Part shown: piece after piece, positions 1 to 64,000 of the stretch
How positions within the stretch are numbered: position 1 is the stretch's first letter
Layout of the letters: each line of letters begins with the position of its first letter
DNA from: Cycloclasticus sp. symbiont of Bathymodiolus heckerae
Lineage (GTDB): Bacteria; Pseudomonadota; Gammaproteobacteria; Methylococcales; Cycloclasticaceae
NCBI GenBank assembly: GCA_002101235.1
Contig: LWTL01000117.1
Coordinates: 27,432-91,431, forward strand
DNA length: 64,000 nt
Direction: 5' to 3'
Position numbers and translations under genes: made by a program
The notes under the pieces: model-generated
Told to the model about the DNA's origin: nothing
What the model saw: the letters and a program-made list of their open reading frames with translations, nothing else
The model's database searches: none

Positions 1-337
1 AAACACCTAAGACAATAAACGATGATTTTTCAACTTCATCTTTTTCAAAGCCGTAGCCAGCATCCCAAATTAGATGCCTAATGCCGTTTGCCAAGTGAAA
101 AAATAATGCAAAAGACCATCCAAATAAAATAAGTCTTCCAAAAAAACCACCCATGAACTCTTGAGCTGACATAAAGGCCTCTTCACCACCGGCTAAAGCC
201 ATTAACCACCAAACTAAAACGATAGTTCCCAATGTTAAAAACGCGCCTGTTCCACGGTGAACGATTGACAGCATCGCTGATAAAGGCAACCTATACACAT
301 CTAAATGTGGTGACAGTGGTCTGTTATTGCTACTCAT
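1..337 (-). CDS. sdhC: Succinate dehydrogenase cytochrome b556 subunit (3' end runs off the window)
   Basis: Manual translation, not in the ORF track: MSSNNRPLSPHLDVYRLPLSAMLSIVHRGTG...FHLANGIRHLIWDAGYG. RPLSPHL, SIVHRGTG and HxxNGIRHL are SdhC motifs. Confidence 0.93.
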   Translation of the reverse strand, partial: MSSNNRPLSPHLDVYRLPLSAMLSIVHRGTGAFLTLGTIVLVWWLMALAGGEEAFMSAQEFMGGFFGRLILFGWSFALFFHLANGIRHLIWDAGYGFEKDEVEKSSFIVLGV

Positions 338-365
338 ATAAACCCTCTTGGTGACAAAATATTAA

Positions 366-527
366 TTAAAAATCTATGCAGCGACCGTTCTTTTCCCAAT
401 CGCCATAACGAGTGGGCTCAAGTCCTTCGCGCCCATTGACTTCTTTTACTAAAGCAGACTTGCTTTCATTGCTTTTTTCAATAACACCATCTTCTGATGT
501 TTTTTTTGTTTCAAGCTCTTTACTCAT
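366..527 (-). CDS. DUF1674 family / SDHAF4 (Sdh8)-like succinate dehydrogenase assembly factor, 53 aa
   Basis: Manual translation: MSKELETKKTSEDGVIEKSNESKSALVKEVNGREGLEPTRYGDWEKNGRCIDF*. The C-terminal EPTRYGDWExxGRCxDF is the DUF1674 signature, and the ORF lies directly upstream of sdhC. Confidence 0.9.
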   Translation of the reverse strand: MSKELETKKTSEDGVIEKSNESKSALVKEVNGREGLEPTRYGDWEKNGRCIDF

Positions 528-673
528 CAAAACAACCCTATATAGAAGCCCGTTAGATTAAAACATCAGTCTTTTATATTCAAGGTGATAGTTGTTTTTT
601 TTGTACTGCAACATAATGAACTTTAGCGGTACAATATTTTATTTTTACACTCTACCGACCAAGACATATAGAT

Positions 674-1531
674 ATGACAACCTTATACGACTTAACGAAC
701 CAAAAAAGCATCATTGCTTTCTCAGGAACAGACGCCGCAACATTCCTACAAGGGCAAACCACCTGCGATGTCTTGAGCTTAAAACCAAATGCAAATACCT
801 TCGGAGCCATTTGCAATCCTAAAGGCAGAGCCATCATTTTGTTTCACTTATTAAAAATGGAAGACTCTTACTATATGGTTCTTTCTAGTGATATGCGTGA
901 GAGCATTATTAAACGCCTAAAAATGTTTGTTTTTCGTTCAAAGGTTACTATTGAAGACCTTTCTAGTCACTATTCTATATGGGGTACAAACAGCCCAAAA
1001 CCCAACTCTATAGAGGCCCTTGCAACAATAAAATACCCAGAAAGTAACAACCTGGCCATGCTATTGCTTTCTAGCGCCAACCTCAAAGAATTAAAAGATT
1101 CTGCAGACATCGTTATGACGAGTGACTGCACTAAATGGCAACAGCTATTAGTAACCGCATGCATACCTGACATAACAAGCAAAGTGAGCGAGTTATTCAT
1201 TCCTCAAATGCTGAATTTAGATGCTTTAGATGGCATTAACTTCCAAAAAGGTTGTTACACAGGGCAAGAAATCATTGCCAGAATGCATTATAAAGGTACT
1301 GTAAAAAAGCGGTTAGTCGCTTACCATTCCACGGCAGCGCACACAGCCAGCGAAGAAATATACACGGCTGAAGACACGAGTAGCGTTGGCACCATATTAA
1401 ACTGCATACCCAGCACAGCAGATTCTTATACGGGGTTACTTGTTTTAAAAGTCACTCACATTAAAGAGCAGCTAACGCTTAAAAATAACACGGTCCTGAG
1501 TATACTAAAATCCCCATATACTTTAGATTAA
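674..1531 (+). CDS. ygfZ: Folate-binding Fe-S cluster/tRNA-modification protein YgfZ
   Basis: GTDAATFLQGQTTCDV N-terminus and the KGCYTGQEIIARMHY signature. Confidence 0.93.
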   Translation: MTTLYDLTNQKSIIAFSGTDAATFLQGQTTCDVLSLKPNANTFGAICNPKGRAIILFHLLKMEDSYYMVLSSDMRESIIKRLKMFVFRSKVTIEDLSSHYSIWGTNSPKPNSIEALATIKYPESNNLAMLLLSSANLKELKDSADIVMTSDCTKWQQLLVTACIPDITSKVSELFIPQMLNLDALDGINFQKGCYTGQEIIARMHYKGTVKKRLVAYHSTAAHTASEEIYTAEDTSSVGTILNCIPSTADSYTGLLVLKVTHIKEQLTLKNNTVLSILKSPYTLD

Positions 1532-2127
1532 GTAATAACTTTAATCTTATGATTTAATAGGTTTTTAAGATCATATGTTAAATCTTCAGTCCGTGAAGAT
1601 TGTGTTGCTAATAACCGCGCTTTTCCTTCGTTATCAAATATAAACACAGCGCCACTGTGCGACACCTCATAATTACCTTCAGCATCTGACTCGCCATAAC
1701 CAAACGTTACTCTATAACGCTTGGTCATTTCTTTGATGATGCGATCTTCACCGCGCAGCCCTATAAATGCCGAACCAAAAACATCGGTATACTTTTTAAG
1801 TTTTTCTGCTGAATCCCTATCAGGATCAACTGAAATGAACAAAACACGTATCTTCGAGCCTGCTGAGTCAATTTCCTTCATGATACCGGATAGCTGATGC
1901 ATGGTCGTTGGGCAAATATCAGGGCACGATGTAAACCCAAAGAATATCGCAACCGTATAACCCAAATAATCTTCTGCCGTTACCGTTTTATTATCTTCAT
2001 CCGTTAACTCAAAACTCAAGTCTGGAATCAAGCCTTTTACATTGGTTAACCGTGTTGGCTCATCTTTACTGCATGCGCTCAGAGCTACTAACAATACCAA
2101 AACGAATATGATATTAACTGCTTTCAT
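1528..2127 (-). CDS. SCO1/SenC family copper chaperone, probable lipoprotein
   Basis: FGFTSCPDICP (CxxxC), ISVDPDRD and a conserved His (VSHSGAVF). Lipobox LSAC after the MKAVN start at 2127; the ORF-track start at 2187 is probably too long. Confidence 0.9.
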   Translation of the reverse strand: MKAVNIIFVLVLLVALSACSKDEPTRLTNVKGLIPDLSFELTDEDNKTVTAEDYLGYTVAIFFGFTSCPDICPTTMHQLSGIMKEIDSAGSKIRVLFISVDPDRDSAEKLKKYTDVFGSAFIGLRGEDRIIKEMTKRYRVTFGYGESDAEGNYEVSHSGAVFIFDNEGKARLLATQSSRTEDLTYDLKNLLNHKIKVIT

Positions 2128-2944
2128 TTGCTTCTCTTTTTTGAAAATTAAGACGACGGCGTAAAACCAAGACCAACCCCAGCACACTCATCATGCTTGC
2201 GGGTATCCATGTAATAATTCCACCATAAATTTGGTCCGACATGGGGCTGATTGGCCACGCGCGGCCGCAGACATCATATACATCGTATATCGCTGTACTA
2301 CTGAGTGTTAAATATGCGCCCAGCAATTGCTGAGGAATAACAACAACCAACATCATAAGAAGGCGCGTCTTAAAACCCTTCCCTTCCCCTTTCCAGTCAG
2401 GGCCTAACACAAGCCACCAGAACAATAACCCATCCAGCAACATTGACCAATTCATTAAATAATACAATTGCTTACTCAGCATCGCCGCAAAATGAATACT
2501 CGGAATAAGCCACAAATAAATCAAACCTACAAATAAAACAGGCGCTATAACAGGATGTTGAAGGAACTTATAAAGTGACTCAAATGGCCATTTAATAAAA
2601 ATAGGGAGCTTAGACCAACGGGGCCACCAACGCGGAAGCCCTCGACGCATCATTTCCATACCGCCCAACACCATCAATAAAGGCCCTAAATGATGCAGAA
2701 TTAGGTGCTGTAAGCGGTGAACCCAAAACATATATTGAGATAAATAATCCACATATGTGTGCGAAACGACATAAATTGATATTAAACCCAGATAAAAACT
2801 AATCGCTTGCCAGTAAAATTTAGCTATTTTATCAACAGCTTGGGTATTAATAATAGCGCAAGTATAAAATACAAAAACACAAAGCCACACCACCACAAAG
2901 ACGGGGGAAAACTCCCAAGGCTGAAAGTACTCGAACAAGGTCAT
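2114..2944 (-). CDS. Caa3-type CtaG-like cytochrome c oxidase assembly membrane protein
   Basis: Multi-TM protein with HRLQHLILHHLGP, WLIPSIH and DQIYGGIITWIP motifs; overlaps the SCO gene. Confidence 0.8.
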   Translation of the reverse strand: MTLFEYFQPWEFSPVFVVVWLCVFVFYTCAIINTQAVDKIAKFYWQAISFYLGLISIYVVSHTYVDYLSQYMFWVHRLQHLILHHLGPLLMVLGGMEMMRRGLPRWWPRWSKLPIFIKWPFESLYKFLQHPVIAPVLFVGLIYLWLIPSIHFAAMLSKQLYYLMNWSMLLDGLLFWWLVLGPDWKGEGKGFKTRLLMMLVVVIPQQLLGAYLTLSSTAIYDVYDVCGRAWPISPMSDQIYGGIITWIPASMMSVLGLVLVLRRRLNFQKREANESS

Positions 2945-3175
2945 GTAGGACTTACATTAAAAAGAGTTTATTATACCTAAAGAGCGAAACTATCGCTGAT
3001 ACAGTCGATCTAGACACTTATATTTTTATCCCAAAAGAGCCCGTAATCAAAATACATTACTAATTAATGATATAGATCATAAAAGCGTTAACGTTTATCT
3101 CAAAAAGTACCTCGTCAAGCTCGGACTTATTATCATTGACGGAACTAAAACCATAATGAAGATCAAGGAAGTAAC

Positions 3176-3772
3176 ATGATTTTGAACCACCTAAACGGCT
3201 CTTTTTTAAATTCAGATAAAGAATGGATTAAAATTCGCGACACAGAATGTAATGTAAAAGACTGCTTAATTAAAAAAGTACTCGTACTCGCTGCTATTCC
3301 CGCCATCTGCGCATTCATTGGTGCTACCCAAACAGGCTGGGATATTGGAGATAGAAGCTTTAAATTTACCGTTGGAAGCACTATTCCTTTAGTTATTGGA
3401 TTTTACTTAGCCTGCGTTTCAGCTATCGCCATTTTAGGCAAAACAATACATTGGATGGCCGACACGTACGGTACTAAAAAAGACCTTGCAACCTGTGTTT
3501 TACTCGCAACGACAGTCGCAACACCTTTACTACTTAGCGGCGTGTTTGCCATTGTTCCTGTTCCTTGGGTCATCTTTCTAACAGGGCTTTTTGCTATTGC
3601 TTACAGCGTATACCTACTTTATACAGGCATACCCATTGTTATGAGCATTAATCCAGAAAAAGGCTTTTTGTTCTCAAGCGCTGTTTTAACCATCGCATTG
3701 GTAACTGTTGTTGGTATTCTTATCGCCACCGTTATTTTATGGGCAATGGGTTTAGCACCCGTACACGTTTAA
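3176..3772 (+). CDS. Yip1 family (YohC-like) inner membrane protein
   Basis: LAAIPAICAFIG.TQ.GW, HWMADTYG, YLLYTGIPIVM.I..EKG pattern; good RBS (AAGGAAG). Confidence 0.85.
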   Translation: MILNHLNGSFLNSDKEWIKIRDTECNVKDCLIKKVLVLAAIPAICAFIGATQTGWDIGDRSFKFTVGSTIPLVIGFYLACVSAIAILGKTIHWMADTYGTKKDLATCVLLATTVATPLLLSGVFAIVPVPWVIFLTGLFAIAYSVYLLYTGIPIVMSINPEKGFLFSSAVLTIALVTVVGILIATVILWAMGLAPVHV

Positions 3773-3784
3773 GGTTTAACGACA

Positions 3785-4314
3785 AGGAATGACTGTTCAG
3801 GTTTTGCTAACACGGCTATAAGGGCCTTTCTTACAAAAGTTGGTGAGCATTTTACCTAGGTCGTTCTTTTAATACCGGCAGCGGTAAAGGCAAAGCCCTT
3901 TGGCTGGCCATTCGCGACAACGACTTTAATGCTTGTTGCGGAGAAAAAAAGCAACTCATTGCAGGTTGAGCATGCCTTAATGTTCAACCGAACAGAATTT
4001 GGACTGGACTACCCTGGCAATACTGTTCCTTGTTGTAAATCTTGTAATAAACGTGAGCGTTTAGACAATAAGTCATATTGCAACTGGGAGCAGCATTTGG
4101 AAAAGTGTTTAAACCCCGTAGCGAAGAACATCTTTTCAACTCAAGAAAAGCAAAAACCTCCGAAAACTTTAAAAAGCATGGTTATCCTCATTTAAACATC
4201 AATGAGCTGCATGCTATTCGTGTTATCGCTGGCAGCCTTTACGAAAACATCAAAGCCGAGTCTGAAAAATCGTTAGAGCTGTACAAACAATTAGATAAGG
4301 CATTTGTTCAATAA
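3785..4314 (+). pseudogene. Frameshifted HNH endonuclease remnant
   Basis: Four consecutive reading-frame segments: ANTAIRAFLTKVGEH / YLGRSFNTGSGKGKALWLAIRDNDFNACCG / LQVEHALMFNRTEFGLDYPGNTVPCCKSCNKRE / YPHLNINELHAIRVIAGSLYENIKAESEKSL. The EH...GN..PCCxxCN pattern is HNH-like. At least 3 frameshifts. Confidence 0.7.
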
Positions 4315-4335
4315 CCTTACTAACTCAGAAAACGT

Positions 4336-5838
4336 TTAGTTTTCTGGGCGCATGTGAGGAAAGAGAATAACATCACGGATAGACGCTGAGTCCGTTAGGA
4401 ACATAACCAAACGGTCTATACCAATACCTTCGCCTGCGGTTGGTGGTAACCCAATCTCTAATGCTCGAATATAATCCGCATCGTAATGCATGGCTTCATC
4501 ATCTCCGGCTTCTTTATCTTCTACTTGCTGTTTGAAACGTTCTGCTTGGTCTTCTGAATCATTCAACTCTGAGAAACCATTCGCCACTTCACGACCACCA
4601 ACGAAAAACTCGAAACGATCGGTTACTGTAGGATCATCATCACTTCTACGCGCAAGTGGAGATACTTCTGTCGGGTATTTTGTAATGAAAGTGGGCTTGT
4701 GTAATTTATCTTCAACTGTCTTTTCGAAAATTTCAATTTGAATTTTACCCAAACCGTAACCGTCTTCAACCGGAATATGTAACCGCTCTGCCACCTCTAA
4801 TGCAGCCTCTCTTGTATTGATGTTTTCGATGGCTAAGTCTTCGTTGTAATGCAAAATAGACTCGACAACGCTCATACGCCTAAACGGTTTACTTAAATCG
4901 TAATCTTCACCTTGGTAATGAACAGTCATTGAACCCAGAACAGATTGCGCCAATGTGCGTAGCATATCTTCGGTTAAGTCCATCAAGTCTTTATAGTCCG
5001 CATACGCTTGATAAAACTCTAGCATCGTGAATTCAGGGTTATGCCGAGTAGACAAGCCTTCGTTACGGAAACTGCGGTTAATTTCAAACACACGTTCAAA
5101 GCCACCAACAACAAGGCGTTTCAAGTACAGTTCTGGTGCAATACGTAAAAACAACTCCATATCTAATGCATTATGGTGTGTTGCGAAAGGCTTCGCCGTT
5201 GCACCACCAGGAATAACGTGCATCATTGGTGTTTCCACTTCCATGAAGTTATTATTTGACAAGTACTGACGAATAAAACCAACCACTTTACTGCGAATTT
5301 TGAAAACATTGCGTGATTTTTCGTTCATGATCAAATCAACATAACGCTGCCGATAGCGCTGCTCTTGATCGGTTAAACCGTGGAATTTTTCAGGCAAGGG
5401 CTGCAATGATTTTGTAAGCAAACGAATAGACGATACGCGAACAGACAGCTCATCTGTTTTTGTTTTAAACAGTACGCCTTCGACAGCAATAATATCGCCA
5501 ATATCCCAACCTTTAAAGGTTTGGTAGTGTCCTTCTGGCAAGGTATCTCGTTGTACAAATAACTGCATACGGCCCGTCATATCTTGCACATGTGCAAAAC
5601 TCGCTTTACCCATGACACGTTTAGCCATAAGGCGGCCTGCTAAAGACACTTTGATGTCCTTTTCAGCTAATGTTTCTTTATCAAATTGATCGTACTCAGC
5701 ATGTAACGCTTCTGAATAATGCTCACGTCTAAAATCATTTGGATAAGCATTGCCTAACTTTTTAATTTCCGCTAGTTTTTCACGACGAACCGCGATTAAT
5801 TTATTTTCGTCTTGTACTTGTTGTTTTTGCTCACTCAT
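4336..5838 (-). CDS. lysS: Lysyl-tRNA synthetase (class II)
   Basis: [38 protein letters not shown] and GIGIDRLVM motifs. Confidence 0.98.
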
Positions 5839-6939
5839 TACTTAATTCCACTTTTTAAACTGGCTTCTATAAATTGGTCCAATGCTCCATCGAGCACGGC
5901 CTGCGTATTACCGGTTTCAACACCGGTACGTAAATCTTTAATTCTTGATTGATCTAAAACATAGGATCGAATTTGGCTGCCCCAGCCAATATCCGACTTG
6001 TTTTCTTCTTGCTCTTGCTGATCAACCATCTTCTTTTGCATTTCCAGCTCATACAATTTAGCTTTTAATTGCTTCATCGCTGTTGCTTTGTTTTTGTGCT
6101 GTGAACGATCATTTTGGCACTGTACAACCGTATTGGTTGGTTCATGCGTAATACGTACCGCGGATTCTGTTTTATTAACGTGCTGCCCACCTGCTCCACT
6201 GGCACGGTAGACATCTATGCGTAAATCAGCTGGGTTAATGTCTATTTCAATATCGTCATCAATTTCAGGGGACACAAAAACAGCTGCAAATGATGTATGC
6301 CGGCGATTACCTGAATCAAACGGTGATTTACGGACTAAACGGTGCACACCAATTTCAGTCCTTAACCAACCATAAGCATAATCACCTTGAATGGAAATAG
6401 TCGCGCTTTTAATACCGGCCACATCCCCCGCTGATACTTCTATGAGTTCTGTTTTAAAACCGTGCTGCTCACCCCAACGCAAATACATACGTAAGATCAT
6501 TTCTGCCCAGTCTTGTGCTTCTGTACCACCAGAGCCGGATTGAATTTCTAAAAAAGCACCGTTGGCATCCATTTCGCCAGAAAACATCCGTTGAAACTCA
6601 AGTTTAGCAACCTTTGCTTCAAAACCAGCTAAGTCGTCTGCTATTGTTCCAACCGTTTCATCGTCATCGTCGTCTACCGCCATTTCCAACAAATCTTTGG
6701 CATCGACAAGGCCGCCCGTTAATTCGGTGATGGTGTTAACAACTAATTCTAACTGGCCACGCTCTTTACCTAAGGCTTGAGCATGCGCAGGGTTGTTCCA
6801 TGCTGCAGGGTCTTCAAGCTCTCTTAAAACCTCGACTAAACGCTCATCCTTTGTCTCGAAGTCAAAGGTACCCCCTAAGCGAAACTGTACGCTCAGTAAG
6901 ATCAGCTATTTTATTGGTAATCGGGTTTAACTCGCGCAT
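5838..6939 (-). CDS. prfB: Peptide chain release factor 2 with programmed +1 frameshift
   Basis: ATG at 6939 gives [25 protein letters not shown], then CTT-TGA-C. The +1 frame continues to the GGQ ([13 protein letters not shown]) and SPF motifs. Confidence 0.97.
6861..6876 (-). promoter_or_regulatory. prfB autoregulatory +1 frameshift site
   Basis: Minus strand reads AGGGGG-TAC-CTT-TGA-C: internal Shine-Dalgarno plus the slippery CTT TGA C. Confidence 0.96.
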
Positions 6940-6945
6940 GGTGTT

Positions 6946-7392
6946 CTATTCAGTAGTAACGGGTTCTTCTGCGCCTTGTAGCAAAGCATCAAGCGTATGC
7001 CATGGCAATGTTGCGCATTTCACACGAGCTGGGTATTCACAGACTCCTGCTAAAACCGCTAATTTACCTAAATCATCCATTTCTACATGTTCACCGGTTG
7101 CCATTTTATGGAACAGGCTAAACAGTTTCTGCGCTTCTTCTTCAGTTTGGCCTTTAATCATGTCAGTCATTAAAGATGTTGATGCCGTTGAGATTGCACA
7201 CCCTTGCCCTTGAAAACTAGCATCGCTAATTTTACCGTCAGCGAGCTTTATAAATAAGGTTAAACGATCACCACATAACGGGTTAAAACCATCAATTTGA
7301 CGGTCCGCATCATCCATTTCACGAAAATTTCTAGGGTTTCTGTTGTGATCAAAAATAACTTCTTGATACAAATCTCTTAAATCATCAAGCAT
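6946..7392 (-). CDS. sufU: SUF system NifU-family sulfur-transfer protein SufU
   Basis: NPLCGD, GCAISTAS and RVKCATL; insertion before the third Cys; no LPPVK motif. Confidence 0.92.
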   Translation of the reverse strand: MLDDLRDLYQEVIFDHNRNPRNFREMDDADRQIDGFNPLCGDRLTLFIKLADGKISDASFQGQGCAISTASTSLMTDMIKGQTEEEAQKLFSLFHKMATGEHVEMDDLGKLAVLAGVCEYPARVKCATLPWHTLDALLQGAEEPVTTE

Positions 7393-8639
7393 TAGCCAAA
7401 CATCTCAATTAAGTTTTCTATTCCTGCCATTAAGGCATCCACTTCTTGGTGCGTATTATACATGGCGAAAGAGGCGCGCGCTGTTGCTGGCACACCAAAA
7501 AAATCCATTACAGGCATTGCGCAATGGTGCCCGGCCCTAACTGCAATGCCTTGGTGGTCCATCATCGTGCCAATATCATGCGGATGAATACCATCCAACA
7601 CAAATGACATAATCGCGCCTTTGTTCTCAGCTGTTCCAATAATACGCAGTTTATCGATCTTTTTAGACTGCTCAATTGCATATTCTAAGAGGCTATTTTC
7701 ATGCGCGGCAATCGCATCAATACCAATGTTGTTGATATACTCTATGGCCGCACCTAAACCAATGGTACCCGCAATGTTAGGGGTTCCTGCTTCAAATTTA
7801 TACGGTATTTTGTTGTAAACCGTACTTTCAAACGTCACTACGCTGATCATGTCGCCACCACCTTGATAAGGCGCCATTTGTTCTAGCTGTTCCATTTTGC
7901 CGTATAACGCACCAATACCTGTTGGCGCATATAGCTTATGTCCTGAAAATACATAAAACTCGCAATCTAAAGCTTGTACATCCACAGCAATATGCGGGAT
8001 AGCTTGTGCGCCATCCACAAGAACAGGCACATTATGTTGATGTAACAGATCAATCATTTGCTTTATCGGGTTAATCGTTCCCAATGCGTTAGACATATGC
8101 GAGATAGCAGCAAACTTTGTTTTTTTGCTTACTAGCGCTTCAAATTCTTCAAAAATCAATTCACCTTTATCGTTAATAGGTGCAACTTTTAATTCAGCGC
8201 CCGTCTTTTCGCACAGCATTTGCCACGGTACGATATTGGAGTGGTGCTCCATTGCGGTAATCAGCACTTCATCACCTGCTGATAGTTTTTCTGCAAAAGC
8301 ATTGGCCACTAAATTAATGGCTTCTGTTGCACCGCGTGTAAAAATGATTTCTTTTTCAGTTTCTGCGTTAAGAAACTTTTGAACCGTTTTACGTGCTGTC
8401 TCATACGAGAGTGTTGCACGCTCACTGAGCGTATGTACGCCTCGGTGAATATTGGCATTATCATTTTCGTAATACTGAACAATGCTATCAATAACCGCTT
8501 TCGGCTTTTGGCTGGTCGCTGCATTATCAAGATAGACTAATTGCTTGCCACGTATTTTTTGATCAAGCACTGGAAAGTCTTTACGAATAGCCTCTACATC
8601 ATAAGTATCCATAAAATTAACTGCCTCAGTTATAGCCAT
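7392..8639 (-). CDS. sufS: Cysteine desulfurase SufS
   Basis: LVYLDNAATSQKP, FSGHKLYAPTG and RAGHHCAMP. Start is either 8639 or 8612. Confidence 0.96.
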   Translation of the reverse strand: MAITEAVNFMDTYDVEAIRKDFPVLDQKIRGKQLVYLDNAATSQKPKAVIDSIVQYYENDNANIHRGVHTLSERATLSYETARKTVQKFLNAETEKEIIFTRGATEAINLVANAFAEKLSAGDEVLITAMEHHSNIVPWQMLCEKTGAELKVAPINDKGELIFEEFEALVSKKTKFAAISHMSNALGTINPIKQMIDLLHQHNVPVLVDGAQAIPHIAVDVQALDCEFYVFSGHKLYAPTGIGALYGKMEQLEQMAPYQGGGDMISVVTFESTVYNKIPYKFEAGTPNIAGTIGLGAAIEYINNIGIDAIAAHENSLLEYAIEQSKKIDKLRIIGTAENKGAIMSFVLDGIHPHDIGTMMDHQGIAVRAGHHCAMPVMDFFGVPATARASFAMYNTHQEVDALMAGIENLIEMFG

Positions 8640-9961
8640 TCTACTTTCATTCCTTCTTGAGGGAGTCGTTTAAGTAACTCTTCTAGTACTTTGATTTTTA
8701 AAGGATTAATTTTTATTCTTTCAACCATTTCATTGGCAAATGCAAACGTTAGCATATCTTTCGCCATCTGTTCACTAGCACCGCGAGACCGTAAATAGAA
8801 AATAGCAGCATCATCTAATTGCCCAACCGTCACACCGTGCGCGCACTTCACATCATCCGCATAAATTTCTAACTGTGGCTTACTGTCAATTTCAGAACGA
8901 TCTGATAATAAAAGGTTACGGTTGCTCATTTTCGCGTCCGTTTTTTGAGCATCTTCTGCTACAACAATACGGCCTTGGAAAACACCTTTCGACTTATCGT
9001 TTAAAATGCCTTTATAAAACTCATTACTCACCGCATGTGGCTGCGCATGGTTAACGCGAGTATGGTTATCCATGTGCTGCTGATCTTGACTGATAAATAA
9101 TCCGTCCAAATCACAATCGGATGCCGTACCCAGTTCTGCATGTACTTCACAGCGCGACAACGTAGCGCCAAATGTGTAGTTATACTGTTTAAAGATCGCA
9201 TTGCTGTCTAAACGCGTATATACACCGCCCACATGGTAAGCCTGTAACGATTCAGCTTGTAAACGGCTATGCGCAAGGCGTGCATTCGGCTCAACAACTA
9301 CTTCAGTTATTACATTAGTCAGGTAGCATGTATCTTCAGCGCCGTGATAGGTTTCAATAACACTGGCTTTAGAACCACTTTTAGCAAGAATTAAGTTACG
9401 GCTATTTGATACTGTTAACGCCCCGTCTTTTGACGAGATGAAGGCTAACTGAATCGGCTTTTCAACTTGAACGCCTTCCTTAATCGAAATAACCGCGCCA
9501 TCTGTAAATAAAGCGGTATTAAGGTTAATAAACCCTAATGCTGGTGTTTCCACCACTGAGTCAAATAAAGATCGAATTAATTCTTCGTTTTCAGCAAGGC
9601 CGGTACTGATCGCAGAAACGACAAGACCTTCAGGTAAAGCATCTAGTGACGATAAACCCGCTTGATAGAAACCATCAACAAAGACTAGATGATGGCAGTC
9701 ATCTAGCAATATGCCTTTTAAGAAACTCGCATCTACATCACCAGCTTTATCTGACAAGGTAAATTGTTTCTTCTCAATCGGTGAAATATTCGTGTAACGC
9801 CATTCTTCATCACGTAATGACGGGAAACCACCATCAGCAAACTCTTTTGTTGCTTGAAGACGTAGGCGGTTTAACCAATCTAAGTCTTGACCCGGCAAAT
9901 TGCTTTGCTTAGCTTCCAGTAAACTCGCGTAATGAGCGTTCGATAATTGTGTAACAGGCAT
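8630..9961 (-). CDS. sufD: Fe-S cluster assembly protein SufD
   Basis: RDEEWRYT, KPQLEIYADDVKCAHGVTVG and FYLRSRG motifs. Confidence 0.95.
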   Translation of the reverse strand: MPVTQLSNAHYASLLEAKQSNLPGQDLDWLNRLRLQATKEFADGGFPSLRDEEWRYTNISPIEKKQFTLSDKAGDVDASFLKGILLDDCHHLVFVDGFYQAGLSSLDALPEGLVVSAISTGLAENEELIRSLFDSVVETPALGFINLNTALFTDGAVISIKEGVQVEKPIQLAFISSKDGALTVSNSRNLILAKSGSKASVIETYHGAEDTCYLTNVITEVVVEPNARLAHSRLQAESLQAYHVGGVYTRLDSNAIFKQYNYTFGATLSRCEVHAELGTASDCDLDGLFISQDQQHMDNHTRVNHAQPHAVSNEFYKGILNDKSKGVFQGRIVVAEDAQKTDAKMSNRNLLLSDRSEIDSKPQLEIYADDVKCAHGVTVGQLDDAAIFYLRSRGASEQMAKDMLTFAFANEMVERIKINPLKIKVLEELLKRLPQEGMKVEWL

Positions 9962-9963
9962 AC

Positions 9964-10716
9964 TTAACTCGCTTTCTTTTCATCAACCCAAGCATACCCT
10001 TGCTCTTCAAGCTCAAGCGCCAGTTCTGGGCCGCCCGACTTAACAACTTTACCGTGCGCTAATACATGCACAAAGTCAGGTTTAATGTAGTCCAACAAAC
10101 GTTGGTAATGGGTAATAAGAACGAATGAACGTTTAGGGTCACGCAATCTATTAACGCCTTCTGCAACAATTTGAAGGGCATCAATATCCAAACCAGAATC
10201 GGTTTCATCTAGCACGCATAAGCTGGGTTCTAGCACAGACATTTGAAGAATTTCATTACGTTTCTTTTCGCCACCAGAGAAACCTTCGTTTACTGCGCGA
10301 TAAAGGAATTTTTCGTCCATATCTAGCTCTTTCATTTTACCTTTAACCGTCGCAATGAAGTCCATCGCATCAAGCTCAGATAAACCTTCGTATTTACGAA
10401 TACCGTTTAAAGCTGCTTTTAAGAAATAGATATTGCTCACGCCCGGTACTTCAACAGGGTATTGGAAAGCTAAGAATACGCCAGCCCATGCGCGTTCTTC
10501 AACGCTCATCTCCAATAAGTCTTTACCGTTAAACAACACGCGCCCTTTTGTTATGTCGTAGCCTTCGCGGCCAGCAAGAATATAAGACAGCGTGCTTTTA
10601 CCTGAACCATTTGGCCCCATAATCGCGTGTACTTCGCCTGCGCCAATTTCGAGGTTAATACCTCTTAAAATTTCTTTACCTTCAACACTTACGTGTAAAT
10701 CTTCAATTTTTAACAT
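9964..10716 (-). CDS. sufC: Fe-S cluster assembly ATPase SufC
   Basis: GPNGSGKST, NEGFSGGEKKRNE and LDETDSGLDIDAL. Confidence 0.97.
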   Translation of the reverse strand: MLKIEDLHVSVEGKEILRGINLEIGAGEVHAIMGPNGSGKSTLSYILAGREGYDITKGRVLFNGKDLLEMSVEERAWAGVFLAFQYPVEVPGVSNIYFLKAALNGIRKYEGLSELDAMDFIATVKGKMKELDMDEKFLYRAVNEGFSGGEKKRNEILQMSVLEPSLCVLDETDSGLDIDALQIVAEGVNRLRDPKRSFVLITHYQRLLDYIKPDFVHVLAHGKVVKSGGPELALELEEQGYAWVDEKKAS

Positions 10717-10761
10717 TCTGTTACGTCCTGATTTCTTAAATTCGTTTGATGTTCGTTTGTT

Positions 10762-12210
10762 TTAACCAACACTGCCTTCAAGGCTAATACCCAATAACGC
10801 CTGCGCTTCAACCGCAAACTCCATCGGTAATTCTTTAAACACTTCTTTACAGAAGCCGTTCACAATCATAGAGACCGCATCTTCTGCAGAAATACCACGC
10901 TGCATACAGTAGAACAATTGGTCTTCACTAATTTTTGATGTCGATGCTTCGTGCTCAATGGTTGCACTTGGGTTTTTCGTTTCAATGTACGGGAATGTAT
11001 GCGCACCACATTGATCACCCATTAATAAGGAATCACATTGTGTGTAGTTTCGAGCGCCTTCGGCTTTACGGCCAATTTTAACCAACCCACGGTAAGTGTT
11101 TTGACCATGTCCAGCGGAAATACCTTTAGAGATAATCGTACTGCTGGTGTTTTTACCGTGGTGGATCATTTTTGTACCGGTATCCGCTTGCTGATAATTA
11201 TTGGTCAATGCAACGGAGTAAAACTCGCCGATTGAATTATCACCTTTCAATACAACACTCGGGTATTTCCACGTAATCGCAGAGCCTGTTTCAACCTGCG
11301 TCCACGATACTTTTGCATTGTCTTCGCGGCATTCTGCACGCTTGGTTACAAAGTTATAAATACCGCCTACGCCGTTTTCATCGCCTGGGTACCAGTTTTG
11401 TACGGTTGAGTATTTAATCTCAGCGTCTTTTAAAATAACTAACTCTACAACTGCTGCGTGTAGTTGGTTTTCATCACGCATGGGTGCCGTACAGCCTTCT
11501 AGGTAACTAACATGGCTACCTTCATCGGCAATAATAAGCGTACGCTCAAATTGGCCAGTATTCGCCGCATTAATTCTAAAGTAGGTAGAGAGCTCCATTG
11601 GGCAACGTACGCCTTTAGGAATGTATACAAAAGAGCCATCACTAAATACGGCTGCATTGAGTGCAGCATAGAAGTTATCGTACTGAGAAACAACCGTGCC
11701 TAAATACTGCTTGATAAGCTCTGGCTGCTCTTTAACTGCTTCAGAGAACGAGCAAAAAATAACGCCCGCTTCATACAGTTTGTCTTTAAAGGTTGTAGCA
11801 ACGGACACACTGTCAAACACTGCATCCACTGCAACACCTGCAAGACGCATTTGCTCTTCCAACGGAATACCTAGCTTGTTGTAGGTGCTAATTAGCTCAG
11901 GGTCTACTTCATCAAGACTCTTAGGACCATCTGCCATGCTTTTAGGCGCAGAATAATAGCTAATTTCTTGGAAATCAATTTTAGGGAATTCAACAAATGC
12001 CCATTCTGGATGTTCCATAGTCAGCCAATGACGGTAAGCCTCTAAGCGCCATTCAAGCAAAAATTCAGGCTCGTCTTTTTTAGCTGATATGGCACGAATA
12101 GTATCTTCGTTCAAACCCGGTGGGAATGACTCAGATTCAATATCCGTTACAAAGCCATCCTTGTACTCTTGGCCGATCATGTCTTTCAAATTTTCATTAG
12201 ATGCTGCCAT
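10762..12210 (-). CDS. sufB: Fe-S cluster assembly protein SufB
   Basis: [21 protein letters not shown] and NYTQCDSLL. Confidence 0.97.
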
Positions 12211-12681
12211 CTAGTTCTCCACTTTTAAATCGTTTGTTTGAGTTTTTAGCGGCATATTGACCATGACTGCTTGTTGCCGAACAGGCGCAACCATATCGGC
12301 CAACGTAACCGCTTCCAAAGCCATGTAAACCGCTCTGTTGATTAAATTCCAATTACCTTTGATTTCGCACGAAGATTCTTGCTCGCAAGCGCCTGTATGC
12401 GTTGTGCACTCGGTCATTGCTATTGGCCCCTCTATCGCCGTAATAATCTCAGCCACATGAACATCCTTCGGGGTACGCGTTAACAAGTAACCGCCTTTAG
12501 AACCTCGATGTGAATTCAAAATATTAGCTTTAGAGAGCAACTTCAGCACCTTACTAACCGTAGGCAACGCTACATCAGTCGCTTGAGTAATATCTGACGC
12601 AGCATGAAGCTCATCGGGCTGATGAGCAATATGCGTTAATATAACCGTTGCATAATCTGTTAATTTACTGACTCTAAGCAT
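12211..12681 (-). CDS. SUF system Fe-S cluster assembly regulator (Rrf2/IscR family)
   Basis: Rrf2 winged HTH (SHRGSKGGYLL) and three Cys (ECTTHTGACEQESSC); first gene of the suf operon. Confidence 0.92.
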   Translation of the reverse strand: MLRVSKLTDYATVILTHIAHQPDELHAASDITQATDVALPTVSKVLKLLSKANILNSHRGSKGGYLLTRTPKDVHVAEIITAIEGPIAMTECTTHTGACEQESSCEIKGNWNLINRAVYMALEAVTLADMVAPVRQQAVMVNMPLKTQTNDLKVEN

Positions 12682-12689
12682 GACATCCT

Positions 12690-12720
12690 CTTATATAGGA
12701 CTATTTTAGTACTATATAAG
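12690..12720. promoter_or_regulatory. Putative Rrf2/IscR-type operator of the suf operon
   Basis: CTTATATAGGACTA-TTT-TAGTACTATATAAG: 14-bp inverted arms with one mismatch, abutting the GAGGA RBS of the regulator. Resembles the IscR type-1 motif ATA...GACTAWWWTAGTC...TAT. Confidence 0.78.
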
Positions 12721-12761
12721 CCTGCTGTAAATAAACAGAGCGATTTATTATCTGTGAATAG

Positions 12762-12977
12762 CTACGGAAGCGTTTTTAAAACAAGCGTTTCACCGGCAAA
12801 CTCTACTTTATCTCCAGCAACTAGCTTTTTACGCTTTCTTGTTTCTACTTCGCCATTAACACGTACTTTACCTTCGGAAATGAAAAACTTTGCTTCGCCT
12901 CCGCTCGCGGCAAGGCTCTCAAGTTTAAGTAACGCGTAAAGCTCTATAAACTCCTTGTTTAAGATCACATCTATCAT
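12762..12977 (-). CDS. S4-domain RNA-binding protein (YaaA/YbcJ-like)
   Basis: IELYALLKLESLAASGGEAKFFISEGKVRVNGEVETRKRKKL is the stand-alone S4 pattern. Confidence 0.9.
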   Translation of the reverse strand: MIDVILNKEFIELYALLKLESLAASGGEAKFFISEGKVRVNGEVETRKRKKLVAGDKVEFAGETLVLKTLP

Positions 12978-12993
12978 GGGTCGTTAACTCTAT

Positions 12994-13698
12994 TTAATTG
13001 TTAGGGCAAAACGTTTTTGCCTTTGATTCCGGTAAATCATAATATTGATACAAGCAAATCATCGCCGATTCGTTTGCCGCCTCTACATCCATATGCTTTA
13101 ACAAACCTTGCCACAGGCTCATTCTCTCAGGCCCACCTATATACTGATTAGGCTGCCCTCGCTTTGTTGTCCATAACCCTACCCCATTAAAGCTGTACAC
13201 GGGGATTAAGTCAGTGCGTTGAGGGGCCGGCAGTATAGACGGATTTAAATTATCCAGCACTAACGGAATTCCATTTGGTGTTTCAAAATAACTAACAACC
13301 ATATGTGGTTTGTTAATGGCCAATGCTTTTACATAGGTTAAACGTAATTTACGCTCATCCATGCCCATCGCACTTAATGTGAAATATTTTGCTAGTGCAA
13401 TATCCTCGCAATCGCCAGCATTGGTAACTAACGTTTGCAAAGGTGTTGCCCAATAGTCATCTTTTCTCCAATGAATAATATCGTCAATGAAACGAATCTC
13501 ATTGATAAAATCATTGGCGGATAAAAGCTTTTCAAAATCTGGTTGACTAGAACCTGCTTCAATAAGCTCTTTCCAGGCTTGTACGCGAGCATGTGTGGCC
13601 TGATCTATGCCGTTAAACTTAGGCTCTTCAACTGTTGGAGAACTGGCGCAACCGGCTAGTAAAACGAGCAATAAACCAATAGCAACTCGCCCCATCAT
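12994..13698 (-). CDS. Transglutaminase-like cysteine peptidase (BTLCP/LapG family), predicted lipoprotein
   Basis: DDIIHW..DDYWATP, GDCEDIALAKY, HMV and LVLDNL (Cys-His-Asp triad); lipobox LAGC. Confidence 0.87.
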   Translation of the reverse strand: MMGRVAIGLLLVLLAGCASSPTVEEPKFNGIDQATHARVQAWKELIEAGSSQPDFEKLLSANDFINEIRFIDDIIHWRKDDYWATPLQTLVTNAGDCEDIALAKYFTLSAMGMDERKLRLTYVKALAINKPHMVVSYFETPNGIPLVLDNLNPSILPAPQRTDLIPVYSFNGVGLWTTKRGQPNQYIGGPERMSLWQGLLKHMDVEAANESAMICLYQYYDLPESKAKTFCPNN

Positions 13699-13705
13699 AG
13701 GTTAT

Positions 13706-14002
13706 TCACCCCACTAGCCCTTCTATAGCTTTTGCCAAGTCAAAATCTCTTGCTGAAATTCCGCCCGCTTCATGTGTCATTAAATCAATACCCACGGTTT
13801 TATAAACGTTAAACCATTCTGGGTGGTGGTTTTGTTTTTCTGCCAATATAGCCACCTGAGTCATAAAACCAAACGCTTGCACAAAGTTTTTAAACATAAA
13901 GGTTTTGTGTAGTTTTTCACCTTTAATAACCCATGGCTCCAAAAGTCCGCTATTGAGCTTATTTAGCTCAGTCTCGACTGTCTCTGTTGAATATTTGTCC
14001 AT
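13706..14002 (-). CDS. phhB: Pterin-4-alpha-carbinolamine dehydratase
   Basis: [24 protein letters not shown] (catalytic HH intact) and [13 protein letters not shown]. Confidence 0.92.
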
Positions 14003-14018
14003 AAACTAACCTCCAATT

Positions 14019-14609
14019 TTAATCGATTTTTGATATTACACGCCGCCTATAGCCAATGATCATAATCAGTAATAAACAAAACACAGCAACCGTTGCGGGG
14101 AAAAGAATTGTTGTTACAGAGTAAACCTCTAAGGCAACGACAGCAATGGTATTTCTAACCGCGATAATGACAAAAAATGGAATACTTTCTTCGTAAGGTT
14201 TTTCATACGCTTTACGCATAGTGGGTAGTAAACCCAATATATCCACCATGGTTAAAATAATCACGGCCCATAACGGGTCAGCTGTTAAGTACCACAGTGG
14301 TAATGATGATAACGCCAGTATGAAAAAGACCCAATCAATCCTTTTAATATGGATATCACCTTTTTTTGTATAAGCCAGATACGCAACATAACAAGTGATG
14401 ATTGCTGATACGCCAATAGGCCACGCACCTACTCCACCACCCGCTTTAAGTTGCGCAAAGAAAACAATAAGTGTTGTGGAACCCCAAATAACCCAAGAGA
14501 AAACATGCGGTTTTACCGTGCTGTTCAGAATAGAACGGATGTAAGGGTAAAAGCCGTAAAAAGTCAGCCCTATGGCAAAAGCACTGAGGTATTGATTAAT
14601 TGTCATCAC
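14019..14609 (-). CDS. Uncharacterised integral membrane protein with two PQ-loop/SemiSWEET-like repeats
   Basis: About 6-7 hydrophobic segments; two similar units, YPYIRSILNSTVKPHVFSW and LPTMRKAYEKPYEESIPFF. Confidence 0.6.
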   Translation of the reverse strand: MMTINQYLSAFAIGLTFYGFYPYIRSILNSTVKPHVFSWVIWGSTTLIVFFAQLKAGGGVGAWPIGVSAIITCYVAYLAYTKKGDIHIKRIDWVFFILALSSLPLWYLTADPLWAVIILTMVDILGLLPTMRKAYEKPYEESIPFFVIIAVRNTIAVVALEVYSVTTILFPATVAVFCLLLIMIIGYRRRVISKID

Positions 14610-14631
14610 GTTATTTTACGTGATTAGTTAT

Positions 14632-14663
14632 AAAAAGGCGTGGCTTTAAAGCCCCGCCTTTTT
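14632..14663. terminator. Intrinsic terminator downstream of the TonB receptor gene
   Basis: AAAAAGGCG-TGGCTTTAAAGCC-CCGCCTTTTT: GC stem with A/T tracts on both sides. Confidence 0.85.
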
Positions 14664-14675
14664 CAGTTTTTAAAT

Positions 14676-17057
14676 TTACAATTTTAGCTTAACGCCGACC
14701 CAGGCCCCTCGAGGCGCCCCTGCTCCATAGAAACGAGTATCGGTAAAGACACCAAAACCCGGCGCCTCGTCAGGTTCACCATATAAGCCGAAAGTTTCAT
14801 ATTCACGGTCGAACACATTATCAACACGGGCAAAGATATCCAAATTGTTCGTTACTGCATAACGTCCGTGTAAATTAAAGACCGTGTAACCACCGACTTT
14901 GCTGCTAGCATTTGCTTCATCACCTCTAAAGTATTGACTTGAGTTATAGACGGCATCAAAACCCACAGCGAACTTCTCACTCACATTCCAATCTACCCCC
15001 CATTTAAGCGTGTGTTTTGGAATACTGGGGATACTGTTACCTTTTTCAACACTTAGCTCATCAATACCAAAAGCAATAGCTGCAGGGTTGTTTTCGGCAT
15101 TCACTTCAAAACTATTCAAAAACTCCGCTTCTATCCAGCTGTAATTCATAAACCAACTCCACTGTTGGTAATCAGCATCAAGAGAAAGTTCCAATCCACG
15201 ACGACGTGTTTTACCAATATTTGAAAAGTAACCTGGGCTTAGACCAGGGCCTTCTTCGGTCGGCAAAAAGTAAATATCATCGTGGTTAACGGTTTGGAAC
15301 ACACCCGCATGCCAGTTCATACTCTGTATAGCACCTCGCAAACCAGCTTCCCATGTTTTTGCAACGACCATATCAAGCGGCGGATCACTTAAAAAGGAGT
15401 TAGGCAATGCACAAGGGTTTGTTTGATCGTGACAAGTTAACTCTGCCGCTGTTGGCACACGCGATGACTCGCTGTAGCTCACATAACTGGCTACTTGCGT
15501 GCTGAATTCATACGTTAACCCTGCAGAAGGATTAAAGCGAGTAAAAGTGTGCGTGCTGCTTTCACCTGCTGGCACGACAGGCTGATCACCGGTTGTACCG
15601 GAAATATTAATACGTGAATAATTGTAACGCCCCGAAAGCGTTAGTGTTAAAGCATCGTTAACTGAAAAGCTATCCATAAAGAACAAACTAGCTGTACTTG
15701 TTTTGATTTTTGCATCCACAATACTTTCCGCATTGATTAAACCTGTTCCTGTTGTGCCACGGTCTTCTGTGAATTCCGCTATTTCGGTAGCAAAACGATA
15801 TGTCACATCCGCTTGGTCAAAACTAAAACCGGTTATTAATTGGTTCTCATGTCCATACAAATCATTAAGAAAGGTTAGTTGTCCGCCTAAACCGTAACCG
15901 TCTTGTTCTGTTGTGCTGCTGTTATTTATAGCTATTTCATCATCGTCTAAACCGGGGTTAACGACGTTGCCATTTTGGTCTTCAACTTGTTCGCCTTCTT
16001 CTACCAAGTCGCCAGCAGTACATGCGCCTCCACATTCATCTGCTGTAATAATAATATCGCCGTTTTCGTTAAGGCCAGCGCCAACATTAGGGCCGGCAAT
16101 AACTACTAGGTCAATAACGCCATAATCCGAACCATCACCGTTAAACGTATCCCTGTCATTTTTACGAAGATAGGCATTGCCCGAAAACTGAACCGTATCC
16201 GACAACCAATGATTTCCTGTTAGCGCTGCCATGCGTAATTCATTTTGCGTATTATCTGGGTAAGTAAATACCTCTTTACGGTCTTGCTTCAAAAGCTCTA
16301 ACGGTGAAGAGCCATTGCCGTTTAAATCGGTATCTGCCGCAGCTAAGGTGAGCTCTAGTTCTGAATTATCTGAACGCCACCCAAAACTGCTAAAAAGCTG
16401 CTTCGCATCTGACTCTGAATGATCACGCCAACCGCTTTCTTTAAACCAATTCCCTGTAACAAAGTAACTTAAATCACCATCATTTCCGCCACTTTCAAAT
16501 TCATTCGCACGCCTATTAAAAGAGCCTCCGTATGCTTGCACTGAATTCCCTGAGTTAGTAAATCCATTTTTCGTTTTAATCGACAACGCACCGCCCAGCG
16601 TATTTAAACCAAACAACGGGTTTGAACCGGCAATTAAGTTAATACCTGAAATAGCTGACTGAGGAATAACGTCCCAATTAACGGCATCACCAAAGGGTTC
16701 GTTAATACGCACACCGTTCATATAAACGGATAAGCCTTGAGAATTACCCAATAAAGGAGATGCTGTAAAGCCGCGATACTGTAAGTCTGGCTGCAGTGGG
16801 TTATTTTGAGCTTGGTTAATATGTACGCTACCCAAGTTCCGCGCCATATAATCGCTCACATCAAGACTTTGGGATTTTTCAATCGCTTTAGAGTTAGCTG
16901 TTTGAACAGGGTAAGGCACGCTATTTTTATCTATTCCCACGCCGTGTAAAGGTGTCGTCGCGACAACCTCTATATCTTTCATCTGCCGTTGCTCTTGCGC
17001 TAATGCGGGCGCAGCAATAAACACCAAACCAGCAAATACTATTATTCCCCTAGTCAC
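14676..17057 (-). CDS. TonB-dependent outer-membrane receptor, resembling the LanA/LutH-type family
   Basis: Signal peptide; plug motif YRGFTASPLLGNSQGLSVYMNGVRINEPFGDAVNWDVIP...NPLFGLNTLGGA; ELTCHDQTNPCALPNSFLSDPPL; barrel-type C-terminus. GTG start with a GGGG RBS. Confidence 0.88.
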   Translation of the reverse strand: MTRGIIVFAGLVFIAAPALAQEQRQMKDIEVVATTPLHGVGIDKNSVPYPVQTANSKAIEKSQSLDVSDYMARNLGSVHINQAQNNPLQPDLQYRGFTASPLLGNSQGLSVYMNGVRINEPFGDAVNWDVIPQSAISGINLIAGSNPLFGLNTLGGALSIKTKNGFTNSGNSVQAYGGSFNRRANEFESGGNDGDLSYFVTGNWFKESGWRDHSESDAKQLFSSFGWRSDNSELELTLAAADTDLNGNGSSPLELLKQDRKEVFTYPDNTQNELRMAALTGNHWLSDTVQFSGNAYLRKNDRDTFNGDGSDYGVIDLVVIAGPNVGAGLNENGDIIITADECGGACTAGDLVEEGEQVEDQNGNVVNPGLDDDEIAINNSSTTEQDGYGLGGQLTFLNDLYGHENQLITGFSFDQADVTYRFATEIAEFTEDRGTTGTGLINAESIVDAKIKTSTASLFFMDSFSVNDALTLTLSGRYNYSRINISGTTGDQPVVPAGESSTHTFTRFNPSAGLTYEFSTQVASYVSYSESSRVPTAAELTCHDQTNPCALPNSFLSDPPLDMVVAKTWEAGLRGAIQSMNWHAGVFQTVNHDDIYFLPTEEGPGLSPGYFSNIGKTRRRGLELSLDADYQQWSWFMNYSWIEAEFLNSFEVNAENNPAAIAFGIDELSVEKGNSIPSIPKHTLKWGVDWNVSEKFAVGFDAVYNSSQYFRGDEANASSKVGGYTVFNLHGRYAVTNNLDIFARVDNVFDREYETFGLYGEPDEAPGFGVFTDTRFYGAGAPRGAWVGVKLKL

Positions 17058-17142
17058 GAAGTAAGCCCCTTATTTTGTTTTAATGAACAACCTTATTATT
17101 TCAGCAGACTTCCTTACTGAATATAGGAAAAAATCCCGACTA

Positions 17143-17784
17143 TTAATTTTTGGTGTCGTGAAGTGAATTACCGGCTAAATGCGACAACTCTGCAATCGTT
17201 TTAACGCCCAGTTTTAACTTTATTTGCGTTGCGTAGTTAGCCACTGTTTTTTGGCTAATAAATAAAGCACCAGCGATATCCTTGCTTCGCTTTCCCTTAA
17301 TAAGTAGTCCGTAGACATCAAATTCTCGGGCTGATAATTGCGCTATATCAGAAGATACTTGCCCTCGTTGTTTTTCTATTTTCTTTTTAAGCATTACAGG
17401 GTCAACAAAAGAACGCCCACGCGCCAATTCTTCAATCCCTTTCAATAATAAGCAAGGGTCACAACTTTTGGTTAAATACCCTTTGGCACCAGCTTGTAAG
17501 GCACGCTCCAAATACATCAGTTCATCGTGAATACTGAATGCCATAATCGCAGCCGTTTTATCTAAAGCTGTTATACGGCGAATAGCTTCTAGCCCTGTCA
17601 TTCCCGGCAAGCTTAAATCCATCACAACAACATCCGGCTTTAGCTCGCTGTACATCTGACATGCTTTTTCGGCGGTATCGCTTTCTCCAACAATATGAAT
17701 ATGTGGCAACGTTGCGATTAATTGACGGTAACCGGCACGTACAACAGCATGATCATCTACTAACAGCAGCGATATTCTATTCAT
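17143..17784 (-). CDS. NarL/LuxR-family response regulator (MxcE/MxbM/MxaB-like)
   Basis: LLVDDHAVVRAG, DVVVMDLSLPGMTG, GAKGYLTK, and the LSAREFDV...SQKTVANYATQIKLKLG HTH. Confidence 0.92.
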   Translation of the reverse strand: MNRISLLLVDDHAVVRAGYRQLIATLPHIHIVGESDTAEKACQMYSELKPDVVVMDLSLPGMTGLEAIRRITALDKTAAIMAFSIHDELMYLERALQAGAKGYLTKSCDPCLLLKGIEELARGRSFVDPVMLKKKIEKQRGQVSSDIAQLSAREFDVYGLLIKGKRSKDIAGALFISQKTVANYATQIKLKLGVKTIAELSHLAGNSLHDTKN

Positions 17785-19054
17785 TGGCCTTGCCGATGCT
17801 TAACGTCGTCGATAGCTGCACACCGCCACCTTTTACCGCTTGAATAAGTAGCGAGCCGCCTAAGCTTTCAACGCGCTCTTTAATGCCGGTTAAACCACCA
17901 CCCCAATCTACAACAGCAGGGTCAAAACCTACGCCATTATCTTTAATAGAAAGACGTATGCTAATCTGCCCTCCTTCTTTAATTTCAATGAGCTCAATCT
18001 GCACTTGCGTTGCTTTTGCATATTTAAGAACATTGGTTAAGGATTCTTGAATAATTCGGTAATAATAAATAGCCTCTGCCCCAACTAATTGGTCTGTAGA
18101 ATTATCTATATTTAAAACAATTTCACTTTCGCCCGGCCACTTATCAACCAAATCAGTCACTGCTGCTAATAGGCCGAACTCAGCTAACAAAGCCGGTGTT
18201 AGCTGTTGCATTCTATTTCTTACGACTCCAAACAAATGATCACAAATGGATTCTATTTGGCATAGCGCCTCTTTACTGACTGTTTTTTTGTATTTGGCTG
18301 AAACCGCCAGTGCTTTTATTGCTGTTAAAGATTGACCCATTTCATCGTGCAGCTCACGGGCTAAATAATGGCGTTCATTCTCACTAATATCCAATGCTTT
18401 TTTATTTAACCGTTGGTGCTCACTTTTCGACCATGCTAGCTTTTCATTTAAGTGATTTAGCCCCGTTGCAATTTGAGCAAACTCTGGCAGGTTAAAAGCT
18501 TCTAATCGTTTTAAATAGTTACCTTGTTCAATCTCACCCAACATTAATAAAATATCATCAACAGGGCGTAGCGCCCGACCAATAACAATAAAAACAGAGC
18601 ATGAAATAAGCAGTGTTAGCGACAATAAAACACCGAGAAAGACCAACGCTTCTTTCCATGCCTCTTTTATTTCATCACTCGGGTCAGCGACTAAACGTAC
18701 CGTCTGTCCTCCTTTTTCAAGGTCTATTAACAAGGTTAGCTGTTTCAAATTAGGACGCACAAATTGTACGAATAGCGATGGAATACTTTTCTCATCAATA
18801 ACTGTCGGCGAGCCTTTTATTTCTTCTTTATTGTCATCAATTACCGCAATGCGTAAATGCCGTACTTTATCTAGCCCAGAAAGGTAATCACCTCTAGCGC
18901 CTTGCTTGATTAATTTACTTGCCAGTATTAACGATGAAGAAACCTCTTCAAAAACAGAGTCCCGCGCATTAATAACCGTTATCGCACTGCCGAGTAGCAA
19001 TGCAAATAAACAGATCAGCATAATAATTAAATTCAGTTGGAACCGTAAACTCAT
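17777..19054 (-). CDS. HAMP/HisKA_3 sensor histidine kinase (MoxY/MxcQ/MxbD-like)
   Basis: MSLRFQLNL N-terminus, two TMs, HAMP domain, ARELHDEMGQSLT, QESLTNVLKYA, DNGVGF and GLTGIKERV. Confidence 0.88.
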   Translation of the reverse strand: MSLRFQLNLIIMLICLFALLLGSAITVINARDSVFEEVSSSLILASKLIKQGARGDYLSGLDKVRHLRIAVIDDNKEEIKGSPTVIDEKSIPSLFVQFVRPNLKQLTLLIDLEKGGQTVRLVADPSDEIKEAWKEALVFLGVLLSLTLLISCSVFIVIGRALRPVDDILLMLGEIEQGNYLKRLEAFNLPEFAQIATGLNHLNEKLAWSKSEHQRLNKKALDISENERHYLARELHDEMGQSLTAIKALAVSAKYKKTVSKEALCQIESICDHLFGVVRNRMQQLTPALLAEFGLLAAVTDLVDKWPGESEIVLNIDNSTDQLVGAEAIYYYRIIQESLTNVLKYAKATQVQIELIEIKEGGQISIRLSIKDNGVGFDPAVVDWGGGLTGIKERVESLGGSLLIQAVKGGGVQLSTTLSIGKANE

Positions 19055-19249
19055 GACTTTGGAAGTAGCTGTTGATTCAATTTAGTTTACCCGCAACAGC
19101 ATTAGGATATTATCCTCTTCGCAATATTTCGTATGGAAAAGATAAAAACTATCTATGGTTATCCTTCTTAGAGATCAATATAAGTATTAAGATTTTTTCA
19201 CCTTACGAAAAGCAGGAAAGCCTCAGTGTTTAATTAGCCTTGTTATATT

Positions 19250-19370
19250 TTATTTCGTTGAGTAACGTTCAATACTAATATTACCCTTCCTATGCAGCAT
19301 TGCATGGCAATTAGGACACACAGGTCTAAGACCAGTAATTGGATTAATTTCGCATTCATCACCGATGAAG
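19250..19370 (-). pseudogene. C-terminal fragment of an McrA-type HNH endonuclease
   Basis: Manual translation: FIGDECEINPITGLRPVCPNCHAMLHRKGNISIERYSTK*. This matches the LRPVCPNCHAMLH HNH core; no start or N-terminal part is present. Confidence 0.75.
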
Positions 19371-19497
19371 TATGAGGAACGATATTTTAAGGAGCTGAGA
19401 GATGTCTAATGTTCTCACGGCGATTCACAATTCCCTTTATTCGGTAGTAGCGTTAAAAGAAGAAATACCTCCCTACAGCCATACTCGGCAAATCAGC

Positions 19498-21249
19498 TCA
19501 ATCAACCAACTCCAAATATCTCACCATCAACTGTACGTTAGACCGTCCCATATAGGTATTAACATCTAACTGATAAACCACTTTGACTTTGGCTAAGCCG
19601 ATGACGCTATCGGGGTTATCCACATTAAAATAAATCGCGTCTATTTTTCTGTTGGTATTTTGCGTTGTAAGTTCTAATTTAACGTGTTTTTGACCAACAA
19701 TGCATGCCTTACTTACATTGAATACACCAACAAAAATAGGCTCTGGGAAGTTTTGTCCCCATGGGCCTGCTTGTCGTAGGGTTTCGGCTAAATTTAGATT
19801 AATGTCGTTATCCGGTATTTCGCCATCCACTAAAAATACGTTTTCGGGCACTTGGTTGTTCAGGCGTTTTTTTACTGCTTGGTTAAAAGCGTCTTTAAAT
19901 GTATCTAAATCTTTCTCCGCAAAACTCATACCGGCTGCCATAGCGTGGCCACCAAACTTTTTTAATAAGCCGGGGTGTTGGCTGGCGACATCGTCTAACG
20001 TATCGCGTATGTGCAGGCCTGCAATTGAACGCGCTGAGCCTTTCACATCGCCGTTATCGGCTTTTGCAAAGGCGATAACGGGCCTATTCAATTTTTCTTT
20101 AATGCGCGAGGCAAGAATACCAATAACACCCTGATGCCAGTGTTCATCAAACAGGCAGACACCCCATTGTTCTTGTTGATTTTCTTTGACGTTAAACGAC
20201 GCTAAAATTTTGTAAGCGTCTTGCTTCATGTCGTCTTCTATTGAACGGCGCTCGATATTGAGCATATCGAGTTGTTCAGCAATATTAAGCGCCTCTTGTT
20301 CATTATCAGTTAGTAAGCAGCGAATACCGAGTGACATATCGTCTAAACGCCCTGCTGCATTTAACCTTGGGCCAATGGCAAAACCCAAGTCGCTTGAAAC
20401 AACACGGTCTGGCTCTCGCTTTGCGATACGCAACAACGCGGCTATCCCTGGGACGCACTGTGAAGCTTGAATTCGTAGAATGCCTTGATGCACCAGCTTA
20501 CGGTTTGTTTCGTCCATCGGCACAACATCTGCCACTGTTCCTAGTGCAACGATATCCAATAAATTGGCTAAATTCGGAGCGGATTGACCTTCAAAAACGC
20601 CGTCATTCTTCAGCGATGCTCGTAGCGCTAGTAGCACATAAAACATTACCCCTACGCCGGCCAGAGCTTTACTGGGGAATTCGTCGTTGATTAATTGCGG
20701 GTTTACAATAGCGTGAGCATTCGGTAATTTTTTGGGTGGCAAATGGTGATCGGTAACAACGACTTGGCAGCCGTTTTCGATCGCATAGGCAACGCCTTCA
20801 ACACTGGATATTCCATTATCAACAGTGATAATAAGGTCAGGGCTTAACTCCAACGCCACATCGACTATTTCGGGCGTTAAGCCGTAGCCAAATTTAAAGC
20901 GATCGGGAACAACAAAGTCGACATTATTTGCACCTAACATCTTCAGGCCACGAATAGCCACAGCACAAGATGTTGCACCGTCGGCATCAAAATCCGCCAC
21001 AATTAATATCTTTTTATTGGTTTGAATCGCTTCTTTAATAATACGAACAGCAGATTCAATGCCCGTTAGGCTTTGATAACTAGGTAAGTTCTTTAATGTG
21101 CGGTCAAGTTGCTCTTGCTGCGTTATTCCCCTATTGAGATACACCTGCCGTAAGACGGGGTGCACTTCTGCGAGTGTATTGGCATCGTGATGAGCCGCCT
21201 CACGGTACTTGATACGTGGGATTGAGCTGTCTGATGCTGAGCCGCTCAT
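19498..21249 (-). CDS. recJ: Single-stranded-DNA-specific exonuclease RecJ
   Basis: ADFDADGATS, ITVDNGI, TDHH, GTVADVVP and GGHAMAAG (DHH/DHHA1). Confidence 0.97.
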   Translation of the reverse strand: MSGSASDSSIPRIKYREAAHHDANTLAEVHPVLRQVYLNRGITQQEQLDRTLKNLPSYQSLTGIESAVRIIKEAIQTNKKILIVADFDADGATSCAVAIRGLKMLGANNVDFVVPDRFKFGYGLTPEIVDVALELSPDLIITVDNGISSVEGVAYAIENGCQVVVTDHHLPPKKLPNAHAIVNPQLINDEFPSKALAGVGVMFYVLLALRASLKNDGVFEGQSAPNLANLLDIVALGTVADVVPMDETNRKLVHQGILRIQASQCVPGIAALLRIAKREPDRVVSSDLGFAIGPRLNAAGRLDDMSLGIRCLLTDNEQEALNIAEQLDMLNIERRSIEDDMKQDAYKILASFNVKENQQEQWGVCLFDEHWHQGVIGILASRIKEKLNRPVIAFAKADNGDVKGSARSIAGLHIRDTLDDVASQHPGLLKKFGGHAMAAGMSFAEKDLDTFKDAFNQAVKKRLNNQVPENVFLVDGEIPDNDINLNLAETLRQAGPWGQNFPEPIFVGVFNVSKACIVGQKHVKLELTTQNTNRKIDAIYFNVDNPDSVIGLAKVKVVYQLDVNTYMGRSNVQLMVRYLELVD

Positions 21250-21259
21250 ATTGAGTTTA

Positions 21260-22330
21260 TTAAAGTTTATCTAAAATTGCTGCTTTAACTGCATCTAATG
21301 AGGCATCTATTGCTTGAGGATTAACGGCACATTGTGAAATAGCCGTATCTGGATCCTTCAAACCGTGTCCTGTTAATGTACAAACGATGGTGCTACCTTC
21401 AGGAATTTTTCCATTTTTAATGTCACGAAGAACGCCACCAACAGACGCAGCAGATGCAGGTTCGCAAAAGATGCCTTCTTTCTCGCTGAGTAGTTTTTGT
21501 GCTGCTAATATTTCTTCGTCGCTTAACAAATCAAACCAACCGCCTGATTCTTTTTGCGCGGCCCATGCTTGGTCCCATGATTGTGGACGACCAATACGAA
21601 TAGCCGTTGCCACAGTTTCTGGGTCATCAATCATTTCGCCTTTTAGGAACGGTGCAGCACCGGCCGCTTGGTAACCGACCATAATAGGATGATCCCCCGA
21701 TATTTTTCCCATTTCGGTATAACCTAACCAATGTGCAGTAATATTGCCCGCATTACCGACTGGTAAACAGTGATAGTCAGGTACTTTACCTAACGCCTCA
21801 ACAATTTCGTAGGCTGCTGTTTTTTGGCCTTGTATGCGGTATGGGTTAATTGAGTTCACGATGGTAACGGGCGCATGTTCAGCCACGTCTTTAACCAATT
21901 GCATACCGTGATCAAAGTTACCTTTAATTTGGATGATTTCAGCACCGTGCATCATCGCTTGCGCTAATTTACCTAAAGCAATTTTGCCTTCTGGAATAAG
22001 TACAAATGCTTTAATACCAGCACGTGCTGCATAGGCTGCCGCAGAAGCGGACGTATTGCCTGTAGAGGCACAAATAATGGCTTTACTGCCCTCTTCAACC
22101 GCTTTTGTTACCGCCATGGTCATGCCACGGTCTTTAAACGATCCCGTTGGGTTTAAACCTTCATATTTAACGTAGATATCTACATTTTTACCGGTTAACG
22201 CAGGAATATTTTCAAGTTTAATGAGCGGTGTATTACCCTCACCAATGCTGATTAAACGCGTGCTGTCTGAAACAGGCAGTACGGCTCTAAATTTATCAAT
22301 AAGTCCTAAATAACGATTACCAGTTGCCAT
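21260..22330 (-). CDS. thrC: Threonine synthase
   Basis: EGLNPTGSFKDRGM, CASTGNTSAS and PVGNAGN. Confidence 0.96.
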   Translation of the reverse strand: MATGNRYLGLIDKFRAVLPVSDSTRLISIGEGNTPLIKLENIPALTGKNVDIYVKYEGLNPTGSFKDRGMTMAVTKAVEEGSKAIICASTGNTSASAAAYAARAGIKAFVLIPEGKIALGKLAQAMMHGAEIIQIKGNFDHGMQLVKDVAEHAPVTIVNSINPYRIQGQKTAAYEIVEALGKVPDYHCLPVGNAGNITAHWLGYTEMGKISGDHPIMVGYQAAGAAPFLKGEMIDDPETVATAIRIGRPQSWDQAWAAQKESGGWFDLLSDEEILAAQKLLSEKEGIFCEPASAASVGGVLRDIKNGKIPEGSTIVCTLTGHGLKDPDTAISQCAVNPQAIDASLDAVKAAILDKL

Positions 22331-22338
22331 GAGTTTTC

Positions 22339-23655
22339 CTATTGTAAAGATTCAACTCGAATACGAATAACTGAACCATTGGTTGAGTCAAGCGCTTCAA
22401 TATCTTTAATCGCCTGAATCATTGATTTTTCTATAACACTATCTGTCAACAAAATAACATCGGTGCTAGCGCCTTGTGGAACGGCTTCTTTTTGTAAAAC
22501 TGCTTCTATGCTAATGCCGTTAGCAGCTAGAACTGAGGTAATAGCTGCCATAACACCCGGCTTGTCTTCTACCGAAATACGCAAGTAAAAAGCCGTTGTA
22601 ATATCTTCGATAGGGAGTAGAGGTATGTCCTGTAATTGCTCATCCATAAAACCTAAGGCTGGCACTGCATTAGCCCCATCAAGCTGGCGGCAAATATCAA
22701 CAATATCAGCAATAACAGCTGATGCCGTTGCTTCAGCACCCGCACCAGGACCATAATAAAGCGTTGGACCTACGGCATTACCTTTAACAACAACTGCGTT
22801 CATGACTCCATCAACATTGGCGATGAGTTGTTTCTCTGAAATAAGCGTTGGATGAACGCGCATTTCTACACCGGCTTCGCTTTTTCTAGCAACGCCTAAA
22901 TGTTTAATTCGGTAACCCAGTTCTTCAGCATACGTAACATCTAAAGGGGTGATTCTCGAAATACCCTCGGTATACACTTTTTTAAAGTTCAACGGCATAC
23001 CAAATGCTAATGAAGCCAGAATGCACAACTTATGCGCTGCATCAATGCCTTCAACGTCATATTCTGGATCAGCTTCTGCGTAACCTAAATCTTGAGCCTC
23101 TTGTAATACGTCGGCAAACGCGCTGCCTTTATCACGCATTTCAGTCAGGATGAAATTTCCAGTCCCGTTAATGATGCCTGCTAACCATTCAATACCGTTA
23201 GCGGTTAGCCCTTCTCGCATTGCTTTAACAATAGGAATACCGCCTGCAATGGCTGCTTCATAAGCAAGTACAACATTGTTTTTGGCCGCTTCAGCAAAAA
23301 GCTCATTACCGTGGTTTGCTATGAGGGCTTTATTAGCCGTAATAACATGTTTTCCTTGCTTAAGTGCTTCGAGAATAAGTGATTTGGCAGGCTCTTCTCC
23401 ACCCATCAGCTCAACGACAATTTGAATCTCTGGATCGTTAACAATCTCTTGTGGGTTAGTTGTCAGTTGAATGCCATCCGTATCGCAAATACGTGAACGT
23501 GTAAGATCACGCGCGCTTGCTTTAGATACAACAACTTGGTAACCCGTACGGCGTGAAATGTCTTCGCTATTTTTCGCCAAAACATTAACAGTGCCACCGC
23601 CAACAGTACCAAGGCCTAATAGACCAACTTTTACAACGTTCAAAAGATTCCCCAA
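22339..23655 (-). CDS. hom: Homoserine dehydrogenase
   Basis: GLGTVGGG, EAAIAGGIP, GYAEADP and a C-terminal ACT domain. The true start may be the TTG at 23643. Confidence 0.96.
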   Translation of the reverse strand: MGNLLNVVKVGLLGLGTVGGGTVNVLAKNSEDISRRTGYQVVVSKASARDLTRSRICDTDGIQLTTNPQEIVNDPEIQIVVELMGGEEPAKSLILEALKQGKHVITANKALIANHGNELFAEAAKNNVVLAYEAAIAGGIPIVKAMREGLTANGIEWLAGIINGTGNFILTEMRDKGSAFADVLQEAQDLGYAEADPEYDVEGIDAAHKLCILASLAFGMPLNFKKVYTEGISRITPLDVTYAEELGYRIKHLGVARKSEAGVEMRVHPTLISEKQLIANVDGVMNAVVVKGNAVGPTLYYGPGAGAEATASAVIADIVDICRQLDGANAVPALGFMDEQLQDIPLLPIEDITTAFYLRISVEDKPGVMAAITSVLAANGISIEAVLQKEAVPQGASTDVILLTDSVIEKSMIQAIKDIEALDSTNGSVIRIRVESLQ

Positions 23656-23707
23656 GGTTTAAGTAAGGGCGTAATTATACAGGAAGTAGTAGCTGTCGAA
23701 AAAGTGC

Positions 23708-24892
23708 TTAGCTCTCTTTATCACTTCTAAACATTTGTTTAATGCCGCGAACAGCTTGACGCGTACGGTGATTATTTTCTATTAAACCAAAGCGCACATA
23801 TTCATCACCAAATTCACCAAAACCAATGCCTGGAGATACGGCCACTTTCGCTTCTTTTAAAAGCTTTTTTGAAAATTCTAACGAACCTATCTCACGATAT
23901 TGTGAGGGAATTTTTGCCCAAACGAACATCGTTGCTTTTGGTTTTTCAACCGGCCAGCCAATGCTATTCAGACCATCGCAAAGAACATCTCTACGCTCTT
24001 TATACAACGCTCTTATTTCGTCCACGCAATCTTGAGGACCTTCTAACGCAGCAATAGCCGCTACTTGAATAGGCGTAAACATACCGTAATCTAAATACGA
24101 CTTAATACGAGCAAGGGCTCCAACGAGCTCTTTATTGCCACACATAAAACCAACACGCCAGCCTGGCATATTGTATGTTTTTGATAGTGAATAAAATTCA
24201 ACGGCAATATCTTTTGCGCCTGGGACTTCAAGAATAGAAGGCGCTTTATAACCATCGAATACAATTTCTGCATACGCATTATCGTGCACCACCCAAATAT
24301 CGTGTTCTTTAGCCATTTTGATGACTTTCTCAAAGAACTCTAAGTCAACACATTGCGTTGTTGGGTTACCAGGAAAATTAAGCACCAACATTTTCGGTTT
24401 TGGGTAAGATGTCTTAATCGCTTTTTCAAGCTCACTAAAAAAATCAACCTCTGGGTTAATTGGCACGTGACGAATATCTGCACCCGCAATAACAAATCCA
24501 TAAGGGTGAATTGGGTATGCTGGATTAGGCACTAGAACGGCATCACCTGGGCCTAGCGTCGCCATGGCTAAATGAGCTAAGCCTTCTTTTGAACCAATGG
24601 TAACAATCGCTTCCGAATCGAAGTCTAAATCAACATCATATTTTGACTTGTACCAGCCACAAATAGCTTTGCGTAAGCGAGGAATACCACGTGAAACAGA
24701 ATAGCGATGTGTGTCGCCACGTTGAGCTGTCTCAGTTAATTTATCGACAATATGTTTAGGTGTAGGTTGGTCGGGGTTACCCATACCAAAATCAATAATA
24801 TCCTCACCTGCCGCACGCGCTTGCGCCTTTAAGTCATTAACAATATTAAAGACATAAGGTGGTAGACGTTTTATTCGTGCGAATTCATGCAT
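23708..24892 (-). CDS. alaC: Alanine transaminase AlaC (class I PLP aminotransferase)
   Basis: [31 protein letters not shown] and [14 protein letters not shown]. Confidence 0.9.
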
Positions 24893-24985
24893 GGTATAGG
24901 TTTTTAGCTAAGTTAAGAGCAAGCGCGATACAGTACGCACCTGTATTTTAACTGTCAACATCAATGTATCAATAAGAGATTGATA

Positions 24986-25903
24986 CTAATGCAATAAAAG
25001 TGATGAAGACATACCTTCGTTCTCTAAAATCGACCGTAATGACTTTAGAGCACTCATTTGCACTTGCCTAACACGTTCTCGCGTCACACCAATTTCGTTA
25101 GCAACTTGCTCTAATGTGGACGGGTGATGTCCTCGAACACCAAAACGACGAGAAATAACTTCTCTTTGCTTATCGCTCAACATTTCAAGCCATTGATCTA
25201 AATTGTCGCGAATTTCTTCTGATTGAAGAATATCGGTGGGTTCTTGTGCATCTTGATCGACAACGGTATCAAGTAATTGCTGCTCGGTATCTTTAGAAAC
25301 TGAAACATCTAACGACGAAACGTGTTCCTTGTGCATACGGAACATTTTTTCAATTGTTTTAACCGGCTTACCGGTCACTTCTGCAACATCTTCCGCGCTA
25401 ACTTCACGGTCTAGTTCTTGACTTAATTCCCGTGCTTTTTTGAGATAAATATTCATCTCTTTAATGATATTAATCGGCAAACGAATCGTTCTCGTTTGAT
25501 TCATAATGGCGCGCTCTATTGTTTGGCGAATCCACCACGTTGCATAAGTGGAAAACCTAAAGCCTTTTTCAGGGTCGAATTTTTCAACAGCGCGAATCAA
25601 ACCTAAATTGCCTTCCTCAATAAGGTCGAGCATGGGCAAGCCACGATTCATATAACGTCTTGAAATCTTAACAACAAGCCGTAAATTACTCTCAATCATG
25701 TGCTGTCTAGCAGGTTGGTCGCCCTTTTGAACAAGGCGGCCATAATGAATTTCTTCTTCTGCGGTTAATAAAGCAACAGCACCTAATTCATTTAAGTATA
25801 GTTGCGTCGCATCATTGCTTGCGGCCCCACGTACTTTCTTTGTTTTTCCCGTGTCCATGGTTTCGACTTTTGCCGATTTTTTTATTTTAGTATTTCCTTG
25901 CAT
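24986..25903 (-). CDS. rpoS: RNA polymerase sigma factor RpoS
   Basis: [31 protein letters not shown] and TRERVRQ; downstream of nlpD. Confidence 0.94.
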
Positions 25904-25904
25904 T

Positions 25905-26651
25905 TCATCCCCTTAGTCTTGGCAAGTACTTCGTTACCGAAACGGCTTTACCGTGTTTCCTCATTTCAAAGAAAAGAACATGGCGTTTTTTATTATCATT
26001 GCCAATTTCAGCTATTGCCTGCCCTTTCTTTACAACACTACCTTCTTCTACCAATAACCGCTTATTGTATCCATACGCAGTTAAGAATTCACTATTATGC
26101 ATGACTATTAGAAGGTTCCCATAGCCTTTTAGACCATTGCCCGCATAAACAACCTTACCGCCTTCGCTACTACGGACCAACTCACCCGACTTGCCAACCA
26201 AAACAACACCTGATTGGGCTCCACCTTTCTCAAGCTTCTTTACAGTTATCGGCCATTGCCAAGCCAGCTTTAAACCTTTCTTATAATTGCTTGAAGTTCG
26301 CCTTGTTATTTTTTTCTTTACAGAGGGCGTCTTTCTTATTTTTTTGGAAGCACTGGCCTTTTTTGTTACACGTTTTGTTGCTAATAAGCTTAATTTTTGG
26401 CCTTTATAAATTGTATAAGGCCATGCAATATTGTTCCATCTTGCTAATTCTTTATAGTCTTTACCATTTACCCAAGCTATGGAATATAGCGTGTCGCCCG
26501 TTCCAACCATATGAAATGTAGATGAACTTTTTTTAGAGGGGCTATGGTTGTCAAAAACAGGCGCATGTATTTGTGAAGAAGAGCATGAAACAAGAATTAA
26601 GCTAAAAAACGTAATAAAAACAGCAATATAAATGTTTTGTGAGTATTTCAA
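25905..26651 (-). CDS. nlpD: LysM/M23 lipoprotein NlpD
   Basis: Lipobox LVSC, LysM (GDTLYSIAW) and a degenerate M23 domain ([12 protein letters not shown]). Confidence 0.9.
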
Positions 26652-26660
26652 ACGATCAAA

Positions 26661-27236
26661 TCAGGTTAATTTATAAACAAGTAACCCTAGAACAATAGTC
26701 GCCGTTACAGCCCAACCAATAACTTCAATATAACTATTCAGCTGGTGCCGCAACTTATCGCCACCTAATGAAATCAGAAATGCTACTAAAAAGAACCGTG
26801 CGCCACGACCTATAATAGATGCCAATATGAATGGTAGAAACATCATATGAAGCATTCCTGCTGCAATAGTAAAAAGTTTATACGGTATTGGAGAAAAGCC
26901 AGCTATAAAGATGGCCCAAAAACCCCATTCAGCAAACCAGAGTTTTACATTTTCTAATTTTTCACCATATTTGAGTGCTTCAATTGCCGGCTCAATCAAT
27001 TCAAATGAAAACATACCAATCATATAACCAAAAGCCCCACCTAAAACTGAGCCTATCGTCGTTAGTGCTGCAAAATAAAAGCCTTTTGACGGCTTTGCTA
27101 AGCACATAGGCGCCAGCATTACATCCGGTGGGATTGGAAAAAATGACGATTCTGCAAAACTTAGCGCTAAAAGAAATTTATTAGCTTTTGGGTGTTCTGC
27201 CCAAGAAAGAACTTGGTTATATAAGCGCTTAAACAA
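26661..27236 (-). CDS. yqaA: YqaA family (DedA/VTT) membrane protein
   Basis: SFAESSFFPIPPDVML, FSPIPYKLFT and IGRGARFF. Confidence 0.9.
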   Translation of the reverse strand: MFKRLYNQVLSWAEHPKANKFLLALSFAESSFFPIPPDVMLAPMCLAKPSKGFYFAALTTIGSVLGGAFGYMIGMFSFELIEPAIEALKYGEKLENVKLWFAEWGFWAIFIAGFSPIPYKLFTIAAGMLHMMFLPFILASIIGRGARFFLVAFLISLGGDKLRHQLNSYIEVIGWAVTATIVLGLLVYKLT

Positions 27237-27245
27237 TTGATTAAC

Positions 27246-27902
27246 CTATGCCCTGCCTTTGAGAAAAGGCACAAAACTAACAGGTTCAATTGTTTCAACC
27301 TCATAGGCCGACTCGGTACGTGTAACACGCTGAAGTACCTGCTTACCCTCTTCACCAATAGGGATAACCAATTTAGCGCCTATCGAAAGTTGTTCTAATA
27401 ACTTTACCGGTATTTCTGCCGGTGCAGCTGCCGCCAATATCCCTTCGTAAGGACCGCACGATTGCCACCCCCAACCACCATCAGAATGTTTAAAACTGAT
27501 ATTTCTAAAGCCAACATCCGTTAAAACATTTTTCGCCTGTTCTTGTAACGGGCGGATTCGTTCAACTGAAAATACACGTGGGATAAGGCTAGCCAATACT
27601 GAAGATTGATAACCTGATCCTGTACCTACCTCTAAAACATTCTCAGGCAGGCCATCTTCAATTAATAATTCTGTCATCCTCGCGACCATATAAGGCTGAG
27701 ATATGGTTTGTCCATGTCCAATAGGTAAAGAGGTATTTTCATAAGCACGGCTTGCTAATGCTTCAGCTACAAACAAGTGTCGAGGGACTTTGCGCATTAC
27801 TGAAAGGACGCGCTCATCTTTAATGCCAAGCTCCTGCAATTGCAAAATGAGCCGGTCACGCGTTCGCTGGGACGTCATCCCAATACCTAAATGATCAATC
27901 AT
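27246..27902 (-). CDS. pcm: Protein-L-isoaspartate O-methyltransferase
   Basis: [32 protein letters not shown] and VSFVPF. Confidence 0.96.
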
Positions 27903-28651
27903 AGCGAGACCTTTTCAAGCCAAGTAGTAAGCTCATCTAATTGTTGATAATGTGTCAAATCAATCTTCAGCGGGGTAATTGAAACATAGCCATTTTCTAC
28001 TGCATGAAAATCCGTCCCTTCGCCAGCGTCTTGCTGAGCACCCGGTGGGCCGACCCAATATATCTTCTTATTTCGAGGATCACGTGCTTCAATTACTGGC
28101 TCAGAGCGGTGTCGCTGGCCAAGTCTTGTAGCTTTTAACCCTTTAATTTCACCCAATGGCAAGTCGGGCACATTAACGTTCAATATCGTGTCGGTGGAAA
28201 GCTCATTCGCTAACAACTGCTTTAATAATTGGACGGCAATGATAGCGCCTGTATCAAAGTGTTTAGGCTCGCTCGAATTCATGGAAATGGCAATGGAGGG
28301 CAAGCCTAAAAACCGCCCTTCAGTGGCTGCTGCAACAGTTCCAGAATATAGAACATCATCGCCCATGTTCTCACCATTATTGATGCCTGAAAAAACAATG
28401 TCGGGTTCGTCTTTTAAGAGCCCAGTAATAGCCAGGTGGACACAGTCTGTAGGTGTCCCATCCACAGCATAAAAACCATTATCCATATACTGAGCCCGCA
28501 GCGGCATAGTTAGCGTTAACGAATTACTGGCAGCGCTTCTATTTCTATCTGGAGCAACAACTGTTACACGGGCAACCGCGGATAGTTTGCCAACTAACGC
28601 CGCCAGCCCTGGCGCTAAGTACCCATCATCGTTACTGACTAAAATATGCAT
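27899..28651 (-). CDS. surE: 5'/3'-nucleotidase SurE
   Basis: [15 protein letters not shown] and [22 protein letters not shown]. Confidence 0.97.
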
Positions 28652-28715
28652 CAAACTTATCTATGCGCCTATGTTAATAAAGAAATGTACAATTCAAATT
28701 TGCTAAACTCTTATT

Positions 28716-29261
28716 ATGCCAGAAGATAAAAATAAACACTTGCGTTCAGATGATGATTCTCAATTATTTAGGGAATCCATTGGTGAAGTAAAAGTCTTAC
28801 GTAATAACAAAAGTGACCCTCTTAGCGTAAAACCTAAACCGAAACCCGTAAAAAAAGATTTTCAACTAACCTTGCCCCCTACAACTTTCCATCAGCCTAC
28901 AAATAGCATTCAAAGCGATGACCTTTTGTTTTTTTCTCGTGATGGCATTCAGCATAAAACAATCAAGCGATTAAAACGCGGTGCAATTTCTATTGATGAA
29001 AAATTAGATTTACACGGCCTTACTGCGCAACAAGCATCACAGTATTTAACAACCTTTTTAGCCGAACAGATAATTCAAAAAAGTCGCTGCGTTTTAGTCG
29101 TCCATGGAAAAGGTATCGGCTCAGCTAACCAACAACCCGTTCTGAAAAACCTTGCGTTTAATTTCTTGAAAAACGAGTCATCGGTATTAGCTTTAACATC
29201 TGCTCAGCAACGTGATGGCGGAACAGGGGCTCTGTATGTACTGCTTAAAAAGAGCAACTAA
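28716..29261 (+). CDS. Smr/MutS2 C-terminal domain protein (SmrA-like)
   Basis: LDLHGLT, VVHGKG and RDGGTGALYVLLK. Confidence 0.92.
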   Translation: MPEDKNKHLRSDDDSQLFRESIGEVKVLRNNKSDPLSVKPKPKPVKKDFQLTLPPTTFHQPTNSIQSDDLLFFSRDGIQHKTIKRLKRGAISIDEKLDLHGLTAQQASQYLTTFLAEQIIQKSRCVLVVHGKGIGSANQQPVLKNLAFNFLKNESSVLALTSAQQRDGGTGALYVLLKKSN

Positions 29262-29263
29262 TA

Positions 29264-30064
29264 TTAAACAAAATACCAATACAACAAAAAAGCACCTAAT
29301 AATAGTCGATAAATAACGAACGGTAACATACCGACTCTCTCAAGCATTCTTAGGAATACAGAAATACAAGCAAAGGCACTTAATGCTGAGATAACGACAC
29401 CTAAAATAATAGCAAACCAATCTATTGCTATTGCGCTATTTGCTAACTCAATCGATTTCAAAGAACCTGCTAAAAAAATAAGCGGTACGGATAGTAGAAA
29501 GGAAAACCGTGCGGCTGCCTCCCTTGTTAACCCCAGTATTAAACCAGCCGTCATCGTAATGCCTGAGCGGGATGTGCCAGGAATTAGCGCCACTACTTGA
29601 TAAAGGCCAATCGTAATTACTGCTTTAACAGTTAAACCCTGCTCATCTTTATGATGCGTACCTGTTACATCGGCCCACCAAAGTAGCAAGCCGAATACAA
29701 TCGTTGATATGGCAATAATTAATGGTGACCTTAAGTATATTTCTATCAGCTCGCCTGCAAACAGGCCGACTAAACCAACTGGTATAGTTCCAATAATAAC
29801 CAACCATGCTAAACGGCTATCCGGTGAATGCTGTTGATTAAAAGCTGATGCGAACCAGCCCGTTATTAATCTAGACAAGTCTTTCCTGAAATAACTAACA
29901 ACTGCTATTAACGTGCCGACGTGTACAGCCACATCAAACGCTAAACCTTGGTCTTCCCAACCTAATAATAACGGTAACAATATCAAGTGCGCTGAACTTG
30001 ATATGGGTAGAAATTCGGTTAATCCTTGTAGTAAGCCTAAGCCTAAAATTTGTTCAAAATCCAT
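29264..30064 (-). CDS. uppP: Undecaprenyl-diphosphate phosphatase
   Basis: QGLTEFLPISSSAH, PGTSRSG and AARFSFLLS. Confidence 0.96.
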   Translation of the reverse strand: MDFEQILGLGLLQGLTEFLPISSSAHLILLPLLLGWEDQGLAFDVAVHVGTLIAVVSYFRKDLSRLITGWFASAFNQQHSPDSRLAWLVIIGTIPVGLVGLFAGELIEIYLRSPLIIAISTIVFGLLLWWADVTGTHHKDEQGLTVKAVITIGLYQVVALIPGTSRSGITMTAGLILGLTREAAARFSFLLSVPLIFLAGSLKSIELANSAIAIDWFAIILGVVISALSAFACISVFLRMLERVGMLPFVIYRLLLGAFLLYWYFV

Positions 30065-30072
30065 TTTTATAT

Positions 30073-31134
30073 CTAGCCTAAACGACTTGTCGTTGCTCGA
30101 AGCAATTCGCGAACAACAGCCGTGGCATAACTACCTGATTGTAATTTAAATGTTAACTCAATTTTATCATTCGTCAGCCACTGAAGCATAAAATCATGCG
30201 GCACAACGCGTAAAGCACGACGAGAAAACTCCACTTTATACTTCATTAATGCTTCGCAAAAAATAGGGTTATTTGTAAAAACAGCCTGTTCAATCTCATA
30301 CGCATCTTTGCTGACTGACTCCTCACCAGAACCAAAAAGCGGGCCCGATGGGTGAATATCATGCTCATCTAAACGCTCTACACAATCACTGGATACTACA
30401 TCTTCGTGAAAAAACTGACGCGTTCCATCCAGCATAAAAGCATCACCTGTTTCCGCTTTATTCCATGTTTCCTGCTTGACCCTTTGCGCTAATACTTTAT
30501 TGAATAAAAAAGACCTTACTGATGATAAAAACAAACCCCTTAGCTTTCTATTTTTGATCTTTTTACCAGAAGCAAAAAGTTCTTCCGCACGGCTTAAATT
30601 CTGACATTTATAACCAAAACGTTGCTCCATAAAGTAGTTAGGAACCCCTTGCATCTTTATGCGCTCTGCTCGTTGTTTAACTAACTCTGTATCAACATCT
30701 AATTGCGATAATATGATTTTAAATTCATTAAATTTTATCGCACCTCGCTTTAATTTCTTCAGATGGCGAGTAATATGCTCAATTTTAAAGGCATCATTAT
30801 CAAGTAGGTGCCAATCAGGACCTTTTTTGCCAGGCAATTGGACACTAAACCATTGTTTTGTCACAGCTGTCCTGTCCTTCATACCAGCATATGAAACAGA
30901 ACGTCTTGGCACATCGGCATGAACGGCTAATATTTTTGCAACTTCATCGGTATTAAGCCCTGTTTTTTTTATGTATAAAAAAACATGCTCTCCCTCTCCT
31001 GAGGGTTCAAAGGATAAAGTTTCATTAACAATAAAGTCATCCGGACTCTCTTTTATTACGCCTACACCTGCTGCAATACCGCCATGAGCATAAGGAAGCT
31101 CATCAACGTGACGTTCATAGTTGATAGATGGCAT
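30073..31134 (-). CDS. truD: tRNA pseudouridine(13) synthase
   Basis: DFIVNE, SYAGMKDRTAVTKQW, PNYFMEQRFG and F.L.SGSYAT. Confidence 0.95.
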   Translation of the reverse strand: MPSINYERHVDELPYAHGGIAAGVGVIKESPDDFIVNETLSFEPSGEGEHVFLYIKKTGLNTDEVAKILAVHADVPRRSVSYAGMKDRTAVTKQWFSVQLPGKKGPDWHLLDNDAFKIEHITRHLKKLKRGAIKFNEFKIILSQLDVDTELVKQRAERIKMQGVPNYFMEQRFGYKCQNLSRAEELFASGKKIKNRKLRGLFLSSVRSFLFNKVLAQRVKQETWNKAETGDAFMLDGTRQFFHEDVVSSDCVERLDEHDIHPSGPLFGSGEESVSKDAYEIEQAVFTNNPIFCEALMKYKVEFSRRALRVVPHDFMLQWLTNDKIELTFKLQSGSYATAVVRELLRATTSRLG

Positions 31135-31139
31135 TAAAT

Positions 31140-31616
31140 CTATGAGTTTTCTTTTAAAAGAACAACAGCATGAACTTCTATACCCTCTTTACGTCCAGCA
31201 AAGCCCATACCCTCTGTCGTCGTTGCTTTAATATTAATTTGCGCCGCATCAGCGTTTAAGTCCGTCGAAATTTTTAAGGCCATTTCAGGCAAATATGACG
31301 CTAATTTTGGTGCTTGAGCAATAATAGTTAGATCAACATTTCCTATTTGATAGCCTGCTTGTTGAACCAAATTAAAAACTTCTCTTAATAAAATACGGCT
31401 ATCTACATTAGCGTATTCATCACTCGTATCAGGAAAGTGCTGCCCGATATCGCCTTTTCCAATCGCCCCTAATAAGGCATCGCATAATGCGTGAAGAACA
31501 ACATCACCATCGGAATGCGCCAATAATCCAAACTGGTGTTCTATTCCAACGCCGCCTAATACTAATCGTTTTCCTTTTTCAAAACGATGCGCATCGTAAC
31601 CGTGGCCTATTCTCAT
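31140..31616 (-). CDS. ispF: 2-C-methyl-D-erythritol 2,4-cyclodiphosphate synthase
   Basis: MRIGHGYDAH, HSDGDV and KATTTEGMGF. Confidence 0.97.
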   Translation of the reverse strand: MRIGHGYDAHRFEKGKRLVLGGVGIEHQFGLLAHSDGDVVLHALCDALLGAIGKGDIGQHFPDTSDEYANVDSRILLREVFNLVQQAGYQIGNVDLTIIAQAPKLASYLPEMALKISTDLNADAAQINIKATTTEGMGFAGRKEGIEVHAVVLLKENS

Positions 31617-32323
31617 TTATTATCCCCCTGTTGCGCGATGTAGTATTTAGCCAAATTTAAATCAGCAGGCGTTGTTATTTTTATATTGTCTGCGCGGCCT
31701 TCAACGAGCTGAACTGCCTTATTCAAATGTTCGATAGCGCTCGCTTCATCGGTAATATGCTTTCCAGATTTCTTCGCTGCAACTAAAGCAACTTCTAGCT
31801 CTTCCAACTTAAAAATTTGCGGCGTTAAAGCACGCCACAATTGAGACCTATCAAGCGTTTCTGTAGAAAGCTCGCCATCACTTTTCTTAACCGTATCGTG
31901 TATAGGAGCAGCTAAAATAGCGCCTAATTGACTGCTCTGAGCTTTATCAATTAATAGCTCAATATCTTTTTGGGTCACACATGGCCTAGCAGCATCGTGG
32001 ACAAGCAGCCAATCGCTAGCACTCGCATATTGCTTTATGCGATTAATGCCATTCAGCACAGTATCTGAGCGTTCTTCCCCGCCAACCGTTGTGGTCACTT
32101 TTGGATGATTAACGAATATTGAATGCTGCCAATAAGCATCATCAGTATTAATACAAACAACAATTTTTTCAATCTTGGGGGAAGATAATAGCCTAGTTAG
32201 CGTGGCATCTAAGATCGTTATCTTACCTAAATTCAGATACTGTTTAGGGCAGCCCGCCTGCATCCTTGACCCAACACCTGCCGCAGGAACAACACACCAA
32301 ATTTTCTCAGTTTTGTTCTGCAT
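31613..32323 (-). CDS. ispD: 2-C-methyl-D-erythritol 4-phosphate cytidylyltransferase
   Basis: AAGVGSRM..PKQY, LVHDAARP, TPQIF and KITTPADL. Start moved to the ATG at 32323. Confidence 0.96.
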   Translation of the reverse strand: MQNKTEKIWCVVPAAGVGSRMQAGCPKQYLNLGKITILDATLTRLLSSPKIEKIVVCINTDDAYWQHSIFVNHPKVTTTVGGEERSDTVLNGINRIKQYASASDWLLVHDAARPCVTQKDIELLIDKAQSSQLGAILAAPIHDTVKKSDGELSTETLDRSQLWRALTPQIFKLEELEVALVAAKKSGKHITDEASAIEHLNKAVQLVEGRADNIKITTPADLNLAKYYIAQQGDNK

Positions 32324-32597
32324 TATCCGGCTCAATATATTGAAAGAATGTTTCACCCTTACCAACAAAACCTAACTCACGACGAGCCTTTTCTTCGATA
32401 ACCTCTAACCCGCTTTTAAGGTTCGTCACTTCCGCTTGTAGAACATTATTGCGCTGCATGAGCATCGCATTGTTTTCTTTAAGTTTATTAATTCTTTGTT
32501 CTAACTGCCATGAGTCTTGAGCTTTCCCTTCAGCTACCCACAATTTATATTGTAGATAGCCAAAGAGAGCAATCAATATGACAAGAAAAAATTTCAA
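32307..32597 (-). CDS. ftsB: Cell division protein FtsB
   Basis: TM segment plus coiled coil, IEEKARRELG..GETF; lies between eno and ispD. Confidence 0.93.
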   Translation of the reverse strand: MKFFLVILIALFGYLQYKLWVAEGKAQDSWQLEQRINKLKENNAMLMQRNNVLQAEVTNLKSGLEVIEEKARRELGFVGKGETFFQYIEPDNAEQN

Positions 32598-32598
32598 G

Positions 32599-33894
<1,296 letters not shown>

Positions 33895-33925
33895 TTAATA
33901 TGTTTTTTATCTAAAACGCAGTGCT

Positions 33926-34759
33926 TTAAAATTGATTTTCGAGAAAACCCGTTTGCTTTACTGCGTCATCAATTGTTTTCATGATAGTGAGCAACTCTTT
34001 CATTTTTCCTAGCGGGACTGAGTTAGGGCCGTCACTCAATGCCTCTTCTGGGTTCGGGTGTGTTTCCATGAAAACACCGGATACGCCTGCCGCTATAGCC
34101 GCTCTCGCTAAGGTAGGTACAAACTCGCGTTGCCCACCTGATGTAGCGCCTTGACCGCCTGGGAGTTGAACCGAATGCGTTGCATCAAAGACTACAGGGG
34201 CGTTTGTTTCACGCATGATGGCTAATGAGCGCATGTCTGATACGAGGTTGTTATAACCAAAAGAGACACCTCTTTCACAAACCATAATGTTTTTATTGCC
34301 TGTAGAACGGGCTTTATCAACCACGTGTTTCATATCCCACGGCGCTAAAAATTGACCTTTTTTAATATTAACGGGTAACCCAGTTTCGGCAACACGTGTG
34401 ATGTAATTTGTTTGGCGACATAAGAAGGCCGGCGTTTGTAACACATCGACAACAGATGCTACTTCGTCCATAGGCGTATCTTCATGTACATCGGTAATAA
34501 CCGGCAGACCTAACTGGTCTTTAACGGCTTGTAAAACTCTTAAGCCTTCTTCCATACCTGGGCCTCTAAAACTATCGATAGAAGAACGGTTAGCTTTATC
34601 AAAAGAGGATTTATAAATGAATGGAATACCCAACTCATTTGTCATTTCCTGTAGTGCGCCAGCTGTATCAATGGTCATCTGCTCACTTTCAACCACGCAA
34701 GTTCCCGCAATTAAAAAGAACGGCTGATCTATGCCCGCATCAAATCCACATAATTTCAT
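33926..34759 (-). CDS. kdsA: KDO 8-phosphate synthase
   Basis: [19 protein letters not shown] and [11 protein letters not shown]. Confidence 0.97.
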
Positions 34760-34761
34760 AT

Positions 34762-36408
<1,647 letters not shown>

Positions 36409-36490
36409 CTATGGAATCGAACGTTGAATTTTGGATATTATACGCGAATCATCTTGTCAATTTGCACCCACTCTTGATAAATAAAATTGT

Positions 36491-37816
36491 TTATTGAATA
36501 CGTAAATCCGGATGATTCCACTGAGGCAGATAACCTTTTTCACCTTCCATCACTAAATAATTTTCATCTACCCAAAGGTCTGCAACTGCTACAAGTTGCC
36601 CATCTAGATATATCAAAGGGATAATATTTCTTACCCAAGGAAAAATTTTATTTTCATAAAGTAGTTTTTTTAATTTCTTATGGCCTAAACGACCTGCCAC
36701 TTTCAAACTCTCTCCGCCTTGCCTGCAACGAATGGAAATACGAGATGATTCCCATAATTCCTTATCGATACCTGCACCTGTTACTTCAATAAACGATAGA
36801 TCACCCATGCACGCTGGCAACATTACTTTATTTCCAATCCAATCAATAAAGGGGAAAGCTTCAATCTCTTGTGTCACTATAAAAAAACATGCATCAAATA
36901 GCCTAAGCTGCTGATCACCCAGCTTAATACATGCCGACTTAACCAATGGCTGCACTACCAATCGTTGGATTTCTTCCAGCACTTTTTCTGACGGCATTCG
37001 TATCTTATGATCAGCTAGCCATTGCCGTATGACCAAACGCTGAGTCTCATCATTGAGTGTTACTAATAAGGACAACTCCAATTTATCCACCAGCGCATCT
37101 TGTAATAACGTACTCGCAAGATCAGTCAATATTGTTGACGCTTCCGCACAATGCGCTGCAGACCGAGAGGTTGTTTTAGAAAAGGCGGGCCAACGTTGTT
37201 TTATAAGTGGAATAACGCTCTGGCGTAAGAAATTACGATCGTAAGAAACATCTAAGTTACTGGGGTCTTCTACCCAACTAAGAGTATGAGTTGCCGCATA
37301 ATCTGAAATAGATTGCTTGCTACAGTCTAAAAAAGGCCGCAATAAATAACCGCCTTCAAACTTACTGAGTAATGGCATGCTCGACAAACCTTTCACGCCT
37401 GAACCCCGTAGCAATTGGAGTAAAAGCGTTTCCGCTTGATCGTCCTGATGTTGCGCCGTTAATAACAGTGTTTGCTTGTCGATATATTTAGATAACGCCT
37501 TATATCGAGCAAGACGAGCAGCTTGCTCAGGTCCATCACCATTAATGTCTTTTGCAAAAACCTTTTGAGAAATATACTCAATATCCAGTTTTAAGGCGAC
37601 TTGTTTGCAATGAGCCGACCAACGGGATGAGTTTTCATGCAATCCATGATCGATATAAACAGCCTGAAAGGTAATGTCTTTTAGCTGTGGTCTTAGCTGC
37701 GCACAAATATGAAGCAGTACATGAGAGTCTACGCCGCCACTATAGGCAACCACAACATGGTTTATAGCTGGAACGGATCTAATATGCTGTTCAACGCAAG
37801 AAACAAGCTTATTCAA
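36491..37816 (-). CDS. tilS: tRNA(Ile)-lysidine synthetase
   Basis: AYSGGVDS, TAQHQDDQAET and DPSN....DRNFLR. Confidence 0.95.
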   Translation of the reverse strand: MNKLVSCVEQHIRSVPAINHVVVAYSGGVDSHVLLHICAQLRPQLKDITFQAVYIDHGLHENSSRWSAHCKQVALKLDIEYISQKVFAKDINGDGPEQAARLARYKALSKYIDKQTLLLTAQHQDDQAETLLLQLLRGSGVKGLSSMPLLSKFEGGYLLRPFLDCSKQSISDYAATHTLSWVEDPSNLDVSYDRNFLRQSVIPLIKQRWPAFSKTTSRSAAHCAEASTILTDLASTLLQDALVDKLELSLLVTLNDETQRLVIRQWLADHKIRMPSEKVLEEIQRLVVQPLVKSACIKLGDQQLRLFDACFFIVTQEIEAFPFIDWIGNKVMLPACMGDLSFIEVTGAGIDKELWESSRISIRCRQGGESLKVAGRLGHKKLKKLLYENKIFPWVRNIIPLIYLDGQLVAVADLWVDENYLVMEGEKGYLPQWNHPDLRIQ

Positions 37817-37855
37817 AACGCACTCCCACTGTATCCACAGTAGGCTTATAGAACA

Positions 37856-38815
37856 TTATTCTTCTGTGAACTTCCCATAACTCATCAAACGCTCGTAGCG
37901 TTCTGACAATAAGTCATCCATGGGTTTTGCGTTAAGCGCCTTAACTTCTTTAAGTAGCGTTTCTTTTATTTTCGCTTTCATAAAGGACAAGTCTCGGTGA
38001 GCCCCACCTAATGGTTCATCAATCACTCCATCAATTAAGCCATTGTTTAACAACTTACTTGATGTAATTGCCATCGCTTCAGCCGCTTGTGATGCTTTTT
38101 CTGCACTTTTCCATAAAATAGAAGCGCAACCTTCTGGGGAAATAACTGAATAAGTACTGTATTTCAATAAAAATAATTTATCGCAGACACCTAGCGCCAA
38201 TGCACCACCTGAACCACCTTCCCCAATAACAATACTAATAATAGGTGTTTTAAGTTTAGACATTTCAAATAAATTACGCGCAATCGCTTCACTTTGGCCG
38301 CGCTCTTCTGCACCAACACCGGGGTAAGCTCCTGGGGTATCAATAAACGTAATAATCGGTAAGTTAAAGCGCTCAGCCATGTGCATTAAGCGTAAAGCTT
38401 TTCTATAGCCTTCAGGGCGAGGCATGCCAAAATTACGTTTTAGCTTTTCCTTTGTGTCACGACCTTTTTGATGCCCAATAACCATTACTGGCAAGCCATC
38501 AAGACGAGCCATGCCGCCAACAATAGCCGCATCATCGGCATAATGTCTATCACCATGAAGCTCAACAAAACCTTCAACGACGCCATCAATATAATCCAGG
38601 GAATAAGGACGCTTAGGGTGTCGTGATAATTTAGATATTTGCCAATCGGTGAGCTTTGAAAAAATTGACTCTGTAAGAGAAAGGCTTTTCTCTCGCATTC
38701 TATCAATCTCTTTTTTGATATCAATATCATTATCCGCGCCTACTCGACGAAGCTCTTCCAACTTCTCTTCCAGCTCAACAATGGGTTGTTCAAAATCTAA
38801 ATAGTCTAAGTTCAT
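37856..38815 (-). CDS. accA: Acetyl-CoA carboxylase carboxyltransferase alpha subunit
   Basis: [10 protein letters not shown] and [10 protein letters not shown]. Confidence 0.97.
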
Positions 38816-38857
38816 GTTTGTATTTTATCGCGTGTCGTCTTAATCAGCCAGCAATAT

Positions 38858-41800
38858 TCAATAACGAATAAAACTTTGCTGTTCGGGTAATATTTTCTTG
38901 AGCCCTTCTAGTAATTCATCAGAAGGCGCAACATGCCAATTTTCAGCTAATTTTAATGCTGAAGAGGCCCCTTTGAGCGTTAACTTTATTTTCACGGGAC
39001 AACTCCCTCCCCGGAAATCATTCAATAATTTTTGTAATTGGCTTATTTGGTGTTCATTCACTGTTACTGCGGTGCCTAATTCAATCAATAAGTCTTTTAA
39101 AAATCTTGCGCGAGCTTGCTCTACGCTCATAACATGTTCAATTCTAATTCTGTTTTGACCGGCAAAATCGTCAAACGAAATAGCACCTTCAATTACAACA
39201 ATTTGGTCGTTTGCTAATTGCTCACTGTAGTTATCAAAAACCTCGCTATATGCGACTGCTTCCATACGCGCGCTGCCGTCGTCTAAAACAACGGTCGCTA
39301 TTTTAGACCCGCTTTTTGTGGGCCTTGTTCTTACCTCAAGCACCAAACCAGCCACAGTAACAGGCTTACCTTTTGCTCGACGATATTGCCCACCCCCCGG
39401 CGAACCTAATTCCATATCGTGCAAACTTGATAGTTTCCCTGAGACAATCGACAGCATTTCTTCTTTTACAGAATCATACGGATGCCCTGTTAAATATAAG
39501 CCCAAAGTGATTTTTTCTGCTCTTAAACGCTCGTGTTCCGTCCAAGGCTCAACATTAAGCTGTTTATGCGGCGATGACGACTCACTAACGCTCAAGCCAA
39601 ACAGATCGTCCTGTCCAGCCGAGATGGACTTGTTATGCTGCTCTGCTACTTGCAAAACTTCAGGAAGCGCCTCCATTAAGTTTGCGCGATTATCATCAAA
39701 ACAATCTAATGCTCCTGATTTAATAAGAGCTTCTTGAACACGCTTATTCGCTTTTCTTAAGTCAATACGTCTTGCCAAGTCTTCGTGGTCCCTATAATCG
39801 ACTCCATTCCCTCTTTGCTCAATAATAGATTCAATTGCTGCCTCACCAACTCCTTTTATAGCACCTAAACCGTAGATGATTTGGCCCGTTTTATTTGTTG
39901 TAAAACGATACGCTGAGTTATTAACGTCAGGTGGCAGAATGTCTAGACCCATCTCGCGACATTCATCAATAAATAGGACGACTTTATCGGTGTTATCCAT
40001 ATCTGACGACAAGACAGCCGCCATGAATTCAGAAGGGTAATGTGCTTTCAACCATGCTGTTTGATAAGCAATAAGCGCGTATGCCGCTGAGTGTGATTTA
40101 TTAAAACCATAGCCGGCAAACTTTTCCATTAAGTCAAAAATGTACGTGGCGACACTTTCTTCTACACCATTAGCAATAGCCCCGGTAGTAAACATTTCAC
40201 GCTGTTTCGCCATTTCTTCAGCCTTTTTCTTACCCATAGCTCGGCGTAACAAATCAGCCGTACCCAAACTATAACCGGCCAAGTCTTGAGCAATTTGCAT
40301 AACTTGCTCTTGATACAAGATAACGCCATTGGTCGGCTCTAATATGGGTATTAACGTCGGATGCGCATATTCTGCTTTTTTCCTGCCGTGCTTAACATTG
40401 ATATAGTCGTCCACCATTCCCGATTGCAATGGCCCTGGTCTAAATAACGCCACTAAAGCGATCACATCTTCAAATGTATCCGGTCGTAAACGACGGATAA
40501 GGTCTTTCATTCCTCTCGATTCAAGCTGAAAAACGGCCGTTGTTTCATAGCTTTTTAATAGCTCGTAAGTCGCCTCATCATCGCGTGGCAACAAATCAAT
40601 ATTAACCGGCTCTTCACCTTTTTCTTTAAGTCCCTGGTTAATATTTTGTAACGCCCAATCAATAATAGTGAGTGTTCGAAGCCCTAGGAAATCGAACTTA
40701 ACCAAACCAACAGCTTCGATATCATCCTTATCAAATTGCGTCACCAAATTAGCCCCGCCTTCTTCACAATATAGCGGTGAAAAGTCAGTTAATTTACTGG
40801 GCGATATAACTACACCGCCGGCATGCTTGCCCGCATTTCGGGCAATACCTTCAAGCATCAAGGCTAAATCTATAAGCTCCCTTACTTCATCTTCTTCTTT
40901 ATATGCTGCCAGTAAGTCAGGGCTTTCATCCAACGCCTTTGTCAGCGTCATGCCTATTTCAAAGGGAATCGCTTTTGCCAAACGGTCAACAAATCCATAA
41001 GGGTGGCCCAATACACGACCCACATCTCGAATAACCGCTTTTGCTGCCATACTGCCGTAAGTAATAATTTGCGATACTTTGTCTCGGCCATATTTTTGGC
41101 CCACGTAGTCGATAACTCTATCGCGCCCATCCATACAAAAATCGACATCGAAATCGGGCATGGATACCCGTTCTGGATTAAGAAACCGCTCAAATAAAAG
41201 GTCAAATTCAAGAGGATCTAAGTCTGTAATTCTTAACGCATAAGCAACAATTGAACCTGCGCCAGAGCCACGCCCTGGACCCACCGGCACATCATTATCT
41301 TTAGCCCATTGAATAAAATCCGCAACAATCAAAAAATAACCGGGAAAACCCATCTGGCAAATAACGTCTAACTCACGTTTTAATCGCGCTTGATATTCTG
41401 CAACCTTCTCATCATCAAAACTTATACGATGTGACGTTTCCTCAATACGTTTTTCTAGGCCTTTCTGCGACAAATCTATGAAATATTCGTCGGTTGTCAT
41501 TCCTTCCGTTACCGGAAAATCAGGTAAAAAGTTTTTACCTAAACTTAATTCAATATTGCATCGCTTGGCAATTTCAACTGTATTCTCAATAGCTTCTGGC
41601 AAGTCAGAAAACAAGTCCAACATTTCCTCTTGTGTCTTTAAATACTGCTGCTCTGTGTGCGTTTGTATTCGCCGCGTGTCTGACAAAACACGACCTTGAT
41701 TTATACACACACGCGCCTCATGTGCATTGAATTCATTTTTTGTTAAAAAACATGAGCTATTGGTAGCCACTACTGGCAAGTGATGTTTTGTAGCTAACTC

Positions 41801-42361
41801 AATAAAACTCGTAATGAGCACCTCTTCACCTACTCGCCCAACACGTTGCACTTCAAGGTAAAAGCGGTCGCCAAACGATTTCTTCCATTTCAATGCGATC
41901 TCTTCTGCCACCATCGCATCGTTGGAATTAAATGCGGGTGCTAACACGCCATCAAGACAACCAGACAATGCAATTAGACCGTCGTTTTTATCGAGAATTT
42001 TTTGAGTTGTAAGGTATGGAACACCCTTAACTTGTCCATTTAAATAAGCCTCCGAAATTAATTCAGACAGCCCCAAGTAGCCTTGTTTGTTTTGAACCAA
42101 TAAGGTCACAATATAAGGTGCTTTCTGGTCAACTGAATCCCTGACTAAAACATCCACTCCTATAATCGGCTTTATGCCTGAACTGATTGCAGCTCGATAA
42201 AACTTAACGGTAGCAAATAAATTTGATTGGTCAGTAACCCCAATTGCCGGCATAGACAATTCAATAGCCTTTTTTACCAACGGTTTAACACGAATAATGC
42301 CGTCAACTAACGAGTACTCTGTATGGTTTCGTAAATGTATAAACTTTACGTCATCACTCAT
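38858..42361 (-). CDS. dnaE: DNA polymerase III alpha subunit
   Basis: PHP domain (HTEYSL.DG), GPGRGSGAGS, SMPDFDVDF and FNKSHSAAY; no intein-sized insertion. Confidence 0.98.
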   Translation of the reverse strand: MSDDVKFIHLRNHTEYSLVDGIIRVKPLVKKAIELSMPAIGVTDQSNLFATVKFYRAAISSGIKPIIGVDVLVRDSVDQKAPYIVTLLVQNKQGYLGLSELISEAYLNGQVKGVPYLTTQKILDKNDGLIALSGCLDGVLAPAFNSNDAMVAEEIALKWKKSFGDRFYLEVQRVGRVGEEVLITSFIELATKHHLPVVATNSSCFLTKNEFNAHEARVCINQGRVLSDTRRIQTHTEQQYLKTQEEMLDLFSDLPEAIENTVEIAKRCNIELSLGKNFLPDFPVTEGMTTDEYFIDLSQKGLEKRIEETSHRISFDDEKVAEYQARLKRELDVICQMGFPGYFLIVADFIQWAKDNDVPVGPGRGSGAGSIVAYALRITDLDPLEFDLLFERFLNPERVSMPDFDVDFCMDGRDRVIDYVGQKYGRDKVSQIITYGSMAAKAVIRDVGRVLGHPYGFVDRLAKAIPFEIGMTLTKALDESPDLLAAYKEEDEVRELIDLALMLEGIARNAGKHAGGVVISPSKLTDFSPLYCEEGGANLVTQFDKDDIEAVGLVKFDFLGLRTLTIIDWALQNINQGLKEKGEEPVNIDLLPRDDEATYELLKSYETTAVFQLESRGMKDLIRRLRPDTFEDVIALVALFRPGPLQSGMVDDYINVKHGRKKAEYAHPTLIPILEPTNGVILYQEQVMQIAQDLAGYSLGTADLLRRAMGKKKAEEMAKQREMFTTGAIANGVEESVATYIFDLMEKFAGYGFNKSHSAAYALIAYQTAWLKAHYPSEFMAAVLSSDMDNTDKVVLFIDECREMGLDILPPDVNNSAYRFTTNKTGQIIYGLGAIKGVGEAAIESIIEQRGNGVDYRDHEDLARRIDLRKANKRVQEALIKSGALDCFDDNRANLMEALPEVLQVAEQHNKSISAGQDDLFGLSVSESSSPHKQLNVEPWTEHERLRAEKITLGLYLTGHPYDSVKEEMLSIVSGKLSSLHDMELGSPGGGQYRRAKGKPVTVAGLVLEVRTRPTKSGSKIATVVLDDGSARMEAVAYSEVFDNYSEQLANDQIVVIEGAISFDDFAGQNRIRIEHVMSVEQARARFLKDLLIELGTAVTVNEHQISQLQKLLNDFRGGSCPVKIKLTLKGASSALKLAENWHVAPSDELLEGLKKILPEQQSFIRY

Positions 42362-42924
42362 ATCAAAACCTTCTTTACTGGTGCAAAAGAACGACGATAG
42401 ATTGACGTCACACCCATAGAGGCAATCTTTTCTTTGTGTGCAACTGTGGGGTACCCCATATGTTGAGCAAGCCCATAACCTGGATTGAGCGCATCTAAAA
42501 TAGCCATATGGTTATCTCGGTATACTTTCGCGATGATTGAAGCCGCAGATATTTCAGCGATCAAGTTGTCACCACCTTTTATGCATTCACCCGGTATATC
42601 AACATCAGGGTAAAACGTACCATCAACCATTGCAAAATCAGCGGTTTCCGTTAATGCATCAAACGCCCTTTTCATCGCCAACAAACTTGCTTGCAATATA
42701 TTAATATCATCAATTTCAGATGCTTCAGCACGACCAATGGACCAGTCTTTAGCTTGTTCCATTATCTTTACTGACAATAAATCTCTTTTTTTCTTCGTTA
42801 ATTTTTTAGAATCAGCTAAACCTTCAATAGGGTTATCGGCATCCAAGATAACAGCCGCCGCAACGACAGGCCCTGCAATACAGCCACGACCTACTTCATC
42901 AAAACCAACAATAAGACGACTCAT
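42358..42924 (-). CDS. rnhB: Ribonuclease HII
   Basis: GFDEVGRG..AGPV, DSKKL and AASIIAKV.RD. Confidence 0.96.
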   Translation of the reverse strand: MSRLIVGFDEVGRGCIAGPVVAAAVILDADNPIEGLADSKKLTKKKRDLLSVKIMEQAKDWSIGRAEASEIDDINILQASLLAMKRAFDALTETADFAMVDGTFYPDVDIPGECIKGGDNLIAEISAASIIAKVYRDNHMAILDALNPGYGLAQHMGYPTVAHKEKIASMGVTSIYRRSFAPVKKVLI

Positions 42925-44096
42925 TAAGAAATTTCACCATTAATAACACTAGAGACCACTTTCGCCGCCTGTTTATCAGCACCGCGCATTAACTTCATGT
43001 TCATTTTGCTAAATTCATTCACCATGCTCTGCGCAATATCAACATCCTCATGTATTCGAATTAGCTCATCCGATAATGATTGTGCTGTCACCTGTTCATG
43101 CAAAAACTCTTTCACTAGCTCTTTACCGGCGATCAAGTTAGGCATAGAAACAAAAGGCGCTTTCAAAAGATCAAATGTTTTGAAAACCCACGATGTTAGA
43201 GAAGAAGGCTTATAGGCAACAACCATCGGCTTTTTCAACAACATAACCTCGAGTGTTGCCGTTCCTGATGCAACTAGCACCATATTAGAGGCTGCAATCA
43301 TTGTATTTGACGCCATTTCTTTTATTTCTAAATCCAGTTTAAAGCCAGATTGCTCATAAATATTTCTAAAAATATCACTTGCAGCTTCATCAGGCATTGG
43401 AACCAACACTTTAAGATTAGGTGTGTTTTCAGAGTACAACTTTGCAGCTTCAAGAAAAATCAAACTATGCCTATTCAACTCACCTACCCGACTGCCCGGC
43501 ATAATAGTTAAAACAGGCGTTTCCGAGGCAATACTCAGCTCTTCTCTAACCGTTAACATATCCATACCATCTTTATAATTATCGGCTAAAGGGTGCCCAA
43601 TGAAATAGGCAGGAACGAGAGTGTTTTCAAAATAATCTTCTTCAAAAGGAAATATGCATAACAACGCATTTAATGAACCGATAAGGTGCTTAATTCTCTT
43701 AGGGCGCCATGCCCAAACAGTAGGACTGACGTAATGAACAGTTTTTATGCCACTTTGATACAGATCCCGTTCCAGTTTTAAATTAAAGTCTGGCGCATCA
43801 ATGCCTATAAAAACATCTGGTTTTGCATCTAAAATTGAGGACTTTAAACGTTTCCTTATACCGAGCAATTCGGGCAAATGCTTAATAACCTCAAACAATC
43901 CAAAAACAGAGAGCTTTGACATCGGGTATTCAGACTGAAAACCTTCTTGGATCATCCGTTGCCCCCCTATCCCGGAAAAAACAGCCTCAGGATAAAGTTT
44001 TTTTAGCGCTTTAATTAAACCCGCTCCTAAAATATCACCCGAATGTTCGCCAGCAACCATCATTATTTTTAGGGGTTTATTGTGTAAAGAAGGCAT
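42924..44096 (-). CDS. lpxB: Lipid-A-disaccharide synthase
   Basis: AGEHSGD, IDAPDFN, PGSRVGE and SGTATLE. Confidence 0.96.
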   Translation of the reverse strand: MPSLHNKPLKIMMVAGEHSGDILGAGLIKALKKLYPEAVFSGIGGQRMIQEGFQSEYPMSKLSVFGLFEVIKHLPELLGIRKRLKSSILDAKPDVFIGIDAPDFNLKLERDLYQSGIKTVHYVSPTVWAWRPKRIKHLIGSLNALLCIFPFEEDYFENTLVPAYFIGHPLADNYKDGMDMLTVREELSIASETPVLTIMPGSRVGELNRHSLIFLEAAKLYSENTPNLKVLVPMPDEAASDIFRNIYEQSGFKLDLEIKEMASNTMIAASNMVLVASGTATLEVMLLKKPMVVAYKPSSLTSWVFKTFDLLKAPFVSMPNLIAGKELVKEFLHEQVTAQSLSDELIRIHEDVDIAQSMVNEFSKMNMKLMRGADKQAAKVVSSVINGEIS

Positions 44097-44159
44097 ACGC
44101 TTCCAATAAAAATTTATTTAAACGAAGGAGCGGCAACACAGCGATTGCGCTACTAATTT

Positions 44160-44930
44160 TTATCGCAGAATACTACGACTAGAATTCTTTAAAAAATCGA
44201 CCATGATGCTTAGCTCAGGCTGATCTTTAACTGCCTCTACCAATGCCTCAGTAGCATCAGATAGCGTTAAGCCAGATTTATACAGGGTTTTATACGCCCG
44301 TTTTATTTGTAAAATCGCATCTTTGGAAAAGCCACGACGATCCAAACCAACAGAATTAATACCGTGTGGTTTTGTTGGTCTGCCACCAACCATAACAAAG
44401 GGAGGCACATCTTTAGTTATGGCGCTGCCCATTGCAGAAAAACAATGCTCACCCAAGTGACAAAATTGATGAACAATTGAGAAACCGCCCAAAATGACAT
44501 TATTACCAATGTGTACATGGCCACCTAAAGAGGCCGCATTAGCCAAAATAACATCATTACCAATAACACAGTCGTGAGCTACATGTGTATAGGCCATCAG
44601 TAAATTATCACTACCAATAATAGTTACATTCTTATCTTGAGTTGTACCACGATGAATTGTCGTGAATTCACGTATTTCATTATTATCTCCAATTTCTAAA
44701 AAAGACTTTTCACCCGCATATTTTTTATCTTGCGGATCTTCTCCAATAGAAGAAAATTGATAAATACGATTATTTTTGCCAATACTTGTTGTCCCATTAA
44801 TCGTCACATGGGGTCCAATAACGGTACCTGAACCGATAGATACATTCGCACCAATAACAGTATAAGGTCCAATTTCAACACCTTCTGTTACAGACGAGCT
44901 TGGGTCGATAATCACTGTTGCATGAATCAT
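44160..44930 (-). CDS. lpxA: UDP-N-acetylglucosamine acyltransferase
   Basis: Hexapeptide repeats, PQDKKY and HVAHDC. Confidence 0.96.
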   Translation of the reverse strand: MIHATVIIDPSSSVTEGVEIGPYTVIGANVSIGSGTVIGPHVTINGTTSIGKNNRIYQFSSIGEDPQDKKYAGEKSFLEIGDNNEIREFTTIHRGTTQDKNVTIIGSDNLLMAYTHVAHDCVIGNDVILANAASLGGHVHIGNNVILGGFSIVHQFCHLGEHCFSAMGSAITKDVPPFVMVGGRPTKPHGINSVGLDRRGFSKDAILQIKRAYKTLYKSGLTLSDATEALVEAVKDQPELSIMVDFLKNSSRSILR

Positions 44931-45376
44931 TTAGTTGACTCCTTAGACGCACATAAAATATCTGCTGAAACGATGATTTTCCCATCAACCATTGCGGTTG
45001 TTGAAAATGACCAAATATTTCGTCTATTCTTTTTAAACACAGCTTCAAGCATCAGTTGATCACCTGGAACAACAGAGCGCTTAAATCTCGCATTGTCTAT
45101 CCCAACCAAATAGTATTCACCAAACTCTTCACCACGATCCGTTAATGTTTTCATTGATAGAAGACCCGTTGCTTGCGCTAAAGCTTCAATCACAAGTACT
45201 CCTGGCATTATCGGGTTATGCGGGAAATGTCCTGTGAACTGTGGTTCGTTATAACTAACATTTTTCAACGCAAGAAGGCGTTCGCCTGCTTCATATTCAA
45301 CAACTCTATCTATCATCAAGAAAGGATACCTGTGAGGCAAAAACTCCATAACTTTTCTTACGTCGTCTTGCTCCAT
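44927..45376 (-). CDS. fabZ: 3-hydroxyacyl-ACP dehydratase
   Basis: LPHRYPFLMIDR, GHFP..PIMPGVL.IEALAQ. Confidence 0.97.
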   Translation of the reverse strand: MEQDDVRKVMEFLPHRYPFLMIDRVVEYEAGERLLALKNVSYNEPQFTGHFPHNPIMPGVLVIEALAQATGLLSMKTLTDRGEEFGEYYLVGIDNARFKRSVVPGDQLMLEAVFKKNRRNIWSFSTTAMVDGKIIVSADILCASKESTK

Positions 45377-46398
45377 TAAGTTCCCTTTTGACTTTTTATT
45401 AATTGATTTATTTTTTTAGTTAGCTTATCGAGTTGCTTAAAACGTACCGCGTTCTTTAACCAATCACTATTAGCTTGAAATGGTGTACCAGAGGAATAAG
45501 CACCTGCTTTCTTAATGGAGTGCGTCACCATCGTCATACCCGTCACATGAACACCATCTGCAATTGAAATATGCCCAACAAGGCCTACACCCCCGGCTAA
45601 GGTACAATGACTTCCGATCTTCGCGCTACCCGCTATTCCTGTGCAACCAGCTATAGCTGTGTGCTCGCCGATTTCGACATTATGAGCAATCATTACCTGG
45701 TTATCTATTTTCACACCATTACCAATAACAGTATTTTCTAGAGCGCCGCAATCTATGGTGGTATTCGCCCCAATATCAACATTATTACCAATAATAACGT
45801 GACCGATTTGCGGGATTTTAAACCAGCCTTCTTTGTTGGCTAATGGTGCATAACCAAAACCATCGCTTCCGATAACAGCACCTGGGTGGATCGTAACATT
45901 ATTGCCAATACGTGTGCCTGAGCATACGGTAACATTCGGTAATAGGTTAACGTTTTTACCCATAATTACATTATCACCAATAAAGCAACCTGAGCTAACC
46001 GTGCAGTCATTATCGATAATTACATTTTCTGCAATAACAACATTTGCGCCAATAACACAGCTTTTGGCTATCTGAGCGTTTTCAGCAATGACCGCAGTTG
46101 GATGTATTTCCCCACTTTCCTGAGGTTTTTTATAAATAAAGGTAGTTGCTTGTGCATACGCTAGGTATGGATTAGAAACCAGCAATATATTACCTGAAAA
46201 ATCATCTACGAATGGTGCTGACAAAATCACAACACCTGCTTTTGTATTTTTTAACTCTACTGCGTATTTCTTATTATAAATAAAAGATAATTGGTTTTCT
46301 TTAGCTGTATTTAATGTCGCACAGCTATCAATTTGATGTTCTGCATCGCCTAATAACTCTGCACCCAATACATCAGCTAGTTCTTTTAAGGAAATCAT
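45376..46398 (-). CDS. lpxD: UDP-3-O-(3-hydroxymyristoyl)glucosamine N-acyltransferase
   Basis: Hexapeptide repeats, IGSDGFGYA and KIDNQVMIAHNV. Confidence 0.96.
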   Translation of the reverse strand: MISLKELADVLGAELLGDAEHQIDSCATLNTAKENQLSFIYNKKYAVELKNTKAGVVILSAPFVDDFSGNILLVSNPYLAYAQATTFIYKKPQESGEIHPTAVIAENAQIAKSCVIGANVVIAENVIIDNDCTVSSGCFIGDNVIMGKNVNLLPNVTVCSGTRIGNNVTIHPGAVIGSDGFGYAPLANKEGWFKIPQIGHVIIGNNVDIGANTTIDCGALENTVIGNGVKIDNQVMIAHNVEIGEHTAIAGCTGIAGSAKIGSHCTLAGGVGLVGHISIADGVHVTGMTMVTHSIKKAGAYSSGTPFQANSDWLKNAVRFKQLDKLTKKINQLIKSQKGT

Positions 46399-46422
46399 TT
46401 AAAAGCTCGTTAACTATTCCAC

Positions 46423-46932
46423 CTATTTAGTTGAAGCCAAACGTTTTTGAACTTTATTGGTGATATCCACAGCGCCACTGGCATAAACAACCCCATCATG
46501 AAGCACTAAATCATATTTTTCAGCTTCAGATAACCCCTTGATCGCTTCAAATACTAAACGCTGCAACTTAGCTAATTCTTCGTTTCGTCTTAGATTAAAA
46601 TCTTCTCTAAACTCTTCTTGATCTCGTTTCAACGCACGCTTTTTTTCAAGCACATCACGCTGTAAACGACGTGCTTCTGTTTCACTCATCAATTTAATAT
46701 CTCGAGCTAATTTTTCATCTAATTTTTTAATTACTTTTTGACTAGCTAATAATTTTTTATTTCTAGGGGAAAATTCTTTTTCTAGAGAAATTTTAGCTTT
46801 TTCTGCTTGTGGAGCTTTCTCCAAAATTCGCGCTACATTAACAAAGCCCACTTTAATATCAGCAGCTTGTGCAACACCCATTAAGGCAATTGTTAATAGA
46901 CTAGCAACTAAAAATTGGTTAAAAAATTTCAA
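46423..46932 (-). CDS. skp: Periplasmic chaperone Skp/OmpH
   Basis: Signal peptide, KVGFVNVARIL, coiled coil, YDLVL...VVYAS..DIT. Confidence 0.93.
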   Translation of the reverse strand: MKFFNQFLVASLLTIALMGVAQAADIKVGFVNVARILEKAPQAEKAKISLEKEFSPRNKKLLASQKVIKKLDEKLARDIKLMSETEARRLQRDVLEKKRALKRDQEEFREDFNLRRNEELAKLQRLVFEAIKGLSEAEKYDLVLHDGVVYASGAVDITNKVQKRLASTK

Positions 46933-46999
46933 TTTATATCTCCTGATACTTTATATATTTTTAAATTATTTTAGCGAAACAAATTTCGCCACTTTCACT

Positions 47000-49315
47000 T
47001 TATATTCCAGAGCCAAACGCAAATTGGAATGCCTGCACTTCATCATCTTCATCATCATTTATTGGCATCGCCAAACTAAACGATAGTGCACCAAAAGGCG
47101 ATAACCATTTTGCTGAAACGCCCACAGAATACCTTAGATCTCCAATATCAATTTCGTCATCATAAACATTACCTGCATCGAAAAAGGTACTTAATCTAAC
47201 TGTTTTACTGTCTGGCATAAAAGGCACAGGGAAAACAAATTCTGCGTTACCCACTAGTTTTACACTGCCACCTGTCGCATCACCATAAATATCTTTAGGA
47301 CCTAATGTATTATCCGTAAAGCCACGAACAGAGTTTTTGCCCCCTGCGTAATAATTTTCGAAAAACGGAAGTGTCTCAGCTTCACCATAGGAATCTCCAT
47401 AACCAAAATCGGCATTTAAGTACAGCGTTGTATGTCGCGTAACGGGGAAATAGTGCTTTTGATTATATGAGACTTTATAAAATTCAAGATCTGAGCCGGG
47501 GACTGTAATAACACCTGACAATCTTTTAGAACCACCTTTCGTTGCAAAAACAGCCCTATTTCTAGTATCTGTTCCCCAACTGGCAGATGCTTTCAAATTA
47601 GTATAAGAATCGCCATTATCTAAAACAAAATTACCTGTTTGGCCATTCGTTGTATCTCGATTAGCTTCTGTTGGCTTAAAGCCAAGATCTAGTGATGTAA
47701 ATTCTAAATCCAACCCAAAGCCAATACGGTCTCTTTCATTTAAAGGTAAACCAAAGTTCACACCCATATTAAATGTTTCTGTTGAGTAATCACTTGTATT
47801 AGCTTCTTCAGCATCCGTTGTTCTATAACTAATATTAAAACCGCGACTCACACCATCGATCGTATAGTAAGGGTTTGTGTACCCTAAACTGTAAACTGTA
47901 TTGACTGAGCTATTATTGAAGCTAGCGCTCATTCTTTTACCCGTTCCCAAGAAGTTGTTTTGACTAATACTTGCGTTTAGCACCAACCCTTGAGATTGCG
48001 AGAAGCCCGCGCCCGCTAAAATATTACCGGATGATTTTTCTTTAACGGTATAAATAACATCCACTTGATCAGTTGTTCCTGCAACCGCAGGTGTTTCAAC
48101 ATCCACTTCATCAAAGTGCCCTAAACGAGATAAGCGTGACTTAGATCGCTCAACAGCAAGTGTTGAAATAGGAGACGCTTCCATTTGTCTAATTTCACGT
48201 CTTAATACTTCATCGCGTGTTTTTGTATTGCCTTGCATCACGACTCGACGGACATAAACTCGTTTACCAGGGTCAACAAAAAACGTTACCTTTACAGTCG
48301 ATGTTTCTTGGTCAATTTCTGGAATCATATTGACGTTAGCAAAAGAGTAGCCTTCATGCCCTAAAATCGTCGTAATATTTTCAGATGTTTGCGTTGCCTT
48401 TCTTCTTGAAAAAATACTACTTGGCTGAACTGATACAAAAGGAATTAATTTATCAGGGCTAACAATCAGTTCACCTGCAAGTTTAACTTCACTGATTGTA
48501 TGAACCTTACCCTCATCAACATTAATCGTAATATAAATACCATTCTTATCAGGACTAATGGAAACCTGTGTTGATTCAACTTTAAAATTAATATACCCGC
48601 GATCTTGGTAAAACGAATTGACCCGTTCAAGATCAGCGGATAGTTTTTGTTTTGAATACTGATCGCTGTTCGTATAAAAAGAAATCAGTGTTGGGCCGGT
48701 TAATTCAAATTCGTCCAAAATTTCATCATCTTGGAATGCTTTATTACCAACAATATTTATTTTCTTAATACTTGCCGCTGAACCCTCCGTAACATTAATG
48801 AGAATGGCCACCCTGTTACGCTCTAATACGGTAACTGTACTATCAACTTCAGCAGAATATTTTCCATTGTTGTAATACTGCTTTAACAGTTCATTTTTAA
48901 CTCTATCTAAAACTAACGGGTTATAAACACGTCCAACTGCCATGCCAACATCTTTAAATGCCTTTATAAGCTGTTCTGTTTCAATATCTTTATTACCGTC
49001 AAGTTCAATACTTGTGATCGCCGGTCGCTCAGTAACATTAATAATCAATATGTCGGCATTCTGATCAACATTAACATCACTAAAGAAACCCATTTGAAAT
49101 AATTCTCTAATAACGTCGCCTGAACTTTCATCATCAAAGGCATCTCCAACTTTAACCGTAAGCGCGTTGAAAACAGCACCCGCCGTGATCCTTTGCAATC
49201 CGTTAACTCGGATATCTTTAATAATAAATGATTCCGTAGCATAGGCTGTACATGTGCCTAATAGTGCAAAAAATAACGTCGTTATAATGAGTAATGATCT
49301 AGTTGTTTTTATCAC
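47000..49315 (-). CDS. bamA: Outer membrane protein assembly factor BamA
   Basis: POTRA repeats, VRGF motif and C-terminal FQFAFG. Confidence 0.97.
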   Translation of the reverse strand: MIKTTRSLLIITTLFFALLGTCTAYATESFIIKDIRVNGLQRITAGAVFNALTVKVGDAFDDESSGDVIRELFQMGFFSDVNVDQNADILIINVTERPAITSIELDGNKDIETEQLIKAFKDVGMAVGRVYNPLVLDRVKNELLKQYYNNGKYSAEVDSTVTVLERNRVAILINVTEGSAASIKKINIVGNKAFQDDEILDEFELTGPTLISFYTNSDQYSKQKLSADLERVNSFYQDRGYINFKVESTQVSISPDKNGIYITINVDEGKVHTISEVKLAGELIVSPDKLIPFVSVQPSSIFSRRKATQTSENITTILGHEGYSFANVNMIPEIDQETSTVKVTFFVDPGKRVYVRRVVMQGNTKTRDEVLRREIRQMEASPISTLAVERSKSRLSRLGHFDEVDVETPAVAGTTDQVDVIYTVKEKSSGNILAGAGFSQSQGLVLNASISQNNFLGTGKRMSASFNNSSVNTVYSLGYTNPYYTIDGVSRGFNISYRTTDAEEANTSDYSTETFNMGVNFGLPLNERDRIGFGLDLEFTSLDLGFKPTEANRDTTNGQTGNFVLDNGDSYTNLKASASWGTDTRNRAVFATKGGSKRLSGVITVPGSDLEFYKVSYNQKHYFPVTRHTTLYLNADFGYGDSYGEAETLPFFENYYAGGKNSVRGFTDNTLGPKDIYGDATGGSVKLVGNAEFVFPVPFMPDSKTVRLSTFFDAGNVYDDEIDIGDLRYSVGVSAKWLSPFGALSFSLAMPINDDEDDEVQAFQFAFGSGI

Positions 49316-49397
49316 AATAAAATTTATTTAAGTTCATTTTAGATATATCAAGTCAGTATAGATAAAACAGCTAACCGACTCAATACGTATTTTTTAC

Positions 49398-50756
49398 TTA
49401 GGCCATCAGCCGACCAATATCTATGAAAACCGCAAGCACCATAAGACACAAAATAAGAAACATTCCAACGCGCATAAATATGCCTTGAGTCCTATTCGAT
49501 ACAGGCGAGCCCTTAACCGCTTCAATTAAATAAAAGAACAAATGTCCACCATCTAACATAGGAATTGGCAATAAATTCATAACGCCTAAACTAACACTGA
49601 CAAAGGCTAAAAATTTCAAAAATGGAATCAAACCTATCCCAACTGATTTTCCGGCATATTGCGCCAAACTAATTGGGCCACTTAAGTTTTGTACGGACGC
49701 CTCACCAATGAGCATTCGCCCAATTAACTTCACCGTTAATAATGAATAACTCACCGTTTGAGTTGCGGCCTCCGTTATTGCAGAGAAGCCTACCAGCGTA
49801 TAATTCGCATGAAAACCTTGTGACATATCGGCGTCTATAATAGGGGACACTCCAATTCGCCCAATCGCAACATCATTCTCAATGATTTTTTTGGGCGTGA
49901 TCATAAGCTCTAGCACCTGACCTTTTCTAAGCACATCTACCCGCATTAGTACATTAGGACTCGATCGCGTTAACTCGACCCAACGACGCCACGTATTCAC
50001 ATCACTGCCGTTAACACGTTGAATGAAATCCCCTTTTTGCAACCCCGCCAGGTCGCCCGGCTCACCACTAGCAACATCACCAACAATTGGCTTTATAACA
50101 GGCAATCTAGGTTCAATACCTATTCGATTAACAATATCACTGGGCTGCGGCAAATTATCTGGGTCAAAACGCACCGTAATATTATTAAGTTGCCCACCTG
50201 CCTTAACAACTGTAAGGGAGACCTCTCCCTTATCCAACATTTCACTTGCCATTAATCCAACAGCAACTCGCCAAATACTGGCAGGACGCTCATTCACTTT
50301 AATAATTTCATCGCCTACTTCTAAACCTGAGTGAATAGCCACACCAGACTCACTAAACCCGCCGATGACTGGCTTTAAACCATCTTCACCAATCGTTAAA
50401 ATCACCCAAAATGCAAAAAATGCAAAAATAAGATTAAAGGCAGGTCCTGCTAAAACAATGAGAAATTTACTGAAAAGTGATTTGTTATTAAAAGCTAAGT
50501 GCTTTTCTTTTTCATCAACTGAACCTTCGTTCTCATCCAGCATTTTGACGTAGCCGCCTAAAGGAATTCCGGCAATCACATATTCAGTTGGGTCATTTTT
50601 TCTTCTGAAGGTTAAAAGTGGCTTGCCAAAGCCCACAGAAAACCTTAAAACTTTTACGCCACATTTTCTTGCGACCCAAAAATGCCCGAACTCATGAACC
50701 GTAACTAAAATGCCTAGAACAAGAATAAACGATGCTATTGAGATAATAACTGTCAC
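49398..50756 (-). CDS. rseP: RIP metalloprotease RseP
   Basis: HEFGH, PDZ domains and NLLPIPMLDGGH. Confidence 0.97.
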   Translation of the reverse strand: MTVIISIASFILVLGILVTVHEFGHFWVARKCGVKVLRFSVGFGKPLLTFRRKNDPTEYVIAGIPLGGYVKMLDENEGSVDEKEKHLAFNNKSLFSKFLIVLAGPAFNLIFAFFAFWVILTIGEDGLKPVIGGFSESGVAIHSGLEVGDEIIKVNERPASIWRVAVGLMASEMLDKGEVSLTVVKAGGQLNNITVRFDPDNLPQPSDIVNRIGIEPRLPVIKPIVGDVASGEPGDLAGLQKGDFIQRVNGSDVNTWRRWVELTRSSPNVLMRVDVLRKGQVLELMITPKKIIENDVAIGRIGVSPIIDADMSQGFHANYTLVGFSAITEAATQTVSYSLLTVKLIGRMLIGEASVQNLSGPISLAQYAGKSVGIGLIPFLKFLAFVSVSLGVMNLLPIPMLDGGHLFFYLIEAVKGSPVSNRTQGIFMRVGMFLILCLMVLAVFIDIGRLMA

Positions 50757-51934
50757 TAGAGCTCCTCTATATACTGATTAGTTCGTAACCGCGTCTCTAC
50801 ATCAACACTTAAAACAGTTTTAATTGAATCAGCAACTACAATGGTTGATCTTTCCATAGCCTTTTCAATAAGTTTTGGAATGTCGGTAAAGCCTATTTTT
50901 TTGTCTAAAAATGCACCAACTGCCACCTCATTCGCTGCATTTAAAATAGCTGGCGCTGTTCCTTTGGCTTTTAACGCCTCAAAAGCGTGCATCAAACAAG
51001 GAAACTTCTCATACGATGGTTCTTCAAACGTTAATTGCTTATTAACAATAAGGTCTAATGCTGACACCCCGCTGTCATGCCTGTCAGGCCACGCCAAAGC
51101 ATGAGCAATCGGCGTTCGCATATCAGGGTTACCAAGTTGCGCTAAAACAGAGCCGTCGACATAATCCACCATTGAGTGAATGATACTTTGAGGGTGAACT
51201 AAGACCTCAATTTTCTCAGCCGGCATATCAAACAAATAACTCGCTTCTATTACCTCCAAGCCTTTATTCATCATTGTTGCTGAATCAACAGAGATCTTGC
51301 GTCCCATTGACCAGTTAGGGTGTGCACATGCCTGCTCTACCGTGACATTTTTAAGCTCACTAGAGTCAAAATTTAAAAACGGGCCGCCCGATGCCGTTAA
51401 TAATAACTTTCTAACACCTTTAGCCGCACAACCTGTTCGATAATTACTTGGCATACATTGAAACAATGCATTGTGCTCACTATCTAAGGGCAATAATGTT
51501 GCGCCGTTGTCTTTGACTGCGGACATCAATAAATCACCCGATATAACAAGAGATTCTTTGTTTGCCAACAATAATTTTTTTCCGGCATTCGCAGCCGCCA
51601 GTGTAGATAACAAGCCAGCTGACCCTACTATAGCGGCAACGACTATTTCTACTTCTGGTAATGCAGCAACAAAGTCCAAGCTTTCAAGCCCTGATAAAAC
51701 TTGCGTGCCCGATGCGTCAGACGCTTCTATTTCATGTCTAAAACTTTCTGCAATACCAGCATCAGGAATAACAGCATACGTCGGTTTAAATTCTATGCAT
51801 TGTTTGAGTAAACGCTCTTCATTACGATGCGCTGTTAGCGCTACAACATTATATTCATGAGGATTCGTTCTTAATACATCGAGCGTGCTCTGGCCTATAG
51901 AGCCTGTTGAACCAAGTAAACAAACCCCTTTCAT
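50756..51934 (-). CDS. dxr: 1-deoxy-D-xylulose 5-phosphate reductoisomerase
   Basis: LGSTGSIG, LANKES, PLDSEH and HPNWSMGRKISVDSA. Confidence 0.98.
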   Translation of the reverse strand: MKGVCLLGSTGSIGQSTLDVLRTNPHEYNVVALTAHRNEERLLKQCIEFKPTYAVIPDAGIAESFRHEIEASDASGTQVLSGLESLDFVAALPEVEIVVAAIVGSAGLLSTLAAANAGKKLLLANKESLVISGDLLMSAVKDNGATLLPLDSEHNALFQCMPSNYRTGCAAKGVRKLLLTASGGPFLNFDSSELKNVTVEQACAHPNWSMGRKISVDSATMMNKGLEVIEASYLFDMPAEKIEVLVHPQSIIHSMVDYVDGSVLAQLGNPDMRTPIAHALAWPDRHDSGVSALDLIVNKQLTFEEPSYEKFPCLMHAFEALKAKGTAPAILNAANEVAVGAFLDKKIGFTDIPKLIEKAMERSTIVVADSIKTVLSVDVETRLRTNQYIEEL

Positions 51935-52752
51935 GTGAAGATCTCAGTAATTAAAATGCAAGCCAGAAAAACGGGCCCCGCGGCAATAAGGCTATCAATA
52001 CGATCTAAAATACCACCATGCCCTGGCAAAATAGCCCCGCTATCTTTAACGTCTGCGCGACGCTTCATCAAGCTTTCAAATAAATCACCATAAACAGAAA
52101 TTAGTGCTATAAAAATCGACATGCCTATAAATAGCACACTACTTCCAACAGAAAAATACTGAGCACCAAAAAAAGCTAAAACAAAACAAGCCAATAAGCC
52201 GCCGGCAACGCCTTCTAATGACTTACCTGGACTGATAACAGGTGATAATTTATGTTGACCAAACGCACGGCCAGCAAAGTAAGCTCCGCTATCCGCTGTC
52301 CAAATCAACAATAGTAAGTACATGAGAAGATCAGGGCCTTGTTCAAACTCTAGCCTTACCTGACACAAAGAAACAAAGGTTAAGCCAATAACCATTGCGC
52401 CTAGCACCATCATTATTGGACGACTCGCACTTAACTCTAACAAACACTTAGGTTTGCTAATAATGAGCGCTGTAATAAGCAGCCAAAAGAACAAACTAGC
52501 CATCATTAACATATATAAAACAGGGGCACTTAGCGTATTCATTGCAAATGAAATAGCTAATACGAAGAATGCATAGAAGTAGCTGTTAGCCTTGCTATCC
52601 AGCTTACTCAGTCCGGCCCATTCAGACGCTGCAATAAAGACAATAACGCTTAAAATAAACGTAAAGGCAGTATCGTTGGAAAACATAACAAACCAAACAA
52701 CAACTGGAATCAACGCTGCCGCTGTTAGTAGTCGCTGAACAAGACTGCTCAT
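51931..52752 (-). CDS. cdsA: Phosphatidate cytidylyltransferase
   Basis: ISPGKSLEG and KDSG.ILPGHGGILDRIDS. Confidence 0.96.
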   Translation of the reverse strand: MSSLVQRLLTAAALIPVVVWFVMFSNDTAFTFILSVIVFIAASEWAGLSKLDSKANSYFYAFFVLAISFAMNTLSAPVLYMLMMASLFFWLLITALIISKPKCLLELSASRPIMMVLGAMVIGLTFVSLCQVRLEFEQGPDLLMYLLLLIWTADSGAYFAGRAFGQHKLSPVISPGKSLEGVAGGLLACFVLAFFGAQYFSVGSSVLFIGMSIFIALISVYGDLFESLMKRRADVKDSGAILPGHGGILDRIDSLIAAGPVFLACILITEIFT

Positions 52753-52755
52753 GCG

Positions 52756-53499
52756 TTAACGACTCTTATCAATTTGCTCACTTGTTTGCCCAAACCTACG
52801 TTGACGTGAAGAAAAACACTTTATAGCAGAGTCTAGCGCATCCTTGTCGAAATCTGGCCAAAGAGTATCTGTGAAGTAAAGTTCACTATAAGCGATTTGC
52901 CACAATAAAAAATTACTGATCCGCTTTTCACCACCTGTCCTGATAAATAAATCTGGCACAACAACATCCGCCGTCGATAAAAAATCTTTTAACTCTAACG
53001 TGGTAATCGGCACATCTTTACTCGACGCATGTTCAAACATCTTTTGCGCCGCCTGCTCAACATCCCAGTGACCGCCATAATTTGCTGCAATAATGAGTGT
53101 TAAACCCGTATTCTGATGCGTGAGAGTTTCCGCTTCTTTGATTTTTCCTTGCAACGCTTCAGAGAATCTAAAACGGTCACCGATAATCTTCAAACGAATA
53201 TTATTTTTGTGCAAACGCCTCACTTGGCTTTTTAAGGTCAACATGAATAATTTCATCAACACATCGACTTCTTTAGCAGGCCGGCGCCAATTCTCACTAC
53301 TGAACGCAAATACAGTCAGCACTTCTACGCCATAAGCTGCACAAGACTCTATTGTTGTTTTTAGCGCATCTACACCGGCTTTATGGCCAAAAGCGCGTGG
53401 CTTATTTTGTCGCACGGCCCAGCGTCCATTACCATCCATTATGATGGCAATATGTTTCGGTATCTCACCTTGCATTGAGCGGGTTAAACTATCGTACAC
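52756..53499 (-). CDS. uppS: Undecaprenyl diphosphate synthase
   Basis: IIMDGNGRWA, FSSENWRRP and RTGGEKRISNFLLWQ. Confidence 0.97.
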   Translation of the reverse strand: MYDSLTRSMQGEIPKHIAIIMDGNGRWAVRQNKPRAFGHKAGVDALKTTIESCAAYGVEVLTVFAFSSENWRRPAKEVDVLMKLFMLTLKSQVRRLHKNNIRLKIIGDRFRFSEALQGKIKEAETLTHQNTGLTLIIAANYGGHWDVEQAAQKMFEHASSKDVPITTLELKDFLSTADVVVPDLFIRTGGEKRISNFLLWQIAYSELYFTDTLWPDFDKDALDSAIKCFSSRQRRFGQTSEQIDKSR

Positions 53500-53648
53500 A
53501 CAAAATCCATTTGTTTCTTTTTACAAAGATATGAAAAATAAAGTTTTTGAAGATCACGTTAATATAGCAACCTATTGATAATAGTTACGTTAAACTTTGG
53601 GGTCTATTTCTCGTTCCAAAAGCTTTAACAGCACAAAGGTGAAGGGCT

Positions 53649-54206
53649 TTACATTGACATTAAGTCGGTTTCTTTAATCTCTAAATACTTATCAACATCT
53701 TTAACATGCTGATCCGTTATTTTTTGAATCTGATCTTCACCACCATGAAGCTCATCCTCTGTAATCATCTTTTCTTTCAATGCTTCTTTAAATTCAGAAT
53801 TAGCATCTCGACGAATATTTCTAACCGCAATTTTCGCATTTTCTGCTTCGTTACGAACAACTTTCACGAGATCCCGACGCCTTTCTTCTGTCAATGGTGG
53901 CATAGGAACACGAATCACATTACCTGCTGTAACAGGATTAAGGCCTAAATCAGCTTTCATGATAGCCTTCTCTACCGGCCCTATCATTGTCGCTTCCCAC
54001 GGCATGATTGATAGCGTTCTTGCATCTTCAATATTGACTGTTGCTACCTGATTTAAAGGCGTATCCACATCGTAGTATGAAACCACAATATGCTCGAGCA
54101 AACTTGGATGAGCACGACCCGTACGTATTTTAGTCAGTGCTTTTTGGAAAGCCTCTACCGACTTACCCATTCTCACTGTTCCATCTTTAACAATATCTCT
54201 AATCAT
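53649..54206 (-). CDS. frr: Ribosome recycling factor
   Basis: [16 protein letters not shown] and IRNIRRD-like motif. Confidence 0.97.
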
Positions 54207-54218
54207 AATTTTTTACCG

Positions 54219-54935
54219 TTATTCGACTAGCGTACCGACATCTTCACCATTAACAAGGCGTGTTATAGCGCCTTTATCAAAAATATTAACAACCCTTAGT
54301 GGTAACTTATGATCCCGACATAAAACTAAAGCCGTTGCGTCCATCACATTTAAACGCTGATCAATCGCTTCATCAAAACTAATGCGTGAATAGAAAATAG
54401 CATCTGGGTTTTTAACCGGATCGTCAGAATAAATCCCATCAACCTTAGTGGCTTTAATTAGAATATCCGCATCTACTTCAATACCTCTTAAGCTAGCCGC
54501 TGAATCTGTTGTGAAAAATGGATTACCCGTTCCCGCAGCAAAGATGCACACACGACCTTTTTCAAGATGCCTAATGGCACGTCTTCGTTTAAAGCCTTCG
54601 CAAACCTGATTAATCTGTAATGCAGACATTACACGAACAGGCTGCCCTAGCGACTCAAGAGAGTCTTGCATCGCTAAAGCATTAATAACTGTTGCCAGCA
54701 TACCCATATGGTCACTGGTAACTCGATTTAGCACATCTGAAGCTGCTTCAGAACCACGTAATATATTTCCACCACCAATCACTAAACCTACTTCAACACC
54801 TGCATCACACAGCTCTTTTATTTCTTTGGCTAGCGCTAAGACAGTATCACCATCGATACCGCCTGTAGAGTTCCCCATAAGGGCTTCTCCACTAAGCTTT
54901 AATAAAATACGTTTATAGACTAAATCGCCCATCAA
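54219..54935 (-). CDS. pyrH: Uridylate kinase
   Basis: [16 protein letters not shown] and [13 protein letters not shown]. Confidence 0.97.
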
Positions 54936-55820
54936 CTATTCGCCTCTTGCTTGTGCCATCACTTCAGCAGCAAAATCATCTTCTTTCTTTTCAATACCTT
55001 CGCCTACTTCAAAGCGAACGAATGAAAGCACTTTAGCATTATTAGCTTTCAGCAACTGCTCAACAGTCACATCACCGTCTTTAACAAAAGGCTGGCCTAA
55101 GAGCGTAATACCTTTAAGGAACTTTTTAAGTTTACCAACAATCATTTTTTCAATAATTTCTGCTGGTTTACCGCTTTCTGCCGCTTGACCTCGAAAGATC
55201 TCTTTTTCTTTTTCAATTTCTTCCGCAGGTACTTCTGATTCAGAAACACACATGGGTTTAATCGCTGCAATATGCATAGCAATATCTTTCGCCAACGCCA
55301 TGTCACCGCCTTCCATCTCAACTAATACACCAATTCTGATGCCATGCATGTAAGAACCAACGATGCTGCCACTTGTTTTAATCGTTCTAAAACGACGCAC
55401 ATTGATGTTTTCACCCACTTTTGCAATTAAAGCGCGCCTTTTCTCATCGACAGTTACAGATTCACCAACAACTTGTGTTGAATTTAGAGCATCAACATCA
55501 GCAACGTCATTACCAACAACCGTATTGGCTACTGCAGATGTGAAATCAAGAAAGTCATCGCCTTTAGAAACAAAGTCTGTTTCGCTGTTAATTTCAACGA
55601 TTGATGTTATTGAAGCATCACCTGATGTCGCAATAGCAATAATGCCTTCCGCCGCAATACGACCCGCTTTTTTATCTGCTTTTGCCATGCCAGACTTGCG
55701 CATATTTTCAATGGCAACTTCTAAGTCACCGCCTGTTTCAACCAATGCTTTTTTGCATTCCATCATGCCAGAACCCGTTCTTTCACGTAATTCTTTCACC
55801 ATTGCAGCTGTTACACTCAT
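54936..55820 (-). CDS. tsf: Elongation factor Ts
   Basis: VKELRERTGSGMMECKKAL and NSETDFV. Confidence 0.98.
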   Translation of the reverse strand: MSVTAAMVKELRERTGSGMMECKKALVETGGDLEVAIENMRKSGMAKADKKAGRIAAEGIIAIATSGDASITSIVEINSETDFVSKGDDFLDFTSAVANTVVGNDVADVDALNSTQVVGESVTVDEKRRALIAKVGENINVRRFRTIKTSGSIVGSYMHGIRIGVLVEMEGGDMALAKDIAMHIAAIKPMCVSESEVPAEEIEKEKEIFRGQAAESGKPAEIIEKMIVGKLKKFLKGITLLGQPFVKDGDVTVEQLLKANNAKVLSFVRFEVGEGIEKKEDDFAAEVMAQARGE

Positions 55821-55959
55821 TTTCGAACCTCTATATTTTAAATTTAATTTTCACAGAGAACGTATACGCATTGAAAGTATACGTTTCGTTTAAGCGAAAT
55901 AAAACCCATCGCTATTCGAACCATTTCCCACAATCAATTTGTTCTCTGACGTACTGTAT

Positions 55960-55986
55960 AAAAACGCCTCCCAAAAGGAGGCGTTT
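55960..55986 (-). terminator. Intrinsic terminator/attenuator between rpsB and tsf
   Basis: Minus strand AAACGCCTCC-TTTTG-GGAGGCGTTT-TT: 10-bp stem ending in a U tract. Confidence 0.85.
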
Positions 55987-56011
55987 GATAGCTTTACTTT
56001 ATAAGTAGTGA

Positions 56012-56809
56012 TTAAGCTTCTTTCGTTTCTTCAGCTTTTTCTACTTTTTTAGCAACTGCCTTTTTAGCAGGCGCTTTTTTAGATATTGCTTTGGCAACCT
56101 CTTTATTTTCCACCAACTCTTTAATTACACTAGCTTTGCCTTCTAAGATTGACGCTGAAAAGCTTTGGCAATAAAGAGTTAATGCTCTAATAGAGTCATC
56201 ATTACCCGGAATAACATAATCAACATCAATCGGCTTGTTGTTAGTATCAACAATACCAATAACTGGGATACCTAGTTTAGCTGCTTCTTTAATCGCAATT
56301 TTTTCATAGCCAACATCCATTACAACAATTGCGTCTGGTGGACCTTTAAGATCTTTAATGCCGCCAACACTACGTTCTAGCTTTTCAAGCTGACGCATGA
56401 ATTTAAGACCTTCTTTTTTGCTGAAACGCTCTAAACCACCGTTTTCACGCATGTCTTCAAGTTCTTTTAGACGGTTGATTGATTTTTTGATTGTGCCAAA
56501 GTTTGTCAACATACCACCTAACCAGCGGTGATCAACATACGGCATACCGCAACGCTTTGCTTCAGTAGAAACTGTTTTACGCGCTGCTTTTTTTGTGCCT
56601 ACAAACATGATAGTGCCTTTGTTTGCAGCTAACTTATTGATGAAATTCAATGCATCATTAAATAATGGCAATGTTTTTTCTAAGTTAATAATATGAATCT
56701 TGCCACGCTCACCAAAGATGTAAGGGGCCATTTTAGGATTCCAGTATCTCGTTTGGTGACCAAAATGAACACCTGCCTCGAGCATTTCACGCATTGTGAT
56801 ATTAGACAT
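56012..56809 (-). CDS. rpsB: 30S ribosomal protein S2
   Basis: [28 protein letters not shown] and PGNDD; Ala/Lys-rich C-terminal tail. Confidence 0.98.
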
Positions 56810-56955
56810 TTTTTATTTCCTTCTTGTTGTATAGCCGTCCAGCTAAACTGAATCGACTTGGGTTGATAACTAACATATACCCCCATACGGTAACCTGATC
56901 TTACTCAAGCACCCTACCGAAATGTATTGATATATGCGAACGTATTGCCAAAACC
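56810..56955 (-). ncRNA. rpsB 5' leader (t44/S2 autoregulatory element)
   Basis: Minus strand CATTTCGGTAGGGTGC...TTACCGTATGGGGGTATATG...TCAACCC parallels the enterobacterial t44 leader (GGGGTG...ATATGGGATACGTG...AACCCC) as recalled, in the expected position. Confidence 0.65.
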
Positions 56956-56972
56956 GGCGACGCTTTATACCA
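56956..56972 (-). promoter_or_regulatory. rpsB extended -10 promoter with GC-rich discriminator
   Basis: TGGTATAAA-GCGTCGCC, nearly the same as the E. coli rpsB promoter TGGTATAAA-GCGCGCC as recalled. Confidence 0.75.
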
Positions 56973-57111
56973 TATCTGGCCAAAAACGACAATTTATACC
57001 TGCAAATTAAGTAGATAATCCTCCTTAGATGAAAAGCTGCTCAACTCAGCCTTTACGCTTTATAATTCAATGTTAACACCTTTAAATTTAGCCTTACCAC
57101 CTACAATCGAT

Positions 57112-57915
57112 ATGAGTATTACTTTAAAAACACCGGAAGAAATTGAAAAAATGCGCATTGCAGGCAAACTCGCCGCTAACGTTCTTGAAATGATTGCCGA
57201 ATATGTCGTCGCCGGCGTTACCACCGACGAGTTAGACCAACGCTGCCATGATTTCATGGTGAATCAACAAAAAACGGTTCCTGCACCGCTTAATTATCAC
57301 GGTTTCCCTAAATCTATTTGCACCTCTGTAAATAATCAAGTTTGTCACGGTATACCAAATCATAAAAAACTTAAAAAAGGCGATATTATTAATATCGACA
57401 TCACCGTTATTAAAGATGAATTCCACGGCGATACGAGCGAGATGTTTGTTGTCAGCGAACCCAGTATTTTGGCAAAGCGCCTTATAGATACAACACAAAA
57501 AGCACTATATCTCGGCATTAGCATGGTTAAGCCTGGCGCTAAGCTTGGTGATATTGGCCATGCGATTCAAACCTTTGCTGAGAGTAAACGCTACTCTATA
57601 GTCCGTGAATATTGCGGGCACGGCATCGGACGTGTTTTTCATGAAGAACCTCAAGTTTTGCATTACGGAAAAGCCGATACCGGTGTCGTTTTAGAAGAAG
57701 GCATGACATTCACAATAGAACCGATGGTCAACGCCGGTAAACGGCATGTAAAAGTACTACCTGACGATTGGACTGTGGTAACTAAAGACCGTTCTTTATC
57801 TGCGCAGTTTGAACACACACTGACTGTTACTTCAACAGGGTTTGAAATATTTACGTTGCGGAATAATGAAACGATTGAGCCTACTTATATTTCACCGGAA
57901 TACTTCCAATCATGA
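57112..57915 (+). CDS. map: Methionine aminopeptidase type I
   Basis: GFPKSICTSVN..VCHGIP, YCGHGIG, TIEPMVN and SAQFEHT. Start moved to 57112. Confidence 0.97.
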   Translation: MSITLKTPEEIEKMRIAGKLAANVLEMIAEYVVAGVTTDELDQRCHDFMVNQQKTVPAPLNYHGFPKSICTSVNNQVCHGIPNHKKLKKGDIINIDITVIKDEFHGDTSEMFVVSEPSILAKRLIDTTQKALYLGISMVKPGAKLGDIGHAIQTFAESKRYSIVREYCGHGIGRVFHEEPQVLHYGKADTGVVLEEGMTFTIEPMVNAGKRHVKVLPDDWTVVTKDRSLSAQFEHTLTVTSTGFEIFTLRNNETIEPTYISPEYFQS

Positions 57916-60542
57916 GTTCCGATATACCTAGCGCACCAAGCCCTATGCATAGCATTCCTGAAATAAAAGCCCGTATCCAAGAATTTAATGAAGACTTACT
58001 TGAGCGCGCCAAGTCTGATGAAATAATCGAAGTTTTACTTGAAGCTCGCAGTGACTTTATTGATCTTCTTCTAACCGAGTGTTGGCACAAAATTTTGGGT
58101 GAGCACAGCCATAAACTGTCATTAATTGCCACTGGCGGTTACGGACGCGCAGAACTTCACCCCTTCTCTGACATTGACCTACTTATTGTTTTTGATGAAA
58201 AAACCCTAGATGAATACAAGTCTGACTTGGAGTCTTTTTCCACATTCCTTTGGGATATAGGGTTAAAACCAGGCCTAAGCGTTAGAACAATTGATGATTG
58301 CTTTGAGCAGTCAAAATTAGATGTCACTGTTATTACAAACCTGATGGAAGCACGGCTAATAACCGGCTCTGAGGAATTCTTTGATGGTATGCAAGAAAAA
58401 GTCAGTGCTGAAAAGATTTGGTCGCCTGTTGAGTTTTTCCACGAAAAAGTTGATGAGCAACACAAGCGCCATTTAAAGTTTGGCAATACTGCTTATAACC
58501 TTGAGCCTGATATCAAAGAAGGCCCCGGTGGCTTACGAGATATCCAAACAATTCAATGGATTACACAGCGCTATTTTGGCTCTAATTCTCTGGGGGAACT
58601 CGTTAACCATGCCTTTCTTACTAAAGGCGAGTACCGGACTCTTATGAAAGGCCAACGTTTTCTTTGGAAAGTTCGTTTTGAACTACATATCTTGGCTAAC
58701 CGACCAGAAAACCGTTTGCTATTCGACTATCAAAAAAGTTTAGCTTTAGCCTTTGGTTTTGAAGATGGCAACAATAATCTCGCTGTTGAAGCCTTTATGC
58801 AGCAATATTATCGAACCGTTATGGAGCTTGAACGAATTAATGAGTTAATTCTTCAAATCTTTAACGAGGCCTTAGAAAACAAAACCATGGACGTGCACCC
58901 TATTAACGAATTCTTTCGAGTCGTTAATGGGTATATTGAAGCGACCCACCCCGATACTTTTAAAACAACCCCTGTTGCATTACTTGATATTTTTCTACAA
59001 CTTCAAAAACACGATGACATAAAAGGCGTTAGAGCAGCGACCATCCGCCTTATTAGAGAGAGCTTGCATTTAATTGATGATGAATTCCGTACACAACAAA
59101 CGGCTCAGCATTTATTTCTCGATATTATTCGGCAACCACACGGCATTACCCATCAATTTAGACGAATGAATCGATACGGTGTTTTAGCTGCTTACATTCC
59201 CGCTTTTGACGACATTATTGGGCGTATGCAATATGATTTATTTCATGCTTACACGGTCGATCAACATACCTTATTTATTGTTAGAAATTTACGCCGCTTT
59301 GCCTTAGAAAAGCACAAAGAAGATTTGCCACATTGCCACGAAGTATTCCAAAGCATTGCTAAACCCGAATTATTATATTTGGCGGGCCTATTTCACGACA
59401 TAGCTAAAGGCCGCGGCGGCAATCATGCTGAACTTGGTAAAGAAGATGCTATCGCCTTTTGCGAACAACACGGCTATAACAATTACGATACTCAATTAGT
59501 TGGCTGGGTTGTACAGAACCACCTCATTATGTCGATGACTGCTCAACGAAAAGATATTAACGACCCCGTTATCATTCATAAATTTGCATCTAAAATTGGT
59601 AGTTTAGAATACCTCGATTATCTATATCTATTAACCGTTGCCGATATTAGGGCAACCAATCCAACCTTATGGAATGACTGGAAAGGCTCCTTACTTAAAG
59701 AGCTTTATCACAATACGCAAAAACTTCTACGTCGTGGCTTACAAACATCCACCCAAGAAGAAGATGACATTAAAGACAAGCAATACCAAGCACGACAAGG
59801 CTTAAATAAACGGGGGCTTAACGATGAGAAAATTGATGCCATCTGGAATCATATCAGCAAGGATTACTTCTCTCGTTTTTCCATTGAAGATAGCATTTGG
59901 CATACCTTAGCCATTTCATCCTGTAGCGAAGACGAACTACCACTCGTTCTATTACGCCCTCAGACTAAACGTGGCGGCGCGGAAATATTTATATACGTTA
60001 ATGATCGGCATGGCATGTTTGCCGTCTGTACAGCAACATTAGACCAGCTTGGTTTAAACATCCTAGACGCACGAATCATTGCTACTCATGAAGATATCGC
60101 CCTTATCAGCTTTCATGTGTTAGAGGATACCGGCAGCCCCATCCCGGATTTATCGCGGGAACAGACCGTCGTTAACATCTTACGCCGTAACTTACTAAAC
60201 CCCGAACAGACAGTACTCTCTGTTGATCGACATAAAACGCGTCAATCTAAATATTTCGACACGCCAACTACCATCCAATTCAAAGAGGACCATCAAAAGC
60301 GCTTCACTATATTGGAAATAAACACCCATGATCAACCCGGAGTTTTATCCATCATTGGGCAATGCTTTAGCACCTGTCGAGTCAATGTTAGGAATGCCAA
60401 AATTACAACATTGGGTACCGTCGCCGAAGATATCTTTTACCTTACCGACAGCAACAACCAAATGATTACAGATAAAGCATTGCTCGACCGTTTAGAAGCA
60501 TTGCTTATAAAAGAGCTTTCTCCAGAAAGCGAAACTACTTAA
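57912..60542 (+). CDS. glnD: [Protein-PII] uridylyltransferase
   Basis: GGYGRAELHPFSDIDL, KEGPGGLRDI, HD domain (LFHDIAKGR) and C-terminal ACT domains. Confidence 0.97.
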   Translation: MSSDIPSAPSPMHSIPEIKARIQEFNEDLLERAKSDEIIEVLLEARSDFIDLLLTECWHKILGEHSHKLSLIATGGYGRAELHPFSDIDLLIVFDEKTLDEYKSDLESFSTFLWDIGLKPGLSVRTIDDCFEQSKLDVTVITNLMEARLITGSEEFFDGMQEKVSAEKIWSPVEFFHEKVDEQHKRHLKFGNTAYNLEPDIKEGPGGLRDIQTIQWITQRYFGSNSLGELVNHAFLTKGEYRTLMKGQRFLWKVRFELHILANRPENRLLFDYQKSLALAFGFEDGNNNLAVEAFMQQYYRTVMELERINELILQIFNEALENKTMDVHPINEFFRVVNGYIEATHPDTFKTTPVALLDIFLQLQKHDDIKGVRAATIRLIRESLHLIDDEFRTQQTAQHLFLDIIRQPHGITHQFRRMNRYGVLAAYIPAFDDIIGRMQYDLFHAYTVDQHTLFIVRNLRRFALEKHKEDLPHCHEVFQSIAKPELLYLAGLFHDIAKGRGGNHAELGKEDAIAFCEQHGYNNYDTQLVGWVVQNHLIMSMTAQRKDINDPVIIHKFASKIGSLEYLDYLYLLTVADIRATNPTLWNDWKGSLLKELYHNTQKLLRRGLQTSTQEEDDIKDKQYQARQGLNKRGLNDEKIDAIWNHISKDYFSRFSIEDSIWHTLAISSCSEDELPLVLLRPQTKRGGAEIFIYVNDRHGMFAVCTATLDQLGLNILDARIIATHEDIALISFHVLEDTGSPIPDLSREQTVVNILRRNLLNPEQTVLSVDRHKTRQSKYFDTPTTIQFKEDHQKRFTILEINTHDQPGVLSIIGQCFSTCRVNVRNAKITTLGTVAEDIFYLTDSNNQMITDKALLDRLEALLIKELSPESETT

Positions 60543-61224
60543 GGCGCGCATGACGATACATTTTCGCCAGTTTTTCAGGTGGTTGTTTAAAGAAGTAAAG
60601 CAAGCGTAAACGCCACATTAACAAAACAGTGCGTGCAACACCGTTTTTCTGCCAACGTCGGCTAGAGGTTACAACAGCGCTATTCAAACAAACTGGCAAA
60701 CATACTTTCTTAAGGCGTTTACTGATGGCAATATCTTCCATTAGCGCAATACGTGGATAGCCACCTATTTTTTGGAACAAATCTTTTGAAACAAACATCG
60801 CATGGTCACCGGTAACAATACCGGTCAAACACGAACGTTTGTTCATCATCGTTTCAATAACTCTATACACCCAGCTTTTCCCATCAAGCTTTACCTTAAA
60901 GCGCCCCCAATATGAATCTTTTACCGTATAGGCATTAAGTGAGTCGAACTCATCGTTAGGTAACTGCGTATCGGCATGCAAAAAAAGAAGGCATTGCCCT
61001 TGAGCAACACTTGCTCCTTTGTTCAATTGATATGCGCGCCCTTTTTCACTACTGATGACAAGGTCAACCAATGGTTCGGCAATCGAACACGTTGCATCTT
61101 CACTGCCGCCGTCTACGACAATTACTTCAACGCCTTTTTTCCGAAGGGGTTGCAAGCCTTGTAATGTTGAGGACAGAGCGTGTTCCTCATTAAGAACAGG
61201 GATGATGATCGATATTAAAACCAT
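60535..61224 (-). CDS. TIGR04283-type family 2 glycosyltransferase (arsenosugar-associated)
   Basis: IIIPVLNEE, VVDGGSED, GRA.Q.N.GA, LLFLHADT, LMEDI and TSSRRW; clustered with arsS/arsM. Confidence 0.88.
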   Translation of the reverse strand: MVLISIIIPVLNEEHALSSTLQGLQPLRKKGVEVIVVDGGSEDATCSIAEPLVDLVISSEKGRAYQLNKGASVAQGQCLLFLHADTQLPNDEFDSLNAYTVKDSYWGRFKVKLDGKSWVYRVIETMMNKRSCLTGIVTGDHAMFVSKDLFQKIGGYPRIALMEDIAISKRLKKVCLPVCLNSAVVTSSRRWQKNGVARTVLLMWRLRLLYFFKQPPEKLAKMYRHARLK

Positions 61225-61246
61225 TACACCCGCCTAATAGAACTTT

Positions 61247-62290
61247 CTAGCAACAAGAACCGCCTTCTTTGGCATTACTGTGTGCCGCGCCTTTTGTTTC
61301 ACTTGCAGGTCTCAATGTACCTGCTGGCGCGCACCATTTTTGCCCCACCGTTTCTTGTGCAGGCGTGATACCAATAAAATCATCTGCATAAGGGCCGCTC
61401 AATAAAAAATCATACGTACGCTCACATACGGCCATACGCTTACCACGGTAAAACACATGCCCTTCATCGTCTATTGTTTGCGCATACGGGCCTTTGTAAA
61501 TAACCGCATGGCCTTTATCAATACACGGAATATCTTCGCCTTTGGTTGCGGTAATCGTGACTGAGCGAAACTCAATCCCTTCCACTACTTGCCAAGGCTC
61601 AGCATCCCATTTATCGCATTTAACTGCTTTAAAACCCGCTTGTTTAAAACTTTCTAAAAACTCATCTTCTAAAAATGAACCTGAGATACAACCCGACCAT
61701 AATTCAGGATCAGCCTTTAAATGCTCGGGGATAGTTTCATCCGCTACAATATCCGACATCGCAATACGTCCCCCGGGCTTTACCACGCGAAAAATCTCTT
61801 CCACCAATTGCTTTTTATCGCTGTCGTTCACAAGGTTTAATACACAATTTGATAGCACTAAATCCACCGAGTTATCAGCAATCATCGGTTCTGCGCTGTT
61901 CGGGTTATCTAAACTATGTGATAAATCTTGAATTTGGCCTTTAACGAAACTTACTTTGTCGCCACCCAGTTTTTCAGCCATTTCAGGTTGATAGTGTCGA
62001 GCTAACGCCAACATTTCATCGTTCATATCCACGCCAATTACGCGGCCTTTATCGCCGACTAACTGCGCCGCCATATAGCAAATTTTTCCAGACCCTGACC
62101 CTAAATCAAGCACGACATCGCCGTCTTGAACATAACGAGACGGATCACCACAACCATAGTCTTTCTCAATCACCTCAGCAGGCAACATGGCTAGCAAAGA
62201 GGCGTCGTAATCAACGGGGCAACACAAACTCGGCTGCACCGCTTCTGCACCTTCTGTGTAACGTTCTACTACGCTTTCTTTCATGTCCAT
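61247..62290 (-). CDS. arsM: ArsM/AS3MT-like SAM-dependent arsenite methyltransferase
   Basis: SAM motif LDLGSGSG. Cys positions match ArsM/AS3MT: LCCP (C23/24), YGCG (C47), SNCV (C149), WSGCISG (C201). C-terminal SCC. Confidence 0.8.
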   Translation of the reverse strand: MDMKESVVERYTEGAEAVQPSLCCPVDYDASLLAMLPAEVIEKDYGCGDPSRYVQDGDVVLDLGSGSGKICYMAAQLVGDKGRVIGVDMNDEMLALARHYQPEMAEKLGGDKVSFVKGQIQDLSHSLDNPNSAEPMIADNSVDLVLSNCVLNLVNDSDKKQLVEEIFRVVKPGGRIAMSDIVADETIPEHLKADPELWSGCISGSFLEDEFLESFKQAGFKAVKCDKWDAEPWQVVEGIEFRSVTITATKGEDIPCIDKGHAVIYKGPYAQTIDDEGHVFYRGKRMAVCERTYDFLLSGPYADDFIGITPAQETVGQKWCAPAGTLRPASETKGAAHSNAKEGGSCC

Positions 62291-62414
62291 TTTTTAGTCC
62301 TCTAAAAATTCAGTGTTATAACAAATAAAGATTTTGTTCTCAGGCCAAGCATCAAAACAAAGCACAAGAAAGTTTATAATTTATACATGACGGTATGATG
62401 ACGAAAATTTTTCA

Positions 62415-63359
62415 TCACGTCAGTGAGCCACCACAGCTTGAACCACTGCCGGCAGTGCAACCATAGCAATGATCAGCAATTGTAATGGGTTGCTGGTTAA
62501 AGCTAACGTCCATACAGTTTGAAATATGTTTTTTGGAACCCGAAAAACCCGCAGATAACTCAAGCATTTGGTTAAAGTCACAGTCGTACCCTTCCCAATC
62601 GACACTCAATAAGCTTTTACACATTAAATTATTAAGGTTAACTGCTTGATAAGCCGATTTAAGCATATCCATATAGTTTGTAAACTGGCCTTTAGAAACA
62701 AGCGTGCTTCCAAAGCGCTTAATCGGCATGTTTGTAATGGTTAACAATTGGCTAAATTCAATACCAAAGTTTTCACGCAAGTGCGTTTTGTATTCCAGCT
62801 CGAGTGTTGCTTGGTTAGGAGGCAGTTGAGCGCCTTGCGGGTTAAAAACCAAGTCCAGTTGCAACGTTTTCCCATAGCCTAAACGGTTAAGTGTTTGCAG
62901 CGCCGATATGCTTTTATCAAACACACCATTACCTCGTTGTGCATCGACATTATCGCTGGAATAACATGGCAACGATGCAACGATTTGAACACCATTACTG
63001 GCCATAAACTCAGCCATATGCTCATAGCCATGCTCTTCTAATATCGTTAAATTACAACGGTCTATAACCGTCACTTCACGCTTTACTGCTTCTAATACAA
63101 TGTATTCGAAATGTGGATTCATCTCGGGCGCCCCGCCTGTCAAATCAAGCGTTTTAATATTGTGTTTATCAATAAACAATAACAACGTATCTATCGTCTG
63201 TTTATTCATTAACTCTTTACGCGTTGGCCCCGCATTTACATGACAGTGCAAGCACGACAGATTACACAAATAGCCCAAGTTCACTTGTAACGTGTCAAGC
63301 GCATGCCTATTGATAGATGGAAAGTCCGTTAGGGCTAATTTTTCGAGTGTTGAATGCAT
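62415..63359 (-). CDS. arsS: Arsenosugar biosynthesis radical SAM protein ArsS (radical SAM/Cys-rich family)
   Basis: LQVNLGYLCNLSCLHCHVNAGP (CX3CX2C), DLTGGAPEMNP, VIDRCNLT, ASLPCY, YDCDFNQML and HCYGCTAGSGSSCGG. Confidence 0.9.
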   Translation of the reverse strand: MHSTLEKLALTDFPSINRHALDTLQVNLGYLCNLSCLHCHVNAGPTRKELMNKQTIDTLLLFIDKHNIKTLDLTGGAPEMNPHFEYIVLEAVKREVTVIDRCNLTILEEHGYEHMAEFMASNGVQIVASLPCYSSDNVDAQRGNGVFDKSISALQTLNRLGYGKTLQLDLVFNPQGAQLPPNQATLELEYKTHLRENFGIEFSQLLTITNMPIKRFGSTLVSKGQFTNYMDMLKSAYQAVNLNNLMCKSLLSVDWEGYDCDFNQMLELSAGFSGSKKHISNCMDVSFNQQPITIADHCYGCTAGSGSSCGGSLT

Positions 63360-63420
63360 GATTTGCGAAATTAAAGACTAAGGCTCTGTTTAAAAACGCG
63401 ACAGCCTAACAGAGTGCTTA

Positions 63421-64000
63421 TCATTTTCGTCTAGCCGCATGGAACCGCTTTAACAGTTCCAATATTTTTTCGGGCTTATGGCCTTTTTTCCAAACCCCTG
63501 CGGTGTATTTATTGGCTTCTGCCCATGTCGGGTATGCGTGAATGGTGCCTAATATTTTATTTAAACCCAAGCCATGCTTCATCGCTAATACAAACTCGGG
63601 CAGCATTTCACCTGCGTGTTCACCGACAATGGTAACGCCTAAAATTTTGTCTTTGCCAACAGGTGTTAACACGCTAACAAAGCCGTCTGTTTTACCGTCT
63701 ACGATTGCCCTGTCCAATTCGTCTAATTGAAACACCGTGGTTTCAGTTACAAGCCCTAACGCTTCAGCAGACTGTTCGTTATACCCTACACTGGCTATTT
63801 CTGGCTCTGTAAAGGTAACGCGCGGTATTACACGGTTATCCGCCTTAAAACGCCACATACTTCCAAATAAGCTGTTAACAGCGCTATACCACGCATAGTG
63901 CGCGGCAGTATGGGTAAACTGATAAGGCCCCGCCACATCGCCACAAGCATAGATAGTCGGCACGCTGGTGCGCATGTGCTTATTAACTTCAATCGTTCCT
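63421..64000 (-). CDS. FAD-dependent pyridine nucleotide-disulfide oxidoreductase (5' part outside the window)
   Basis: The frame stays open to the window edge (GTIEVNKHMRTS). Motifs: IYACGDVAGPYQFTH, TFTEPEIASVG, GKILGVTIVG and IHAYPT dimerisation domain. No MerA C-terminal CC pair. Confidence 0.88.
   Translation of the reverse strand, partial: GTIEVNKHMRTSVPTIYACGDVAGPYQFTHTAAHYAWYSAVNSLFGSMWRFKADNRVIPRVTFTEPEIASVGYNEQSAEALGLVTETTVFQLDELDRAIVDGKTDGFVSVLTPVGKDKILGVTIVGEHAGEMLPEFVLAMKHGLGLNKILGTIHAYPTWAEANKYTAGVWKKGHKPEKILELLKRFHAARRK

Follow-up and report, generated by a model that had tools for sequence, protein, structure and literature searches.

The question raised by this locus is what is made by four adjacent genes of a Cycloclasticus-like genome, among them relatives of the arsenic enzymes ArsM and ArsS. 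The preliminary description took them for a biosynthetic operon and not for one of resistance, and this view is supported by equivalog matches for ArsS and the GT2, the ArsM cysteines and the co-travelling genes. Together with three unlinked genes, the operon would convert inorganic arsenic to an adenosine- or ribose-linked organoarsenical of the arsenosugar type, a reading to which we give slightly better than an even chance. The genes lie at the end of the window, that is, the whole 64,000-nucleotide stretch of DNA that was analysed, in the following arrangement.

63421..64000, continuing past the window end, minus strand: 3′ part of the reductase gene (ORF and profile search)
62415..63359, minus strand: ArsS radical SAM gene (TIGR04167, PF12345)
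62291..62414, minus strand: arsS-arsM spacer, 124 nt, AT-rich
61247..62290, minus strand: ArsM-like methyltransferase gene (ArsM profile matches, cysteines)
60535..61224, minus strand: GT2 gene (TIGR04283)
60515..60530, minus strand: terminator-like hairpin, directly 3′ of the GT2 stop codon

All four ORFs are present on the minus strand, as had been described, and the ORF coordinates give the same gaps of 61, 124 and 22 nt. The cassette ORFs are intact within 60535-64000+, except for the reductase, which is cut by the window end. The glnD gene is convergent to the operon and its 3′ end holds the hairpin, while no terminator-like sites were found in the two larger intergenic gaps; reductase-arsS-arsM-GT2 is a predicted operon of four genes. 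Members of the genus share the order addB-addA-reductase-arsS-arsM-GT2-glnD, and the order reductase-ArsS-ArsM-GT2 is also found in Methylophaga, Acidiferrobacterales and other Gammaproteobacteria. This gene order recurs within the genus as well as in unrelated Gammaproteobacteria, and such an arrangement is far beyond what chance would give; the four cassette genes stay together in many Proteobacteria. The cassette neighbourhood consists of housekeeping genes, and the locus is best read as an accessory operon that is vertically kept.

The ars resistance operons (arsR-arsB/acr3-arsC, with or without arsM) have an ArsM-type gene in common with this locus, but the locus has no arsR, efflux pump or arsC. 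As the preliminary description had claimed, none of arsR, arsB, acr3 and arsC adjoins the operon, the region covered being C117:85000-100901. Acr3 and ArsB are also absent genome-wide, at an estimated completeness of 100%, and a resistance operon was rejected on these two grounds. A glutaredoxin-type ArsC is encoded elsewhere, on contig C108, unlinked to the operon. With ArsC present but neither Acr3 nor ArsB, some non-efflux handling of arsenic would be needed. The first step of the proposed pathway would be the entry of arsenate via phosphate transport and its reduction by this ArsC, which is assigned by an equivalog HMM match.

ArsS, with 314 residues, matches TIGR04167 over model positions 2-303 of 303 at 440.6 bits against a cut-off of 300 (440.3 bits in the whole-genome profile search), and its DUF3641 domain, residues 179-312, matches PF12345 at 176 bits. 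A script check located the radical SAM motif C32-X3-C36-X2-C39 and the Cys-rich tail C298-X2-C301-X7-C309. With the family match above its cut-off and both motifs present, the earlier identification of a CX3CX2C radical SAM protein with a Cys-rich tail stands. The characterised ArsS adenosylates DMAs(III) to give DDMAA (PMC13598754), and SsArsS and SsArsM carry out the first steps of arsenosugar synthesis, according to PMC8552651, which cites Xue et al. 2019. In that account, Synechocystis sp. PCC 6803 likewise has a TIGR04167/DUF3641 radical SAM gene beside a four-cysteine ArsM-type gene, and the predicted chemistry, in which DMAs(III) and a 5′-deoxyadenosyl group yield DDMAA, is common to both systems (PMC13598754). 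In the best reading, the ArsS described here is predicted to adenosylate DMAs(III) in the same manner. It would cleave SAM and transfer the 5′-deoxyadenosyl group to DMAs(III), forming 5′-deoxy-5′-dimethylarsinoyl-adenosine (DDMAA). Unlike Synechocystis, however, the host is a non-phototrophic hydrocarbon degrader, its operon also encodes a DedA-fused disulfide reductase together with a GT2, and its methyltransferase is of a different type.

The methyltransferase, a SAM-dependent protein of 347 residues, belongs to an unnamed ArsM-like subfamily. It scores highest on NF040538, the arsinothricin ArsM family, with 312.6 bits (cut-off 500); PRK11873 gives 190.1 bits (cut-off 263) and NF038099, the arsenosugar ArsM family, 140.6 bits (cut-off 400). 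It reaches none of these curated ArsM cut-offs, and the cyanobacterial arsenosugar ArsM type was rejected on the last of the three scores. Its best PDB match is CmArsM, at 131 bits. In CmArsM numbering the catalytic cysteines of ArsM are C44, C72, C174 and C224; C47, C149 and C201 of the methyltransferase align with the last three of these (PDB 4FS8), while C23/C24 sit 23-24 residues before C47, at the expected place of the first. The cysteines at the four catalytic positions are unchanged in 23 subfamily members, and the invariant cysteines of the subfamily comprise C23, C24, C47, C71, C149, C201, C289, C320 and the C-terminal pair C346-C347. The ArsM assignment of the preliminary description thus holds for the ArsM/AS3MT cysteine set, while the score falls short of every curated ArsM cut-off. 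On its four-cysteine site the enzyme would methylate As(III) to DMAs(III), and the invariant Cys-Cys at its C-terminus may retain or pass on the trivalent intermediate; both this step and the ArsS step are based on homology to biochemically characterised enzymes.

Since the ArsM scores lie below the cut-offs and the arsinothricin type is the closest, it is uncertain which substrate the enzyme uses and whether methylation precedes adenosylation. The arsinothricin system of Burkholderia gladioli (PMC8552651; bioRxiv 10.1101/2024.02.01.577332) likewise pairs an ArsM with a C-As-forming radical SAM enzyme, and NF040538 is modelled on the ArsM of that organism. The partner at this locus, however, is ArsS, which transfers a 5′-deoxyadenosyl group, rather than ArsL, which transfers a 3-amino-3-carboxypropyl group, and the locus has no arsQ permease. 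An ArsM-like gene of this kind is found near ArsS in only 17 of 80 ArsS loci, and one relative (G018) has reductase-ArsS-GT2 at the site with arsM alone missing, so the core cassette can work, or at least persist, without arsM.

The preliminary description implied that such an operon is rare and surprising, which does not hold: 47 of the 61 relatives pass the TIGR04167 cut-off, as do 188 of 400 genomes drawn evenly from the class, and the families already have names. The cassette is an ordinary example of a system whose biochemistry has been little explored but whose families are already in the NCBI library. TIGR04167, TIGR04282 and TIGR04283 make up the 'rSAM/selenodomain-associated' set of NCBIfam/TIGRFAMs and are now named 'arsenosugar biosynthesis' families. 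For TIGR04283 and TIGR04282 these names are guilt-by-association labels, and no paper in the collection searched tests an arsenosugar role of either.

It could be that the label stretches a finding from cyanobacteria too far, to a family that half of the Gammaproteobacteria carry, and that the cassette acts on a different thiophilic metalloid (Sb, Se, Te) or on a substrate that is not a metalloid. We regard this as decidedly unlikely. Although the methyltransferase lies below all ArsM cut-offs and its relatives carry only the generic NCBI label 'methyltransferase domain-containing protein', its subfamily invariantly keeps exactly the four As(III)-binding cysteines of CmArsM. When first defined, TIGR04167 was called a radical SAM 'selenodomain' family, but ArsS scores 140 bits over the equivalog cut-off. 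The housekeeping neighbourhood and the extremely wide spread would be unusual for a pathway dealing with a trace toxin, yet a widespread pathway is plausible because arsenate is ubiquitous in seawater and is taken up via phosphate transport. The ArsS cluster of Massilia contains the SelD-associated oxidoreductase family TIGR03169, which favours a substrate other than arsenic, whereas the one control genome of 14 with ArsS, TIGR04283 and TIGR04282 is that of a cyanobacterium, Synechococcus elongatus. It is in cyanobacteria that arsenosugar synthesis has been demonstrated by experiment, according to PMC8552651.

If arsenic is the substrate, the next question is whether the pathway continues beyond DDMAA and whether the GT2 takes part in it. 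The GT2 has 229 residues and matches TIGR04283 over model positions 1-221 of 221 at 267.6 bits against a cut-off of 182, in agreement with its earlier classification as a TIGR04283-type GT2. Its AlphaFold model (pLDDT 94.3) has a GT-A fold, and the nearest folds are the soluble NDP-sugar GT2s WrtF, PcManGT and TarS/TarP/RmlT; these matches, with TM about 0.65, do not identify the donor or the acceptor. The invariant residues are D38, H83-A-D85, T138-G-D140 and E163-D164. The DxD position, usually D-x-D in GT2 enzymes, reads H83-A-D85 in 23 of 23 aligned members.

Further candidate enzymes lie outside the operon. Among the additional families named in the preliminary description, TIGR04282 is present on contig C112 and DUF3047 on contig C123, both unlinked, while a tblastn screen of the genome found no homologue of DUF547. 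ArsS and TIGR04283 thus share one operon here, and TIGR04282, the other member of the NCBIfam set, is encoded apart; all three exceed their cut-offs in the host genome, and the families co-occur and are lost together among the relatives. The TIGR04282 gene (C112:26736-27335, 191.9 bits against a cut-off of 134) lies beside dapC and dapD. The second-best family of its product is CofC guanylyltransferase, and a PDB match, 3CGX, is annotated as a nucleotide-diphospho-sugar transferase. The sole PNP_UDP_1 member in the genome is an MTI/MTA phosphorylase, an unlinked housekeeping enzyme whose part in an arsenic pathway is conjectural. In the proposed pathway, phosphorolysis by this enzyme would strip the base from DDMAA to give alpha-5-deoxy-5-dimethylarsinoyl-ribose-1-phosphate, which the CofC-like TIGR04282/DUF2064 protein would turn into an NDP-sugar. 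The TIGR04283 GT2, acting as an inverting enzyme, would then move the arsinoyl-ribose to an acceptor, for instance glycerol or some glycerophospho compound, and the product would be a beta-riboside, as in natural arsenosugars. These three steps, like the role given to the reductase below, are drawn from the fold and family relationships of the proteins, from the co-occurrence of the genes and from stereochemical logic, and it is on this basis that we infer an arsenosugar as end product and a part for the GT2 in making it.

Alternatively, detoxification may end at the nucleoside. ArsM and ArsS would make DDMAA or methylated species, end products of low toxicity that are exported or stored, replacing arsenite efflux, while the GT2, the TIGR04282 protein and the reductase would have another task, such as envelope glycosylation or redox homeostasis, and would only co-occur with ArsS. 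This is unlikely, even though the genome has ArsC and, at its estimated 100% completeness, neither Acr3 nor ArsB, and even though the fold matches leave the donor and acceptor of the GT2 unfixed. Experimental backing, too, is confined to the ArsM and ArsS steps, on cyanobacterial homologues (PMC13598754; PMC8552651). However, both TIGR04283 and TIGR04282 are matched in 48 of 48 ArsS-matching relatives (47 above cut-off), a count that ignores kinship and MAG incompleteness, and in five relatives with completeness of 99% or more, ArsS, the two transferases and the ArsM-like gene are all missing. In one complete relative (G007), glnD abuts addA without the cassette, and the unlinked TIGR04282 gene is missing as well. 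In other genomes, ArsS clusters themselves contain MTAP paralogues, which points to further processing of the nucleoside; in Massilia psychrophila the paralogue lies immediately upstream of ArsS, and in Aquariibacter albus it lies on the same strand.

The proposed pathway also gives a role to the reductase. The preliminary description recognised a flavoprotein disulfide reductase, and the Pyr_redox_2, Pyr_redox and Pyr_redox_dim matches agree with this, but the window holds only the last 192 codons of a 722-residue fusion protein. The whole gene occupies C117:90852-93020, reaching window-equivalent position 65589, and its N-terminal membrane domain is DedA/VTT (PF09335, residues 80-194), which is fused to the reductase here and adjacent to it in other genomes. 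The redox motif is C285-LNTG-C290 (CxxxxC), and the His of the His-Glu dyad is kept, as in disulfide reductases, in H684AYPTWAE. With its CxxxxC motif, FAD/NAD(P)H domains and His-containing dimerisation domain, the protein is a predicted class-I flavoprotein disulfide reductase. The top PDB match is MerA (5x1y, 239 bits), followed by lipoamide dehydrogenases, and the fold, the FAD/NAD(P)H domains and the CxxxxC disulfide are common to all of these. Assignment as MerA was rejected, since TIGR02053 scores 366 against 454 and there is no C-terminal Cys pair, the last cysteine being C549; in contrast to MerA, the protein also has the N-terminal DedA/VTT domain and no NmerA domain. Anchored in the membrane, it would supply thiol reducing power, couple the pathway to the membrane, or both, and its targets may be the cysteines of ArsM or ArsS or pentavalent methylarsenicals.

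The DedA/VTT domain could instead be a lipid or polyprenyl-phosphate flippase, the product then being a membrane arsenolipid (an arsenosugar phospholipid or a polyprenyl-linked intermediate) made under phosphate starvation. This is very unlikely. The presence of the domain beside or within the reductase is in its favour, and the GT2 has fold relatives that act on polyol-phosphate polymers and polyprenyl-phosphate (TarS/TarP, ArnC, GtrB), but the GT2 itself has no transmembrane segment, its best fold matches are soluble, and the operon contains no lipid-synthesis gene. A link to phosphate would be consistent with the DUF3047 gene, which lies 2.4 kb from phoBR-pstS, and with a Pho-box-like direct repeat, GTCATCATACCGTCAT, at 62402-62387 in the arsS-arsM spacer, followed by TATAAA-type hexamers. 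The genome-wide count of this pattern, however, equals chance expectation, and the site is not conserved in the spacers of same-genus genomes; no RNA structure of significance was seen in the spacer (z = 0.72). The arsenosugar-type product is preferred to an arsenolipid, and the Pho-box-like site is a candidate lead only. Elsewhere in the genome, the same repeat pattern is also found upstream of phoB, of pstS and of an ORF that resembles a porin gene.

The cassette comprises four open reading frames on the minus strand within 60535-64000:

63421 to past the window end, minus strand, flavoprotein reductase (722 aa in full)
62415-63359, minus strand, radical SAM protein ArsS (314 aa)
61247-62290, minus strand, ArsM-like methyltransferase (347 aa)
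60535-61224, minus strand, GT2 glycosyltransferase (229 aa)

The preliminary description had read these genes as one operon with gaps of 61, 124 and 22 nt, and the spacing is identical on re-check. In the source assembly (2.13 Mb, 123 contigs), the window corresponds to C117:27432-91431, and contig C117 extends 9.5 kb past the window end, where the reductase is preceded by a co-directional addA-like helicase-nuclease gene and that gene, in turn, by addB. Since the start of the reductase overlaps the 3′ end and stop of the addA-like gene (7981-8021 of L003, the stretch C117:85000-100901; window-equivalent 65549-65589), read-through from addBA into the operon may occur. A consensus scan 5′ of the reductase found no sigma-70-like promoter, and an Rfam gathering scan of L003 returned zero riboswitches or other known RNAs. 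At the other end, glnD on the plus strand converges on the GT2 gene, the two stop-codon ends overlapping by 8 nt (60535-60542). A terminator-like hairpin at 60515-60530, after the GT2 stop and within the glnD coding sequence, could end the operon; the internal gaps contain no such site.

The cassette belongs to the NCBIfam ‘arsenosugar biosynthesis’ set (TIGR04167, TIGR04282, TIGR04283). ArsS scores 440.6 bits against TIGR04167 (cut-off 300), includes DUF3641 and has the C32-X3-C36-X2-C39 motif together with a Cys-rich tail. Searching PDB sequences with ArsS gives only distant radical SAM matches (YydG), so there is no informative structural homologue. The GT2 scores 267.6 bits against TIGR04283 (cut-off 182), and it is modelled with confidence as a GT-A fold (pLDDT 94.3), to which the nearest folds are soluble NDP-sugar GT2s. 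Its E163-D164 pair is invariant, and its version of the DxD motif reads H-A-D.

The methyltransferase is ArsM-like but falls under all curated ArsM cut-offs, with 312.6 against 500 for NF040538 (arsinothricin ArsM), 190.1 against 263 for PRK11873 and 140.6 against 400 for NF038099 (cyanobacterial arsenosugar ArsM). NCBI labels its close relatives only ‘methyltransferase domain-containing protein [Cycloclasticus sp.]’. One alternative for the cassette as a whole is that its substrate is something other than arsenic and that the family names are over-extended. Residues C47, C149 and C201 align to C72, C174 and C224 of CmArsM (PDB 4FS8), and a C23/C24 pair sits at the expected site of the first catalytic cysteine. 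All of these are invariant in 23 subfamily members with 66-91% identity to this methyltransferase, as are C71, C289, C320 and a Cys-Cys pair at the C-terminus. The Cycloclasticus enzymes are missing a loop of 25 residues, which follows about residue 130 in all other aligned members. The nearest type is the ArsM of the arsinothricin kind, whose substrate for methylation is an alkyl-As(III) compound; because of this likeness, adenosylation may also come ahead of the last methylation.

The N-terminus of the reductase is a VTT/DedA membrane domain (PF09335, residues 80-194), and the remainder, which carries C285-LNTG-C290 and H684AYPTWAE, makes up an entire class-I pyridine-nucleotide disulfide reductase. 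Some other Gammaproteobacteria encode the DedA domain and the reductase separately, in neighbouring genes. Identity with MerA is ruled out, the C-terminal Cys pair being absent and the score below the cut-off. The protein may re-reduce the thiols of ArsM or ArsS, may reduce pentavalent methylarsenicals, or may provide membrane coupling through its DedA domain; its role is the least constrained.

Genes of the DUF3047 and TIGR04282 families, which the preliminary description had named as possible upstream partners, are both in the genome but are unlinked to the operon, on contigs C123 and C112.

Genes elsewhere in the source genome that bear on the pathway
C112:26736-27335, stand-alone TIGR04282/DUF2064 gene, 191.9 bits (cut-off 134)
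C123:94210-94854 (6211-6855 of L085, a stretch of C123), DUF3047 gene, 2.4 kb from phoBR and pstS
C108:24698-25018, glutaredoxin-type ArsC, TIGR00014, 153 bits (cut-off 106), wrbA directly after
C110:6657-7379, MTI/MTA phosphorylase, PRK09136, 372 bits (cut-off 223)

The TIGR04282 gene lies beside dapC and dapD; the second-best family of its product is the CofC guanylyltransferase, and the one PDB relative that it has, 3CGX, bears the annotation of a nucleotide-diphospho-sugar transferase. The DUF3047 gene, elsewhere a frequent neighbour of ArsS, is here between clpB and the phoB-phoR-pstS group. A YffB-type ArsC-family protein adjoins dapD. The phosphorylase is the only PNP_UDP_1 (PF01048) member of the genome, and tblastn with an approximate Pfs-like MTA/SAH nucleosidase sequence gave no match in the genome. 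Diverged MTAP paralogues occur within ArsS clusters of other bacteria; the one in Massilia psychrophila lies immediately 5′ of ArsS, and the one in Aquariibacter albus is encoded on the same strand.

ArsS is known to add a 5′-deoxyadenosyl group, giving 5′-deoxy-5′-dimethylarsinoyl-adenosine, DDMAA (PMC13598754), and the arsenosugar chemistry of ArsS and ArsM is credited to Xue et al. (2019) in PMC8552651. By homology, the methyltransferase would supply methylated trivalent arsenic and ArsS would convert it to DDMAA. Since DDMAA is a 5′-substituted 5′-deoxyadenosine, it is a plausible substrate for the MTI/MTA phosphorylase, directly or after deamination, and phosphorolysis would yield alpha-5-deoxy-5-dimethylarsinoyl-ribose-1-phosphate. 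The CofC-like TIGR04282 protein could turn this ribose-1-phosphate derivative into an NDP-sugar (NDP-arsenoribose), from which the GT2 would transfer with inversion to form a beta-riboside, the configuration of natural arsenosugars. The modelled GT-A fold, the E163-D164 pair with the H-A-D variant, the likeness to soluble NDP-sugar GT2s and the MTAP paralogues in ArsS clusters support these later steps. That the operon, the unlinked TIGR04282 gene and the housekeeping phosphorylase make up a complete route from DDMAA to the beta-riboside, and that non-phototrophic Gammaproteobacteria thereby make arsenosugars or arsenosugar lipids, is a tentative proposal, which we rate nearer to doubtful than to probable. 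The route may instead be a detoxification that stops at DDMAA. A genome-wide search of the source genome, estimated as 100% complete, did not find the arsenite pumps Acr3 and ArsB and, because of this, how much the pathway contributes to the handling of arsenic should be readily visible.

A further alternative is that the product is a membrane arsenolipid made under phosphate-starvation control. The arsS-arsM spacer contains a direct repeat like a Pho box, GTCATCATACCGTCAT (62387-62402, minus strand), with TATAAA hexamers after it. The repeat resembles boxes on C123, where the pattern GTCA[TC]N6GTCA[TC] stands 39 nt before phoB, 81 nt before pstS and, as a triple repeat, before a porin-like ORF. 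Through such a site, operon expression may rise under phosphate starvation. However, the pattern occurs 14 times genome-wide against 14.7 expected, its two non-Pho intergenic matches (arsM and pyruvate kinase) are at about chance level, and five genomes of the genus do not have the repeat in their homologous or shorter spacers. The repeat is therefore a lead rather than a finding. The predicted RNA fold of the 124-nt spacer is no better than that of shuffled sequences (z = 0.72).

The pathway type proposed in the preliminary description stands, while the unusualness that it implied for such a bacterium does not, the families being curated and ArsS scoring above its cut-off in 188 of 400 genomes sampled evenly from the class (142 of 309 genera). 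These counts make ArsS in a non-phototrophic gammaproteobacterium the rule, not the exception. Among 61 relatives from the same genus and the same order, matches were found in 48 for ArsS (47 above the cut-off), 50 for the ArsM-like protein, 53 for TIGR04283 and 54 for TIGR04282. Every relative that matches ArsS also matches both transferase families, and all four families are missing in five genomes that are at least 99% complete (G007, G027, G044, G048 and G056). The p-values of Fisher tests of this co-occurrence are around 4e-7 to 4e-6, uncorrected for phylogeny or MAG incompleteness. Only one of the 14 controls, Synechococcus elongatus, has ArsS together with TIGR04283 and TIGR04282.

The nearest ArsS locus, at 83% identity, is that of ‘Cycloclasticus sp. 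symbiont of Poecilosclerida sp. M’, and the next, at 79%, is in a Piscirickettsiaceae MAG. Both have the order addB-addA-reductase-ArsS-ArsM-GT2-glnD-map, so the locus is part of the vertically inherited core neighbourhood rather than an island. C117:99164-100189 (L003 14165-15190) encodes an integron integrase (TIGR02249, 441 bits); this gene is about 7 kb past the window end and some 6 kb upstream of the reductase, with a small 121-aa ORF adjoining at the contig end. Arrival of the cassette with this integron, as a mobile island, is rejected because the addB-addA-cassette-glnD-map synteny is kept across the genus. Three relatives within the genus differ at the locus. G007 has no cassette, glnD being about 250 nt from addA, and is also missing the unlinked TIGR04282 gene; G018 keeps reductase-ArsS-GT2, with the methyltransferase precisely absent; and in G020 a GT2 fragment is the sole remnant. 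The cassette thus behaves like one functional unit, all of which can be lost together.

As a genomic observation the cassette is not surprising, since its families are curated and it is common. Slightly particular here are the fusion of DedA to the reductase, an ArsM-like subfamily that has no name and shows a C-terminal Cys-Cys and a genus-specific loop deletion, the genome without arsenite efflux pumps and, in a genus that can be cultured, a single locus at which the cassette is naturally present in some genomes and absent from others. A search of one literature library found no paper testing TIGR04283, TIGR04282 or the DedA-reductase, and no report of arsenosugar synthesis by heterotrophic Proteobacteria. 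Arsenosugars were reportedly found in hydrothermal-vent fauna by Larsen and co-workers in 1997. If the proposal is true, there would be an aphotic, bacterial source, with producers that include Cycloclasticus, those of its relatives that live in sponges of the deep sea, and roughly half of the class. Should the cassette work as proposed, arsenosugar-type compounds would come from a very large share of marine and freshwater heterotrophic and chemotrophic Proteobacteria, beyond algae and cyanobacteria, and the marine organoarsenic cycle would have different source terms; for the steps after DDMAA, the candidates would be a phosphorylase, the nucleotidyltransferase-like protein with DUF2064, the GT2 of family TIGR04283 and the reductase fused to DedA. 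Of practical value, Cycloclasticus has cultured members, and the full, arsM-less and absent cassettes are natural comparators at one fixed chromosomal site.

Methylophaga, Acidiferrobacterales and several unnamed Gammaproteobacteria share the sub-order reductase-ArsS-ArsM-GT2. Among 80 retrieved ArsS loci, where counts are lower bounds because many contigs are short, a TIGR04283 GT2 is near ArsS in at least 45, TIGR04282 in at least 41, the reductase in at least 36, a close ArsM-like gene in at least 17, DUF547 in at least 13 and DUF3047 in at least 10. The ArsS cluster of Massilia psychrophila is larger (5409-15332 of its locus, L013), with the order ECF sigma factor, MTAP paralogue, ArsS, DedA-reductase, TIGR04283, TIGR04282, unknown ORF, a TIGR03169 member of the SelD-associated oxidoreductase family and an ArsM-like methyltransferase.
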